From: Chlorokybus atmophyticus
Taxonomy: Eukaryota; Plantae; Mesostigma and Chlorokybus algae
Length of the DNA: 64,000 nucleotides
NCBI GenBank assembly: GCA_009103225.1
Contig: RHPI01002533.1
Location: forward strand, 84,123 to 148,122
Reading direction: 5' to 3'
The notes beneath the pieces were generated by a model that saw only the letters and a program-made list of their open reading frames with translations, was not told where the DNA came from and did no database searches. Shown here piece after piece: positions 1 through 64,000 of the stretch (position 1 is the first letter of the stretch; each line of letters begins with the position of its first letter). Both the position numbers and the translations under genes were made by a program.

Positions 1-545
1 GAGGGTTTACACGCTACTTTATTGCGCACAACCCATTGTTCCTCAATAAAATTGTGCGTTGCACCAGTGTCAATCAAGAACGAACTGGTTATTCCCTGCA
101 TTGTGCCACTAAATGTCCACAACAGAGGCACAACCCGTCCTTGAAATGTAGCCAAGAGTCCGTGACTAATGCGAGGGTTGAGTAAAATTGCTGACAATCG
201 CACTGTCCCTGTTTCACGCTTGCTAAATTGCTTTAACACAGTTCCCCCTCGAGTATGTTTCAACCATGGGCCATGATACTTAGGCACCATTATTACCACA
301 CTCAAAGTTCTGTGTTTACTTTGCAACTCAGTCAAAGTGTGCAACACATTGGTAAGCATGTTAAATTCCACATATACCAACACACAAGCATTCTCTTCCA
401 CTTTTGCAACGTCAAAAAGTGGCAACTTGCTATGTGTTTGCCATGCGTGTGTCATTACAAGCACTTGGGACAGCTCATCAAACCAGTTTGCTAATAACAC
501 AAGCAACTGGCCATCAACCACTTTTACATCAGTCACGACGTAATC
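1..545 (-). CDS. pol: pol N-terminal region with aspartic protease (open frame running off the window edge; not in ORF track)
   Basis: Manual translation gives 181 codons with no stop from 545 to 3, in the same frame as gag. It contains FLIDTGATHNFIEEQWV (D-T-G at 71-63). Confidence 0.88.
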
Positions 546-2021
546 CTATTCAACCTTCTTGGCCTTGCCCTTCCCCTTGGTTGGGCAGTTCTTTGCAATG
601 TGGCCAGGCTGATGACAGACGTAACAGGTGCGAGCCGCAGCAGGCGTAGCACCACCAGCAGGTGTGGCACTAGTAGAAGGACCATATGTCTTCGCCTTCT
701 TTGCCAAGTGTGCACTCGGATGAGGGAAACGCTTCCCTCCCACCCCTGGCGGTTTGGCCGAAACTGCCACATGTGACTTGTCCTGCACCGCCGTGTCATC
801 GTTGTATAGGTACACGCTCAGCTTCTGCAACTTGGCCAAGTCCTCGGGAACCCAAGGCAGTCCCGTTGCCGTGTTGTACTGCAGTTGATCACGCACACGC
901 GCATCCAAGCCGCGCTTGTACAACTCAAACTGCTCGGCCTTGTCAATAGGCATGAGGCCGCTGTTGGCACGACCCACCAATGCCTGGAATTCTTGCAGAT
1001 AGGCTGAAGCCGCCCGACCATTCTGTCGCAACTTGCTGAGCTTGTTACGAGCCTGAGTAGCCGGGTCCATGCCACCATAGCGTTCCGTCAGGAACTGAAA
1101 CAGTGCCTCCACTGTTTTGGTAGCACCGTCCTGTGTCTGCCTCGCCCACTCGGCGAGAGCGTCAGAAGGCATGAGCAACTCAGCAACAGCAATGTGTTCA
1201 CCAACGGGGCGTCTCAATGCTGTTAAATAGTGCTCAACAGTTACCACCCAGTCGTGGATACTGACGCTGCCGTTGGGCTTGAACTTCTCAGGCTTATTCA
1301 GTGCTGTAACCGGCAGCCCCGCTGATGCTCCAGCTGCTGAAGTAGCACCCGCCACCTGTTGGCGCAGCGCCACCAACTCAGCCTGCATAGCATCGAGGCG
1401 TGCCGTCAACTGCACTCGGCCAGTCAACTTGTCTTCCAAGTTAGGTCCCAAGTACCAGAACACGTCCTTGCAACGCTGTGAGGTTTCCACTCCCAAGTTG
1501 GCCAAAGCCTCAAACGCCATTCGCTTGCCTTGGTAAGGGGGAGGCTTATCGTAAACAGCCATCAGAGCAGCCACCTTCGGATCACCGCGCACGAGTGGCG
1601 GAACATTGTTCGTCAGCTCGTGCTCGAGCATGCGGATCACCATCTCCTTGCTTGCGCGAGGAAGTGTGACAAAGTCCGTCTCATAGCCATCACGAACCTT
1701 CTGAGCCCATGCATCCCATGTTTCCTTGCCAAGCTGTGGGTTGGCATCAAGCAGAGCCTTGCGCTCCTGGGCATACTTCTCAATTGCCCCGCCAATGACA
1801 CTCTGAGAGTCAACTGCAGGTGGTGCCATTTCAGCGTTTACTGCAACTGGTACACTCTGAGCAGACTGGTCGGGAGAAGCATCGCTCTCTTGCTTGTCTC
1901 CCTCCTTCTCACTGACGGTCAGCTGATAGCTCTCACTCGTGTCAGAGTAATTCACTTCCTCTTCACTTGATGGCTCATATGATGTGGACTTCTCCACATC
2001 GTCCCCTCCTTGGTCAGACAT
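546..2021 (-). CDS. gag: Gag polyprotein with C-terminal zinc knuckle
   Basis: ORF 546..2075 with first ATG at 2021. It has a retrotransposon-gag-like core (ARNKLSKLRQNGRAASAYLQEFQALV), the knuckle CYVCHQPGHIAKNC and a basic tail, and ends at TAG 546-548. Confidence 0.9.
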   Translation of the reverse strand: MSDQGGDDVEKSTSYEPSSEEEVNYSDTSESYQLTVSEKEGDKQESDASPDQSAQSVPVAVNAEMAPPAVDSQSVIGGAIEKYAQERKALLDANPQLGKETWDAWAQKVRDGYETDFVTLPRASKEMVIRMLEHELTNNVPPLVRGDPKVAALMAVYDKPPPYQGKRMAFEALANLGVETSQRCKDVFWYLGPNLEDKLTGRVQLTARLDAMQAELVALRQQVAGATSAAGASAGLPVTALNKPEKFKPNGSVSIHDWVVTVEHYLTALRRPVGEHIAVAELLMPSDALAEWARQTQDGATKTVEALFQFLTERYGGMDPATQARNKLSKLRQNGRAASAYLQEFQALVGRANSGLMPIDKAEQFELYKRGLDARVRDQLQYNTATGLPWVPEDLAKLQKLSVYLYNDDTAVQDKSHVAVSAKPPGVGGKRFPHPSAHLAKKAKTYGPSTSATPAGGATPAAARTCYVCHQPGHIAKNCPTKGKGKAKKVE

Positions 2022-2832
2022 CTGCCCAAGAATATAAGCCGTCAATAGTTGAAGTTTGCAAGTGCACAAACACACGAGTTGTGCACTGCAAAAGTGTCAA
2101 AATCACTTGATTTTGTCTCGTCAAGTTTCAAGTGTGTAACGTGGAGTATACAGCTCAAACAAGAGCTCCCCACACACTTCTCAACTAGACACTTGCTTAG
2201 AAACAAACCGCACGCGAATTCACGCGGCGGTTCACAAGTTACAGCTTGTCAAAGTTTGCACTTTGTACAACTCAACTCAACCCACAATTGTAATTGACAC
2301 ACAGGGTGCCAAAATCTCGTTGAATCAACCCTACAGGGTGATATCAGCGAGTTGTGAGTTGTGAGTCTGATACTGGCCGCACAGAATGACTCTGGCGGCC
2401 TCACCGCACTGACTGGCGGTAACGACAGCCGATGTTGCCACCGGACTGTCTCACAAGGGGGGTCAAACCCTTTACACCACCACGAATCCACGTGGTGGCC
2501 AGCACAAGCACACACAAGTGGTTATATATATATAAATCACTATGTGATGTGCTGGGCATGCAATACTGAGGGGGAAGGCTGCCTGAGTGGCCGCCTCCCC
2601 TACACGCAAGCTAACAAGCTCGGCTAGGCTAGGGCAGGGCAAGCTAGGCTATGCAAGGCAAGGCAAGGCAGGGCTAGGTAACTAGCCTACACCAGCAACA
2701 GCGTTTCAATAATAACAACAACAACAACAACTACCACCTAATAACTACCACTAGTTGCCGCCGCTGCAGTCGCCTGCCGCCTGCCGCCGCCGTCGCCTGC
2801 CGCCTGCCGCCGCCCCTTCCACAGGCTCTTCA

Positions 2833-2851
2833 CGCCCGTGCTCCGATACCA
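2833..2851 (-). promoter_or_regulatory. Primer-binding site (initiator tRNA-Met type)
   Basis: Minus strand TGGTATCGGAGCACGG lies 1 nt from the LTR end. It differs by one base in the first 12 from the canonical plant PBS TGGTATCAGAGC. Confidence 0.8.
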
Positions 2852-2852
2852 A

Positions 2853-3198
2853 TGTAAAGAGACTAGAGGGGGTGTGCCCCCTCCTCCCTTTAATCCCCTA
2901 CCCCAACACCACCACCAGCCACGACGCCACCGCCGCCGCCGCCAGGGGAATCCGCCGGAGCAGAAGATCCCCTGGCTATGGCGGCCGCTGCGTTAGCAGC
3001 GCCGCCATAAGGCTGATATCGACATGAGACTCATGTCTCATGTCGATATCAGTGTTTCAATTAAGTAACACTACATTAGGGCCTTAACACTAGGTTAACG
3101 GCCCTAATATGGCTTAATAGACTGTATAATCCCGTTGGGACCCTTATTTAATCCTAAATAAGGGCGGGGAACCTCTATGGAGGTAGCACACCGTTACA
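2853..3198 (-). repeat. 5' LTR of family A (346 bp)
   Basis: TG...CA termini with a short TGTAA/TTACA inverted repeat and an adjacent PBS. Homology with the copy at 60288-60770 stops exactly at these ends. Confidence 0.88.
3013..3052. repeat. Perfect 18-bp inverted repeat with 4-nt loop inside the LTR
   Basis: CTGATATCGACATGAGAC-TCAT-GTCTCATGTCGATATCAG. A degenerate copy lies at ~60438-60476. Confidence 0.95.
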
Positions 3199-3647
3199 CA
3201 TATTGCCTTGTGTAGAGTTGACTCTGTATGTCATTGAACAGGGGAACTTGTTCAAAAAGTGGTAGGCGACTATTTCAAAGTCAACGTTAAAGCTATACTT
3301 GCGTAAAATCGCTGCACCACAATCAATTAGTACTGGTTCAATAACCATCCAGTCTACGGCAGCTGCAAGCTTGCATGTTCAGCCCCAAAGCTCTTAAGGT
3401 GGTAGTAGCAACTCGGTGGGGATCACAAGTTGACTCTATTGTACGCCCATTGCAAGTTGAAGGCGACATGAGAACCCTCTACCTTTTGCAGCGTCGTGAA
3501 CTTGTGTAGTCCGTGGGTCTACTTGTGATGCACGCCAAAAAGCTACAGCCGTCGTGGATCTTGTAAGCAAATAAGGGCTGTAGACAGCATTGAGACGTGT
3601 GGCACAACACCTCATAATCACGCCTCTCCAAGTGGTCATCGGTAGCC

Positions 3648-3886
3648 TTGAAGCTGAACAAGCCCGCTGAGATAACATGTTTGAGAAGTACGGCATACGG
3701 TACAAGCATTTTTGTAAGATTGGCAGTGAGGACGCAGTGGAGGACAACGATACTTGCGTTAAGAACAAGAAGTTCAGTGACCGTCTCCTTAAGAGCCTTG
3801 AGAAGCGCTGGTCAAAGATGGGGCAGTCCATATTTGTGCTCGCTTATGTACTTAACTCTGCAAGGCAAACCCAGCAAGTACCCTGA
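3648..3886 (+). pseudogene. hAT-like transposase remnant
   Basis: LEKRWSKMGQSIFVLAYVLNS resembles the RW...LAyvLnP segment of hAT transposases. Short and isolated. Confidence 0.45.
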
Positions 3887-3945
3887 ACGTAGCAAAGCCT
3901 TTTCTTTTTTACATCAACCTATAGCTAATTAGCGTTGATGGCTGA

Positions 3946-4524
3946 TAGGGCTGGGGCTAAACTTAACTTTGAACATAATCGACTAAACATAGAACAAGAA
4001 CCTGAACAATATTATTAAATTGAAGTAAATATAACCTTATGTTGTACTTGCAGAATAAAACAAGTGACATTCATGAGTGACAGCGATTGAACCATCAATA
4101 ATGAACATCAATACGAACAAAATCTTTGATTAAACGTAGATAAAATCTATGGAAAAAACGCATACATTTATCAATCGACTATATGCAATCGACTATGTGC
4201 ATCATGCAACATGAAGCATTGCATCCTTAATGGCATGCAATTTGCTACATAACATGTATGTGAAAGCGTGAATTGAACATTGATATGACGTCGAGTCATG
4301 CTGCTTCACATGGTACGCAAAGCCACGCAACAATACAGCATGACTATGCATAATATTACGTAACTACAAAGGGTTCGTTCCCTATATGCGCCATGCATAG
4401 AGAACGAATACGGAGCATTCTTTCAACCCTTATTTTGTGCTAATTTTCAACCATTGATGTCGGAACAAAGAACTTTTTTTGCTCGTTCTTTGTAATAAAA
4501 CATAATTGTTATGTCGCAGCCCTA
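3946..4524. mobile_element. Putative non-autonomous hAT-like element
   Basis: Ends TAGGGCTG (3946-3953) and CAGCCCTA (4517-4524) with internal repeated AATCGACTA motifs. No 8-bp TSD is recognisable. Confidence 0.4.
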
Positions 4525-6571
4525 CTTGTTTAACATGCCTTTTTATACGGAAGCAGCCAGCATTACATATAAGCCAGTAAAGTAGCCCTATGTGATGTTT
4601 GCAGAACACCAGTAACCATTGCCCATTGCACTCAGCTCATCAAAAGCTGCACAATAAGCCTATTTGCATTATAAACAAAGCACAAATAGCCAATAAACAT
4701 GTGTTAACGTTAACCATCAATACGTTAATCACGAATAAGGTAAATTGTGTTGATGCCCATCACTATATGTGAGCAAATGGGGAGGGGCATCATTCATGTG
4801 CAAATGATAAAGTTTAACAAACATATTAAACTTGACAAGCAAGAAATGTAATCACATATCATATACATATAGTATAATAATTTATATATGTGTGTAGTGA
4901 TGTTACGGCCGCTATTACAAATGAATACTTCATTATTAAATTACCAAAGCAAAAGCTGAAGAGGAATTTTGTTTCAAAGCGTTTACATGCTTCTTTACTA
5001 TGGCAGACTCATTCGCGCAACGTTGCAAATTAAAGTTGGACCCATTTTTCATTTAGATTTTATTGATATTGTTATTGATACGGATAGATTATAGATTTGA
5101 TTTATATTTGTTTACTTCATTACTTTACGTGCAATGTACTCATGCATTGATACTTACAAAAGTTGCATATATTCGAGTTAGGTATGCTAACGCAACGTGA
5201 ACATTTCAAGTGTAATATGTGCATACAAATGCAAACAAATGTAATGTAATCGTATTGTAATGTGCTTATCGTATCTACAACATCATACTGCAGCTGTAAA
5301 TTAGCGGTATGCTAATATTATTGTCGACCGGTGTTTTTAAAACGCTAAGTTATTTGGCTTTTAAGTTCATTCAGTTTGCATTATAAAACTTACAAGCTAT
5401 CATCTTTATGGATGTAAACATAAGATTTAACTGTATCGCTGTTAAAAATGTAACATGTGCATAAAGTGTACAATTGAGATTGTACTAAATTGATTTGATC
5501 TGTAGTTGTTAACGGGAACTCACCATTGTGCCACAGTGGAGGTGAGTTATACCAAATATGTACTCAAGGGCTTGGTAAGCGCGTTGAGTATGTTAGGTTA
5601 TACTGTACCAGTTATGAGTTTATATCACACATAGAAAATATGGATATCAAGGTGCACTACAGTGATTTGTGAAGATGAGGCAACAAGTGAAGGTCAAGTT
5701 TCATTTTAATGTAAGCTCTGATAGCAGGTTCAAAGCAAAACAAATGCAAGTTGTAATCCCTTTGTGATTTCATGCTTGGAAGTTTGACACCTTAATTTAT
5801 ACTCTTCAATCTCATACAATTATCCTGCTAGGTACCATACAATTACATAAGCAAGTAACTAGAAATATCAAGTGAAGCTACTTTACTTCAACATAAAAAA
5901 AAGGCTTTTATCTTATATAAACATCCAACTCAATCATTGAGCTTTACTGCACCTTATTGTAAGAAAATTTTATATGCTTCACAACATCTTGTATTATACT
6001 CACCATGCAATATGACTCAACCTATGTATATTATGTGCATAGAGTCAATGCATTGTTTCTGCCTATGTAGCTGTCATACATTATTATGACGAGTGTTAAG
6101 ATTACTGTTTTCCTCATTATGTGACAAAAGTTACTATGCAAACATGCGTGTCTTGCATTTTGTGCACACTTGCACAACTTGTAATCAACCGTTGGCAATT
6201 TACTACTTCAACCCACAATTTCATTCAAGTCATGATAATGCTAAATTTTGAGTTCAGGTAACCAGCAACTTGAGACTAAGTAACCAATAACCTACCACGA
6301 GCTATGCCGTATGTTGATGGAACTAAGTTCTGACATGGCACCATGCTGCTGTATTTAGACCACGCATGGACAATGCAATCCGCCAATAATTCATGTGCCA
6401 AACCAATACAGGCCTGAGCATCAACCAAGGCTCACACAGGTACATGATGAGCCCGCAGTGTGTCCACAACACCCATTGCATCGTCGTAGCGAGTCACTAA
6501 GGAACGATGACATGGCATGACCAATGCTGCAATGTAGTTCAGTAAGGAACGACCGGTATACTTGTACAAGC

Positions 6572-9384
6572 TCATTGCCAGTGCGCTAAAAGCCTCCCTA
6601 CCAGCTGGTCTGCTTGTTTCCCAGCATCCGAGTGCAACTCAGCCAGCGAATGGAGTGTGCCCAACACGTCCTGCTTCACATGTGCCGGTAGGACTTCAGG
6701 CTGCATGTCGCAAAGCTGAGCAAACCATGGCAATATGCTCTCTACAAAGCTGCTCTGCCGCGTGAGTTGCACAAGTGCCGTCACGATCTCGACCGCGACG
6801 TCGATGGAAAGCTGGTGCAAGATTGGACCGGTCCGCCCGATCAACCTCACCAACTGAAAATCGTCTTTGGTTTCCGCAACAATCGTGTACGCCTCATTTA
6901 ACCTTGAAGCCGCTAGGTGCTCCATGATGTCGCTCCAGCTGTGAGAGCTCGCTGGAGCTGGCGTTGAGCGTGTTGTGACACTGCCCTTTATGATAGTGCT
7001 GGCACTAGTGGGTGGCGTGGGCGGGAATTGCCCGACCCATGAGCGCCGCAACCCCGGCCTTGTTGGCTTGTTGCACTCAACCTCATAGGGCGCTGATGTA
7101 GAAGGAAGGGCAGCATCATTCTCACTGTATCTGCGTGAGTGTTGGAGCGGGCGTTCATCGAATGAAATGTCCAGGCTCGCGCTGAGTGGAGAAGAGTAAG
7201 AGCTGCGTTGCGACCGCGCAGACTGCAATCCTGCAACTGTCGTTTCCAAGCGCGATACTCGATCTGTCAATGCTGCCATAGCCGGTGGCAAGTCCGACAG
7301 CATCTTTATCATCCGTTGTTGCTGCTCCTCAATGTGCTCGAGGCGCTCATGTAAAAGTGCATCACCATTACCTGCCACCGCAGCAGCATGCATTGGTGTG
7401 GAAAGTTCCCCAGCATTGTGTATGGACCCTTGCGAGCTGTCAGGTGTGTGCTGCTCGGGTAGGTCATGACCTTCAGAGGCCTCATATCTGCTGAACTGTT
7501 CAACACCTGAAAAACGGGCATGAGACTCGGGGGTGGAAGGCGAACCATTGCTCAGAGGTGCTGCTGCTTCTTCTGCTGAGGCAAAGCTCGAGGACGAAGT
7601 CTCCGCTTGCAGCCTGCCATGCTCTTGTGCATCCCCGTCCTGTGCATGCTCTGATTCTGAACGTGCATCAGACCGTGGGCTGGAAGGGAGCAAAACCTCA
7701 ACATGCTCGGTGGGTGATGAGGGCGACTGCGCCCAAGACTGAAAGAAGTTGGTGTTCTTTTGCTGAAGGCGCAAGTTGCTTGACCTCGAAGACTTCTCTG
7801 TCGCCAACTCCTGGGCTGCACAGAAGCATAAGCCTGAGATTTGCTTGTGTGTGCAGAGACCTGTCTTTCGACATGGTGTCCTTCAGAATGTTCTCAATCC
7901 ACATACCATCATTATTCCGCAACGGGCTGCCTTCCACTCCCCTAACAACTGGATGTGCCTCAGCAACAGCATCTCTGACTGGTTTGACCTATGAACAACA
8001 AGGGCACAATCAGTTTGTGTGGGACGACACTGGATGCAGCGCTGTTGTGTGCCAGTTGCAAGCACCTTGTCAAAGCGGCAGAGTTCAAGCGCATCTAGCA
8101 CTTCTTGCCAGTGCGGTCCAAAACGAGCGCCATTGGTTTTGGCAATCGCACTGAGCGCTTCGACCGCTGCCTTGCGCACGTTCCAGTCAGCATGCTTCGC
8201 TTTCTCCGCTAGCACGGGTACGAACTGGCCAATGAATGGCGTAAGAGAGTCTCTGCACTTCTGGGTACGCAGCATATGCTACAGTCAGTCATGGAAGCGC
8301 ATATCATGGGCTCACTGCCGGCCTCACATTGTACATTTGGTAGCGTACTAAATGTTAAAAGACCTCACAATGACAACATTCCCTCTTACCATTACTAGCT
8401 TATCGTCAAAATAACCATCATGTTGAATTGGTGAGGCAACATACCTCTGCAAGGCATTGAACGGCTTGCAGCAGCTGTGCTTCCGCTTGAAAAATTGCAC
8501 TATGAAGCAATCTGACCATCCGCTGGCAGATCTTGGATAGACTCCCATCGTAAGAGCACTGTGAATGGGAGATGACAGCAGCCAGGGAGCTGGCCGCCGC
8601 AATCTGCACTTCCTTGTTCTGTTCACTAAGCGCCTCAAATAGAGGCCTGTAGAACACAACGGATGCAGCCATTGAGGACGTATCCCTGGGGCCGCTGTAT
8701 TGCATGATGCTGCCGAGCGCCTCTGCGCACGCAGCGCGCACAGCAGCATCAGGATCCTTGAAGCGCTTGACTATGCTGGTTACAATCTTTGACGTGTGGG
8801 AAGTTATACCCTGCCCATGTACACGAGCAATCTCGCTGTACAGCAAGATGACTTCGCGCCTTGCTGGAGGTTTTTGTGTGCTGTCCACCTCGTACAAGCA
8901 ACTGCGCAAGATACAATACCTCGCTGACAACCATGCTGACAATCGACTCACCAATAGCGTTATCAACTTCAATAGATATTGGCATATACTGCAAGTACAC
9001 AGTAGGCAACAGCAGTGCACTTACCTAAGCACATTTGGCATGGTGTCCGCACCAGCAGCTTCAATAATGTCACGCAGTTCACCAGCAGCAGAGCGTTTTG
9101 TATCCCGATCATTTAATCGGGTCAGTGCCTACACAAGAAGTCTTTGTTTCAACATGGAGCAACGAAAACCACATTGCAGAGCAGTGAGAAGCCCTCATCA
9201 CCTGCAGAACTCTATTCTTGAGGTCAACCACAGCAGCATTGGCGAGCACCCGATTCCCACTGTTGACACTTTTTGTACGTTGCAGACCGGGTGCACTGAC
9301 CGCGCGCAGCGTATGTGGCTTGTGTCCATTTGCACCAGCTTCAGCCATGGCACCGAAATCAAACCGCTGGTCACCACTGACCAT
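6572..9384 (-). CDS. TOR1: TORTIFOLIA1/SPIRAL2-like microtubule-associated HEAT-repeat protein (multi-exon)
   Basis: Exons encode LKNRVLQ/ALTRLNDRDT, KIVTSIVKRFKDPDAAVRAACAEALG, DWNVRKAAVEAL..LELCRFDK and a C-terminal DDFQLVRLIGRTGP..ILPWFAQL domain, matching the TOR1/SPR2 layout. GT-AG introns. The start codon is uncertain. Confidence 0.85.
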
Positions 9385-11363
9385 TGCTGCTAGCAACAAC
9401 AGGCTGTACCAGCCTGCCAACTGCAGTGATTGCAGCATGAGTGCAACGCTTGCAGCTCCCACACAGGCATACAAGCTGACCAACACCATGCAGCAAACGC
9501 CCTGAAGACCCACCAGTAGTACCTCATGCTAGAATCTGTGTTGATGGGCTGCAGTCTCCGCCAAAGGCTATCTCTAAGTCTTCAGCACTCCAGGTCATCT
9601 GTAGTCATAACCTTGAACCCAGATGCCACGGGCACTCCATGGCAAGCGGCCCACGAGCCATGCGGGCAATGCTGCCATGCACAAGGCCTGTGGCATGAAA
9701 GGAACATATCAGAGATGCATGCGGAAAAGCAATGCTTCTGCTACGTTGTTGGCTGGAAAACCCGCTGCTAAAGCCGAACCCGAGTTGTTAACTGAAACAG
9801 CGGCTCATGTGTGAATTTGGCCTAACCGCATGTCAGAGTTTACAATGCGAACCCTGTCGTCCGGGACTAGCTGACTATACTGCGGACTTGTGAGGGACAT
9901 ACAAGATGCGCGAGCTCAACTGATCAAAACGTCATGCACGAGCTGAGACGAGAAGCCGCCACAATGTACAAGAAAGAGCATCAAGGTTTGACCAATGCCT
10001 AGCACGAGACAGCAAGACACTTAGAACAACGGGTGTTTACTTTGCAGGGGTAGCTACTTTGCACACGGCTAACATACACGCAAGTTGTAGCACATCGGGC
10101 GTGCATTGTGTCGCCCATACGTCCCATCACAGCTCGTGTATCAGAGGTTTCTCGTTCACAGTTGCAAACGTCGTATGCTACGTGCACACGTGCGCTCCTC
10201 AGCGGCCTATTTGGGAGCTCCACATGCAATGCAGGTAGTTGTAAAAGGTAGCATAAATGTCATATCAGATGCATGACACTAAACACAATGTGACAATATA
10301 ATAGAATGACAAACAGCCCGCATGGCTAATTCAAGTGGCCATGCGATGCAAATGTTTGTAATTATCTGAGCGCCAATGCAAGGCACGCAAGTAGCAGAGT
10401 TACAGCCAGCAAGACTGCGCCTGGCACAGCAGGCTTGACCCAAACACGTCAGCTCTGTCCAGCTGTGACGAAAGAAGACTGTTCTGCCTCTGGATCAAGG
10501 CTCACCACACCGTTTCTTCCACCCTTGCGTGCTCCTCGTCAGCCCGGCCGCCGCCACCGCCGCTGCCGCTGGCGTTAGCAACGCAAAGCATTGAACCGCT
10601 TAGACGGTTAGCCCCAAACCCTAATTTCCGCCCAGGTGGCACCAACCTCGCCGATATCGACGCTGACGCCGTCATCATGAACAGCGCCATACTGGCTGCT
10701 TTACAACTGTAACCGCTACCCGCTGATTACGCCACCTGCCGCGGACGGATCCCTGTATCTCGAGGACTCCGCCGTGGATATCTGAGATATGATATCTCGC
10801 AACTGGCGAGTCGCGGCACGCTGACGTTAGTGACGTAACCGAATGACAGGGAACCGTCCGAAAAGACGCACGAGTCACCCGTAATTTGAAATCCGTTTCA
10901 CTAGAAGGCGCCGATTGGTCAGCTATTGTCACACTATTTTTCCCGCGTAATCAGCCTGCTGACCTCGTGACGCAGGCCACCGTGTCCTGTGCGATACGCT
11001 ATCGTCATCCCCGATCGCCAGAGGTGTTCTCTCACCCGTGCGCATGTGGGCGACGGAGTAGCTACGGAGCCGCGTGCTGTTAGGGTTGACGTCGGCGGCG
11101 GCGGCGGCGGGGTCAGTGGTACGGTGGGTAGCAGTAATAAGGCTGGCGGTGAGGGTTGCTGCTATCTGTAGGCTGGTCCGGGCGAAGCTGTAAGTAGCAG
11201 CTGCTAGTAATTGATCGGCTGGTCAAAGCGGAGGCTTGCTGTGCACGGGGTCTAGCGGGCAATAAGGTCGGCGGGGGGGGTGGGCGGCGCCTACAACTGT
11301 CTGTGTGAGGTCAGGGCTTTCAACCTGTTGCGTTTACCTGCTGCCGGTCGGTCGTCCACCGCC

Positions 11364-12774
11364 ATGACGATGTCGGCGGCGGCCCTCCGATTGATGTCCG
11401 ATCTGAAGTCCATCAGACAAGAGCCTCCTGAGGTACGGCTGGTTGCCTCCTGTGTGTATTGAATGCAAACAATTGCTTAGCGAGCCTCTCTCAAGGTTGA
11501 ATGGAGACAATCACCTGCTTGCCAGCTGTGTGCCCTTTCGTGTGAACCAACGCTCATGTGGATAGTTGGGTGGGTGAAACGTGGTCCTGGTCGCTGTCAG
11601 CTGTTCGCAGCTGGTCGGTGTGTGAGGGTGGGGNNNNNNNNNNNNNNNNNNNNNNNNNNNNNNNNNNNNNNNNNNNNNNNNNNNNNNNNNNNNNNNNNNN
11701 NNNNNNNNNNNNNNNNNNNNNNNNNNNNNNNNNNNNNNNNNNNNNNNNNNNNNNNNNNNNNNNNGGGGGGGGGTGGGGGGGGTAAGCTGACATCAGTGTG
11801 TCATGCTGCGGGTTTCCCAGGGCGTTCCCCTTTGCAATCTTAAGACCGGTTATTGTTGCTGGCACTGAGCCTAGGGTGACGCAGGGTTGCAGCGCAAGTC
11901 CTTCCTCAGAGGATAACTTATTTGTATGGTCGGCCACCATATTTGGGCCGGACGAGACACCTTGGGAGGGTAAGCATGGATGTTGTTGTGTAGCCACCAG
12001 GAGTGCGTTTCATCATTGATCAGTCATACGTCATCATCATAGCTTCTCTGGACGTATGTATCAGCCGTACTTGTATGTGTGAACACGGTCTCATGCAAAC
12101 TGCAGGTGGTGTCTTTTCCCTGCGCATCACGTTTGGTGATCAGTACCCAGAGAAGCCGCCCAGAGTCCGATTCACTTCAGAAGTGTTTCATCCAAATGGT
12201 AGGCAGCATATGTCAGCGCTGCTGTTAGTGCTGGGTTGAGGATGCCGATACTCTCTACTTTGTGTCTCGTTATCTGCCTTTCTCGCGTGTTGCTGGAGTA
12301 ACTTTTGTGGTTGCTGACACGTGGTGCTCTTGTCGGGGCAGTCTACAGTGATGGCACGCTGTGCATGGATATCATTCAGGACGCCTGGTCACCGTGCCAC
12401 AATATCTGCACGCTGCTGACTTCCATTCAGGTTAGAGCAGTTGTCAATGCCAGCACGGTTGTCATGCTGCGCAGTCACTACGTGCGTGCTGTTGTTCTGT
12501 ACTTCGTTTACAGTCATCCAAGCTAGCTTTTTGCGAGTATGAAGGTTGATGAGTGTAATGGTACTGTGCAGAGCCTGCTGACTGATCCCAATCCTGCTAG
12601 TCCTGCTAACCCTGAGGCAGCACAGCTGTACCAGAACGATCCAACAGCTTATAGCAAGTGAGTTGTAAACGATGTCTGTAGCAGTACCAGGCCGTCTGTG
12701 ACGTGTATATGTGCTAAGTGGACTGCTGCAGGCGCGTTCGCCGCTGCGCGCAGAGGTCGATCGAGTGCTGCTAA
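11364..12774 (+). CDS. UBC2: Ubiquitin-conjugating enzyme E2, Rad6/UBC2-like (6 coding exons)
   Basis: Spliced product [93 protein letters not shown]../[20 protein letters not shown]../[13 protein letters not shown]. It has the HPN motif and the active-site Cys. Confidence 0.92.
11634..11764. other. Assembly gap (N run) in UBC intron 1, flanked by G-runs
   Basis: 131 N. Confidence 1.
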
Positions 12775-12959
12775 GGATGAGGTGACGAAACAGTAGCTGG
12801 GCTCAAACAGGGCGTTTATGCAGTTGAGAGGGATCATTGCTTGGCAGCTACGTTCAGTAGGGCAGTGTAGGTTATGTACATATGACTATCTTGTTTGGGG
12901 TGCTGCTTAATTGCTTTCATGAATGCGTCTGTGTCCTCGGTGCTGGCGTTTCAAATGGG

Positions 12960-13380
12960 TTCTCAAGCTGTTTTTGAAAGAAATTTCCAGGACCAAGATA
13001 TCAACCGCAACCAGCTCAAGTGCTGGTTGCGGTTGATATCTTGAAATCAGTCATACCTGCCTATGGGGGCTAATGCTGTGGCCTCGAAGGATTCTGCAGG
13101 ACTCTGCTCAAGTGCCGGGTGCGGTTATTATCTCAGCATCAGTCATACCTGCCTATGGGTGCTCAAGCTGTGCCTCTGAAAGAATCTGCAGGACTCATCT
13201 CAAGCACCGATTGCAGTTGTATCTAGCATCACTATTACCTGTCTATCTGATTTCAAGATAGTCTGAAACTCCATAAGCAATGCGACGCAGTTGATTGTAT
13301 TCTAGCATAACTAATGCCTGTCTATCTAATTTGCAAGATAAGTAGTTTGAAACACCATCAGCCATGCGACACAGTTGATG
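12960..13380. repeat. Degenerate ~80-93-bp tandem repeats with a perfect 22-bp hairpin
   Basis: ATCAGTCATACCTGCCTATGGG recurs at ~13046 and ~13138, and CCTGTCTATCT recurs at ~13237 and ~13318. The hairpin spans 12994-13043. Confidence 0.8.
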
Positions 13381-14423
13381 GTGCAGTAAACAATGGGTAC
13401 ATTTTCCTTGCGCATTTACTGAACAGTGCTAGGGACTCTGTACAGCTGCGGTACAGTCTCAGCATTGTTCAATAACTTCAATAAAGTAGAAAATTCTACC
13501 TGAGCTCTCGCTTCCATGCCGGGCTGGAGCCCGGCACGGGTGGCGCCACCAGTGGCAGAAGCGGTTGTGGCCAAGGCAGCGGAGGCGTGAGAGTCTGGGT
13601 AGTGTATAGTTGTTCTACAGTACGTGGTAGGCATGGACGCTATTCAACTCAATTGTATGCTCGTGTTTTGGTTTTTTGCAAGTAGTGTGTGTGTGTATGT
13701 CTCCCTCCATGTGAATGGTACAATGGAAGGGCCCCAAATTCCAGCAGATACCATGCAATAATGACCAAAAGACAAAGCAGTAATGGACAACACACATACA
13801 CGCTAACCACTCAGTTCAAACAGTACATGACTAACAGGGTGGAGCAGTAGTAATTATGAGGTAGGGAGTTAGGCGGCCTGAGAGGTTGTGCCTTATCGCG
13901 ATGGTCGTAAGTGAAGGTGTGGGTGCCCTGTGCAATGTCATGTCACTGGTGGTGTATGCAGAAAGTACCGTTGATGTACTACTGTACCCCAGCTACAGCA
14001 AGATGAGTTGCCACTGCTGCGCACAACAATCAGCACCCAGCATCGCTGTTGTCTCATATGCTACCTTAAGGCAGCACAGCTTGATACTCACCAAGGGGTT
14101 AGCATTCCACCAGCGCTTACAACATTCCTGGTCCTGCTGCTCGTTATCAGCAGCCCTGGCAATTGGCGCTTCACACAGGTAACAAGATTGCTGTGCACTT
14201 TTAGCATCCACCATATGTATATGGTTATCTACTTTAGTAGTAGTATATGGTTATATACTTTATTGCTTGTTTGCTGGCTTGGTTTGGGTGTGCAAATGCA
14301 TCAGCATGGTTGTGCATGTGTGGCACAACCTTTTGTATCAATGTATACCAGACAACAACCAACCATGCGAGCAAGACAGGGATTACCGCAATGGTGTCAA
14401 GCAGAGAAATTGGCTAAACTAAC

Positions 14424-16010
14424 CTAGCTCAACACTTTGGTTCCAGGTTCCAAAACTAAGTGCTTATCAAACAGCACCTCAACGTCTGTCAGCGCCTTCA
14501 CCATGAAGTCAGGCACTTCTTCGCCCTCCAACATGCTGCCATCACCGTAGCGGTCTTCAGTGTCTATCAAGCACGTAATTGCACCAGCTCGCCTTCCGCA
14601 AACAACCTGGCAGTACCCATAAGACAAACCAATTGAGGCTACTCACAGTGTGAACAGTCACAACATGTACACACGCGACACTCTGCCGTAACATGGCCTT
14701 TGCAACAGCTTACATCATCTTTCGCGCTGTCGCCAATCATCATCACTTCATGCGTGCTGAAGCCCCATTGTTCGCAGATGTTCATGAGGGGAGCAGCGTG
14801 AGGTTTGTAAGGCCGAAACTCGCGACTCAAAGCAGGGTTGAATGGCGGAGCCTGCGCAATCCAAAGCATGCACTGGTCAGCAATGCTGCACCGAAAAAGT
14901 GCAAATTGCGCACATGGCACAACATACGCATGCTGCATCAGATGTACCTGAAAGTGGCTGTGAAAGAATCGAACTGAAGCATCAACATTGCGAGTAATCA
15001 ATCCTCGTCTGGAAACCGGACCAGATATCAGTTGCTTGAGCTGACATGGTTGTGAGCAACATGGTCTCGTTCTAGTGTGCATGTGCAAAGCAGTCATTGC
15101 AGATGCCTGCCGTTCTCTCTATGCTCACCCAGTAGGGTATCAGCAAACCACTGTGACTGCGCACCTGATACCTTTGTCATCCAGATATCGACACAACTCC
15201 AGAGCTCCTGCAAGGGCAACCAGATCACTTGTTACTTATGTACCGTTGAACAGGGTTGCAAAGCAGTTGGTGCATGCGAAAGGGCCCGCATGGCACCCTG
15301 ATGTTTGTTTGGCAAGCTGGCAATAGAGTTTTCAGTTTTTCAAAGCACCTGGCATAATCTGAAGCCGCTCGTTTGCTTCTGTCTCTACTTCAGTAATGGC
15401 AGCGTACGCCAACTTCTGCCGCTCCGGGTCACCCCAGCTGTCAATGACTGTCAGAATATCACCGGTCAGAATGCCCACCTGCCATACGTCTATCATCACA
15501 GAGACACAACACACAAAACAGCAGCTGAATCCAAAACGAACAACGACATATCCAACTAGCCTAGGTGAGTTTGCTCCCAATCAGCAGCATTGCAGACCCT
15601 AACCCTAGTCGGCAAGTACCAGCCGACGTGTGCCACACAGCATGCTGCGAGCCACTCACGGCATGCAACGGACATTCCACCACTCCACAACTTGGCCCAA
15701 TCTAAGGCTTCAACAGCACGCATTTATAAGGAGGTATCATGACCTATTGCACGACCACACTCCTGTTCACCCGCTTGCGCATGAGCTCGAAGTCTATGCA
15801 TGGCACAGTCAGCGTCCCGTCCATATCAAATACAACTCCCCTCACTCTCCGCCGCTGCTGCAGCAAAGAATCGCCTTCCCCGGCCCCATTAACGGCACCA
15901 TTGCCGCCATTGCGGAACACCCTGTGGCCGGTAGCAGTGGCCATGCCTGCCGCAACCCTCGCAGGCCCCCTCAGCAGCGCCGCCGCCGCCGCCGCAGCCA
16001 CGGCGGCCAT
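14424..16010 (-). CDS. HAD-superfamily hydrolase (At2g33255-like), probably organelle-targeted, multi-exon
   Basis: Motif I VVFDMDGTLT, GLITRN, KPHAAPL and motif IV MMIGDSAKDD..GRRAGA across GT-AG exons. Ala/Gly/Arg-rich N-terminus. Confidence 0.9.
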
Positions 16011-16327
16011 AACGCTGAGGACATGCACAAGGTTCAGTTCAGGCTCAGTAGTACTTAGATCACTGAGGCGCACAGATCACTGGGATCAGCTACTATTCAC
16101 AGGAGCTCAAAGTCGGATCATGACGGGATCAGTTTTCCCACGCTGCGGCGGCCTGTGTTACGTAACACAGATACGTGACGCAAACTGTGTTACGGCTTTG
16201 TGCGGCGGCGGCGGCGCGGCGGGCGGCGGCGGCGCTGGTGTGAGGGGAGGCGGCGGGTTGGTTGGTGGAAGCGGGATTTTGAACTGTTGCGTTTGCAAGG
16301 AGCTGCAAGGGCTGGTTTACCGTCACA

Positions 16328-19300
16328 ATGGTGAAGCGCAGTTCAAGTAAGCAGCTTGAACGGGCAGGCTGTCCAGCACAGCTCCTGCCTCTGTTTCTAC
16401 CACTGCCAGCTGTGATTGTCGTCCATGACTGCATGACTGCATGGCTTACGTCGTATACGTTGTGTCACTGCTGCCACCGCAAGTGTTTTCTCGCACTCAC
16501 CAATCGTGCATGTGCTATATCATCGGCAGTAGCAGTGACATCAGGCCCGTAAGCTCGCTGTCAATCAGCACACAGTTGTTTCATCTCCAGTTGACTCTCC
16601 AAGTAATGCTATGTTCATGGTCGTCGCGTTCTGCTTGCCTGTTCGTACTTGAGCTACCTTCGACAACCTTTTGTAACCACCATTGGCTATGTGGGAACAG
16701 AAAGCAAGAGCAAGCGCACGCCGTTGCGCAAAAAGTACAAGATCCTGAAGAAGGTGAAGGAGCACCACAAGAAGAAGGCCAAGGAGGAGAAGAAGAAGCA
16801 GAAAGCTGGGGCCGCCTCTGGCAGTGGCGGCAAGCGCAAGGCCGGCCAAAAGGACCCCGGCATCCCCGCCCAGTGGCCCTTCAGAGAGCAGGAACTTGCC
16901 AACCTCGAAGCCAGGAAGCAGCGCCTCGAGGCCGAGGCCGAAGCCAAGAAGGTTGCACGGGTGAGCTTGGTTGTGCTGACTGTGGTGTTCGTGAGTCATG
17001 CAGGTTAGCACAATGCAAGCTTGAATAAGTCTACGACTTGCTCAGGTCAAGCTTGAGCTAAGCTGAAGCAACTTGTCTTTGGCTTAGCTCAAGACAGGCT
17101 GCCTGAGCCGGTGGTTAACGCAGCTCAAGCTTACTCATACATGTAATTCGCCAGTCAATCGTGCTATTTGACGATAGTTGCGAATTTCTCAAGTTGCTGT
17201 CGTACACAGTCTACTAATGCGCTGCTGGTAGCGCAATTCTAGTCTATTGAGCACATTCCCTTCATGCGTGTGTAGGCAGAGAAACGCAAGATTGAGCGGC
17301 TGGGTTTGAGCGAGGACGCAGAGGATGTTGCAACGCTGGCAGCCAGTGCGTCCAAGCGCGATGAGGACTTTGAGCGCCAGCAGAGGAAGAAGGCTCGAAA
17401 CAGCACCGAGTCTGCTGCCTTAAATGGTACCAACTTGTACAGTCTGTGGTTGACAGTGTTGGTGATCGTACAACTGCTACAGTTTGTTGATACACTTGTG
17501 GGACAGATGGCTCAAGGAAGGCCTTCTACAAGGAGCTGATGAAAGTCATTGAAGCCTCTGATGTCATCATTCAGGTGACATGTGCAGCGGTTGCTTCTAC
17601 TTTTCATGGTGTGTATCTGTTGGTGAGCACTGACCGTGAGGTCCTTACAGGTGTTGGATGCGCGGGATCCGTTGGGTTGCCGCTGCGTGGAGGTGGAGCA
17701 GGCCGTCGCAAAGAGCGGAGCGCACAAACGCATTGTCCTGCTTCTGAACAAGATCGATCTGGTTCCCCGGGAAGTCGCGGAAAAGTGGCTAAAGTATTTC
17801 CGCGAAGAGCTGCCGACAGTGGCCTTCAAGTGCTCCACGCAGGTAAGACATTGGCGGTATCCTTATAGTTCATACCCTGAACACATTTGTGTAACGTGGC
17901 GTACCGGCGGTTATTGCAGGCTCAGCGCACCAATTTGGGACAAAGTGGGCGAGCCGCGAGTACCGCTGGCGCCGATGCTTTGCAGAGCAGCGAGTCTTTG
18001 GGCGCTGACACCTTAATACAGCTACTGAAGAACTACGCCCGCAACCAGAAGGTTTGACATGTAGTGTGTTTGTTAGTTCCAAGCAGCACTGTCAGTAGCA
18101 ATCGTGTCTTGTCTGAACATTTCAAATTGCAGCTCAAGACCTCTATCACTGTTGGTGTGGTTGGCTTCCCAAACGTTGGCAAAAGCAGCTTGATCAACAG
18201 CCTGAAGCGGTCCAAAGTTGCCAATGTCGGCGCAACTCCTGGCGTTACCAAGACACTGCAGGTACTCTGCTGACACTTTGGCACGCGAATATCAAGCACT
18301 GAGTTTCTGTAATAATCCAGTGCTGCGCGGCTCTTGTAGCAATCAGTGGCTGTGTACTCTTACTTGAGCAATGTGTTTCCCGGCAGGAGGTGCATCTGGA
18401 CAAGCACGTCAAGTTGTTGGACTGCCCCGGTATTGTCTTTGCCTCGGCGGTCGGGTCAAACGAAGCCGCGGCAGTGCTTCGCAACTGCGTGCGACTGGAG
18501 AAGCTGACAGATTCAGTCACCCCAGGTGCGCACATTGGCATGTTGCAGTATGACAGCTTGCCAACTGGTTAAAGTACCGCAGCTTCGAAGCTGTGTGTCA
18601 CATCTTGCTGCATGCCTGGCATAACTTTGTGGCTCATGAAGGCACCACACCACAAACTACTTACTCACCCTCAGGCCTCTGCCTCTGCCATAGCTTGCAG
18701 CCTCTCAGATGATGTGCTCATTCTCTGTTTGTGTGCAGTGCAAGAGATTGTAAAGAGGTGTACAGCTGAAACGCTCATGTCCATCTACAAGATTGAAAAG
18801 TTTGTCGGTGCCGAGGAGTTCTTGCAGCGAGTTGCCGCTTCACGTGGAAAGTTGAAACGGGTATCGTTGTATTATTATTTCAAGCCTTTGCTTTGTTGTT
18901 ATTGATGCTGGCTGCTTCAACTCTCTTCCGTCCTTTCCAGGGTGGTGTAGCAGACCCCGAGGCGGCGGCCAAGCTGGTGCTGCAGGATTGGAACTCTGGT
19001 CGTATTCCTTACTTTACGCAGCCACCAAAGCGCGAGTCCGTCGACCACGACAGCACGCAACTCGTCACACAGTGGGCCAAGGAGTTCGACATTGAAGAGG
19101 CAATGCACCCAGTGCATTGCCAGTTTATTGTCGTTTAGCATAGAATGAAACTCTGTTGCCATCAACCCTCACCTGGTAGCTGAGTCAAGAGCATTTTCAG
19201 TTTTCATCACCATGCTTGCGGGTGTTTGCAGGTCTTCAAGAACGAAAAGTCTGCGTTAATAGAGGGATTGCCAAGCATGGAGTCCGGCATGTTCACAGAG

Positions 19301-20029
19301 ATGGTGAGTGCTTGTACTAGCTGCTTGTGCGCGTGTGCTCCCCATTGCACCCACCCTGATCTTGTCATGCGTTGTTCAGCCTGCTGGCCAGCCGCTGGAG
19401 ATGGACATGGCAGAGGCCGCCGCTGAGAGTAATGATGATAATGATGATGGTGCCAGCAGCGATGAGAGCGAGGAAGATGAAGAGGTGGTGGCTGCGGCAG
19501 CGGCGCCTTCAACAGCAGCGGACCAAGTTGCTGAAGCAATGGACTCGGGTGAAGCGGGACCGTCACGCGGAAAGAAGTATCTCTCACAGGTATGGGAAGC
19601 TATACTGCTAGCACTTACCGCATTCGTGCGTGCATCTTGTTTTCTATTTGCCGTTCCGTGATGCATGTAAGGCTCCGCACATGTTCTCAAGAAAAGTTTC
19701 AGAGTATCTAGTGTCTCGTGGCGGACATGATGGACTTAACTTTGAACTTGACTTGCCCCTTTCCGCTTACACAGAGCGAAGTTTTGTACAACGAAGAGGG
19801 GATGTACAATCCGCATGCAGCGAGGGCGGAGAAGAAGCGCAGGAAAAAGAACGCCTCCATGGCCGCCGCGCAGGACGAAGACAACAGCGACTACGACTTT
19901 GAGCATGACTTCAAGGGCGACAAGGGACAAGAAGGCGGTAATTTGGATGCGGATGCGGATGAAGATGATGCCGCTGAGGATGAAGATGAGGATGAGGCAG
20001 AAGGCATGAGCGGTGAAGATGATCAGTAG
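16328..20029 (+). CDS. GNL3: Nucleolar circularly permuted GTPase, GNL3/nucleostemin (Nug1/NSN1)-like, multi-exon
   Basis: Basic N-terminus ([31 protein letters not shown]), then [60 protein letters not shown] and an acidic C-terminal tail. Confidence 0.95.
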
Positions 20030-20877
20030 TGGTTTGCAGCACTTGTGCCGTTGAGTGCTCGCGTTCATGCTTGAGTTCAGCTGTGCAGGCAGCGGTCACA
20101 GGCAGAGACAGTCTGCGTGCATAGTTACTGGCCGTTGATGCATGCATGCCAGTTGCAAGTGCGCCCCTGGTATATATGCACTACCGCGAACGCGCTCGTC
20201 CTCATGAAATCATCCATAATTGCGCTATACTAGTTTGTATGTCTCAACATTGTACCAGTGGCTGTGATGGCAACAAACAGAAAACGCTGGAAACGAGACT
20301 TGCATTAATTGCAAAGGCGAGTATGGATTTATACATAGGGTACACGATGGATTGCATGTGTACAAAGTATGCGGTGCATGTGAACATGCTTTTATGCACA
20401 GTCGCAGTCAGCACGCAAGTAAATACAGCCATTGCATTTCACCACCGAGCTATACAACTCTACTTACTTGTCGTCACTACTGCCCCAACCCGTTAGGCAT
20501 GCATGTTAGCAGTTGTGATTACCTGCCACACCGCCAGTACCGTGATGTGCGCATGGTATCCGCCCTCTGTACCCTATAAGAGATGATGCAGCATGACAAG
20601 TTTGCGTCTGCGCTGCTCTACGGTGTGCTCGGCAGTCATGCAAAAACATGCCTTCCTGACTGACAGCAACAGTGTTGCGCTGCCTTGTGTTCCACAGATG
20701 AAATTGGGGTGGGCCATCCTACACAACAAGCAGGCTGCACCAACTCGCATTGCATACCACAGAGCAGTAGTCCTGAGCATGCAGCCTGTCATTGAGCATA
20801 ACAAGTGTAGCCTCAGGCTGAGCAGCAGTGTCGCACCTTGAGAGCTCTGCGGGTGAAGCAGCACAGGCATAGCAGGC

Positions 20878-23667
<2,790 letters not shown>

Positions 23668-24164
23668 ATTGATTTGTTTGCATTGCTGAGTACGTGGGCT
23701 GACACACAATGCACCAGACAACACTGTGTCTCAATGTATCCATTCATATATCCTCCCAAGCACTGTCGCGCAAATGACGGTGTGCTACTTGTTTGACGCA
23801 CTGGTGCTGTTGCTTGCACTCAGTTCGATCCATTGCAACTCTATACCAACCATGCCTGCAACCACACCCTCTACTCTGCACCCCACCACTTGCAATACAC
23901 CAAGCGGGCATTGATTGTATAGTTGGACTAGCATTTAATGGGTCCGATTCTACCAGCCTGTCTGTGATCTGGTCTCTCGAGTTCTGTATGTACTACTGCA
24001 GGTGCCCTATGCATGCAGTTATGGCAGGTGAAGTCAGCTTCATCATCGTACCAGTTAACAACACTGCAGCGCTGCAAGCAATGCGAGGCATAGAAAGCAG
24101 TATGCAATGAGGTCGATACCAATGCTATACCTGCACCATTAGTCTAGAGTGAGGCTCCAAATCC

Positions 24165-27100
24165 TTATCTACTACCAGCCATGGCAAGGTTGCGCTCAGA
24201 CTGCCGTTTAGTGACGGTCATGTAAAGCCCCTGCAGTAACAGCGCACTTCTCAGTAGCCGCGTCACGCGTAGTAGACAGTTGACATGTCAAAGCATCGGC
24301 ACTCACCGTGCTTGTGTGGATGGTGGCCCCCGTGGTCATGCCAATCTTCTGTCCCGGTACGAGTTCAAAGCTGAACTGCTTGAGAAGGACGGCAAGAGCA
24401 ACTACGGCTTCAAGAAGGGCAAATTGATCGCCAACGCACTTGCGTGGGCCACCGCTGAAGGGGATGTATCTAGCACAACGGCCAGTCACGCCGCGAGTCA
24501 GTACATTGCTGCTAACCACCACTGCATGTGACTGCAGTTGGACTAATGACAGCTTAATACGGCTGAATGTTGCCGCAACGACACAAGGCAAGGGAATAGC
24601 AAACTACGTGTTGTGCTTTGCACATCAGGTGCTTTCGCATTGGTTGGTCCATACCTGTAGTCAGTGGTGCTCTCATTGGGTACTGGGCCCTCCAAGTCGC
24701 CAAATCGCTCTGGAATGAACTCTTCAGCTTGATCCCAAACCTGCAATGCACGAACAGTCAAAGTCAATTCTCAGCACAATGCCATGCAACTGTAATGGGC
24801 TTGCCAACATTTTGGCAATCTAACCTGCGGTGAGTGGTGGATGTTATATACAGAGATCATAATGTCCTGTCCCTTTCCAACTTTGTAGCCTCCTGGCAAT
24901 GTGTCAGGCTCAAGCGCGCGCCTAAGAAGCACCTACACACACAAATCGAATAGTTATCATGAAACAAACACACTGCCACACGCAGTTTTCCACATGCAAG
25001 CGCACACTCATACCGGTGGATGCGGGTACAAGCGCATTGACTCGCACACGCATCTGTAAATGTACTTCAGGTCCCTTGTTTGCTCAAAAGTCGGGGACTT
25101 GGACTCTCCCAGGACTCTGTCCACTTCTTCATGAGCCTTGCGCAAGCACTCAGGGTTCTGCGCCATGCAATAAGGGTGAGAACACTAGCTATCACAACTT
25201 GCTGCGGGAATGTGTGCTATGCAGCTATGATACTCACCTGCGCCAATAGGTACACCGTCCACGTGAGAACAGAGCCAGTGGTTTCATGTCCAGCCACAAG
25301 CATGGATAGCAAATCGTCTCTGAGCTGCACACTGGAAACCTGCATAGAGCATAACGGTAACTTCATGCAGGTGAAGGCAGTCTTATTCCACGCATGCCAA
25401 CCAAAGCAGCACATTGCCGTGAACTTTGCCGTTGTCACAAGTTGCAACAACAATGTGCGCTGCTTACGCAAACCAACCTCATCGCGGCTGTGCAGTAGAA
25501 AGCGGAGCACAGAAGGGTCTTCATCATTCACATACTCTTCATCCGATGATCCCTTCCCACCTTCACGGGCAAGCTCTGCATCTACCATCACTTTGCATTT
25601 CTTTACCAAGTCCTCCACTTGATCGCGAATGAGCTGCACAGCCGCAGTTGCCTTTCTTTGCCGAGGTGATATTGCACACAAAGCGGGTACCTGCATTGAC
25701 ATTTTGGTTACAACTATTAGTCCTCAGTCTTCGATGTAGCCAACCTCTGACAATGCACTCATACACACTTACATGCACTGCACGGCATAACTCAATTCAG
25801 CAAGCGCTCAGTGCAACGTACCTTCCAATAAGGCAACAAATCAGTGGCGCGCGATTCAGCTTCTTTAAGGGCTGTGTACACAGCCTGGATGATCGGGCTG
25901 TTTGTGTTTAAAGAGTCAAAGTTGTAGTTGAAAACGGCCTTCCCAATTATGTCAAGTGTCAACTGCGCAAACACAAACCAGCCATTGAATGACAAGTTGC
26001 TGGGTGCTTCAGCAACATATCAGTCCCATGTCGACTGTCACCTGCGAAAATGCGCCCTCCATTTCAACAGGAGTCCTGCTTTCTGCTGCAACCCTCAACT
26101 TCGACACTAAGCGAAGCGCACAAGCAGAGAAGACCCTATCCACCATTGTGCTCAAGTACCTGACATGTCCCGTATGTCATAAAGTGGCAATCTGGTACTT
26201 GCATGCTGATGGGCCAAGTCAATCGAGTCATAGAACTACATTTGTACTACACCTTTTGTGTAGGGAAGGTACCACTGCTCTACGGCGCGCAGTCCAAAGC
26301 GGGCCCTCTGCAATGGCGAAGCCATCACCAAACAGAAACTTTGACACTTCTGCAACAAGTCCTTTCTCATACTTCGCGCCAGTTGTGCGCAGGACATGCT
26401 TCGCCACCGCTGGATCTCCTACCACTACAAAATCCTGCATGACGCTCCATCAGACACGTCAACCAGCTTGACACTGCGCTCCGTTGCTGTGTATAGCTAA
26501 CTGCTGACATTGATTAAGTCCGTAGGTAAAGACTGACTTGCATGAGTGAGCTGCATGGCTGTATGGTATAACTAATTGATAGCAAGGCACGCGTTTCTGC
26601 ATGCTTTGTTGCAACATGGAGCGATGTACAAAGCACATGTGCATAGCTCTACCTGGGGTCCAGCTGCGAGGCGATAAACTGGGCCACTGGCAAGCATCCA
26701 TCTGAACAACGGCAAGAACAATGCGCCACCAAGAAGTTCCGCGACATCCGACAGCTGGGCGTCCGCAACTGGAATACCAGAGTCCTCAACGGCGCCTCCT
26801 CGCAGCTTAGATAACAGCTGTTGCACCAATGCACATGTGAGTTGACCCAGCGGCTTTGACTGAGAGCTTTCTTTGTGATTGCGTTCATTCCAACCTCACT
26901 GAAGCATTCAAGCGCTGCTAGCTTGGCATCATTTTTGACCTATTTCTGATTGCATGTGTTGAAATTGTGGATGACAACACATCACATGGTTATAACAGTA
27001 AAAAGCCACAACTGAACGACGAAATGGCACCTGTATGCACCGTTCAATGCATGCAGATGACATGCATTGCACGGTGGACTAAGGCTGGCTGACCTTCGTG

Positions 27101-27369
27101 AGCCAGGCAGGGCTAAACAGAGACGCTCCAGCACCCTTTATGTCAAACTTCTCCCCATCGCCACCCTCCTGGCCAGCCGCCCTGGTGACCAGCCTGCTGG
27201 CACGCAGTTGCCTGCGGGGCCATTGCGGGCGAGCGAACGAGGCGCTCAACCCCACAGACGGCCTGACGACAGGCCTTTCGACAGCAGCAGGAGCGTCCAG
27301 TCTGTCTCGCACACCAACAGACGACCATGACACCTTCCCCACAGCCCCGGCGGACACCGCCGCCGCCAT
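24165..27369 (-). CDS. CYP97C: Cytochrome P450 CYP97C (carotenoid epsilon-ring hydroxylase, LUT1-like), multi-exon
   Basis: [62 protein letters not shown] and the heme motif [14 protein letters not shown], ending [15 protein letters not shown]. The N-terminal signature fits the 97C subfamily. Confidence 0.93.
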
Positions 27370-27991
27370 GTTGATCACCGCGGCAACAAGCTCATCGCCG
27401 GACGAGTGCAGGGCTAACGTTCGCCTGGTGTCACAACGTTAGCTGCTGACGCTTATCCAAGCTCAAGGGTGCCACCTCAGCGCTCCGCTGATTGGCCAAG
27501 TGCCCAGCTTACGTTAGCTTCATGCACTGCAAAGGCTTGCTGGAAGCTTGCTGCTGGTGTTGAGCTCAGCTGCCAGGCAGGAGCGGCGGCGGCGGCGGTG
27601 TGGTTGTCTGCAGGTGTAAGAGCAAGAAAGGGGTTGTTGGACTTTTCCGACCGGTGTTCTCTCAGCAACTGCTCCTGGTGTCTTTGCCGCACACTCGTCT
27701 GGGTGCAACCCACAGGTCGGTTGCATGCTTTCGTCGTGTTGTGGTTGTGCGCGGCTTGTCGCTTGAGCTTGTTGGGTTTGGAAGCCATACTGGAAGACCA
27801 TGCCAGCTGTGGTGCTTGCAATCAACTCATTTGGGGCAACCTTGAAAAGCATCTTTGTATTTGTGCTTGTCGCTTGTCTGTGGCGAGGCCAGCCCCAACA
27901 TAGAGCAAGCCAGGCAATGCTTGATGCATGGATTTCGGGTCATGGGGTCCTGTTTTGATGCCTGCATTTTGTTGGGCATGCAGGTGGCGGC

Positions 27992-30006
27992 ATGGCGGCG
28001 GCTGTGGGGTCCGCAGCGGGAGCGTTGGCGGTGCTGCAAAGCCGCAGCACAGTCTGCAGTAGGAGGCGGCAACAACCAGCAGCACAACAGGCACTCAGAC
28101 CGCAGTGGAATGCGCTGTCTCAGCGACAAAGCCGGCTCGCAGCGTCCCGGCGCCAGCGCCATATAGCAGTCTGCGCTCAAACGGACCAAAAGGAGAAGAA
28201 AGGATGGGAGGCAGACATGGAGCGCTTCAGGGAGACAGAGCGCCGGTGGGAAGGCCTGGTAAGAATTGGCTTTCCTCTCCTTTGCAGCGCATGCACCAAC
28301 ATCACCATGCCTGTTACATGGGGTTTGTCAAGTCACCGTGCATGTGCCATGCATGCTGTGTTGCGTGAATGTGGTTGTGGTGTTGCCTTGCAGGTGCGCG
28401 ATGGCGTGATCCGTTCTATCACATCTTCCGAAGCAGCGAAGGCAGTCAAGAACGGCACGAGCACACTGCTTGACGTCCGACCAGAGCATGAGTATGAGAA
28501 GGTTCGACTCAGATCAGTGTCTGCTATGAGTACGCACACTTCAGTGCGGTTGTTCAGCTTGTCACGACTTGCACGCATACTCAGGCCCATATAGAAGGCA
28601 GCGTGCATGTGCCAGTGTACAACACCAACGACTCTGCACCTCTCACAGACAAGCTGTACATGACTGTCAGCGGTAAGGCACTCAGCCATTGCCAAGTGTT
28701 GTTTTTTTGCTGCGCTTAAGTGATTGGTGCCTACCGTTAGCTGCATGTAACGTGCAATCATGTCAAACTGCTTCAGGTGGCACTTGGTGGATGGGGATGA
28801 GACCAGTGGCGCCTAACAGGTAGGCCGGTAGCAAGTTACAGCATGCACGCCTTTCTCCTAGTGCAGTACTCACAGCGGTTTCCATTGCGGGGCGCCTCAG
28901 GTCCTTCGGGTCGCAGATCACATCTCAGCTGGACAAGGATGCAAACATCATCGTGGCATGCCAAAAGGGTCTGAGGTACGCACACACCCTTGCCTTGCAG
29001 TTTTGCAAGGCCATACGCATCGCAGGCTGTCGTAATGCAGCAGTGTCGCATGCATGCATGGGCATGGCGGTTTCAGTTGTGGAGCAAATCATCGACAGCT
29101 TCAAGGGCACAAAGCATAGTCATCGATCATTCAGTTGTATTGCAACAAAGCCTCAACAGTTTCCAGGGCATGAAGCATAGTCGATGTTTGTAGCATCAGC
29201 ATGTCTCAATGGTCAGTACAGCTATGCAGTGTGCGTACTTCATAGCTGCAGTGTGTGTGTGCTGCAAGGTGCTTTAATCGACACTAGGACTGGTTGCCAG
29301 GTCCCTGAGTGCCTGTGAGAAGCTTGTGCAAAACGGGTACAAGAACGTGTCCTGGATGAATGGCGGATTTGAGGCGGCCAGGAGTAAGGTGAGTGATGCT
29401 TACTGCCTGTACCCGTATGCGCAGTCACTCATGCTGGTTGACATGATGAAACACCATGAGACAACTGCAACAACTTACGAAACCTTCGAGTTTGTGAGTA
29501 CAATCTCATGCTGAATCTGATCACTGATGCGTGTACCATCTACTCAAGGACGGCGCAACGCTAGGGTATCGGTTACCAAGATTGTAAGCTTATGCATTGC
29601 ATGTTTGCAGGACTGGGAGCCTGCCATTGCAGGAACAACCAAGGATCTGCGCTGCGCTGGTCTTGGCGGGTTGTCCTACTGGTTGGGGTACGTTATTGTG
29701 GTTGAGGTGCTCCTGGGAAACCCGCATGCTGAGTGTTGTCAACACTTTGCTGTAAAGTAAAGTAAAATAGATAAGCTAAGCATCCGTTCGTTGCAATGCA
29801 GATGGACAAATGTGCAGCGGAAAGATCCGGACCAGGATGCCTCTCAGCGCGCCACGTACTGGGGGCGCGCGGTAAGTTCTCGTGTGGTTGTTGATTCTGC
29901 CATCCAGTCTGGTTGGCGTTTGTGATACTCAGCAAGCGGACTGCAGATCGGTTTGTTTCTGCTGGTGGACCTGCTGATCTACGGAGCATTCGTTGCTGGC
30001 AAGTAA
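27992..30006 (+). CDS. Chloroplast rhodanese-like domain protein (STR11-like), multi-exon
   Basis: Transit peptide, LLDVRPEHEYEK/AHIEGSVHVP, IIVACQKGLR/SLSACEKL..GYKNVSWMNGG, GLGGLSYWLG/WT and a hydrophobic C-terminal exon ending at TAA 30004-30006. Confidence 0.85.
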
Positions 30007-31199
30007 AGTTATCAGGAGCTGCAATCAGAGGCTTGCCGCATATCACTAGTGACAGTTCTGATTTCAGCTAGCAACACAATGTAGCAATATATGTTCGTGA
30101 GCTGCGTAGTACCATAGACAACCAGCAGTTGTACTGTATGGTGTAACTTGCTGGTACCTTTTTACAACCAAGGGAAGGCGTGTCAAGCGCCCAGCGCGTG
30201 TGTTTTTCTCTTCAGCATATCTTCACCTTGCCCTACTTGCAACACGCCCCAGACATGTTGTAAGGCATATGCATTCACATCATAGTCAACACACTCGCCA
30301 CACACCATGCATGTTAGGCACAGTACCATACCCCTTGTATACACTATTTTGCCCATGCAAACAAACGGGGAAGCATGGTTGAGCTGCCATCCCCAGTGTT
30401 TCTAGTGCCCTGCATTGGGTCGGTCAGGCATTAGCAAGTCCAGTAGTTGCTCCAACTGCCCGTGCACTACCGTCAACGCCGGGTGGTGAGGTCTCAGTAC
30501 AAGCAGTTGGTTGGCAGTTGATTTACGATGATAAAGACGCCAATAGCAGCTAAACTTAAAACCTATGCAGACATAGCGTATAGGAGTGAATGGACACGCA
30601 AAATATAGCAGTAGGCAAGCAAGCAGTAAGCACAAAGCGCATACAGATCTGTTACTGTTGATTATGGGGCTGGGTTGCTATGTGCAAGTGCGTCACTCAA
30701 TACCAAGGTAGGCAGCAGAGGTAGGGACAGTAGCGCCTAGCTAGAACCTGGGCAGCACAAGAGAAGGGCGGAGGGAGAGAAGGGAAGAGGTTGAGACTGT
30801 GCACAGCATGGACGACGATACCGACCATGACTGTGCGAATGCCTACAGCCCCGCTAGTCCATTCACCAGCGTCGTACCTTATCCCTTGCGATGCAATGGG
30901 TGTAACAGGATTACTCACCAAATGGCTGACACATATGTATGCACCAAAAGCAACGCAACAGACGTGAACCAAGTAGACCCAAGCAATATTATAACGGAAC
31001 AAGCCAGCAGCAAACAAGCAAGAACAACAATCAAAGGGCTGGCCCGGGCCCTTAACAATTGCAAACAACCTTATTGCAACGTGTATGGCAAACCCAAACA
31101 CAACTGCCAACACACGCGCAAGCAACTCTAGAGACCACAGGTAGGCAGGCAGCGGAGGCGGGCGCTGTGCTCAGGCATATGTGCACAGCGTGTGCAGCT

Positions 31200-32510
31200 T
31201 AGCCGAAGATGAGAGGCAGTGGGCTTGAGCAAATCTCAGCGCATTCATGTGTGTTTCATGTTGCCTTTGCCATGCATTGTCAAACAGCAAAGATGATTGT
31301 GCATGGGCGCACTTCAATACAGGTGGGACACGCACGGTCATGTGCGCACATGCACAAGCAAGAGGCGCAAGAACCTCTACTGAACTGATTGAAATTATCC
31401 GTAAGGTATTCCTTGAGGAATCCTCACTGAGCAACATATCATGGAGCCACTTGAGCCTTGAGTGGAAATGCACTGCAAAGCTTCCCCAAACATGCTCTCC
31501 CACCTCTATTCCCCCGATATGTCCAAAGCGTAACAACACGGCTCTTCCAGCAACCTGGACAAAGAGAGACTACCCGCCTAACCACTATCAAAGTACAAAA
31601 AGCCACCAATAGGTGACCAAGAATGAGCGCTCAGCGCTTTATGAAGGTAAGAATGAACTGACTCTGGCATATACAAGACGCTGATGGAGGTAGTCCCAGC
31701 CTAGTTGGCATGGCGACGGGACTGCCCCATTTGCCGCATCAGCTCTTCCCGCGCTGGTCCTTGCAAAAGCCGCTGCACTCGCCTGGTAGACAAGCTCTCC
31801 CTACACGCAAGATAAATGCTCAGAGAGGGGGGGAGCAAGTCAGCAACAAAGCTCGTAAGCTGCAATCCCAACACTCGTCAGTCATGCGTGATTGATGCAT
31901 CAAGCACTTTGGGGGGAAAGAACTCTTGTGGGGGAGCCAGGTTCATGTTTCGCTTGCCATAGACCAAACCAGTCAGCAACGCGTCACTGGCAGATCAACT
32001 GTTGCTATGGTAGAAGCAAGAGAGACAACAACAACTTACAGGTCGAGATCGTTGTAGCGAGAGCTGAGCTGCTTGCGCTGCCATGCCTCCTGCGGCCGCT
32101 TCTCCTGGGCTGCAGCCGCCGTGTCGGCGTCGTCCCATCGCTGCGCAGCTGCATCATGGTCGTCGTACGCCGGCGGCGACGGTGAAGCAGCAGCCTTCTC
32201 AGCCCTGGGCGTAGCAGACGCCACGTCAGCGAGCACCTCCATCTGCGCCCGCCAGACCTCCCCCTTGTACTCAGTCCGGCACTGCCAACTATCGCCCCTC
32301 CACCGCCGCCGGTCCCCACTGCTCCTCAACGCCACAGACACCATCTCCACCGAGACCAGCACGTCCTCGCCGCCCACACGCACCCACTCCCCCTCCTCTC
32401 CCCTCCCCTCGCCGTGCCTCTCCGCCACGGCGCCGACCACCCCGTTGACCACCTTGCGGGCCCGCCGCACCGCCTTTGCCGCTGCTTTTCAACCGAGCGT
32501 GGCCACTCAT
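31200..32510 (-). CDS. Putative multi-exon gene of unknown function
   Basis: GC-rich protein-like ORF 32036-32470 ends at a GTAAG donor, with further AG/GT-bounded segments downstream. No recognisable family. Confidence 0.3.
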
Positions 32511-32915
32511 GCGCCGTACCACAGCGTTCCTTTCCGTAAACGTCAACATGTCATCATGGCAGCGTGACGTCACCTAGTCCCTTTCAGAGCTCAATTCCAA
32601 TGTACCAGCATTCTCAACAACGCCTGATGCATGTCCAGAACGATTGAATTGATGAGGTTGTCCTGACGCAGCCTGCTACAAGTCCTGTTTGCTGTGAGGT
32701 TCATATGTGGGCGGATGCGGGATGGTTGGTTTGGACGATTGGGTGCCGTACATACTCATGCACTTTGTACTTCACAGTACAAAGTGCATGAGGGGCGGCT
32801 GCAAACGGCGGGGTTTGTGTAAACGGTAGACGGGTGGCATGCAGTTGGTTAAGAGGTGAATTAGGGCTGCAGCAGCAGGTAGACGTTGGTGGTGTTAGCG
32901 CTGGGGGCTGGGGTC

Positions 32916-35744
32916 ATGAGCGGCGTCCGTCGGCTGGCTGCGAGGCAGCTGAGGGCTTTGGCAGTGCGCTGTCGAGAGTATGCCCATGCTAGCGGCGGCA
33001 GCGGCGTCACCGTCGACCCATCTTGCAGAAGCAGCCTGTGGACGGACACTGCTGCGGCTGTGAAAGCGAGAGCTGTTGCTGGACAGCCTCTTCCAGACAC
33101 TCACCCAGAGGTAAGCTAGCCTGCACTTGCTCTCAGCTCTCAGCTCTCTGGAAAAGCAAATTTTGCATCAACGCGTTGTCTTGTGCCGCTGTGTATTACG
33201 CCATCAAGTGATATTAGCCAATTGACAGCCAAAACACACGTAGTGTTGCATGTTGTTTTTGCAGTTTACTAAATACTCCGTGCTTAACGGTTTGTTGCTT
33301 ACTTGCAACCCTAGCTCCGAGGTTGTCCCTTCATTAATACCTTTACTTGCAATGCACCCGAAACAGTCAAACCTCTGCAAGGCATTGCCAATGTCATTTT
33401 TCAACCAATTGCTTTGCGCAACAGCTCTTTTACTTACTTCCTGTGGCACGTAGTTGATGCGGCCTGGTGAGCTTACACCCGGCATCGCTGCGAACGAGTA
33501 TGCGCAGCGTCGAAAGGCCATCACGGCTTCAATGCCGCCAGACAGTGTGGCGATCTTGGCTGCAGCGCCTGTGGTGCGCATGGCAGGCGTCATCCCCTAC
33601 CTCTACAGACAGGTAAATTAGATGCAAGCTACTACCGCAACAGTAAGTGGCAACAGTAAGTGGCATACAGAAGTTATCAAGTACTTGTTAGCTGCCATGC
33701 AATCACGCAAAGTCAGCACTGTTAGCTACGAGTGCTCTTTGGAGTGTCAATTTTCAATATTCATACTCTCTGTTATGCGATTACACAGGAGGCAGACTTC
33801 TTGTACTTATCTGGCATACAGCAGCCAGGATGTGTGCTTCTTCTGCAGCGAAAAGGTGAACTACCAGAATTGTTCCAAGCGGACGTGTGACTGGCAGTGC
33901 AAACTTCAGGGCTTCAGGACTTGAGTCTCAAGTGTTTCTGGCCTTTGCAGGTTTATCACCAACTCCGCGCTACACAATTGTTGTGCCTCCATTCAACAAA
34001 GAGGTGGTTACTAACACTGACCTTTGCAAGCATTGATTTTGTGCGCTGCATCCATTGCCAGGCGTTGCTTGATTCGCTCATGAATGCACTGGCATGGTAA
34101 CTTGCACTGACTGAAGGTTGACAGATGCGATGCGGTTTCAGACCGTCCGATGGGATGGACTGCGCATAAACTCGGTTGCGGCAAAGGAGTACTTTGGTGC
34201 CGACGATGCTTGTGAAACCACCCACCTGCATATGGTACATGCTTACATGGCTCTCCTGTCTTGGGTTCAATGTCGCAGCCATGTGGCGTGACCATGTTGT
34301 CTGTAGGTTTTGGACGCTGCTTTGAGTGAAGCAGATGCAGTGCTTTGGGATGAAAACACACCAACAGATGCTCTACATCCTGCAATGCCTGCTTTGCGTG
34401 CAGCAAGTGCCCAGGGGTTAGTTTTTGCCTCTCGTGCAGTCATATGACCGGATTGGTTGTGCTATCACGCGCGTGTGTGACAATGCTATCTCTCAGGAAG
34501 GTGTCTGCACTGCGGCCTCAAATACACAACCTTCGCTGGGTCAAGTCACAAGCTGAGGTGTGCCTCAAGGACTTGTTTGTGAGAACTGGGGAGCAACAGG
34601 CTGCTGATGTACCTCGTGCTGCAGGTTGGCATGATGCGTAAGTCTGCTCATATAGCTACTGCAGCCCATCTTCGGGTAAGGGACATGCGAAAGTGCGCTC
34701 TCTTTGTATGTTGCGCGCAAATGCTTTGGGCATGCACACAGCTAGTCGCTGTCCGTTTACTCCTGCTATTAACACCACGCGCAGTGCATGCAAGAAACTG
34801 CAGCAGGTGGTAGCGAGCATTCTATCGCAGCCCTTGTAGAGCATGAGTGTCGCAAGTCGGGAGCCCAGCGCATGGCGTAAGTTGGCTCACGCGCTTGTTG
34901 GCTTCAGGTTAACGCCACATGTTGCCCATCCGAGCTTGACTGCAGGTACCCTTCAGTTGTTGGGTCAGGGCCAGACACTTGCACCATCCACTACTCACGC
35001 AATGACAAGACACTAGCCGATGGTTCACTCCTGCTGATGGACGCGGGTTGCGAGTATCATGGGTATGCGTCCGATGTTACGCGCACATGGCCGGTCAATG
35101 GAAAGTTTTCCAGCGCGCAACGCCAAGTGTATCAGGTTGTTTTGGCCGCGTACGAGAGCTGTCTGGAGCTAGCAAAAGTTGGCGCCACGCTTCGACAGCT
35201 GCACAGCTTCTCCATACAGGTGCAAGCATACTCGTAAGCAGTAAGCTGACTGCTAACCCTCACAGCACTGCGGAACTTTTGCAAGCTGCATATCTTGGTC
35301 TTGCGGTGGTATGCTTGCAGACATGTGTCAGTCCTGAGCTGGTATGCCAGTAGCTGTGTGTGGACATGTGCACACACTGTGCAGGTCCTGTCAGAAGGGC
35401 TCGCAGACCTGGGCATAGTGCAAGGCACAGCGAGTTCAATAGCGAGTTCGGGGCGCTACCGCATGTACTACCCGCACGCGTTGGGCCACTGGCTGGGAAT
35501 GGACACGCACGACACGCCATCAGTTGAACTGCAACGACCTTTGCAGCCAGGCGTGGTGCTGACCATCGAGCCTGGTTTGTACCTGCCTCACGATGACCCG
35601 GCTGTACCAGAGCGGTATCGTGGCATCGGTGTAAGGATAGAGGACGATGTGTTGATCACATCGAGTGGCCCTGAAGTGCTGTCAGGCGAGTTACCTAGGG
35701 ACATACCTGCCGTGGAAGCTTGTGTTGGCAGAAGACAATCGTAG
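32916..35744 (+). CDS. ICP55: Xaa-Pro aminopeptidase 3 / mitochondrial intermediate cleaving peptidase ICP55 (M24B), multi-exon
   Basis: Arg-rich presequence, GQP..THPE/LMRPGELTPGI..EYAQRR, YRQ/EADFLYLSG, LLMDAGCEYHGYASDVTRTWP, HALGHWLGMDTHD, LTIEPGLY and GIGVRIEDDVLIT. Confidence 0.95.
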
Positions 35745-36660
35745 CAGCAGAGTCAACTGCCTGTACGTATGCCGGTGGAAGTTGTACGCTCTGCTCGCAT
35801 TCCCTGTTGGTCGGTGTGTCAAGGATGTTGTCTGGTGAGTGTCTCAGATTGCGCGGAGCATGTCACAATGCACTGCGCATCGCATCCAAGCGCATGCAGA
35901 GTATAGAAGTACAGTTCGCAGTAGGACGTACGAAGTAATGCAACTCACTATATGTCCATTATATGTGCAGAACCTTGTGAATATGAGTACCAGAGGAAGG
36001 CATGCGCTTATCGAGCAACCGCAACTAGCAGATGCATAGGCCTGTCTCTATGAAATGTGGTGTAGGCCGCTCTAGCAGTGAACCACATGCGCATGATCAA
36101 CCATCATCATAACTGTATGATAAAAGCTGGTCGCACTACCCGTACATCATAGTTGCACCCAACCCACATAGCTGCCCTTACTACAGCCTTGGACTGGACA
36201 AACTTGCTATTTACCCACTATAGCCCTCAGTAAAAGGACGGCAGCTTGCCTACCAGTGCTTCAAATTTTATCTGCTTACCCGCTCTACTGGGTAGGGTCA
36301 TTGAGTATTTGTAAGGGTTACACAGGCTGTTATGACTCACTACCGCTGCTGACTGGAGCGGGCAGCTAAACTCGCCCTTAGCACTTTGCCAAGCTTAAGC
36401 GGAACATACTGACAGGCGGACGCGGAAAGGCTTACATTATGCTTGATTGTCCAGGTCAGAGCAAGCACGTGCAGTGGTGCTTCAACCAATGTGCACACGT
36501 GGGTGTCACCAATGCGGTGCTAAAGATCCATCAGGTGCATACTACTCGAGCTAGCTGTGACCACCGCTTAACCTACACTACGCAACCAACCTGGTGGCCG
36601 CCAGCACCAGTGGTTTATTCATTGGGTGATATGAACAATGATGTTAGTAACAGTAGCTGT

Positions 36661-38182
36661 CTAGATGAAGTAGCGCAGCCGTGTGTCGGCCCTCATGGCT
36701 TCATACACGGCTATGACTTGATCTCCGCTGTTCACTGTCACCGGCCCCACCTGCACGCTGATGTACTTGCCCTTTGCTGACTCGCGGGTTGTTACAAGCC
36801 TCTGTAGAACATAACAACTCTTGTTGGTTATGATCACTTGTAACAGTACGACAGCTCTACAGCGAACCAGCCAAGCAACTGAGCTAGCTTCCAAGTGAAC
36901 GCATACCTCATCTACTTCAACCTCCAGTATCCTTTTCACAGCAGACACCATAGAGTCCCTGAAATCGTCACCACCAGAACCGATGGCTTTAAAGCTGCGC
37001 AGAGATGGGTACGTGTTCACCTGCATGATGTGCAGCGTCATGTTGCTGTGTTTGTTTAGAGCAACAGAACACACACACAGTTAAGCAGCAAGTGCCAGTA
37101 CTCAATGGCAGCTGCCAATCAAAAACCCAAATCCAGGTCATGTAAATTATGGAGACATGCAGCTGAGCGGCTTACCTTTTCATCAAGCTGCCGCCAGTCG
37201 TCCTGTGAGGCAGTGTCTCCCAAGACAAGGTTGACAGAATTGGTTTGTCGTCCACCAGCTTTGTGCACACCTGCCAACATCTTGCCATTACCGAACACCA
37301 ACCTTGACAGCTAGTACAGTTCCTACTAGGCAACATTGGTTTACTGTAAAGTGGTCTCGCATAGCACCACTGTATGCCCAACATGAAGCACCGATGTGCA
37401 TCGCTAGGCATCATCATGGTTGCAAAAACACACAATGTGCGTTTATCATACGCAGCAACCTTACCGACCAAAAATGCAGCATTATACATTGGTTCAGCAT
37501 TGGAATGAGTGCTGGGCTTCAACAGAGCTAGCTGCAACGAGAGCCGCTAAAGCTTAGCGGTTACTGAACTGCTGGACCTGTCCAGCAACTGCTAACTAGT
37601 GGTCCAAGCTGAGGGAAGTTACAGGGAAGTTACATGTTGCTCCCTGCATGCATTGTCAAGGCTGTGTAGATGATTTAGTTTAAAACTTGTCTACTCCAAC
37701 AGTATTTGCATAACAAAACGACTGTGTGCTAGTGATTACCGCATAAGCTTAAGGTAGGAGGCTGCTGTGCATTGCAAGCACCAATGGCTTCGGCAACATG
37801 TGTAACGCACCGAATGCAAGTGACACCCGTGCTCAGACAAGCGGTTGTATGCAATCAGCCGCAGTATTCCGCAAAAGCCGTGGATTGCGGCCCTACCTTC
37901 AATGGCAGAAAGCACTGTCTCCTTGGGGTTCAGAGGCCTAGATCGCCCGCGGGAGCTGTTGCCGAAACCCCTCCCGCTAGAAGAAGTGCTGTCGCTCTGC
38001 TGCTCAGCGCAGCAGCGAGCAGGCAGCCTTGTCCCAGCAGCAGCGTTGCGCCGTCCGTGCTGCACACCAGCAGCAAGCGTAAACGTAGAGGAGGAGCCCC
38101 TAGCCACCCGCTGCTCGACAACCCCAGCCGCCGACGCCGACCGCAAGCCCGCACCCAACGATGCCACCACCGCCGCCGCCAT
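36661..38182 (-). CDS. DUF493-family plastid protein (At1g27385-like), multi-exon
   Basis: Transit peptide, DWRQLDEK/VNTYPSLRSFKAIGSGGDDF, SAKGKYISVQVGPV and VYEAMRADTRLRYFI*. Confidence 0.85.
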
Positions 38183-38389
38183 GTCAGCAACAAGCAAGAC
38201 AACACTGCTGCTTATGCTTCTAGTGTCAGCTCTGTGCTCTGTGCTTGTCGTTGTGGGCGGTGGCGGCGGTGGCGTGAGGGTGTGGTTGGTGGAGCTAGCT
38301 GCGAGGTGAGCTGGCAGGGCTGGCTATAGCTGGTCGGGGCAGGCTGTGGCGTTGGCCTGGCCAGCGCGCGCGACACGTAACTCGCACAC

Positions 38390-40223
38390 ATGCGGGTGTG
38401 GCTGGACTGCGATTGCGGGGTAGACGACGCGCTGGGCATCCTGCTTGCTCTCTGCCTGCCTGAGGTGGGTACACTGGCGTGTGCATGTGTGGTACATAGC
38501 TGCATGACTTTGCGCGATAGTCAAGCTCAGAGCGTCGACTTTCTTGCCACACAGGCTTGCCTGAATGCTTGCACTGAACGCCTGACACTGGCACCTTCGT
38601 GCATGCTGCGCAGGTTGAAGTGGTTGGCATCTCCTGCGTTGCTGGCAACGTTGGCGTGGAACAGGTCAGAGAACCTGGCATACGTTTGACACTGACAGGC
38701 AGCTTGTCGTGATGTGCGTGCAAATGGAAGCGTGCGTGAGCTTACAGTGCATGCAAGACGTTCAGTGTGTACATCTGCATACACGCTTGATGTTGCTGCA
38801 TGCAACAGTACGCTTGGAGCAATCGCAAGTGGCTCGCTTAACATTGCAACAGCTGCACAATCCATGGCAATTGTGTTTGTTGCCATGCAGGTGGCAAAGA
38901 ATGTGGCACGCATGCTGACACTAGCCGATCGCGTAGATGTTCCATTCTACATTGGCGCCAGCGCCCCGATACTTGGCCCAAACGGCATCGGCAACAACGG
39001 GGTAAGCACGCTAGTCATCGATTGACTGGCGTTATTCAAGTCAGTGTGAAGGCGTGAACTGAAGTTGTCTTTTGGCAGTGGTTTGGAAAGGACGGTCTCA
39101 ATGATGCAAAGGATGCGTCACCGCACCCACACTCGGTGACAGCGTCTCCGTCTCCGGGTTATGCAAGTGTTCGGTTGGTTGAGGAGGCCAACAAGGAAGA
39201 CAGCCGAGACCTGGTTCTCATCGCAACCGGGCCGCTGGTATGCTGACTCTGCGATGTAACGCATGCAAGCCCCAATGTTGGTTATTGACACATATACAGG
39301 TTACATTGCACTACAGCATGCTAGTTGTGTACTGCATTACCGCCAGTGGGTGCATTGACGCTTGCTGATTGTGATGCTGTGCATCATCAGACCAACATTG
39401 CACTAGCATGCCGTCTGGACCCTGCTTTTCCCTCGCGTGTTGGACGGTTTTGCGTGATGGGTGGTGCGGTTGAAGCCCCGGGCAACACGCCCAACTCATG
39501 TACAGCAGAGTTCAACTTCTTATGCGATCCAGAGGTCAGTTTCTCAAGCTCTGCAGTTGGCATTTACACCACTTTGTAACAAGGCAGTTCAATGCCAAAA
39601 TGTGGTTGACACTCTGCTGCAGGCAGCATTCATCTGCCTACACTCCTTCCCAGACACCAAACTGCTGAGCATCGACTGTGCAGAGAAGCACCCTTTGTCA
39701 TGGCAGTGGTTTGAGCAGTGGATCAGCAAAGACACTGCCAAGGCAAGAGTACACAACGCTTTGCTCTTGAATAGAGCAGCCTTCGCTGCACTTGATGCAT
39801 TGAATAATTGCAACATATTGGTGCAGGCAGCCTTTGCATACGCAATCATGTGGAACTCCCGGGAGGCTGCCAGGGCTAGCAACGAGCCCGGTTGGGTTGC
39901 ATGGGATCCGCTTGCTGTTGCGGCTGCGTTGATACCCGGGGCAGTGCTCACATCTACCAAGTTCTATATTGATGTGGAGCTTGCAGGAAAACACACAAGA
40001 GGGCAGTGTGTTGTAGATTGGAAAGGGATTATGCGAAAGGAGGTGAGCTGTCTGAGCACGCTGTGTACGTGTCTGCACCATGTTCTCCACTCAGTTGCAG
40101 ATATGCTTGGCTGTCATGGACTGAACCTGGCTGGCGTTGTCCTTGTGGCAGCCTAATGTCACATTGGTGACATCAATGGACGACAAGCTCTTTCTGCACT
40201 GGATGGACGTTGCACTTGAGTGA
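38390..40223 (+). CDS. Inosine-uridine preferring nucleoside hydrolase, multi-exon
   Basis: DXDXXXDD motif (DCDCGVDD), GNV, FGKDGLND, ATGPL/TNIALA, MGGA..GN...AEFNFLCDPE/AA, WDPLAVA, VELAGKHTRGQCVVDW. Stop TGA at 40221-40223. Confidence 0.93.
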
Positions 40224-40319
40224 TAAAGCGCGAGTAAGGACCAAAGAGTGTGTCCAACTGTTATGGATGCAGGGTGGCGTATGCTTTGCATGAACACCAC
40301 AGTTGATCGCTTCAGTGTA

Positions 40320-40605
40320 CCGTATTTGTGCAAATACACCCCCCACCCCCCCCATTACAACACCCCCCTTTGGGGGAGGGGGGGGCTTTGTTTGTAACCC
40401 CTTTCACGGGCGAAATACATCCCTAATACAACACCCCCCATTTATGTTTTTTTTTTTTTTTTTTTTNNNNNNNNNNNNNNNNNNNNNNNNNNNNNNNNNN
40501 NNNNNNNNNNNNNNNNNNNNNNNNNNNNNNNNNNNNNNNNGGGGGGGGGGGGGGGGGGGGGGGCGCTTTGTTTGTAAGGGGGGGGTTGTATTCGCACAAC
40601 TACGG
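40320..40605. mobile_element. Tc1/mariner (Tc2/pogo-like) MITE spanning an assembly gap
   Basis: TA|CCGTATTTGTGCAAATAC ... GTATTCGCACAACTACGG|TA: imperfect TIRs with flanking TA. The interior has C/G/T homopolymers and 74 N (40467-40540). Confidence 0.7.
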
Positions 40606-42999
40606 TATATAACAATATTAGGCATCCGATATGTAGTACCATAGTAGACAATACTAATAGTAAGATGTGCATACGTATGTGTCTTTGCACGTGTCCTTAT
40701 GATGTAAATAATAGCATATTTACATCAATGTCAGTAGAATGTCAATATGCAGTCAATTTTGTCACTACTCAGGAGTGCCCTTACCGCGTACACTTTGCGG
40801 ATTGGACACATAACCATTAAGATCAATGTCGATTTGCAAGAAGCTTCTTTTCTTCCTATTTACGTGTGATGTGGAAATTTAGTATCTCGTGTACGCACGA
40901 TTATATCGCAAGGTATATATCCAGTCGCGCAAATGAATAAAGATGACGGGTATCTCACTTCCAATCATTTGCAAAAACGCTTCAAAATAAATGGAGATAC
41001 TTATTGACTTGCGTATGCTAATTCATCTCAACTTTAAATAATCAATCAAACCATATGACGATTGCAACGTGTTTACAAAAATGGTGTACAAAGTAAGCAA
41101 TGAGATGAGACATGCACAACACATGCAGCAATGTTAAATGGCGTTAGTCCGATTATTAACATCACCCCCACCACCACCGGGCTATGCATACAAAGCAAAA
41201 AGCCATAAATCAAGTTGCCACCTATCTTCACTGATGTTTGGAATGTATGTGAGCCGGTTTAGATTGCATGTGCATGGCAATAAGATCATATACCATATGA
41301 CATTTGCAGTGTGGATGTATATTGTGCTCGAAAATGGAAAGTGATGGCCCATCACATTGGGGGCCATGTCTATAAGTTCTGTACATGAAGGGCCTGCAGC
41401 AAGTTGCTGCGGAATCAGCTTCGTCAGCGGCACGCTTGCCAAGCTTTAAATCCTCGTAAGAACAGATTGGTTTGCAGCAGACTATTCCGTTGTGCAAAAA
41501 ATTCCACGTCCTTTACACCGCATTCACGATCTTACCACCAGCGGGCCACGTGACGAGTAATAGCCCATTATCCATGCGCCAAGACAACAGCGCAACAAAG
41601 CGGAGCCAAGGAGTGGGCATTTGATTGCTTGCAGTCGCGAATGAAACATGGGTCGCTTCTTATGTCACCTGATGGTTGTAAACAACCAAACCGGTGATTG
41701 GGCCAACTCCAGCTTGGTGTGCAGTAACCATTGCCAGCAGCCTTCAACAAGGCTGATGGAACCACCAAGTGCGCAACTAATGCTTTTGTTAATACACGTT
41801 AGATACAAAATTAAAAATAACTTTTGGAAGGCTGACATTCAAAACATCGTGGGGGCCTTAATGTCATCCTTGAGTTCTCAAGCATTGTACTTCAAGAAGC
41901 CTTTGCTTATGTCCAAAATGTCTGCCCGGCGTGCCAGCGCTTCAACAACCCAACCTGGCTCGTTTATGGCGTCAATTATCGCGATGTCATGGAACTATGT
42001 ATCCAGCTTAACACAATTAGCCAACTGCGAGCGGTTGCTTAACAAATCTCGTCATATGAACAAGGGTATCGATGTCATACGCGCACGCGTGCGCATACAT
42101 ACGCACACATACGCATACACACTCTATTCAAGCATCCAACAGGCACAACATTGTAAATATAAAAGTTACAGTTTTTTTTTAGAGCCGTCTACACCTGCTT
42201 TGAATCAGTTAATATCATAATGAACCAACGACACATGCACATGCGTGAAACTTATAGCATGCAACATTGGCTTCAATGACAAAGCAATTACGACGATTAG
42301 TGATTATTTACATGTCCATCAAGACCAATAGGTAACATGCATACATGCATACTACACAACAGATGGATTGGGGCCAATCAATCAAGCAAGCAAGCACAAC
42401 ACATTTAAGCTCGATAATACAGCACTTGTTGCTTGGGTTTGTTTTGGCATCAAGCAAAACAAAAACGATGGGTTGGGGGGCCCCACCAAGTTTTAGCTAA
42501 GTGCACTAGCTATAGACCGGGGAGGGAGGAGTGTGGGCAGAGGGAAGGGGGAAGGGGCAGCGGCAAGCAGCAAAGGAAGCACCTACAGAGCACCGCGGGG
42601 GAGAAGAAGGGATATGTTGGCTATCCACCGCCGCCGCCACTCACGACGACGACGACTGTGCAACTGCTAATGCCCCCGAGAGTTTGAGCGGCTGCCCGCG
42701 CTTTTATTCCCTGCACGTTAGTCACTCACAACAGGCAATGATCAGGGTTGGTAGTCAAAACGCGCCTTGCGAATTTAGCAGGGACGCGCACAACAGGGCA
42801 TCTTCGCAGTGCACATGGAATTGCTGCGAGCTGTGCATTGACTCGACGTATATGCGGGCAATGAATCTGCTCCCCACACTCACTTACCCATCACTTACCC
42901 GTACTTACCTGTTGTCGTTATCATGTGCTGCTTGGTAGATAGGTGGCTGACATGCGTCACCCTGTGCTGGTCGGAATTGCTGCCTTATCCAATCTATGC

Positions 43000-43490
43000 A
43001 CCACCATTACATGGACAAGTCAGTCACGCGAACCATAGGTGGTCACAACCGTCGTGACCACCAGTTCATAGCTCAGGACCACACTCGCGGCCATACGTCC
43101 ACAGTATGGCACGAACACCACAGCATATATAATCCGCCGTCATTACCTCGTCCATGGTTCGCGAACCATACTGGTGTGAATATAACGGAAAGTTACAACC
43201 AGTGTGGTGTAAATTTTCAGTGCCAATATGGTCATGACGTTTAAGCCATGCGTGGTGCAGACATTCACGACAAGAGCGGCATGACAGTCACACCGTATAT
43301 GGTCCACCGTCATCACCTCATCCATGGTTCGCGAACCATACTGGTGTGAATATAATTGAGCATCACAACCCGTATGTCATGACAGTTACACTAGTGTGGC
43401 CTGGCGTGCCCCACTCAGTATGACTTGGCAATTACACCACATGTGGTCTTGCATATCATTGCCAGTATGATATGACCGTCACACCTGTCA
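43000..43490. repeat. Degenerate subrepeat block: ~47-bp units plus two ~49-bp repeats containing a 16-bp palindrome
   Basis: 43137-43185 is nearly identical to 43307-43355, and each contains ATGGTTCGCGAACCAT. 43434-43485 resembles the 47-bp units at 53701-53848. Confidence 0.75.
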
Positions 43491-44340
43491 TGCCATCTAC
43501 CCTCGCATGCCAGTCCTTCTCGAGCATGCCTACACCCAGCCCCACGCCCGGGCTACCAGCATGAAGACCGCGCGAGCCCCAGCCTACTGCTAGCTACTGT
43601 ACCGCTCATGTAGCATGTAGCTAGGGCTACTTTATAGACCTGCCTGTAGGGACCGCGCGTAGCTGATCAGTTGTAAGTCTGTTAATGACACATGTGCTAT
43701 ATCGAGTCTTAGGAGATTTCCGAAATAGCATGAGGCCTCGATGTGACCGTTGGCCTAGTGCCCGCGTGGCACTGCACAGTCATGATTTGACATGTATAAG
43801 TAGGAAGTCACGTCACCGGACTAGCTGGTGACACTGTAAGTGAGTACTAGGAGTACCAAGAAGTAAAGACTTTGTTTCTAAAGAGCTTGTGAAGCGACTT
43901 GAACTGGAAGCACGCTGCCCCGGTTGCCAAGAATTCCCTTACTGCGTGAGACACGGTGCATGCTCTTGTGCGATGTGCCTGTCATTGCTGTGAGCTTGAC
44001 GGTGGTGTGTTGTTTCAGTAGTCAGGGTGTTGTATCCACGTGTTGCACACTCATTCACCTCACTTAACAGTGTATCATTCTATCCACTCATGCAAAGAAC
44101 TGTGTCCACAGCACTACCTATCGTAGTGGCTTGTTGACTTACAGTGTCACCCTCTTTGCACAAGTGAGTGTGTTGCGATCTGCATTAGATAGTGCAGTCT
44201 GCACCCAGGGATAGATCGCTGGGCATTCGTTATCATTGTCATCACATAGTGCGCACAAGCACTAATGTGTTGGGTGGTAACAGCATCACTATAGACGGTA
44301 GAGCACAAGCACTCTACCCTTTTACCTCTGGACCAGCTGT

Positions 44341-46180
44341 ATGAGCAGGCCCACCCCGTTCTCCCCAATAGACGAGGGTGACCTCAGCAGTCGGAGCCCA
44401 ACCACCAACCTCACCTACGAGCGGACCAGTGACGGGAGCATCGACCGCAGCAGCAGAGGCTCGCGCTCCATCTCCAGCTTCACCCCGCTCCACTCTACTC
44501 CTCGTCATCAAGCTTCTCCACTATCATCGGACAGCGACGACAACGAGATGGAGTCTTCCTATTCAACCACATCCCTGCGCTTCTCCGGACGTGCCGGCAC
44601 CACCTCGCTGGATGAGTTCATCATCAAGTTCCACTCCAAGATGCGGCAGAAAGCTCTGAAGAACAAAGACTGGTCAGATGAGATCTCTTTCCACATTGCT
44701 GCTCAGTATCTTGATCATGAAGCACACGATGTCTGGAAGTCCGTTGCTGAACTGCATCGAGTAGACGGCTATGGCGAGCTTGCCAGCACCATAGCATCTG
44801 CATCTCTGCACCGTCCAGCAGGTGTCGTTCCACCTGCCACTTCAGTTGCAGTAACAGGCTTGTCCATAGCTGCAGCTCTCAAGCAGGCAGAGGAGGAGGA
44901 ACCAGAGTTGGTACTTGTCAACTTTACCCCTGCAGAATTTGAGTCCAAGGAGGCCACAGTCGAGTCCGCATCCTTGACCGTTCTGCCATCATCATTGAGG
45001 AACAAAGAGCTGTACAGCAAGCGGCAGCCGCAGAGTGGGGTACTCCTCTACCTCCAGCAACACCTGGCTCTCGTGCAGGAGGCAGCGCTTTCACCCTCGG
45101 GTCAGTAGCACTGCGCGCACCAGCCATCACCGTAGGTGCTGCCATCTCTGATTCTCCACTCAAGGACCTGTACGCTGCCCTGCGCCGCACCTTCCCTTCT
45201 CAGACCACCACCAAGGTTGAGGAGCTGAGACGCTTCCGACGCAAGCCCAATGAGGATCCCCTCCGCTTGTACTCCAGACTGGAAGGTCTGCTGAAGGACA
45301 CTGACTACAAGATTGTCAGTGAGGAGGCTGCTGCAGTGATATACGCCAATGAGTTGGATGCTGCTCTGAGCGAGTCGACACGCCCGACTCCGAACTACAG
45401 CAGGCCCCTTGGTTACACCCTCAAAGAAGCCTAGAGACTGCACAAGCCATCCACAAGCGCTTGGTGTATGAGAAGGCAGTGCTGGACACCAACCGCAGCG
45501 CCGCACGGCCTGTAGTCAGCACGACAACTGAGCTTCCTCGCCGCGACCGTGGCCGGGACGCTCCACCAGCACGCGACAAAGGGAAACGGTCAGCTCATGC
45601 TGCACTTGCTGCCCCTGTGCTGTGTCATCGCTGTGGACGGCATGGGCACTACCAAAAGGAGTGCACCGAAGAATACTCAACTTTGGTTTGCGACCACTGT
45701 CACAAGACTGGTCGTTTGGAGTCAGTCTGCTGGCTCAAGTTCCCAGAGTTGAGGCCCGCCAACAGCTACAACCACAACTACTCCGGTGGCTACAACAGCA
45801 ACAACACTGGAGGCCACACTGGCAACAACTTCAGTGGCTACAACAGCAACAACACTGGAGGCCACACTGGCAACCACTTCAGTGGCTACAATAGCAACAA
45901 CACTGGAGCCCACAATAGCAACAACGCTGGTGGCAGTAACAACTACAACAACGCCAGTGTTCGCAAGGAAGAGCAAGGCTACAGGGGGAAGAATAGACCT
46001 CCTCAGCGTAAGGGACCAGAGACACGTCCGCGCGTTGCTGCTGTTGCCGCCAAGGCTTCATCCAACCCACCAGCTGATGACCATATGGCAGCCCTGATGG
46101 CGCGTATGGCACGCTTGGAGGAAGACAAGGAGCAGGACTACCGCGCCTGCCCGATGGGCGCTGGTGGCTGCAAAACGTGA
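44341..46180 (+). pseudogene. gag: Gag (frameshifted near 44975 and 45430) with two Zn knuckles and N/G-rich repeats
   Basis: LDEFIIKF..W..IAAQYLDHEAHDVW; LRRFRRKPNEDPLRLYSRLEGLL (frame missing from the ORF track); CHRCGRHGHYQKEC and CDHCHKTGRLESVC. Confidence 0.8.
45788..45915 (+). repeat. In-frame 48-bp tandem repeat (GYNSNNTGGHTGNNFS x ~2.6)
   Basis: Units at 45788-45835, 45836-45883 and a partial unit from 45884. Confidence 0.92.
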
Positions 46181-48399
46181 GAGAGACAGGACCACTCCGT
46201 CCCGCGTGCAACCATCACGACGAGCACGGGGGGAAGCTGCAACAACATCAGCAGGCACCTCCTCCGAAGCCACCAGTGGGGCTGCCTCCGCAGCAACAGC
46301 CACACCGGCTACAACGTCGACTCCACCAACGTCAGCGGCACCCACTCCAGTTGCACCACAACCTGGTACACCGATGGACACCGTGACACCGACACTGGTG
46401 AGCACAATGGCAACAGTCGCCATCTCTACCGAATCTGCACCAGCGAGCGGTGCACTTCCCACTGCAGCAGTGCCTCTGCCCGTAGGCGTTGAGACAACTC
46501 TCGCACCACCGACCGGTACCGTCGCAACTGCCACAATTGCCATCATCGAGCCCGCTGTCTCTGCAGCAACGCGCGCAGCCACTCTGCCCGCTCTCGACGT
46601 CACTCAGGCTGTCCCAACTGGTCAGCAAGCTGAGCGAGCATGAGAGACCGTCCTGCGCGGAGCAGACCCCACTACCATCGCCTTCGGTCGGGGGGGGGAG
46701 CGCACCACGCGTGTCGCTCGCGATGATCGCGTCTTCCCGCTACCAGAGGTTCACACCCTTCCAGCACTCACTCAACACCAACTGGAAGATGAGATCCTTG
46801 CTGGCACTGCACCTCCGATGCGTGACAGGGTGTTTTTGATCAGCTACAGCCCACCGGTAGTGTTGGAGTTGGCCCTGCAGCTGTTCTGGGCGCTGCACAA
46901 CAACATGCAGACCGCCCCGCACCAGTCTGCACGCATGCCAACCACCACCTTTTAACCCAGCCCGCTGGACACGTATCGGGACCGCCGAGACACCGTCCAG
47001 CAGCGCATCGCCGACGCAGCCGACCTGCCTTTGGGCACTGATGAAGCACTCGGACCTCCTACAACCGCTCCCCTTCATCAGCGCTACCACGCACTGGAAC
47101 AAGCATATCATTGGCGACAGGATCAAGCTGCCGCCATTGCTGCACGTGAGCAAGCTCTTGAAGCTACGCGTGCACCAATACCTCAGTCACCAACTACTGG
47201 TCCATCCTCCAGCACCACTCCGCTCTTCGTCGAGACCAACTCTGACCAAGCGAGGGCGTTGGCTCAACAAACCAGGGGGGTGATCGCCCCGTTGCTGCCT
47301 GCGCTGGTGGAGGATCTACCTGAGGACCAAAGGGAGCCAGGGAGGGGCTACCTTACACCACAAGGGTGTACACAAAGAGATGGAGCAGGACTGGTTGGAG
47401 AGCAACAACTACGCACTGCTCTGTTGCGACAAGCAACCATGCTGCATCGGCAAGAAGGCATCGGACTTCGGCAGATGCTTGGGATGCGAGACAATGGCAA
47501 CGCGGCACGCGCACGGTTAGTGACGTGGCTGGTCACCAACCATCCCGCAGTCCCGTTGTTCGCTTTCGGCGCCAGATTAGCGTGGGTGGACGCATTCCTT
47601 CGCTCCATACGGCAAGCCTATGATGAAGTGGCTTCCGCCGCCACTGACACTCTGGAGGGAGCTCTGGAGGCGATACTGAGTTTGCCAGGAGTGGAGGCAG
47701 GACGTCAGCGCAGGCGCATCGCCGCTGCTTACGAGCAGCATGTCCAACAGCCAGAGACCCGCCTCACTGTATGCACACGAGCAATAACAGTGCTGGAAGT
47801 GGGAGTGGTCAACGGCAGATGGGATGCTTACATGGCAGGGATCCTCAGGGTGCCCACCATCACCCACGACATGAGAGCGCGGCTCCTACGCGCAGTGTAC
47901 CTGCAGCCCATGCCTCAGAACCATCGCTATATAGACGTGGACAACAATGCGACGGCGACATGGGAAGGTACACTAGTCAGAGAGGCAGCCCATGCCGTGC
48001 GATGGACCTATGCAGAGGAGCAGGCTGCACGAGAGGCAGTCCCGCAAACACCAGGTCCTCCAGGGTTCCCGCTACAGCCACTGGCCACTCCTCCTGGCAT
48101 GACAACAGCTGCACGGAGGGTCAACCCTCCTGCACCTCCACTTGGACAGTTTGCAGCAGCACCTCCAGTGCCTAGGCCACCACGCGTGTACCAGCAACCG
48201 CGACAAGGACGGTTTGGACAAAGCCGAGGACAAGGAGGTCCACAAGATTCATCAGGCAGAGGAGCCCTGGCTGCCCTGCGGTCAGGCCCCGCAGATGAGA
48301 GTAAAGCAACAGTCTCTCCACGCAAGAGGTTCCGTCGCTGCAAGAGGCTGCGCATCAACGCTAATGCAGCCATGATCGCCAACCAAGGCAAGCACGTGA

Positions 48400-48760
48400 T
48401 CGTCAATGGGCGGGCACTCAAATGCGTGATGCTGGACACTGGAGCACAGCCCGTCATCATTGGGCGCTACCTCGCACGAGATCTCGGCATCACCAGCGCT
48501 GAGCTGCTTCCCTGTCCCTACCAGCTGGACACCGCAACCGGCAACCGCGACAAGGTGCTCGGCCTTACCAAGCAGGCTGTGAGCATCCGCCTCACCGGAC
48601 TAAACCCTTCCCACAGCACCGAGATTGTACAAAGGTGTGTGGTCACCGATGCCGGGTCCTTTGACCTACTGCTGGGACAGGACTGCAACTTCCCTGTCGG
48701 CATGGGGATGGACTGCTGGACTGAGCAGGCATGGTTTCGACCGCATTGGGATGAGGATGA
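48400..48760 (+). CDS. Aspartic protease domain of the polyprotein
   Basis: CVMLDTGAQPVIIG (DTG at 48435-48443) ... FDLLLGQDC. Confidence 0.85.
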
Positions 48761-49139
48761 TGGAGAGGAGCAGGGATTCCTACCTCTCGAACTGGTGGCC
48801 AAGGCCCGCTCGCAACGAAGGTCGGCCGCAGCAGCCACCTACAGTCCTATAAAAAGCTCACGTGTGCCTCGTGCCCGAACGCAGCCGAGGACAACTGCAA
48901 CGAGCTCGAGCCTAAACGCTGAAGAGGACTCTCCTACACCGTACGATGAGTCTCAGGAGACTGTCACAAAAGAAGTGGCCTTTCAGGAGCCATCCGAGCG
49001 TCGCTGGAGCGCACAAGTAGCAGCACACATGCTACTGACCAGGCCTCAGCTCACTGCACACTTCCCTGTCTACAAAGACCAGGCTACAGTGCAGGAGCAG
49101 TACCACATAGCTACTGGAGTTGTGGAGTTCCACATGTTC

Positions 49140-50100
49140 CGCCGACAACAAGGCATCACCGTGCTGGAGCTGTTCGGAGGCATAGGCAGTGGGCTTGCGG
49201 CTGTCCTCAACACAGGAACAACAGTCACCAAGTACCTCTACTGTGACCCTGACCCTCATGCACAGGAGGCTCTGAGCCATCATTTACGACAGCTGCACCA
49301 GCGCTACCCGCAGCAGTTACCGCTGTCGGCACTGCAAGGGAGCCAGAAGGCTCTGCCGCAGGACATCCGCTGGATTATCAAGGATCACCTGCAGGCAGTC
49401 GGCAACATTGACCTGCTGATAGCAGGATGGGAGTTTCAAGGGCACTCCAGGGCAGGCAGAGGCCACGGGCTCTCTGATCCTCGCTCACAGCTGTTCTGGG
49501 AGCTAATGAGAGTCGTCAAACTCCTGCAGACCAGTCAGATCGCTAGGCCCTTGGGCTACATCATCGAGAATGTGCACTCCGAGGATGACAAGCGGCATCA
49601 CGTCGCCAAAGCTTATCGACAAGTATGCTCCTTGCTGGGGCATCCTCTCAAAATCAACGCCGCACGTCATGGATCTCGCGCACACCGCGTCCGCGCCAGT
49701 GGACCAACCTGGCCACTGCGGAGGACCTGTTTCTGGCAGAATACCTATACAGCAATCGGCCACGAAATCTCGTCGTCGATGACATCCTGGACCCTGGACG
49801 CACAGCGCAACCGGTCACACGCCTTGACCACCACCACTTCTACCAGTGCAACCAGCCTGGTCAGCCGCGCCGCGCACTACCCACACTTGTATCCTATCCA
49901 GGCTCCTATGCGTTCCGCAATGGAGGCGACGGCATGGTGTTAGACTCCAACACTTGACAGCTGGAAGAACCCAATGCCCGCGAGTGCGAGCGTGCTATGG
50001 GATTCTTTCCAGGCAGCATCACAGGCTCCACGCTGACAACCAGTCAACAGTGTCAGTTGTTAGGGCGCGCCATGGATCAAAACAGCATGGTGTGGTACTT
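49140..50100 (+). pseudogene. Cytosine-5 DNA methyltransferase domain inserted between protease and RT
   Basis: Motif I VLELFGGIG (49167-49187), IDLLIAGWEFQGHS (motif IV position), LSDPRSQLF, motif VI YIIENV (49566-49574), and R-V-R then WTNL after a 1-nt frameshift near 49698. It continues LPTLVSY and EPNARECERAMGF...LLGRAMD (motif IX/X-like). There is an in-frame TGA at 49955. Confidence 0.9.
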
Positions 50101-50399
50101 GGAAATGTGCTTTGCTCTCCAGGACCGCCATGTGTCCTTCCAGAAGCTCGAACACCTGGCTGTGGGGTGGATTGCTCGCTTTTCAGAGACCAAAGCAGCA
50201 CACACCGCCCTCGAGACCGCCCATATGGAGGAGCAGGCAGCAGTCACTGTGGAAGACATTCCAGTGGTCGCCAACGCTACCTCGTGGTCACACGCCATTG
50301 GACCGCTAGCCATAGGCCAGACTCGAGAGCAACTCGAGGCTCTCCTCAACAAGTGGAGGAGCCAATTCAGCTTCAGTGTGAAGGAGCTGGGCATCTGCT

Positions 50400-51700
50400 C
50401 AGCATACCAGATGGACATTGAACTAGTGGACACCGAACCGGTGTTCAGAAGACAGTACCGCCTCTCCAAGCTAGAAGAAGACTTGGTGGAACAGAGGTGC
50501 AAGGCGCTGCTAGATGCAGGCCTGATCGAGGAGTCCACATCGGACTTTGCGGCCGCGACCGTCATGCCCCTGAAGAAAGATTCAGCAGGCAACTGGACAG
50601 ACCGGCGCATGTGTGGCGACTATCGCCCCCTCAACAACAAGACCAAGCAGGACAGGTATCCAATGCCTACCGCAGAAGGCATCTTTGACGATGTAGGAGA
50701 CTGCACGGTCTTTAGTATCCTGGATATGCGCCAAGGATACAACCAGATCGCTATCAAGGAGGAGGACAAGCACAAGACTTCCTTCTGGGGAAACCGGCAG
50801 CTGTACCAGTGGAAGGTCATGCCCTTCGGACTGAAGAACGCTCCGGCCAAGTTCCAGCGCGTCATGGACAAAGCCCTCAAGGGGTTGGACTTCGCATGCT
50901 GCTACATCGACGACATCCTCATCTTCAGTTACAGCAATGAGGAGCATCTACAGCACATCGAAGAGGTGCTACAGAGGCTGAAGGAAGTCGGGATGACGGT
51001 GCACCCTGACAAGTGCACCTTCTTCACCCACAAGGTACCCTACCTAGGACACATGATTGTGCCCCATGGGGTGTACGTACAGCAGGCCAAAGTGGAGGCG
51101 CTGGTGGCTATCCCTGCCCCCACAGACCTCACGCGGCTGCGGGCCTTCCTCGGCCTTGCCAACTATTACCGCCGGTTTGTCAAGGACTTTGCCAAGATCG
51201 CAAGGCCTCTCAACGAACTACTGAAAAAGGACACCGGGTTCTTGTGGAAGGAGGCACAACAGGAGGCCTTTCAGGAGCTGAAGCTCCGCCTCACCACAGC
51301 TCCCATTCTGCAACGCCCTGACTACACCAGGTCGTTCATCCTGCACACAGACTGGAGCAAGCTCGGCATGGGGGCCGTGCTCGTACAGCACGACGACAAC
51401 AAAAAGGAGCGCGTAGTGTCGTACGCCAGCCGCAGTAACAACAGTGCTGAGGCCAACTACAGCAGCTACGAAGGGGAGTGTCTCGCCGCAGTGTGGGCCA
51501 TCTCCTTCTTCCGACCCTTCCTGTTTGGACAGCAGTTCCAACTGGTCACTGACCATCAACCCCTCAAGTGGTTAATGAACAACCAGCATTTGACAGGAAA
51601 GTTAGCACGATGGGCGCTGCTGCTCCAGGAGTACGACTTCGAGGTGGAACACCGCGCAGGCCTTGCCAACCAGGATGCGGATGGCCTCAGCCGTAACCCC
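50400..51700 (+). CDS. pol: Reverse transcriptase and RNase H
   Basis: RMCGDYRPLN, LDMRQGYNQI, MPFGLKNAP, YIDD (50903-50914), LRAFLGLANYYRRF, LHTDWS, ECLAAVWAI, TDHQPL and EHRAGLANQDADGLSR. Confidence 0.96.
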
Positions 51701-52090
51701 CACCTCAGCACCAACGACGCCACAGGCGCCCGACATGAGTTGGGTCCTACAGCTGCACCTTCAGGTGTGGCCACCATGTTCGCTGTCGCTGCGCTACGCT
51801 TAGGACGCAGGACTCAGATCGCTGAGGCAGCAGCAGATGGGGACATGCCCGCTCTCGAGCCCGCCATCACCACCACCGATCCTTTATCAGAAGAAGCAAT
51901 CGCCGCCGACCCTGAGGTAGATGATGAGGAGCTGGCACCCACCGACACACAACAAGACATCTGGCTGGACGAGCCATCCCTCGCACTGCTTCAGACTGGA
52001 CAACTTTCAGCAGGCATGAGCGCACGCGAGAAGGACCGCGTCCGGCAACGCACTCAGCGTTACCGCTGGGCCAACGACAGGCTGTATTGA

Positions 52091-53220
52091 CGGATACAAG
52101 ATGCAGATCAGGAGGTCCCCACACCAACTGCACGTGAAGGCATCATCTCCTCCCTTCACACCGAGCTCGGGCACTTCGGTGTCAAGCGCACGGTCAGCCT
52201 GGTCAGGACCCAGTACTGGTGGTAGGGGGTGCACAGACAGGTGCGGGAGTTCGTCAGCAACTGTCAGCAGTGTGACATGGTTCGCGCCAGCCTCAACACG
52301 CACAACGCCACCTTGCATCCCCTTCCCATTTTCGGGTTGTTCTACCGCTGGGGACTGGACATCCTCGGAGACCTAGCGCCCTCAGCGCGAGGCAACCGCT
52401 ACATCCTCGTCATGATCGAGCACTTTTCCAAGTGGGTGGAGCTGGTGCCCCTGCCCGACAAGAGCAGTGAGGGAGTAGCCCAGGCTTTCCTCTCCCATGT
52501 ATTCGGACGCTTCGGCAGCTGCGCTGAAATCATCACCGACCAGGGTACGGAGTTCAGAGGAGCCTTCGACAAGCTTATCGACAGATGCTTCATCGACCAC
52601 CGTCGCACCTCACGCGACCACCCGCAGGCCGACGGCCTCGCCGAGCGTACCGTGCAGACCATCAAGAAGGCACTGCGCAAGTACGTCCTTGCCTACGAGA
52701 AGAATACCTGGGATGATCACCTCCCATGGGTAGCAATGGGCTACCGGCTGTCCAAGCAGGCAGCCCTGCGAGAGTACAGCCCATACTATCTACTGTTCGG
52801 AAGGCAGCCATTGCTCCCTTTCCGCGCACAGCAGGAGGTCGACAGAGTGGTGGACAATCTCGACAACCCCGACGAGATGGTGTATGATCTGACAATGCGC
52901 AGTGCGCTGTTCGAACACACAGTCCCCATGGCCTTCAACAACTTGCGCATCGCGCAGCACCGCGACACGCTGCGTTACGAGCGTGTGCGCAGTGGTTTCT
53001 ACAAGGAGCGGGAGCGCCGCTTCGAGTCAGGAGACTTCGTCTACCGTATGGCGTCTACACGCGACACCCTCGATACCTCCGTCGGGCGTGCTGTCTACAA
53101 GGTATTGAAGGTGCACCCCACAGGGGTACTGGACCTACTGGAACAACGAGGCGAGCGCATGAAGGACAACATGGTCAACTGCGCGCCCTGTCATCTCCCT
53201 ACATTGCTGGCTTTACCAAG
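52091..53220 (+). pseudogene. Integrase (HHCC + DDE core), interrupted by stops at 52088 and 52223
   Basis: HTELGHFG..YWW*GV..NCQQC; WGLDILG, IITDQGTEF, GLAERTVQTIK and PYYLLFGR. Confidence 0.93.
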
Positions 53221-53253
53221 ATCCAGCACCCGCGTCCGCTGCGCAGCACCCGA

Positions 53254-53419
53254 TGCGAGAGTGTGGCAGCGCCGACGACGACCCATAGATGATGTTATGC
53301 GACGGCTGTAATCAAGGCATGCATGCTGCTACTGCCTTGACCCTCCACTGGACGCAGTACCCTTGTGGGAGTACTGGTGCGATGACTGCCGCATCAACGG
53401 TCCCCCACACAGTCGGTAG
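53254..53419 (+). pseudogene. PHD finger at the integrase C-terminus (2 frameshifts, 1 stop)
   Basis: Reconstructed as CE.C-GSADDDP*MMLCDGCNQGMH/CYCLDPPLDAVPLWEYWCDDC-RINGPPHSR*, which has C4-H-C3 spacing. Confidence 0.85.
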
Positions 53420-53700
53420 GAACTGAGTTCTGGAGCAGAGGGCTACCCCAGAATCTCAGGGGGGGTGGCTTGTTGACTGTGTGCACTACGACACAGTCTG
53501 TACACAAAGGTGGCGAGCAACATCGGCTCGTCCACTGCACTAAACACCGCGTAGGCTCATCTTCAAGCCTATGCCCACGATTGGGGGGTTGTCTTTTGCT
53601 TACATGACTCCAATGCAATGCACGGCACTAGCNGTGCAGCACTAGCACTCCTCCGCAGCCTGTCCGAGACAAGGTTGCCCTCGACCATGGCAGGCACGAC

Positions 53701-53848
53701 ACACCACATGTGATCTTGCATGTCATCGCCATTATGGCACGACAGTCACACCACTTGTGGTCGTGCATGTCACCACTAGTATGGCATGACAGTCACGCCA
53801 CTTGTGATCATGAAGCCCGTGATCAGTATGACATGACCAATACACCAC
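53701..53848. repeat. 47-bp tandem array (3 units plus a partial unit)
   Basis: Units start at 53701, 53748, 53795 and 53842 (ACACCACATGTGATCTTGCATGTC...GACAGTC). Confidence 0.9.
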
Positions 53849-54384
53849 AAAAGGTGTAAACCGACACCACCAACAGAGCCACGACTGCCATGCCATTGGT
53901 GGTGCTAACATTCAAGACCATATGTTTGCGGCATTCATACCATGCATGGTCACAAATGTACAGCGGTTTGCCATAAGCATTCGCAACAATTGCGTCACAC
54001 TGACATTTGCAAATCGCAATACAGCTTCTTATGAATTGGCAGAGTGCTAGTACCTTATGTACTAAATGCAACTACAGCTTCAGGGTGCACATCTCTGCTA
54101 TTAACTCTATCCATCAGTCGCTTACAATTTGGTTGACTGCAACTTGCGGCAAGGTGCACAGCACTTCTCCAGGGCTGCCTTTATATTCATCACGTACTCA
54201 GCACGCCAGTGCACTCCGGATTTCTTCTTGTGTGTTGACCATGAGCAACTGTTTTCTCTAGTACCCAGCTGATCCAGCGTTTTTTCTCAGCAACCCTTAC
54301 CAACTCATCGACTCCAGGGGGTCCATATGTAAGTAGTGTATCGATTTTTGCACTTTTTCCTGCTGCAGCCAAAGCTTGGTTTGG

Positions 54385-54740
54385 TATCTAGCTGCTATTA
54401 AGGTCAAGTAGTTGGTGTGTACTAAGTTCGGTATCCGTCTGTTTTTGAACTGCATAATGGCCATATCCGTCTTTTTTAATCATGTATAAAGGGGATCAAT
54501 CTTAATGCGCGATTCAACCAAAAACGCTATGGCCGCAATTCGCGACAAAAACCTAAGATATCTAGCTGCGATTAAGGTCAAGTAGTTGGTGTGTAATAAT
54601 TTCGGTATCCGTCTTTTTTTTAACTTAATAATGGCCACATCCTGTACTATTGTTTTGTTCGATCACATATTAAGGGGATCATCTGAATGCATGATCCAAC
54701 AAAAAATGTTATGGCCGATTTCGAAGCAAAAACCCAAAAG
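54385..54740. repeat. ~174-bp AT-rich tandem duplication
   Basis: TATCTAGCTGC.ATTAAGGTCAAGTAGTTGGTGTGTA begins at both 54385 and 54559, and similarity continues through the units. Confidence 0.88.
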
Positions 54741-54984
54741 CCGCAATGCAGGGGAATTTTGCAACTTCGTCGCCGAGTTCTAAACCTGCGCGGACAAGCC
54801 TGTCGGATTAGCAAGCAACAACCTACGACCTAGACCATGACCAACTAGATTACGATGACACAAGACACTCTGCGACGCATTTGTACATAATATATCCTTT
54901 ACAACAGCAGCCTCAATTGTCTCACGTGCCGCAAGAAGTGTTAGATGGATTGCATGCATATATCACGCAACACATGCACTAACA

Positions 54985-55085
54985 GCTACATACAGTATAT
55001 ATGTGTGTACATGTATATATATATATACATATATGTGTGTGTGTATATACATATATATACATATAAGATATATGTATACGGCTAT
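54985..55085. repeat. (TA)n/(TG)n microsatellite
   Basis: Alternating TA/TG/CA run. Confidence 0.9.
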
Positions 55086-55679
55086 CAATACCGGGATTTT
55101 TGTTCTTGAAATGTAATCGTGAGGAGAATTACGGTAATGTCGGTAACATGAGGATGAAGAATGTGTTAGACCTGCCGTCCCGTCCAATCGCAGCGCTTAC
55201 TTACCGGCAGATGTTTGCATTGGATTCCCTGAGTCACCTGTTTTGGCAAGGTTGTTTGCGGTGAGTTGGGGAAGTCCTTAACTCTTGTGCTAGTGCTAAT
55301 CATAACACATGCAACTAGCAGCCTTTTACACGTGCTTGCTGGCCCCGCGGCCTGCTACTAGCAGGGCGCGGGGTTGAACTTGGCAACAATGAGGTTGTGA
55401 AATTGTTAAGGTTCGTCACAGTGCAAAGTAATAATTGTACCACACACCTTGTTAGGTATACATTCTTGTACTATTGACGGACCCAATCAAAACGTAAATG
55501 ATTATGTGTATAGCTTTAGCATGCAGCGTCCATACGTAATGTTGCCGCGTCCTCAATTGCGTTGGGGAGTATAGTCGCATTGATGATGATTTGGTTACAA
55601 TTGTAATCTGGATTTACACAAGCCTTTCTCACGACCTAAACCACAAGCCTTTCTCACAACCTCAACATTTAATTACGTT

Positions 55680-56200
55680 AACGCCAAGTCCTCAACGTCA
55701 TCTTCCTTTGTCATATTGAAGACAACAACGTCATTCAAGTAAACCATGGCATGTTTGCCAAGCATGTCACTAACGATTTTATTCATTTCCTTCTAAAACA
55801 CCGCGGGCGCATTTGTCAATCCAAAGAGTAACACTTTATATTGCTAATGGCCTGAGGATGTTCTAAATGCTGTCTTGTAGACATAAAAAGGATAAATGCG
55901 GATTTGGTGATATCCGCTTGTTAAGTCCAGCGTACTGAACTACGCATTTTTCGACAACCTATTAAACACATCATCAATCCTTAGCAACGGGTATCTGTGG
56001 ATTACCGTGATCTTGTTTAAAGCATGGTAATCCACACACATGCGCAACTTCCCATTCTTTTTCATCACAAACAAGATAGGCGCGCCGAAGGGTGAAGAAT
56101 TTGATTCAATCAGCCCCTTTTCCCATAACTCTTTGATTTGAGATTCCATTTGCCCTCTCTCGTTAGGGCTTAACCTCTTATGGTCGAAATGGAGGCTCAC
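55680..56200 (-). pseudogene. pol: Gypsy RT fragment
   Basis: SSPFGAPILFV.KK.GKLRMCVDYHALN, LDLTSGYHQIRI, FGLTNAPAVF and VYLNDV, with stops. Truncated after the YxDD equivalent. Confidence 0.9.
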
Positions 56201-56816
56201 TACTAGGAGTTAAAGGTTGTGTGTCCAACACCTCGACCAGGGGGCAAGACTAGCAATTCATCTGAGAAAACATCTTGATATTTCTCAATGATGTCCGCTG
56301 CAGATTCTGTATTTCGGGTACGACATCATGACTTGATGTCAAATGTACCAGAACAGCCGGTGTGTTTTTACGCAATGCACGTTTCACTTGCAGTGCCGTG
56401 AGAACTGCAGGGTCCATTTGCTTGTGTTCCAAGCTAAGCGACCCTTTAACGGACAGTGAAATCCGCTTGCGCCCCTTTTTCACTGTACACAATCGTACAG
56501 CAGTGTCCAATGTCGTCCAATCGCTTTCCCCCTCCCTGCGGCTTGGTCGAAGTTGCCACTTGCGACTTGTCTTGCATAGCCGCAGAGTCATCATTGTACA
56601 ACAACACACTCAACCTCTGCAGGGTTGCGAGGTCATCGAGCACCAAAGGCTTTCCCGTAAATGTGTTGTACTGCAGCTGATCGCGCAGACGCGCCTCCAA
56701 CCCGCGCTTGTGATTGTCGAACTGCTTAGCCTTGTCCATAGGCATAAGTCCACTGTACACGTGACCAATCAATGCCTGGAAATCCTGCAGATAGACTGAA
56801 GCCGCTCTGCCATTTT

Positions 56817-58414
56817 CATCGCAAATTTTACACGGTGACTGACAAGGGACTGAGGGGGACTGACGGATGCCTGACCCTGCCTGACCCTACCTGACGTAAC
56901 GGATTGGTTCACAAAAGGGACTTTTTAGGACGGCCGTCACTATCAAGCAACATATACCAACGGCAAGCGGTCGACCGATAAGTACAATTGACGGCGGCCT
57001 GCCTGTGACGGCAACACCGCACTTCAAGGTAATGGCCGATTGTCGGTCGTCCCAGTTGCGCGATGGCGACCTTTCTGTATAGCAGATAAGTCACGATTTG
57101 GTCACATACAGTGACGGCCGACCGTCGGTCGTACCCTGACCGTCGAAAAGTATGTGCGACGGCTGCCTACTTTGGCAAGCCAATCACCGTTAGTCCCTAT
57201 TCGGTGACCTTACCGCATTTATTAAGTGACGGCCGATCGCCGGTCGTGCACTTAACGCGGCGGCGACCTACTTATTGTGTGTCAAGTATGATAAGCAAGT
57301 GACCGCCGGTCCCAAAAGGTCGGCAAGTCGGGACAGTGGTACCGGCCGGCAAGTCGAGACGCTGGTACAATGCAGCCGCCGTACTATGTCAATGGTACAA
57401 ACAGTGCCATTGTCGCAATGGCACTATCGTACCATTAGTATGGTACGATAGTGCCATTGCAACAATGGTACTTTCGTATTATTATAGTAATACGATAATG
57501 CCGTTGCGAGTCACGTTCGACGACGCGTTTAGATAACTTGGGCTGCTCAAGTTATTCAAACGCTCAACGGCTTCAAGTTGAACAAAGCGTTGTGGGCGGC
57601 GGCGGCGGTGATGGCGGCGGTGGCGGCGGCGGCGGCAACGGCTAACAGTAGGTGAGCTTGGTTGCTGTCTGACGTTGTACTACGTGCAACACCGCATGCC
57701 ATCTAACCACCCTCCTTGCCTTAGGGCGGCCAGGCCAGGCCAGGCTAGGCCAGACTAGGCCAGGCTAGGCTAGACCAGGCCAGGCGGTGGCAGCGGCGGC
57801 GGAGAAAGAACGGCGGCGGCGGAGCCGGAGCGGGCGGTGCAGGAGCCGCAGCTCAGTACAAGGGTAGTACTAGCAGCAGTACCTAAGGTAGTAGTAGCAG
57901 TAGTGGTAGTGGTAGCAGTAGTGGTAATCTAGTTGTACTAGCAGTAGTAGTAGCAAATTTATTACATTGTAACTTATTTATTTTTTTGTTTATTATTTGT
58001 CACGCATTCTTACACAGCTGATGATGACAATCACGTGTGACACCTCATCATGACTGAGCGGTACCAGCAGGTACCTTTGAAGGTACACATCATTAACTTT
58101 AGGTACCTTAAGGTACCTGACAATTTCGCTCAGTTAGCGTACAGTTGTCGGTACCTAACTCATAGGTACCGGTCAATTATTTGTTAGTTAGGTCAAGTCC
58201 CCTTTGCTTAACTGTTGAGTACCTGGCAGGCACCTATTAATTAGGGTCAGTCCCTTTATGCATAACGGCCGCCAACTAATGGTGTCGGCCGTTATGCTCA
58301 GATCCCTGTATCGAGATCGCCAGTAGACTGAAAGTCGACAGTCAAAATGAGTATCCTCAGGTGCACGGCCGTTGCAAAAATTCAGTCGGCCGGCAGGGGA
58401 AACATTTTGCGACG
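56817..58414. mobile_element. ~1.6-kb non-autonomous TIR DNA transposon nested in gag
   Basis: It splits gag codons LRQ|NGRA. Ends are CATCGCAAAT.. and ..ATTTTGCGACG, with an apparent TT duplication and subterminal repeats (GACGGCCG on the left, GGTACC on the right). No coding capacity. Confidence 0.8.
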
Positions 58415-60287
58415 TTGCCGTAGCTTGCTGAGCTTGTTGCGAGCAGCAGTGGCCTGGTCCATGCCACCATAGCGCTCCACCATGAACTGGAACAGTGCCT
58501 CCAACCTGTTGGAAGCACCATCCGCACTTTGTCTCGCCCAACCCCAACGCATCAGATGGCATGAGCTCAGCAATGTGCTCGTTGATTGGGCGCTGAAATG
58601 CTGCCAAGTACCGCTGGATAGTCATCACCCAATCATGAATGTTGACAGTACCGTTGGGCTTGAACTTCTCAGGCTTGTTCAGTGCTGTGACAGGCATCCC
58701 CGCCGATGAACCACCCACTGTTGTGGCAGCTCCAGCCACTTGCTGACGTAGAGCCACCAACTCAGCCTGCATCGCGTCAAGGCGCGCCGTCAACCGTTCC
58801 TTACGAGCCAAGCGTTCTTCCAAGTCAGGCCCAAAGTATCGAAACAGATCCTTGCAGCGCTTCTAAGTCTTGCCTGTCAACATGGCCAAAGCCTCAAACG
58901 CCATCCTATCACCCGAGAATGGGTCTGGCTTGTCCCAAGTGGCCATGAGGGTAGTTACTGCTGGATCAATGCGCACGAGTGGTGGAATGTTCTGAGTCAA
59001 CTCGTGCTCGGGCATTTGGATCACTATCTCTTTGCTTGCTTGAGGAAGTGTTGCGAAGTCTGCCTCATATCCATGGCGGACTATTGTTGCCCAGTTATCC
59101 CACACTTCATTGGTCATGCGAGGGCAGCGAGCAACAAGCTTTGCTCGCCCTTGTGCATATTTCTCAATGGCCCCACCAATGACAAGTAAAGGGTCCACCG
59201 TTGCAGCACCATGAGAGGACGAGCCGGAAGCTTTAGCACTTTCGTGCTTCGAGTTCTCCTCTTATTGCCACCCTTGCTCTCGCTCTCACGCGAAGAGCTC
59301 TTGTTCACTTCCTCCTCATCACTTGATGGCTCATATGCGGATGAGGACAAGCTTGGCATAGGGGTACCTCTCTGCCTGTTCCCCTTCCCCTTGGCCAGAC
59401 ATCTGCCCAAGAAAGAAGTCGTAAGAGAATGAGTGTTTAAGTGCACAACCACACTAGTTGTGCACTTAAGAAGTGCTGAAACTTATGGTTTCTTCCTTGT
59501 TGATTTCAAGGTGCTGTACTTGGGTAGAACAGCACGTACACTGACTGCCTAACACCTCTCAGTAAGATGCTTGCTTGTAAACAAACCATACGCAAATTGA
59601 CGCGACGATTCACAAGATATAGCAACTCAAAGTTTTCACTTTGTCCATCCAGCTCAACTTACAGTTTTAAATGACATAAAAGGTGCCAAACTTTTGTTGA
59701 ATCAGCCCTACAGGCTAATATCGACAATTATGAGTCGTGAGTTTGATATTGACCGCTCAAAATGAAATTGGCGGCCCCACCGCATTGAATGGCGGCCAAA
59801 ACATCCCAAGTTGGCGCTAGACTGTTTTCTTGCGGTGGGAGAAGTGTAAACAACCACAAACCCCTCCTTACACCACAACGAATTCACGCGGTGGCAGCCC
59901 CAACCACGAGCACACTCACAAGTAATACATAATGTGATTACAAGTGATGTGCTGGGATGCAATGCTTGAGGTGAGGTTGCCTGAGTGGCCGCCTCGCCTT
60001 CACACTAACAAGCTATGCTAGGCCAGGGCAGCTAGGCTAGGCTAGGCTAGCAAGCAAGCAAGCAAACAAGCAAGCAAGGCTATGCTACACCAGCAGCAGC
60101 GACAACAACAACAACAACCACATTAACAACTACCACTACCCACTCAAACTCGTGGGTAGCAGCTGCTAGTGCTGCCGCCTGGCACTGCTCAGTGCCGCCT
60201 GCTGCCGTCAATCGCTGCCGCTGCCCCTACCACCGCCAGAGCCGCCGCCGCCCCCACAACCCTTCACGCCCTTGCTCCAAAACCAAA

Positions 60288-60770
60288 TGTAAGAGAGAGG
60301 GTGTGCTACCGTCCGAATCCCCCACCCCAACACCGCCACCAGCCACGCCGACACCGCCGCCGCTCCCGCTGGGCAATTGCCACAGCGAAGATCCCCTGGC
60401 TATGGCGGCGGCTGCGTTTGAAGCGCCGCCATGTAATTGATATCGACGCGAGACTCATGTGTCATGTCGATATCAGTGTTGCAGATAAGAAACACTACAT
60501 TAGGGCCTTAACATTAGGTTAACGGCCCAAATCGTGACAATCCTCCCCAATTTACCCACGGGTTCCTCATTGTCTAATGAAGCACTTACTAGCCCACGTC
60601 GCCGTGGTCACGGCCGTACCACAATCGGTCTGCCCGCGGTCTTTTGGATCCGGCCATCCTCCCTGCGCGACCTGCCATCCGGCTTGATTGGCTGTATATA
60701 CCCGTTGGGACCCTTATACTACAGCATAAATAAGGGCGGGGAACCTTTATGGAGGTAGCACACCGTTACA
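60288..60770 (-). repeat. 5' LTR of family A copy 2, with a ~150-bp insertion
   Basis: Aligns with 2853-3198 except for the insert at ~60531-60679. Confidence 0.88.
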
Positions 60771-60772
60771 TT

Positions 60773-61522
60773 TGAGGCAGATTCAAGGCCAATTCAAGGC
60801 CAAAAACATTTGGGGCGGCTTGCCCTATGCTGGGCGCAGGTTCGCAACCTGCGCGCCGAGTCAGCTTGACCTATGGCCGCGTGAGCGGTCGCGCCGATAA
60901 TAGGTCACGCGGGGAGGATGGCCGGATTAAAAAGGCCGCGGGCAGACCGATTGTGGTACGGCCGTGACTATGGCGCCGTGGGCTAGTAAGTGCTTCATTG
61001 GATAATGAGGACCCCGTGGTTTAAATTGAAGAGGATTGCCACGGTTTGACATATATTGTGACAAACCTCACTCATGGTAGCATCTTTTGCTATCATAGCC
61101 TAGTGGTCGGAGCCCACTTATTACAATGGTAACGGAATTTGAAGTCTCTGGTTCAATTCCCGTAGGGGACTGAGGCAGATCGAAGGCAAAAAAATCATTT
61201 GGGGCGGCTTGCCCTAGGCTGGGTGCGGGATCACAACCTGCGCGCCGAGCCAGTTCAACCTAAGGCCGCGTGAGCGGTCGCGCTGCGATGGCAGGTCGCG
61301 CGGTGAGGATGGCCGTTCGTGGCCCGGATCCAACAGTCCGCGGGCAGACCGATCGTGGTACGGCCGCGAGCACGGCGACGTGGGCTAATGCCTCATTGGA
61401 TTATGAGGAACTCATAGGTTAAATTGGGGAGGAATGTCACAAATTACATATATTGTGACAGACCTCACTCATGGTAGTGTCTTTTACTACCATAGCCTAG
61501 TGGTCGAACCTCAATTGTTACA
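60773..61522 (+). mobile_element. TRIM-like element: two ~352-bp direct repeats around a 45-bp internal segment
   Basis: Repeats 60773-61125 and 61171-61522 each run TGAGG...TTACA. The internal segment starts a-TGGTAAC (PBS-like) and ends AGGGGAC (PPT-like). No TSD confirmed. Confidence 0.65.
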
Positions 61523-61559
61523 CCATGGGTGGGCCTGACGGCGTGCCACATGTGGTCTG

Positions 61560-63250
61560 GTCAATCATGACCAGTCTGGTGTCATTATGGGAGTATGGTT
61601 TGCGCTGATTTTCCATGTGCATGTTGTACACCTGCTTATGGTCAGTGTTGTATGCCATGCCTTGCATACTCCACAGCTTCTCATGCAGCCTTCACAACAA
61701 CTGCTTCTTTGTATGGCCATCTCAGATCATGTCCCCCAACAACAGCACCATCTTTAATAGAAATGGGAGCGGTATGTACAAGTGCGGAAGCGAATGCACT
61801 GCGACGCGACCACTCCCTGTGCAGTGTTGAATGAGGGTGAGGTGCCCTTCGCACGGGGATGTTTACATAGGCTAGGTCATGTCTCTTGTTGTACACCTTT
61901 GTGCAAAGGCCTATGTCCTTCGTTTGAAAAATGCATAAATCCATAAATCCAAGAACAAAGGCACAGTAGCACCAGTGGCAGACTGAATGACAGTGAGCAT
62001 TGCCTATGGGTAAATGCCCCCTACTAATGCTGTGGGTGACAAGTACAATGCCCGCTGGAGCTCAGACACCCCAGCCACAAATGAATCATCCACATAGCGC
62101 AGAATGCACAGAGCATTAAGTCACCGTATGCCTTCAATCTTTCCATGAAGTTCAGCTCATCAATAAGGAGTGTGTTATTGGTTAAGTAAACCCCTGCTGA
62201 ACTCCCCACAGGAATTCCAATTCGTTGACTGTACACGCTATATGCACTTGTTTGCACGAACAAGCTAGCCAACAAAAAGTTAAACATGCCATGTAACTGC
62301 ACAGCAGTGAAAGTGCCAGGTGTGCCCTTTATGAAAATAACACTACTGCCACAAACCCATCTGTGGTTGACTTCTCCCTTAAGAATGTTGATGTGGAGGT
62401 TTGTCGCTTTATGAAGAGAGTGCACCTTGGCAAACACTTTGTCTACCAGGCCGCACATACGGTCGGTGAGGTCTTGCTGCTGTAGCTTGGTGTAGAGTAT
62501 GGTGAAGTTGAAAGTGTGTAGGGTGAGAGGTTGTTATTTGTCGGTGCATGACCTCGTGGTGTTGATGTGATGCTGCAGCCTATCAAACGCCATTGAATCG
62601 CTGATGATCCAGCTAGCCTGTGCTGCTGGTAGGCCTACAGCATCCTGCCATAAGACATCAACCACGTCAGCCATAGCACTAAACCCTCGTCATCCAGTCG
62701 CTAACATCCGTCAAAGTGGTTTGTGGGCTGGTGCAATGAAGCGAGATGCTGGTGGCGTCTTGTGTAACTTGATGGTCAGGTATAAATGAGGTAGACGCAC
62801 AGTCCATCTAGGTGACAAAGTCATGCTGGGAGTTGTACTGTGGCGTAGTACAATGTTCTGGCGGTTGTCACTTTGGAACTGCATGCATGATACACATGTG
62901 CAAGCCTTGGCATGGCAAGCCAACATACACAAGAATGACGAGCTTATATTGACGATTACAACCAAACACAAACACACCCCGGATGGACAACCCAGCACAC
63001 CTTCACGCAGCGCATGAAGCTATCAGACGCACCCTTCAGCAAAAAGACAACCTCAACTTGTGGTCCACAAGGCTATCATGTCCCCGCATGATGTCGCCGC
63101 TTGATGTCGGCGCCTGCCGTGCAACGCTAGCGCTGCCAGCAAGGGCTTGACAATGACCTCACTGCGATTTGTGCAAAGTGAAAGCTTGCATGGTAGCTCC
63201 CCTTTCCAAGAAGGTTTAGGGTAAGCACCCCTAATTTCGGACAAATAAGG
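61560..63250 (-). pseudogene. Penelope-like element reverse transcriptase remnant
   Basis: Across frameshifts: PHLYLTIKLHKTPPASRFI, SWIISDS, TFNFTILYT, QRIGIPVGS, RYVDD (62085-62099), DLCI...KVYNKR and RAPHPHS. The 5' extent is uncertain. Confidence 0.8.
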
Positions 63251-64000
63251 CAGCAACCGTTATAGCGAGTGCTATGTTTGGTTGTTGGCGGACATGTATA
63301 TATGTTTATTGTAGTGCTCGATATCAGCTACACGTGGAATATATTTATTTTTAGGTTATCTAACACCTATCTGTTGACATACACACGTGCAAGTGACACG
63401 CCAACAACATCAACACAAGAGCATGACTGCTACTGCCGCCATAGCATCCGCACACATGCTACATCGTGACCTCTTATCTTCATTGCAACAAGTCTGGGCT
63501 TTATACCCCGCCAGTCTCTACACACGTCTACATTGGCAAGCACCGCGTGCGCTATACTCAGCCGATTGCTGTTCTGTAAGCTACGCTGTCTAGCTCACAA
63601 CCAGAGCTTTCCAACAAGCTAAGCCACGTCTGCTAAGCTTACGTATCCACGAAGCTACGCGATTTCTCCCAAGGCTCTACCAAGCAGCCTGGTCCGGAGT
63701 CCGTCATGACTCGACCGTCTTGCTAAGTCTGGAGCCCACGCGCTTCTTCCTGGTACCTTCGACCCTCGACTCCTGTATGAAGGGCAAGCTGACCGGATAC
63801 AAGCATCACCCATGTAATACCTTCAACACTATCGAGTCAGACATGACCTCTAAAAGGTAGGGGTGTATGAGGGGTTGCACAAAATGACAAGTGCCCTAGT
63901 TCCGGGCGCGCAGATTCACAACAGGTGTTAGGGTTGGGGTAGGCGCAGTGGTTGGCGTTGGGGGTGGCGGCCTTGGTGGCGGCGGCGGCGGGGGAGAGGG

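Follow-up and report, generated by a model that had tools for sequence, protein, structure and literature searches.

Does a single Gypsy retrotransposon encode both a writer and a reader of chromatin? The question is raised by a 64,000-nucleotide stretch of Chlorokybus atmophyticus DNA (contig RHPI01002533.1 of assembly GCA_009103225.1; hereafter the window). In a sequence-only reading, positions 44341-53419 had been joined into one broken polyprotein with a C5-type DNA methyltransferase (DNMT) and a PHD finger, and it had been proposed that the element reads histone H3 tails in choosing its insertion sites and methylates its own cDNA or target.

A decayed Ty3/Gypsy polyprotein

Once six frameshifts and six in-frame stops are read through, positions 44341-53419 of the forward strand yield the entire domain series that had been claimed: Gag, two zinc knuckles, repeats, an orphan region, protease (PR), DNMT, reverse transcriptase (RT), RNase H (RH), integrase (INT) and PHD. 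The path runs through frames 1, 0, 2, 0, 2, 0 and 2 in turn. All six stops were located (46641, 46953, 49955, 52088, 52223 and 53286). As for the six frameshifts, those at ~45430, ~49697, ~53260 and ~53330 have homology on both sides, whereas those at ~44975 and ~46135 are placed only by overlapping open frames. Searches with intact relatives using tblastn put the frameshift at ~49697 within the DNMT, followed by frame 2 from 49700 to ~53400. Throughout, broken domains were read through with an X at each break, rather than from a mended or consensus sequence of the element.

The Gag region (44341-45430) begins in frame 1 and passes into frame 0 at the ~44975 frameshift; its core (45120-45332) bears a weak resemblance to the ORFs lying upstream in relatives from Klebsormidium, Closterium and metagenomes. 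The zinc knuckles (45623-45730) lie in frame 2 after the frameshift at ~45430, with a Pfam match to zf-CCHC in the ORF piece 45461-46177: the first is a canonical CCHC knuckle, while the second is degenerate, with Arg at the His position. They are followed by about eight tandem 24-nt units (45751-45950), encoding an 8-residue repeat rich in N, G, S and T. What had been listed as an unknown domain is an orphan region between nucleocapsid and PR (46098-48395), in frame 0 after the ~46135 frameshift; it contains the stops at 46641 and 46953, and its frame is open from 46956 into PR. No homologue of it was detected among the relatives or in the top hits from a library of 1.8 billion proteins. A word-indexed search with a 970-residue ORF also returned no match, a blank that is uninformative, since the low-complexity N-terminal half probably overwhelmed the search. 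The region is predicted to be helical, and its single-sequence AlphaFold model was poor (pLDDT 47.7). The aspartyl protease (48396-48749) was recognized both by Pfam and by tblastn with relatives, and its Pfam match falls in the same ORF piece (47031-49940) as that of DNA_methylase.

Further downstream, Pfam recovered the RT (RVT_1, 50597-51058; E 5e-35) and RNase H (RT_RNaseH, 51245-51634; E 4e-37) domains from the ORF piece 49997-52087. Beyond the stop at 52088, the integrase (52157-53130) comprises an HHCC zinc region with the stop at 52223 within it, an rve core (52346-52621; Pfam E 3.7e-9 in the ORF piece 52229-53308) and a C-terminal part. This PR-RT-RH-INT order with a DDE integrase is that of Ty3/Gypsy elements, and the nearest proteins are Gypsy polyproteins, in agreement with the initial assignment. 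No chromodomain was found in any Pfam scan of the window or of family members, and the PHD finger occupies the C-terminal position of the integrase, so that the element is not a chromovirus; with an rve integrase and no Pfam match to a tyrosine recombinase in the window, neither is it a DIRS element. In its intact state, the element had one reading frame for Gag, nucleocapsid, a long lineage-specific linker, PR, a DNMT3-like domain, RT, RNase H and an integrase with a PHD finger at the C-terminus.

The DNMT and PHD domains

The DNMT domain (49143-50125) retains motifs I to X in their normal, non-rearranged order inside the polyprotein, as is characteristic of the Gypsy-DNMT3 lineage. Pfam recognizes it as DNA_methylase (E 1.1e-6; 28.8 bits, cut-off 22), and with an X at its two breaks (the frameshift at ~49697 and the stop at 49955) it scores 422 bits against the family DNMT profile, covering positions 11-336 of 337. 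The best matches of this profile are DNMT3A (2e-25), then 3C/3B, DRM2 (1e-12) and M.HhaI, and the best solved relatives of the domain are DNMT3A/3C/3B. The catalytic Cys of motif IV, present in 9 of 9 relatives, is replaced by Phe in the window copy; this substitution and the two breaks show that the domain is not an active enzyme. With 12 disabling lesions in addition to the loss of the catalytic Cys, the window copy as a whole is dead.

The PHD finger (C4HC3 type, 53254-53389) lies just before the stop codon of the polyprotein (53417-53419) and is interrupted by frameshifts at ~53260 and ~53330 and by the stop at 53286. Taken singly, its pieces are too short to pass Pfam (E 0.1; 13 bits against a cut-off of 24), yet when the whole window was searched with a family PHD profile of 55 residues, built from 69 different proteins, they ranked first and second. 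With an X at the three breaks, the finger scores 55.9 bits against this profile (E 1.6e-19) and keeps 8 of 8 zinc ligands in a canonical C4HC3 arrangement. Family members pass the Pfam model PF00628 at 37-47 bits (cut-off 24), and in the 69 proteins the finger forms the protein end, ~45 residues after the integrase, with all the zinc ligands invariant. Among the matches listed, its nearest solved relatives are the PHD fingers of CHD4, KMT2D, ATXR5, KDM5A/B (PHD1), PHF21A, AIRE and BAZ2A/B, most of which recognize H3 that is unmodified at K4. Family members share the signature MLLCD-x-C-x2-G-[WYF]-H-x2-CL-x-PPL and have an acidic stretch behind the first CxxC; we take this signature to be that of KDM5, CHD4, AIRE and BHC80. 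Judged by sequence, the family PHD finger appears to belong with readers of K4-unmodified H3, of the kind found in CHD4, KDM5A/B, ATXR5, BHC80 and AIRE, rather than with readers of a methyl mark. The proposal of H3-tail reading may be apt for the family, whereas the copy in the window cannot act.

Relatives of the element

Five more loci, which represent four distinct elements (one of them present in two assemblies), share the order PR-DNMT-RT-RH-INT-PHD: L001 (Marchantia), L002, L005/L006, L007 and L008. They come from Marchantia, an NCBI assembly pair (GCA_017884025.1 / GCA_017884045.1) and three metagenome contigs, and their RT-RH cores are ~50-67% identical to that of the window. A further locus, L010 of Klebsormidium nitens, has the same order across an assembly N-gap; a reading of this copy as lacking the DNMT was rejected, as the gap is a run of N with both ends of the DNMT present. 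Proteins with RT-RH-INT-PHD were similarly dropped as candidate 'PHD-only' elements, a Gag-PR-DNMT ORF being found just upstream on their contigs. In an RT-RH tree the window falls inside the group holding all these elements, with L002 as its nearest neighbor (67% identity), and within a 63-row group together with K. nitens L009 and L010, the support for which is moderate since the SH-aLRT value of 87 comes from a quick search. A second order, RT-RH-DNMT-INT-PHD (type B), defines a separate large clade that includes Scenedesmus (SH-aLRT 100).

The pairing of a C5-DNMT and a PHD finger in one element hence holds at the level of the family, with both domains at the same places in other members. 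Copies without one of the two domains would have spoken against it; among the relatives compared, which come from outside the window's genome, other family members carry both. Nested insertions would likewise have done so, but no internal termini or target-site duplications were found around either domain. The DNMT and the PHD finger are inherited family features, and not nested or later insertions.

The insertion and its termini

The limits of the retrotransposon (43486-53700) are set by its termini together with a target-site duplication, and the host site is a 47-bp satellite. The upstream flank (43369-43485) consists of units of this satellite, its final 5 nt (ACACC, 43481-43485) being the left copy of the duplication; the downstream flank (53701-53849) opens with the right copy (ACACC, 53701-53705) and goes on with the satellite in phase with the upstream units. 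The duplication is 4-5 bp long (ACACC or CACC), and in-silico excision of the element rejoins two satellite units in phase, giving an empty site. The ends, TGTC.. on the left and ..GAC(A) on the right, are of the TG..(C)A type, which together with the short duplication is in keeping with Ty3/Gypsy elements. The unit of this satellite is similar to the terminal motif of the element itself, so that some of the 'flank' could be element-derived. With respect to target choice, one insertion, in a satellite, says little. Elsewhere in the window, a host gene at 38390-40220 shows ~92-100% identity per exon to a Chlorokybus protein, the host being Chlorokybus or one of its close relatives.

On the same forward strand, the 5' non-coding terminal region, or 'A' part (43486-44340), begins TGTCATGCC, resembling the A repeat of relatives; at 44126-44139 it repeats the first 13-14 nt of the 3' B region. 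At the other end, a polypurine tract in the form of a G-run (53457-53465) has the same position as in four relatives, directly 5' of their B repeat, and is followed by the 3' terminal 'B' region (53466-53700) ending in ..CACGAC(A), comparable to the ..GACA ends of relatives. While the window copy keeps the polypurine tract, the B region and the A-type left end, it does not have the A2-B2 repeats that come after the B region in relatives. Searches of the window for gapless repeats, blastn with word size 7 and Smith-Waterman comparison against shuffles revealed no LTR pair: these returned the flanking satellite and one 14-mer only, and a 14-nt end-to-end match is within the range of the shuffles. 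The relatives carry split direct repeats rather than an LTR pair. Without an LTR pair or A2-B2 repeats, the window represents only part of the family's terminal structure.

The missing LTR pair and the heavily mutated state of the copy would suit a chimera, in which DNMT and PHD fragments landed independently in an ordinary Gypsy element or the assembly joined such an element to host exons. We regard this as very improbable: each of the two domains is in frame with its neighbors; both recur at the same positions in the five further loci of four elements and in the K. nitens copy; the only duplication encloses the whole element; and in the relatives DNMT and RT, as well as INT and PHD, share single HSPs or ORFs. 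For practical purposes, the relatives rule such a chimera out. Fainter still is the chance that the long frame with its chromatin domains is a host gene domesticated from a retrotransposon polyprotein, which is at odds with the twelve disabling lesions, the target-site duplication and satellite location, and the retention of a polypurine tract and transposon-like termini. Instead, 43486-53700 is most likely one old, dead Ty3/Gypsy insertion of the streptophyte Gypsy-DNMT3 lineage, with an inherited DNMT and PHD finger that in the family would act as proposed below.

A proposed mechanism for the family

Chromodomains have been described as directing Gypsy integration (Gao, 2008, as reported in papers citing it). 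In the present family, the PHD finger would most likely play the chromodomain's part by tying the integrase-cDNA complex to nucleosomes with H3 unmodified at K4; such tethering would bias insertion against active promoters. The DNMT3-like domain, either freed from the polyprotein or acting within it, would add 5mC to the cDNA or to the new copy of the element, and the copy would thereby come to resemble host-methylated DNA. Self-methylation of cDNA is also the published hypothesis for DNMT-bearing retrotransposons (PMC5890265). After processing, the PHD finger probably ends up on the integrase, separate from the DNMT, and no allosteric coupling between the two is implied.

That the element methylates its own cDNA or target does not apply to the window copy, and the family DNMT remains a putative enzyme. 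The DNMT domain of the K. nitens Gypsy element yielded no DNA methylation in yeast, a result that its authors considered inconclusive, human DNMT3B being likewise negative in that assay (PMC5890265). In most of 10 aligned family members, motif IV has Glu-Cys instead of the usual Pro-Cys, so that catalysis on DNA is not assured for the family. Both observations would fit a domain that does not methylate DNA and serves as a binding or structural module, or as an RNA methyltransferase for another step of the life cycle. We nevertheless consider this rather unlikely, given that DNMT3B failed in the same assay, that members just 35-47% identical have kept motif I, the catalytic Cys, ENV, the RxR motif and motif IX/X unchanged or almost unchanged, and that Ka/Ks < 0.2 has been published for K. 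nitens copies. We give a lower probability to an alternative that draws on the versatility of PHD fingers, namely that the finger reads a methylated mark (H3K4me3), bringing integration to active chromatin, or binds no histone and serves protein-protein contacts. It is disfavored by the signature and acidic stretch held in common with KDM5, CHD4, AIRE and BHC80, and Bromo-like targeting of 'active chromatin' by transposons is reportedly rare. Moreover, none of the best 60 of 88 solved relatives was recognized as what we take to be a classical H3K4me3 reader (ING, BPTF, TAF3).

Comparison with known systems

The streptophyte Gypsy-DNMT3 lineage goes back to 'KnitGypsy-Dnmt3', published from K. 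nitens (de Mendoza, 2018; PMC5890265), and its name is used in a recent preprint (bioRxiv 10.64898/2026.05.21.726589). KnitGypsy-Dnmt3 resembles the window element in its Gypsy domain set, in a non-rearranged Dnmt3-like domain within the polyprotein, in the PR-DNMT-RT-RH-INT order of the K. nitens copies L009 and L010 and in belonging to the same RT-RH group; DIRS-like split direct repeats, mentioned in a figure legend of that paper, are found in the window's relatives. It differs in that the RT-RH ORF of the window is just 43-51% identical to the K. nitens proteins, in the Chlorokybus-like host and in the much longer nucleocapsid-PR linker of the window. In the accessible portions of the paper's text and supplements the PHD finger is not mentioned, though the K. 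nitens copy has one; PHD fingers are said to be common in green-algal retrotransposons (PMC8557442, PMC6673714). The DNMT-PHD combination, which the sequence-only reading could not say had been described, is therefore not new in nature. With the family already partly described and widespread, this is not a new kind of element, and the window copy reveals no new class.

Chromoviruses parallel the family in that their Gypsy integrase ends in a small histone-tail reader with a presumed role in target choice; their reader, however, is a chromodomain directed at H3K9me, whereas here it is a PHD finger whose likely ligand is unmodified H3K4. EpiLTRs, LTR elements of Cymbomonas and Euglena with DAM, DNMT and a chromodomain (2026 preprint), likewise unite a DNA-methylation writer with a chromatin reader, but their DNMT is sister to DNMT4 and lies at the 3' end of pol, in contrast to a DNMT3-like domain between PR and RT, their reader is a chromodomain and they additionally encode an adenine methyltransferase. 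Type B elements, such as the 'pol' of Scenedesmus sp. PABB004, have a homologous DNMT with the same unusual Glu-Cys in motif IV and a homologous PHD finger equally far after the integrase; they differ in the placement of the DNMT between RNase H and integrase, in their separate RT clade and in their single named host, a chlorophyte. Animal DNMT3A/3B/3L also couple a DNMT3-type catalytic domain with a zinc finger in one gene product, the ADD domain, which reads H3 unmodified at K4; in the present elements the reader is a canonical PHD finger, with RT and RNase H between it and the DNMT. Finally, the split direct repeats (A1 .. B1-A2-B2) of L007, L008, L010 and L001 recall DIRS, Ngaro and PAT elements, which use a tyrosine recombinase rather than a DDE integrase as here, where the window copy is flanked by a 4-5 bp target-site duplication.

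Implications

We tentatively raise the possibility that a Gypsy lineage with a DNMT3-like domain and an integrase-borne PHD finger of the H3K4me0 type goes back much further and is spread much more widely than the single published alga, extending over Chlorokybus on the deepest streptophyte branch, Klebsormidium, Closterium and liverworts, with a sister arrangement (DNMT next to INT-PHD) in chlorophytes. Such a lineage would thus have re-created in a transposon the logic of animal DNMT3-ADD, 'read unmodified H3K4, then write 5mC'. In the literature that could be searched, neither the pairing with PHD nor the two domain orders nor the breadth of the lineage is stated. The window copy brings to this lineage a new host, one from the deepest streptophyte branch, as well as a cleanly bounded insertion with a target-site duplication and an example of how such elements decay. 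Transposons with a DNA methyltransferase of their own upset the usual view of methylation as a host defence. If it is true that a histone reader accompanies the DNMT throughout the lineage, this would provide a testable model, in which targets are chosen by H3K4 state and the new copy is self-methylated, along with many intact natural copies in which to test it.

Reading frame and domain order of the element

The window element, a Gypsy-DNMT3-type copy (43486-53700, forward strand), is spanned by a chain of long forward-strand ORFs in alternating frames, and its GC content of 57-61% lies above that of its flanks. Pfam searches with the separate ORFs recovered, from 5' to 3', a zinc knuckle, an aspartyl protease (PR), DNA_methylase (28.8 bits against a cut-off of 22), RVT_1 (RT), RT_RNaseH (RH) and rve (INT). 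Comparisons with intact relatives using tblastn placed a frameshift at ~49697, midway through the methyltransferase, downstream of which one frame can be followed uninterrupted from 49700 to ~53400. The sequence-only reading had joined 44341-53419 into a single polyprotein by correcting six frameshifts and six in-frame stops. All six stops were located (46641, 46953, 49955, 52088, 52223 and 53286), and the frameshifts at ~45430, 49697, 53260 and 53330 find support in homology on either side, while those at ~44975 and 46135 appear only as overlapping open frames. At ~45430, homology to the relatives puts the Gag core in frame 0 and the zinc knuckles in frame 2. For the ~770 codons that lead from there to the PR (46098-48395), no homologue was found, not even among the closest relatives; this region has a frame open for 480 codons into the PR and is tentatively predicted to be all-helical. 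In the intact relative L005, by contrast, only ~370 residues separate the zinc knuckle from the PR.

A read-through of the methyltransferase, with X placed at both breaks, aligned to a profile from ten relatives with 422 bits over positions 11-336 of 337; hence, the domain is complete from motif I to motif X. Its motif IV reads Glu-Phe-Gln at the position where nine of nine aligned relatives have the Cys. Thus, the catalytic residue is gone on top of the frame breaks, and the copy is dead. The PHD finger is spread across three frames, and its single pieces, being too short, reached only an E-value of 0.1 in Pfam. In a six-frame scan of the entire 64 kb with a profile made from 69 family PHD fingers, these pieces were the top two matches and contiguous along the profile; once linked, with an X at each of the three breaks, they reach 55.9 bits and present eight of eight zinc ligands. 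The polyprotein stop lies nine codons past the last PHD Cys, as it does in the relatives.

Relatives and two domain architectures

A filter-free protein search against 1.84 billion representatives yielded 914 matches at E <=0.001, 428 of them at <=1e-10, with only 40% identity for the best one. Mapping the window domains onto these proteins revealed two orders: PR-DNMT-RT-RH-INT (type A) and RT-RH-DNMT-INT-PHD (type B). In a word-indexed search with the RT ORF the nearest matches were 56-59% identical, with Marchantia polymorpha, Calypogeia fissa, several Closterium species and Klebsormidium nitens as named hosts. Many of these matches are RT-RH-INT-PHD proteins of ~1,050 residues; as a Gag-PR-DNMT ORF lies directly upstream in all three contigs examined for them, the full order there is PR-DNMT-RT-RH-INT-PHD. 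We observed this order in the decayed Marchantia locus L001, in L002, the nearest relative of the window element, in the intact L005/L006 (two NCBI assemblies, 99.4% identical), and in L007 and L008. Of the two K. nitens loci, L009 shows PR-DNMT-RT-RH-INT as far as the contig end, and L010 has PR, both DNMT ends flanking an N run, RT, RH, INT and a PHD finger that passes Pfam with 47 bits. The type-A metagenome elements L003 and L004 stop after the integrase, without a PHD finger.

A 132-row RT-RH tree, built by a quick search and containing several long branches, recovered type B as a single clade (SH-aLRT 100) and united all type-A elements with the window element in one 63-row group (SH-aLRT 87), within which L002 is closest to the latter (67% identity). 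The PHD-less elements constitute one subclade (SH-aLRT 99). The view of the DNMT and PHD finger as integral parts of the element is thereby upheld: both recur in relatives with a shared domain order, and no termini or target-site duplications of their own were found around them. Both are ancestral to the lineage of the window element, the PHD finger having been lost in one branch.

The type-B clade comprises the proteins P0007, P0038 and P0085 with ~40 others; its members are frequent in metagenomes and also occur in Scenedesmus sp. PABB004. In L003, 6.7 kb of the element is repeated at 100% identity (1336-8034 and 9379-16077; period 8,043 bp), the cause being a tandem arrangement, a circular form or a terminal repeat over which the assembly collapsed.

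Affinities and potential roles of the DNMT and PHD finger

Among solved structures, the DNMT family profile matches DNMT3A best (2e-25), followed by DNMT3C, DNMT3B, plant DRM2 (~1e-12) and bacterial M.HhaI, and the window's own DNMT piece matches solely DNMT3A and DNMT3C; these profile matches agree with the published Dnmt3 assignment. Motif IV is Glu-Cys rather than Pro-Cys in most of 10 aligned family members, in types A and B alike, which points to a common origin of both DNMTs and counsels caution over their predicted activity. In a yeast assay the K. nitens domain gave no methylation, a result its authors judge inconclusive (PMC5890265).

In the family PHD finger, an acidic stretch leads into the signature MLLCD-x-C-x2-G-[WYF]-H-x2-CL-x-PPL-x2-[VI]P-x2-G-x-W-x-C-x2-C. 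Its top solved matches, in the best 60 of 88, are CHD4, KMT2D, ATXR5, PHD1 of KDM5A and KDM5B, PHF12, WSTF, DPF3, PHF21A, AIRE, BAZ2A/B and UHRF1. The majority recognise H3 tails in which K4 is unmodified, and presumably no classical H3K4me3 reader is among those best 60, as we recognised none.

In several relatives (L005-L009), ORF1 and ORF2 are divided by a stop in frame or by a -1 shift/overlap downstream of the DNMT (5408-5422 in L005, 4780-4810 in L007, 3411-3565 in L008 and 4896-4936 in L009), such that the DNMT would be produced together with Gag-PR and not with RT-INT; the window element and L002 have no such boundary there. By analogy with chromovirus chromodomains, whose role in integration is described in the literature, the PHD finger at the integrase C-terminus would most likely tether integration to H3K4me0 chromatin. 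The DNMT would most likely methylate the cDNA or new copy of the element, as hypothesized for DNMT-bearing elements (PMC5890265). Both roles are predictions, as are the PHD specificity and DNMT activity.

Termini and target site

Repeat searches found no LTR pair for the window element. Four relatives share a 3' layout in which a G-run polypurine tract is followed by a short repeat B1, a longer segment A2 and B2, with L007 additionally bearing A1 at its 5' end; the A repeat starts (GC)TGTCATG and B ends ..GACA. This resembles the split direct repeats of DIRS elements, and the 2018 legend describes such a layout as 'the same as that of a DIRS retrotransposon' (PMC5890265). In the window element, the polypurine tract (53457-53465) is followed by a B-like segment reaching 53700 and ending ..CACGAC(A), and the left end, at 43486, starts TGTCATGCC. 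The A2-B2 part is missing, being either lost via B-repeat recombination or never there. A 47-bp satellite adjoins both ends, with ACACC on each side, and removing 43486-53705 in silico gives back two in-phase satellite units. Our interpretation is that a 10.2-kb element inserted here and duplicated 4-5 bp of the target site.

The satellite (43108-43485 and 53701-53849) has a related 170-bp repeat upstream, and its motif ..ATGTCATGACAG.. is similar to the junction between B end and A start in L008 and other family members. The satellite might serve as a favoured insertion target, or else have arisen from the termini of elements of this kind. In L007, part of the Gag region recurs in inverted orientation over 763 bp (9039-9801 versus 1827-2589) between A2 and B2, an indication that a rearranged second element can make up the A2..B2 unit.

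Genomic neighborhood

Upstream of the insertion, a nucleoside-hydrolase gene (38390-40220, +) is ~92-100% identical per exon to a Chlorokybus (JGI 'Chlat1') protein, counted after allowing for intron read-through. A TORTIFOLIA1-like ORF (6572-7804, -) is consistent with a plant-lineage host, given the distribution known for its family. Jointly, both genes indicate a Chlorokybus-like streptophyte alga as the origin of the DNA. Another retroelement is present as two diverged copies in the same orientation (727-3198 and 56519-60770; 73-76% identical), the first overlapping an ORF (546-2072, -) encoding Retrotrans_gag and a zinc knuckle. AT-rich patches occur at 4001-6000 (GC 34%) and 54001-56000 (GC 42%), the latter containing a 174-bp tandem pair (54385-54737), with the remainder of the window at ~52% GC.

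Relationship to known elements

Gypsy-DNMT3 was published from K. nitens in 2018 (de Mendoza et al.; PMC5890265) and is called a streptophyte element in a 2026 preprint (bioRxiv 10.64898/2026.05.21.726589). PHD fingers have been described as widespread in retrotransposons and as frequent accessory domains of Chlamydomonas transposons (PMC8557442, PMC6673714), and transposon-captured chromatin readers have been surveyed. Hence, the window element is a decayed addition to an already known kind of element. The EpiLTRs named in the same preprint combine methyltransferases with a chromodomain, whereas the reader here is a PHD finger. Our literature search found no paper combining Chlorokybus, DNMT3 and retrotransposon, and nowhere does the searchable text mention a DNMT3-PHD pairing, though this may be drawn in a figure. 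What may be unreported is that the pairing with the PHD finger is family-wide, that there are two domain orders and that the range of hosts is this broad.

What the first reader, a model, noticed from the sequence alone, without database searches (positions are those of the whole stretch)
49140..50100. Full-length C5 DNA methyltransferase domain between protease and RT
Motifs I (FGGIG), IV position (AGWEFQGHS), VI (ENV), VIII-like (RVR..WTNL) and IX/X-like (ERAMGF..LLGRAMD) appear in canonical order. They are in frame with PR upstream and with RT downstream, apart from one frameshift. Placement inside Pol implies the enzyme is packaged with RT/IN and could methylate nascent cDNA (inference), for example as self-silencing or as mimicry of host gene-body methylation.
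Basis: partly seen in the sequence, partly recalled or inferred. Interest (0 to 1): 0.8.

Follow-up and report, generated by a model that had tools for sequence, protein, structure and literature searches.

The report
Algal Gypsy retrotransposon carrying DNMT3 methyltransferase
This is a dead copy of a multi-copy jumping gene in an early-branching green alga whose replication protein contains a DNMT3-type DNA methyltransferase domain that in intact copies likely methylates the element's own new DNA; the kind was described in 2018 in another alga, but relatives occur across green algae and liverworts and have split end repeats that likely have to be cut at an internal junction before insertion.

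Summary
The domain is real: a DNMT3-like C5 cytosine methyltransferase between protease and RT of a Ty3/Gypsy element (43486-53701) in Chlorokybus. This copy is dead. Besides the frameshift, the catalytic cysteine reads Phe (Cys in 149 of 154 relatives and in other copies in two public runs), an in-frame stop splits the domain, and gag, integrase and PHD are broken. The kind is published: KnitGypsy-Dnmt3 of Klebsormidium nitens (2018), with the same protease-DNMT order and A-coding-B-A-B repeats; its enzyme was inactive in an inconclusive yeast test. Not found in my paper searches: relatives in Closterium and liverworts; a chlorophyte branch with the DNMT between RNase H and integrase; an integrase-fused PHD finger; and a conserved internal junction (CACGACA-nn-TGTCATG) that also forms the inserted ends, with 4-bp target duplications, so the integrase likely cuts inside the repeat. 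cDNA self-methylation stays inferred; the element shows no extra CpG loss. This scan reported the same family before, in this and other genomes.

The parts
43486..53701 (+). Whole element, form A-coding-B; TG...CA ends; both ends match the 9-mer GGCAYGACA as an inverted pair
   Evidence: contig depth 41-569 inside vs 0-9 in the flanks in runs X1, X2
43482..43485 (+). Left copy of the 4-bp target-site duplication (CACC)
53702..53705 (+). Right copy of the 4-bp target-site duplication (CACC)
43486..44125 (+). Repeat A (5' part of the split terminal repeat); followed by 14 nt identical to the start of B (44126-44139)
   Evidence: loose ends join B end to A start and A end to B start in other copies
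44341..46180 (+). gag, in several frames; zinc knuckle at 45623-45670
   Evidence: similarity to Gag of K. nitens, Closterium and Marchantia relatives; indels against other copies
46181..48395 (+). Long coding stretch between Gag and protease with no family match
   Evidence: no Pfam hit in the part inside ORF 46956-49943; no BLASTP hit among the 179 relatives
48396..48683 (+). Aspartic protease
   Evidence: Pfam PF13650 above cut-off, PF13975 below
49146..50125 (+). DNMT3-like C5 cytosine methyltransferase domain; broken by Phe at the catalytic position (49434-49436), a frameshift near 49695-49699 and a stop at 49955-49957
50597..51634 (+). Reverse transcriptase and RNase H, in frame with DNMT motifs IX/X with no stop between
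52091..52621 (+). DDE integrase (H2C2 zinc finger and core), with stops at 52088-52090 and 52223-52225
53250..53386 (+). Frameshifted PHD finger at the integrase C-terminus
   Evidence: 38.7 bits to a family PHD profile when read with X at the breaks; Pfam PHD on one fragment only E 0.05, below cut-off
53458..53465 (+). Polypurine tract directly before repeat B
   Evidence: same position in relatives
53465..53701 (+). Repeat B (3' part of the split terminal repeat)

Best explanation
This is a dead copy of a multi-copy Ty3/Gypsy retrotransposon whose polyprotein carries a DNMT3-type cytosine methyltransferase between protease and reverse transcriptase; in intact copies the enzyme is likely packaged with RT and integrase and likely methylates cytosines on the element's own new cDNA. 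Shown: domain order, DNMT3 affinity, conserved catalytic residues in the family, lesions in this copy, A-coding-B-A-B repeats, 4-bp target duplications. Inferred: (1) the polyprotein is cut by the element's protease in the particle; (2) the DNMT methylates the cDNA, most likely at CG as DNMT3A and SymbioDIRS-Dnmt3 do, so that the new copy resembles methylated host DNA (about 0.55); (3) plus-strand synthesis starts at the polypurine tract, so the cDNA begins with B, while inserted copies begin with A, so the DDE integrase would cut at the internal B|A junction, on a linear or an end-joined cDNA (about 0.6); (4) the PHD finger would guide the choice of chromatin. The confidence given is for identity, family and dead state.
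For: Pfam and PDB hits. Family profile: DNMT3A/B/C 3e-20, DRM2-type 1e-10, HhaI 2e-8, DNMT2 1e-6. The fold of a natural relative hits DNMT3A/B in all listed ranks. Catalytic Cys 149/154, motif VI Glu 153/154, motif VIII Arg 150/154 and 149/154 in relatives. Other copies in runs X1 (12 contigs) and X2 (5 contigs) read cysteine at the catalytic codon. K. nitens GAQ93235.1 has Gag-protease-DNMT in the same order and aligns to the window across both domains (26% over 456 aa, E 2e-31). Host: a window exon is 100% identical to a Chlorokybus (Chlat1) protein. Junctions B-to-A and A-to-B in both runs; full A-coding-B-A-B in L059, L086, L091.
Against: No activity is shown for any member: the K. nitens domain did not methylate yeast DNA (inconclusive). 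CpG o/e of the element 0.71 vs host DNA 0.72: no footprint of extra CG methylation. No RNA holder was listed, so expression is unknown. The dN/dS test had only 7 stop-free DNMT sequences and 18 of 21 pairs saturated. No eukaryotic host DNMT3 was in my trees, so DNMT3 membership rests on profile and fold ranking and on the published tree. In one subclade a conserved in-frame stop follows the DNMT, so there it is not a simple Pol domain.
Confidence: 0.88

Rival explanations
1. The domain is an active enzyme but its main target is not the cDNA: it methylates chromosomal DNA in trans (older copies, competing elements or the insertion site), limiting transposition or shaping the new locus.
For: In 28 of 47 loci examined a stop at one conserved place follows the DNMT in frame with RT, so there the enzyme would be made at Gag-like levels, more than one cDNA needs. 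Integrase carries a PHD finger. The 2018 paper raises host-benefiting restraint as an option.
Against: The window copy and L081, L087, L091 have no such stop. In the chlorophyte branch the DNMT sits between RNase H and integrase, a place that ties it to the cDNA-integrase complex.
Confidence: 0.25
2. The domain is kept for a role other than DNA cytosine methylation: RNA methylation, nucleic-acid binding, or a decoy or partner of the host's own DNMT3.
For: No DNA methylation by the K. nitens domain in yeast. No extra CpG depletion.
Against: Catalytic Cys, Glu and both Arg are kept in at least 149 of 154 relatives less than 50-90% alike. The closest solved enzymes are DNA-specific DNMT3s, far above DNMT2. 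The related SymbioDIRS-Dnmt3 domains methylate CG de novo.
Confidence: 0.15
3. For the ends only: the A-coding-B form here is a later deletion between B1 and B2 of an A-coding-B-A-B insertion, and the element's cDNA already has A and B at its ends, so no internal cut is needed.
For: B1 and B2 lie only about 450 bp apart in relatives, so recombination between them is easy and would leave the same target duplication.
Against: It explains this copy's form but not why the polypurine tract lies directly before B1, nor why the internal junction keeps both att-like ends across Chlorokybus and distant relatives.
Confidence: 0.35
4. A chance capture of a host DNMT3 retrocopy in one element, or an assembly artefact.
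For: This copy is full of lesions.
Against: Multi-copy in two runs; 485 clusters at 50% identity match the family profile at E <= 1e-30; same domain order in Klebsormidium, Closterium and liverworts.
Confidence: 0.01

Closest known systems
KnitGypsy-Dnmt3 of Klebsormidium nitens (de Mendoza et al. 2018, PMC5890265; read: main text parts 1-4 of 7, passages, searches in the peer-review file and data table; Fig. 4c and the main supplementary PDF not seen). Called streptophyte Gypsy-DNMT3 in bioRxiv 10.64898/2026.05.21.726589 (passages).
   Same: Intronless DNMT3-like domain in a Gypsy polyprotein, unpermuted motif order, protease-DNMT order (GAQ93235.1), DIRS-like A-coding-B-A-B repeats with a Gypsy domain set.
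   Different: Different host lineage (Chlorokybus); only 26% identity over protease plus DNMT N-half; this copy is A-coding-B and catalytically dead. Junction sequence, target duplication, PHD finger and wider spread are not in the text I could read.
SymbioDIRS-Dnmt3 and SymbioLINE-Dnmt of Symbiodinium (same paper)
   Same: Retrotransposon-borne C5-MTase; SymbioDIRS-Dnmt3 is DNMT3-type, in Pol, and methylates CG de novo in yeast.
   Different: DIRS (tyrosine recombinase) or LINE elements; independent captures according to the paper.
EpiLTRs and DAM-LTRs (bioRxiv 10.64898/2026.05.21.726589, passages)
   Same: Gypsy-like elements of green algae that carry DNA methyltransferases and a chromatin reader.
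   Different: Their C5-MTase is sister to DNMT4 and comes with an adenine MTase and a chromodomain; stated there to be distinct from Gypsy-DNMT3.
Foamy-virus integrase cleavage of palindromic LTR-LTR junctions (PMC1180852, abstract and outline; PMC1905944 for HIV-1, search listing only)
   Same: A DDE integrase can cut an internal palindromic junction of two att ends.
   Different: There the junction forms only on 2-LTR circles; here it is a fixed part of the inserted element. It is a precedent for the chemistry, not a member of this family.

Membership tests
C5 cytosine MTase | Motifs I, IV, VI, VIII, IX, X in canonical order; Pfam PF00145 above cut-off | tested here: met
C5 cytosine MTase | Catalytic cysteine in motif IV, in this copy | tested here: not met
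   Phe at 49434-49436; this marks the copy as dead, not the family
C5 cytosine MTase | Catalytic cysteine in motif IV, in the family | tested here: met
   149 of 154 relatives; other copies in X1 and X2
DNMT3 | Closer to DNMT3 than to DRM, DNMT1, DNMT2 or bacterial enzymes by profile and fold | tested here: met
   (fold of a relative, mean pLDDT 65)
DNMT3 | Branches inside DNMT3 in a tree with host enzymes | not tested
   no host DNMT sequences were available to my trees; the published tree places the K. nitens copies in a divergent Dnmt3 clade
DNMT3 | De novo CG methylation activity | not testable with these tools
   published yeast test of the K. nitens domain negative and inconclusive
Ty3/Gypsy (Metaviridae-type) | Order Gag, PR, RT, RH, DDE integrase; polypurine tract; TG...CA ends; short target duplication | tested here: met
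Ty3/Gypsy (Metaviridae-type) | Two complete direct LTRs | tested here: not met
   no LTR pair in this copy; family has split repeats
Ty3/Gypsy (Metaviridae-type) | tRNA primer-binding site after the 5' repeat | tested here: inconclusive
   no TGG-type site seen by eye after A1 in L059, L086, L091; not compared with host tRNAs
KnitGypsy-Dnmt3 / streptophyte Gypsy-DNMT3 | Intronless DNMT3-like domain in the ORF of a Gypsy Pol | tested here: met
KnitGypsy-Dnmt3 / streptophyte Gypsy-DNMT3 | A-coding-B-A-B repeat structure | tested here: met
   met for the family in this organism's runs and in relatives; this copy holds only A-coding-B
KnitGypsy-Dnmt3 / streptophyte Gypsy-DNMT3 | One origin with the K. 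nitens element (RT tree) | tested here: inconclusive
   PR-DNMT-RT elements form one RT clade (11 rows, support 1.0), but the K. nitens protein held lacks RT; DNMT trees have no reliable root
DIRS / PAT-like tyrosine-recombinase elements | Tyrosine recombinase instead of DDE integrase | tested here: not met
   rve and H2C2 integrase domains, no recombinase hit in the ORFs scanned

The most novel reading that the evidence does not exclude
A Gypsy lineage spread over both halves of the green plants carries a DNMT3 writer (in two different polyprotein positions) and a PHD reader, and has abandoned the standard LTR route: its att sites sit as a conserved head-to-tail junction in the middle of the terminal repeat, and its DDE integrase makes the insertion ends by cutting that junction on a methylated, linear or end-joined cDNA.
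Probability: 0.45. Interest if true: 0.72.

Novelty: new member of a known kind. Interest (0 to 1): 0.4.

Why it matters
The finding as stated repeats a 2018 result in a new alga. What adds value is the family view. If the element is present in Marchantia, the open question of what a retrotransposon's own DNMT does becomes testable in a genetic model plant. Its presence in Chlorokybus, Klebsormidium, Closterium, liverworts and chlorophytes argues against a capture limited to the K. nitens lineage, and such copies can inflate DNMT3 counts in green-plant genomes. The split repeats will be missed by LTR finders, and internal-junction cutting would be an unusual integration route for a DDE retroelement.

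Tried and rejected
No whole genome was held, so copies could be seen only through public contigs. No RNA holder listed. No LTR pair found in the window. CpG depletion test: no difference from host DNA. dN/dS on metagenome loci: too few stop-free DNMT sequences, mostly saturated. IMG/VR scan gave only distant phage-type C5-MTases (11 loci, 24-33% identity): no viral member of the family. My first idea, that the 14-nt match after A1 drives circularisation, is not general: L086, L091 and L059 show no such match. The careful ML tree did not finish; the quick tree and FastTree have unreliable roots, so I make no claim on which DNMT position came first. No tRNA genes in the window. Paper searches that found no description of the family outside K. 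nitens or of the junction; subscription papers, Repbase entries and the main supplement of PMC5890265 were not visible and may hold it.

Full report
Observation. The N-half of the domain shares ORF 46956-49943 with an aspartic protease, and motifs IX/X share ORF 49958-52090 with RT and RNase H. Pfam DNA_methylase scores 28.7 bits against a cut-off of 22. Further stops lie in integrase (52088, 52223) and frame changes in gag and the PHD finger. This copy cannot make a working enzyme or move.

Host and copy state. An exon at 6575-7000 (-) is 100% identical to a Chlorokybus (Chlat1) protein, the only hit of that search. Public contigs of two runs, from two studies, cover 43401-53674 at depth 64-367 (X1) and 41-569 (X2), against 0-9 in the flanks 42000-43400 and 53675-55542. 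Depth is no copy number, and either run may be the assembly's source, but the contrast and the many variant contigs show a multi-copy family. At the catalytic codon those copies read cysteine (12 contigs in X1, 5 in X2). I could not see how they read at the stop or the frameshift, as 1327 rows of that table were not shown.

Enzyme class. The window's N-half alone hits DNMT3C and DNMT3A first (E 3e-4 to 9e-4). A profile of eight relatives plus three window pieces gives DNMT3A/B/C 3e-20 to 2e-16, DRM2-type 1e-10 to 1.5e-8, HhaI 2e-8, DNMT2 1e-6 or weaker. A model of the natural relative P0001 (mean pLDDT 65) matches DNMT3A/B in every listed rank (best E 8e-13). Of 179 relatives, 154 cover most of the domain; the rest were dropped as fragments. 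Among the 154, the catalytic Cys is kept in 149, the motif VI Glu in 153 and the two motif VIII Arg in 150 and 149. The family therefore looks catalytically competent. No host DNMT3 was in my trees.

Known kind. De Mendoza et al. 2018 (PMC5890265; main text parts 1-4 of 7 read) describe KnitGypsy-Dnmt3 in Klebsormidium nitens: Dnmt3-related domains in Gypsy Pol, under purifying selection, with repeats arranged as in DIRS (A-coding-B-A-B by the Fig. 1e and 4c legends). They propose cDNA methylation; the K. nitens domain showed no activity in yeast, which they call inconclusive, while SymbioDIRS-Dnmt3 methylated CG. My search recovered K. nitens GAQ93235.1, which has zinc knuckle, protease and DNMT in the window's order and aligns across both domains (26% over 456 aa). 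I did not see Fig. 4c or the main supplement.

Spread. The profile matches 485 clusters at E <= 1e-30. Named relatives with protease before the DNMT come from Marchantia polymorpha, Calypogeia fissa and Closterium. Of the 179 proteins, 41 have the window's order, 82 have RT-RNase H-DNMT-integrase and 56 are too short to tell. The second order has named members in Haematococcus, Chromochloris and Cymbomonas, with a further hit in Monoraphidium. Its DNMTs form one clade (support 99 on 14 sampled rows, quick tree), and the window-type RTs form another (11 rows). Roots are unreliable. A PHD finger ends the integrase in 17 of 21 long proteins scanned and gives a strong hit in 13 of 14 window-type loci searched. 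A 2019 review states that transposon-encoded methylases are absent from land plants such as tracheophytes (PMC6338049, passage); the liverwort hits show the family does reach land plants.

Ends. This copy has no LTR pair. It runs from TGTCATGCC at 43486 to GGCACGACA at 53701 with CACC on both sides. In both runs the 3' segment B (53465-53701) continues through two bases into the 5' segment A, and the end of A (44125) continues into the start of B: the junctions expected of A-coding-B-A-B. In metagenome loci, 16 held integrase, its tail and at least 500 bp beyond. Ten matched the junction pattern with up to two mismatches; I count nine, as the L046 match looks like a B end. Four end at B with no second A (L023, L039, L047, L081), and two show no end motif in the DNA held. 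The junction reads CACGACA-nn-TGTCATG or a close variant, identical to the Chlorokybus one in L015 and L040. Both ends were held for four loci: 4-bp duplications match in L059, L091 (A-coding-B-A-B) and L039 (A-coding-B, like the window), and not in L086. These were the best 80 of 450 confirmed stretches, many are near-copies, and they are not independent.

Mechanism. From standard LTR-element biology, the polypurine tract fixes the left end of the cDNA. Here it lies directly before B, yet inserted copies begin with A. The simplest reading is that the integrase cuts at the internal B|A junction. Cutting a linear B-A-coding-B-A-B cDNA at the left junction would give the long form and at both junctions the short form; an end-joined circle would do the same. 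Foamy-virus integrase cuts palindromic LTR-LTR junctions (PMC1180852, abstract). This is inference; B1-B2 recombination also yields the short form. For the DNMT, position in the polyprotein and conserved catalysis favour action on the cDNA (about 0.55). Against it: CpG o/e is 0.71 in the element and 0.72 in host DNA. In 28 of 47 loci examined, a stop at one conserved place follows the DNMT, with RT downstream; where the context was printed it is mostly TAG or TAA followed by CAR. That resembles a read-through signal (recalled, not tested) and would raise DNMT output to Gag level. The window copy, L081, L087 and L091 have no such stop.

Earlier notes of this scan. I wrote down the split-repeat reading before the look-ups, which show the same family and reading reported from this and other genomes. 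One note gave the lead on the stop after the DNMT, which I tested. These notes are not independent evidence.

Verdict. Real, known in kind, dead in this copy: a new member of streptophyte Gypsy-DNMT3. Interest 0.40. The part that would surprise a specialist is the family's breadth and the internal att junction, neither found in my searches.

Noticed in passing
window 43373-43485 and 53700-53846: The element sits in a 47-bp tandem array whose unit contains both end motifs of the element in order (a TGTCAT start and GGCAYGACA); the 9-mer occurs 6 times in the window (2.2 expected), twice as the element's ends and three times in these flanks. Either target preference for att-like DNA or an array derived from the ends.
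   Followed up: partly
proteins P0039-P0180, P0207-P0289: A large chlorophyte branch carries the same DNMT between RNase H and integrase, some with a G-patch domain; its terminal repeats were not examined.
   Followed up: partly
window 546-2096 (-) and about 56400-60770: Two diverged copies (69-98% alike in segments) of another element with a gag and zinc-knuckle ORF; an RT-like remnant lies at 55613-56176 (-).
   Followed up: no
window 46181-48395: About 730 codons between Gag and protease with no family match; some relatives (P0032, P0062) also have long Gag-to-DNMT spacers.
   Followed up: partly
window 45775-45950: 24/48-bp coding repeat giving an N/G/S-rich stretch after the Gag zinc knuckle.
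   Followed up: no
window 60551-61522: Nested direct (about 400-bp spacing) and inverted repeats at the end of the second gag-only element.
   Followed up: no
L033:6202-13450, L034: Copies that stop after RNase H and go straight into terminal-repeat sequence: internally deleted derivatives lacking integrase.
   Followed up: no
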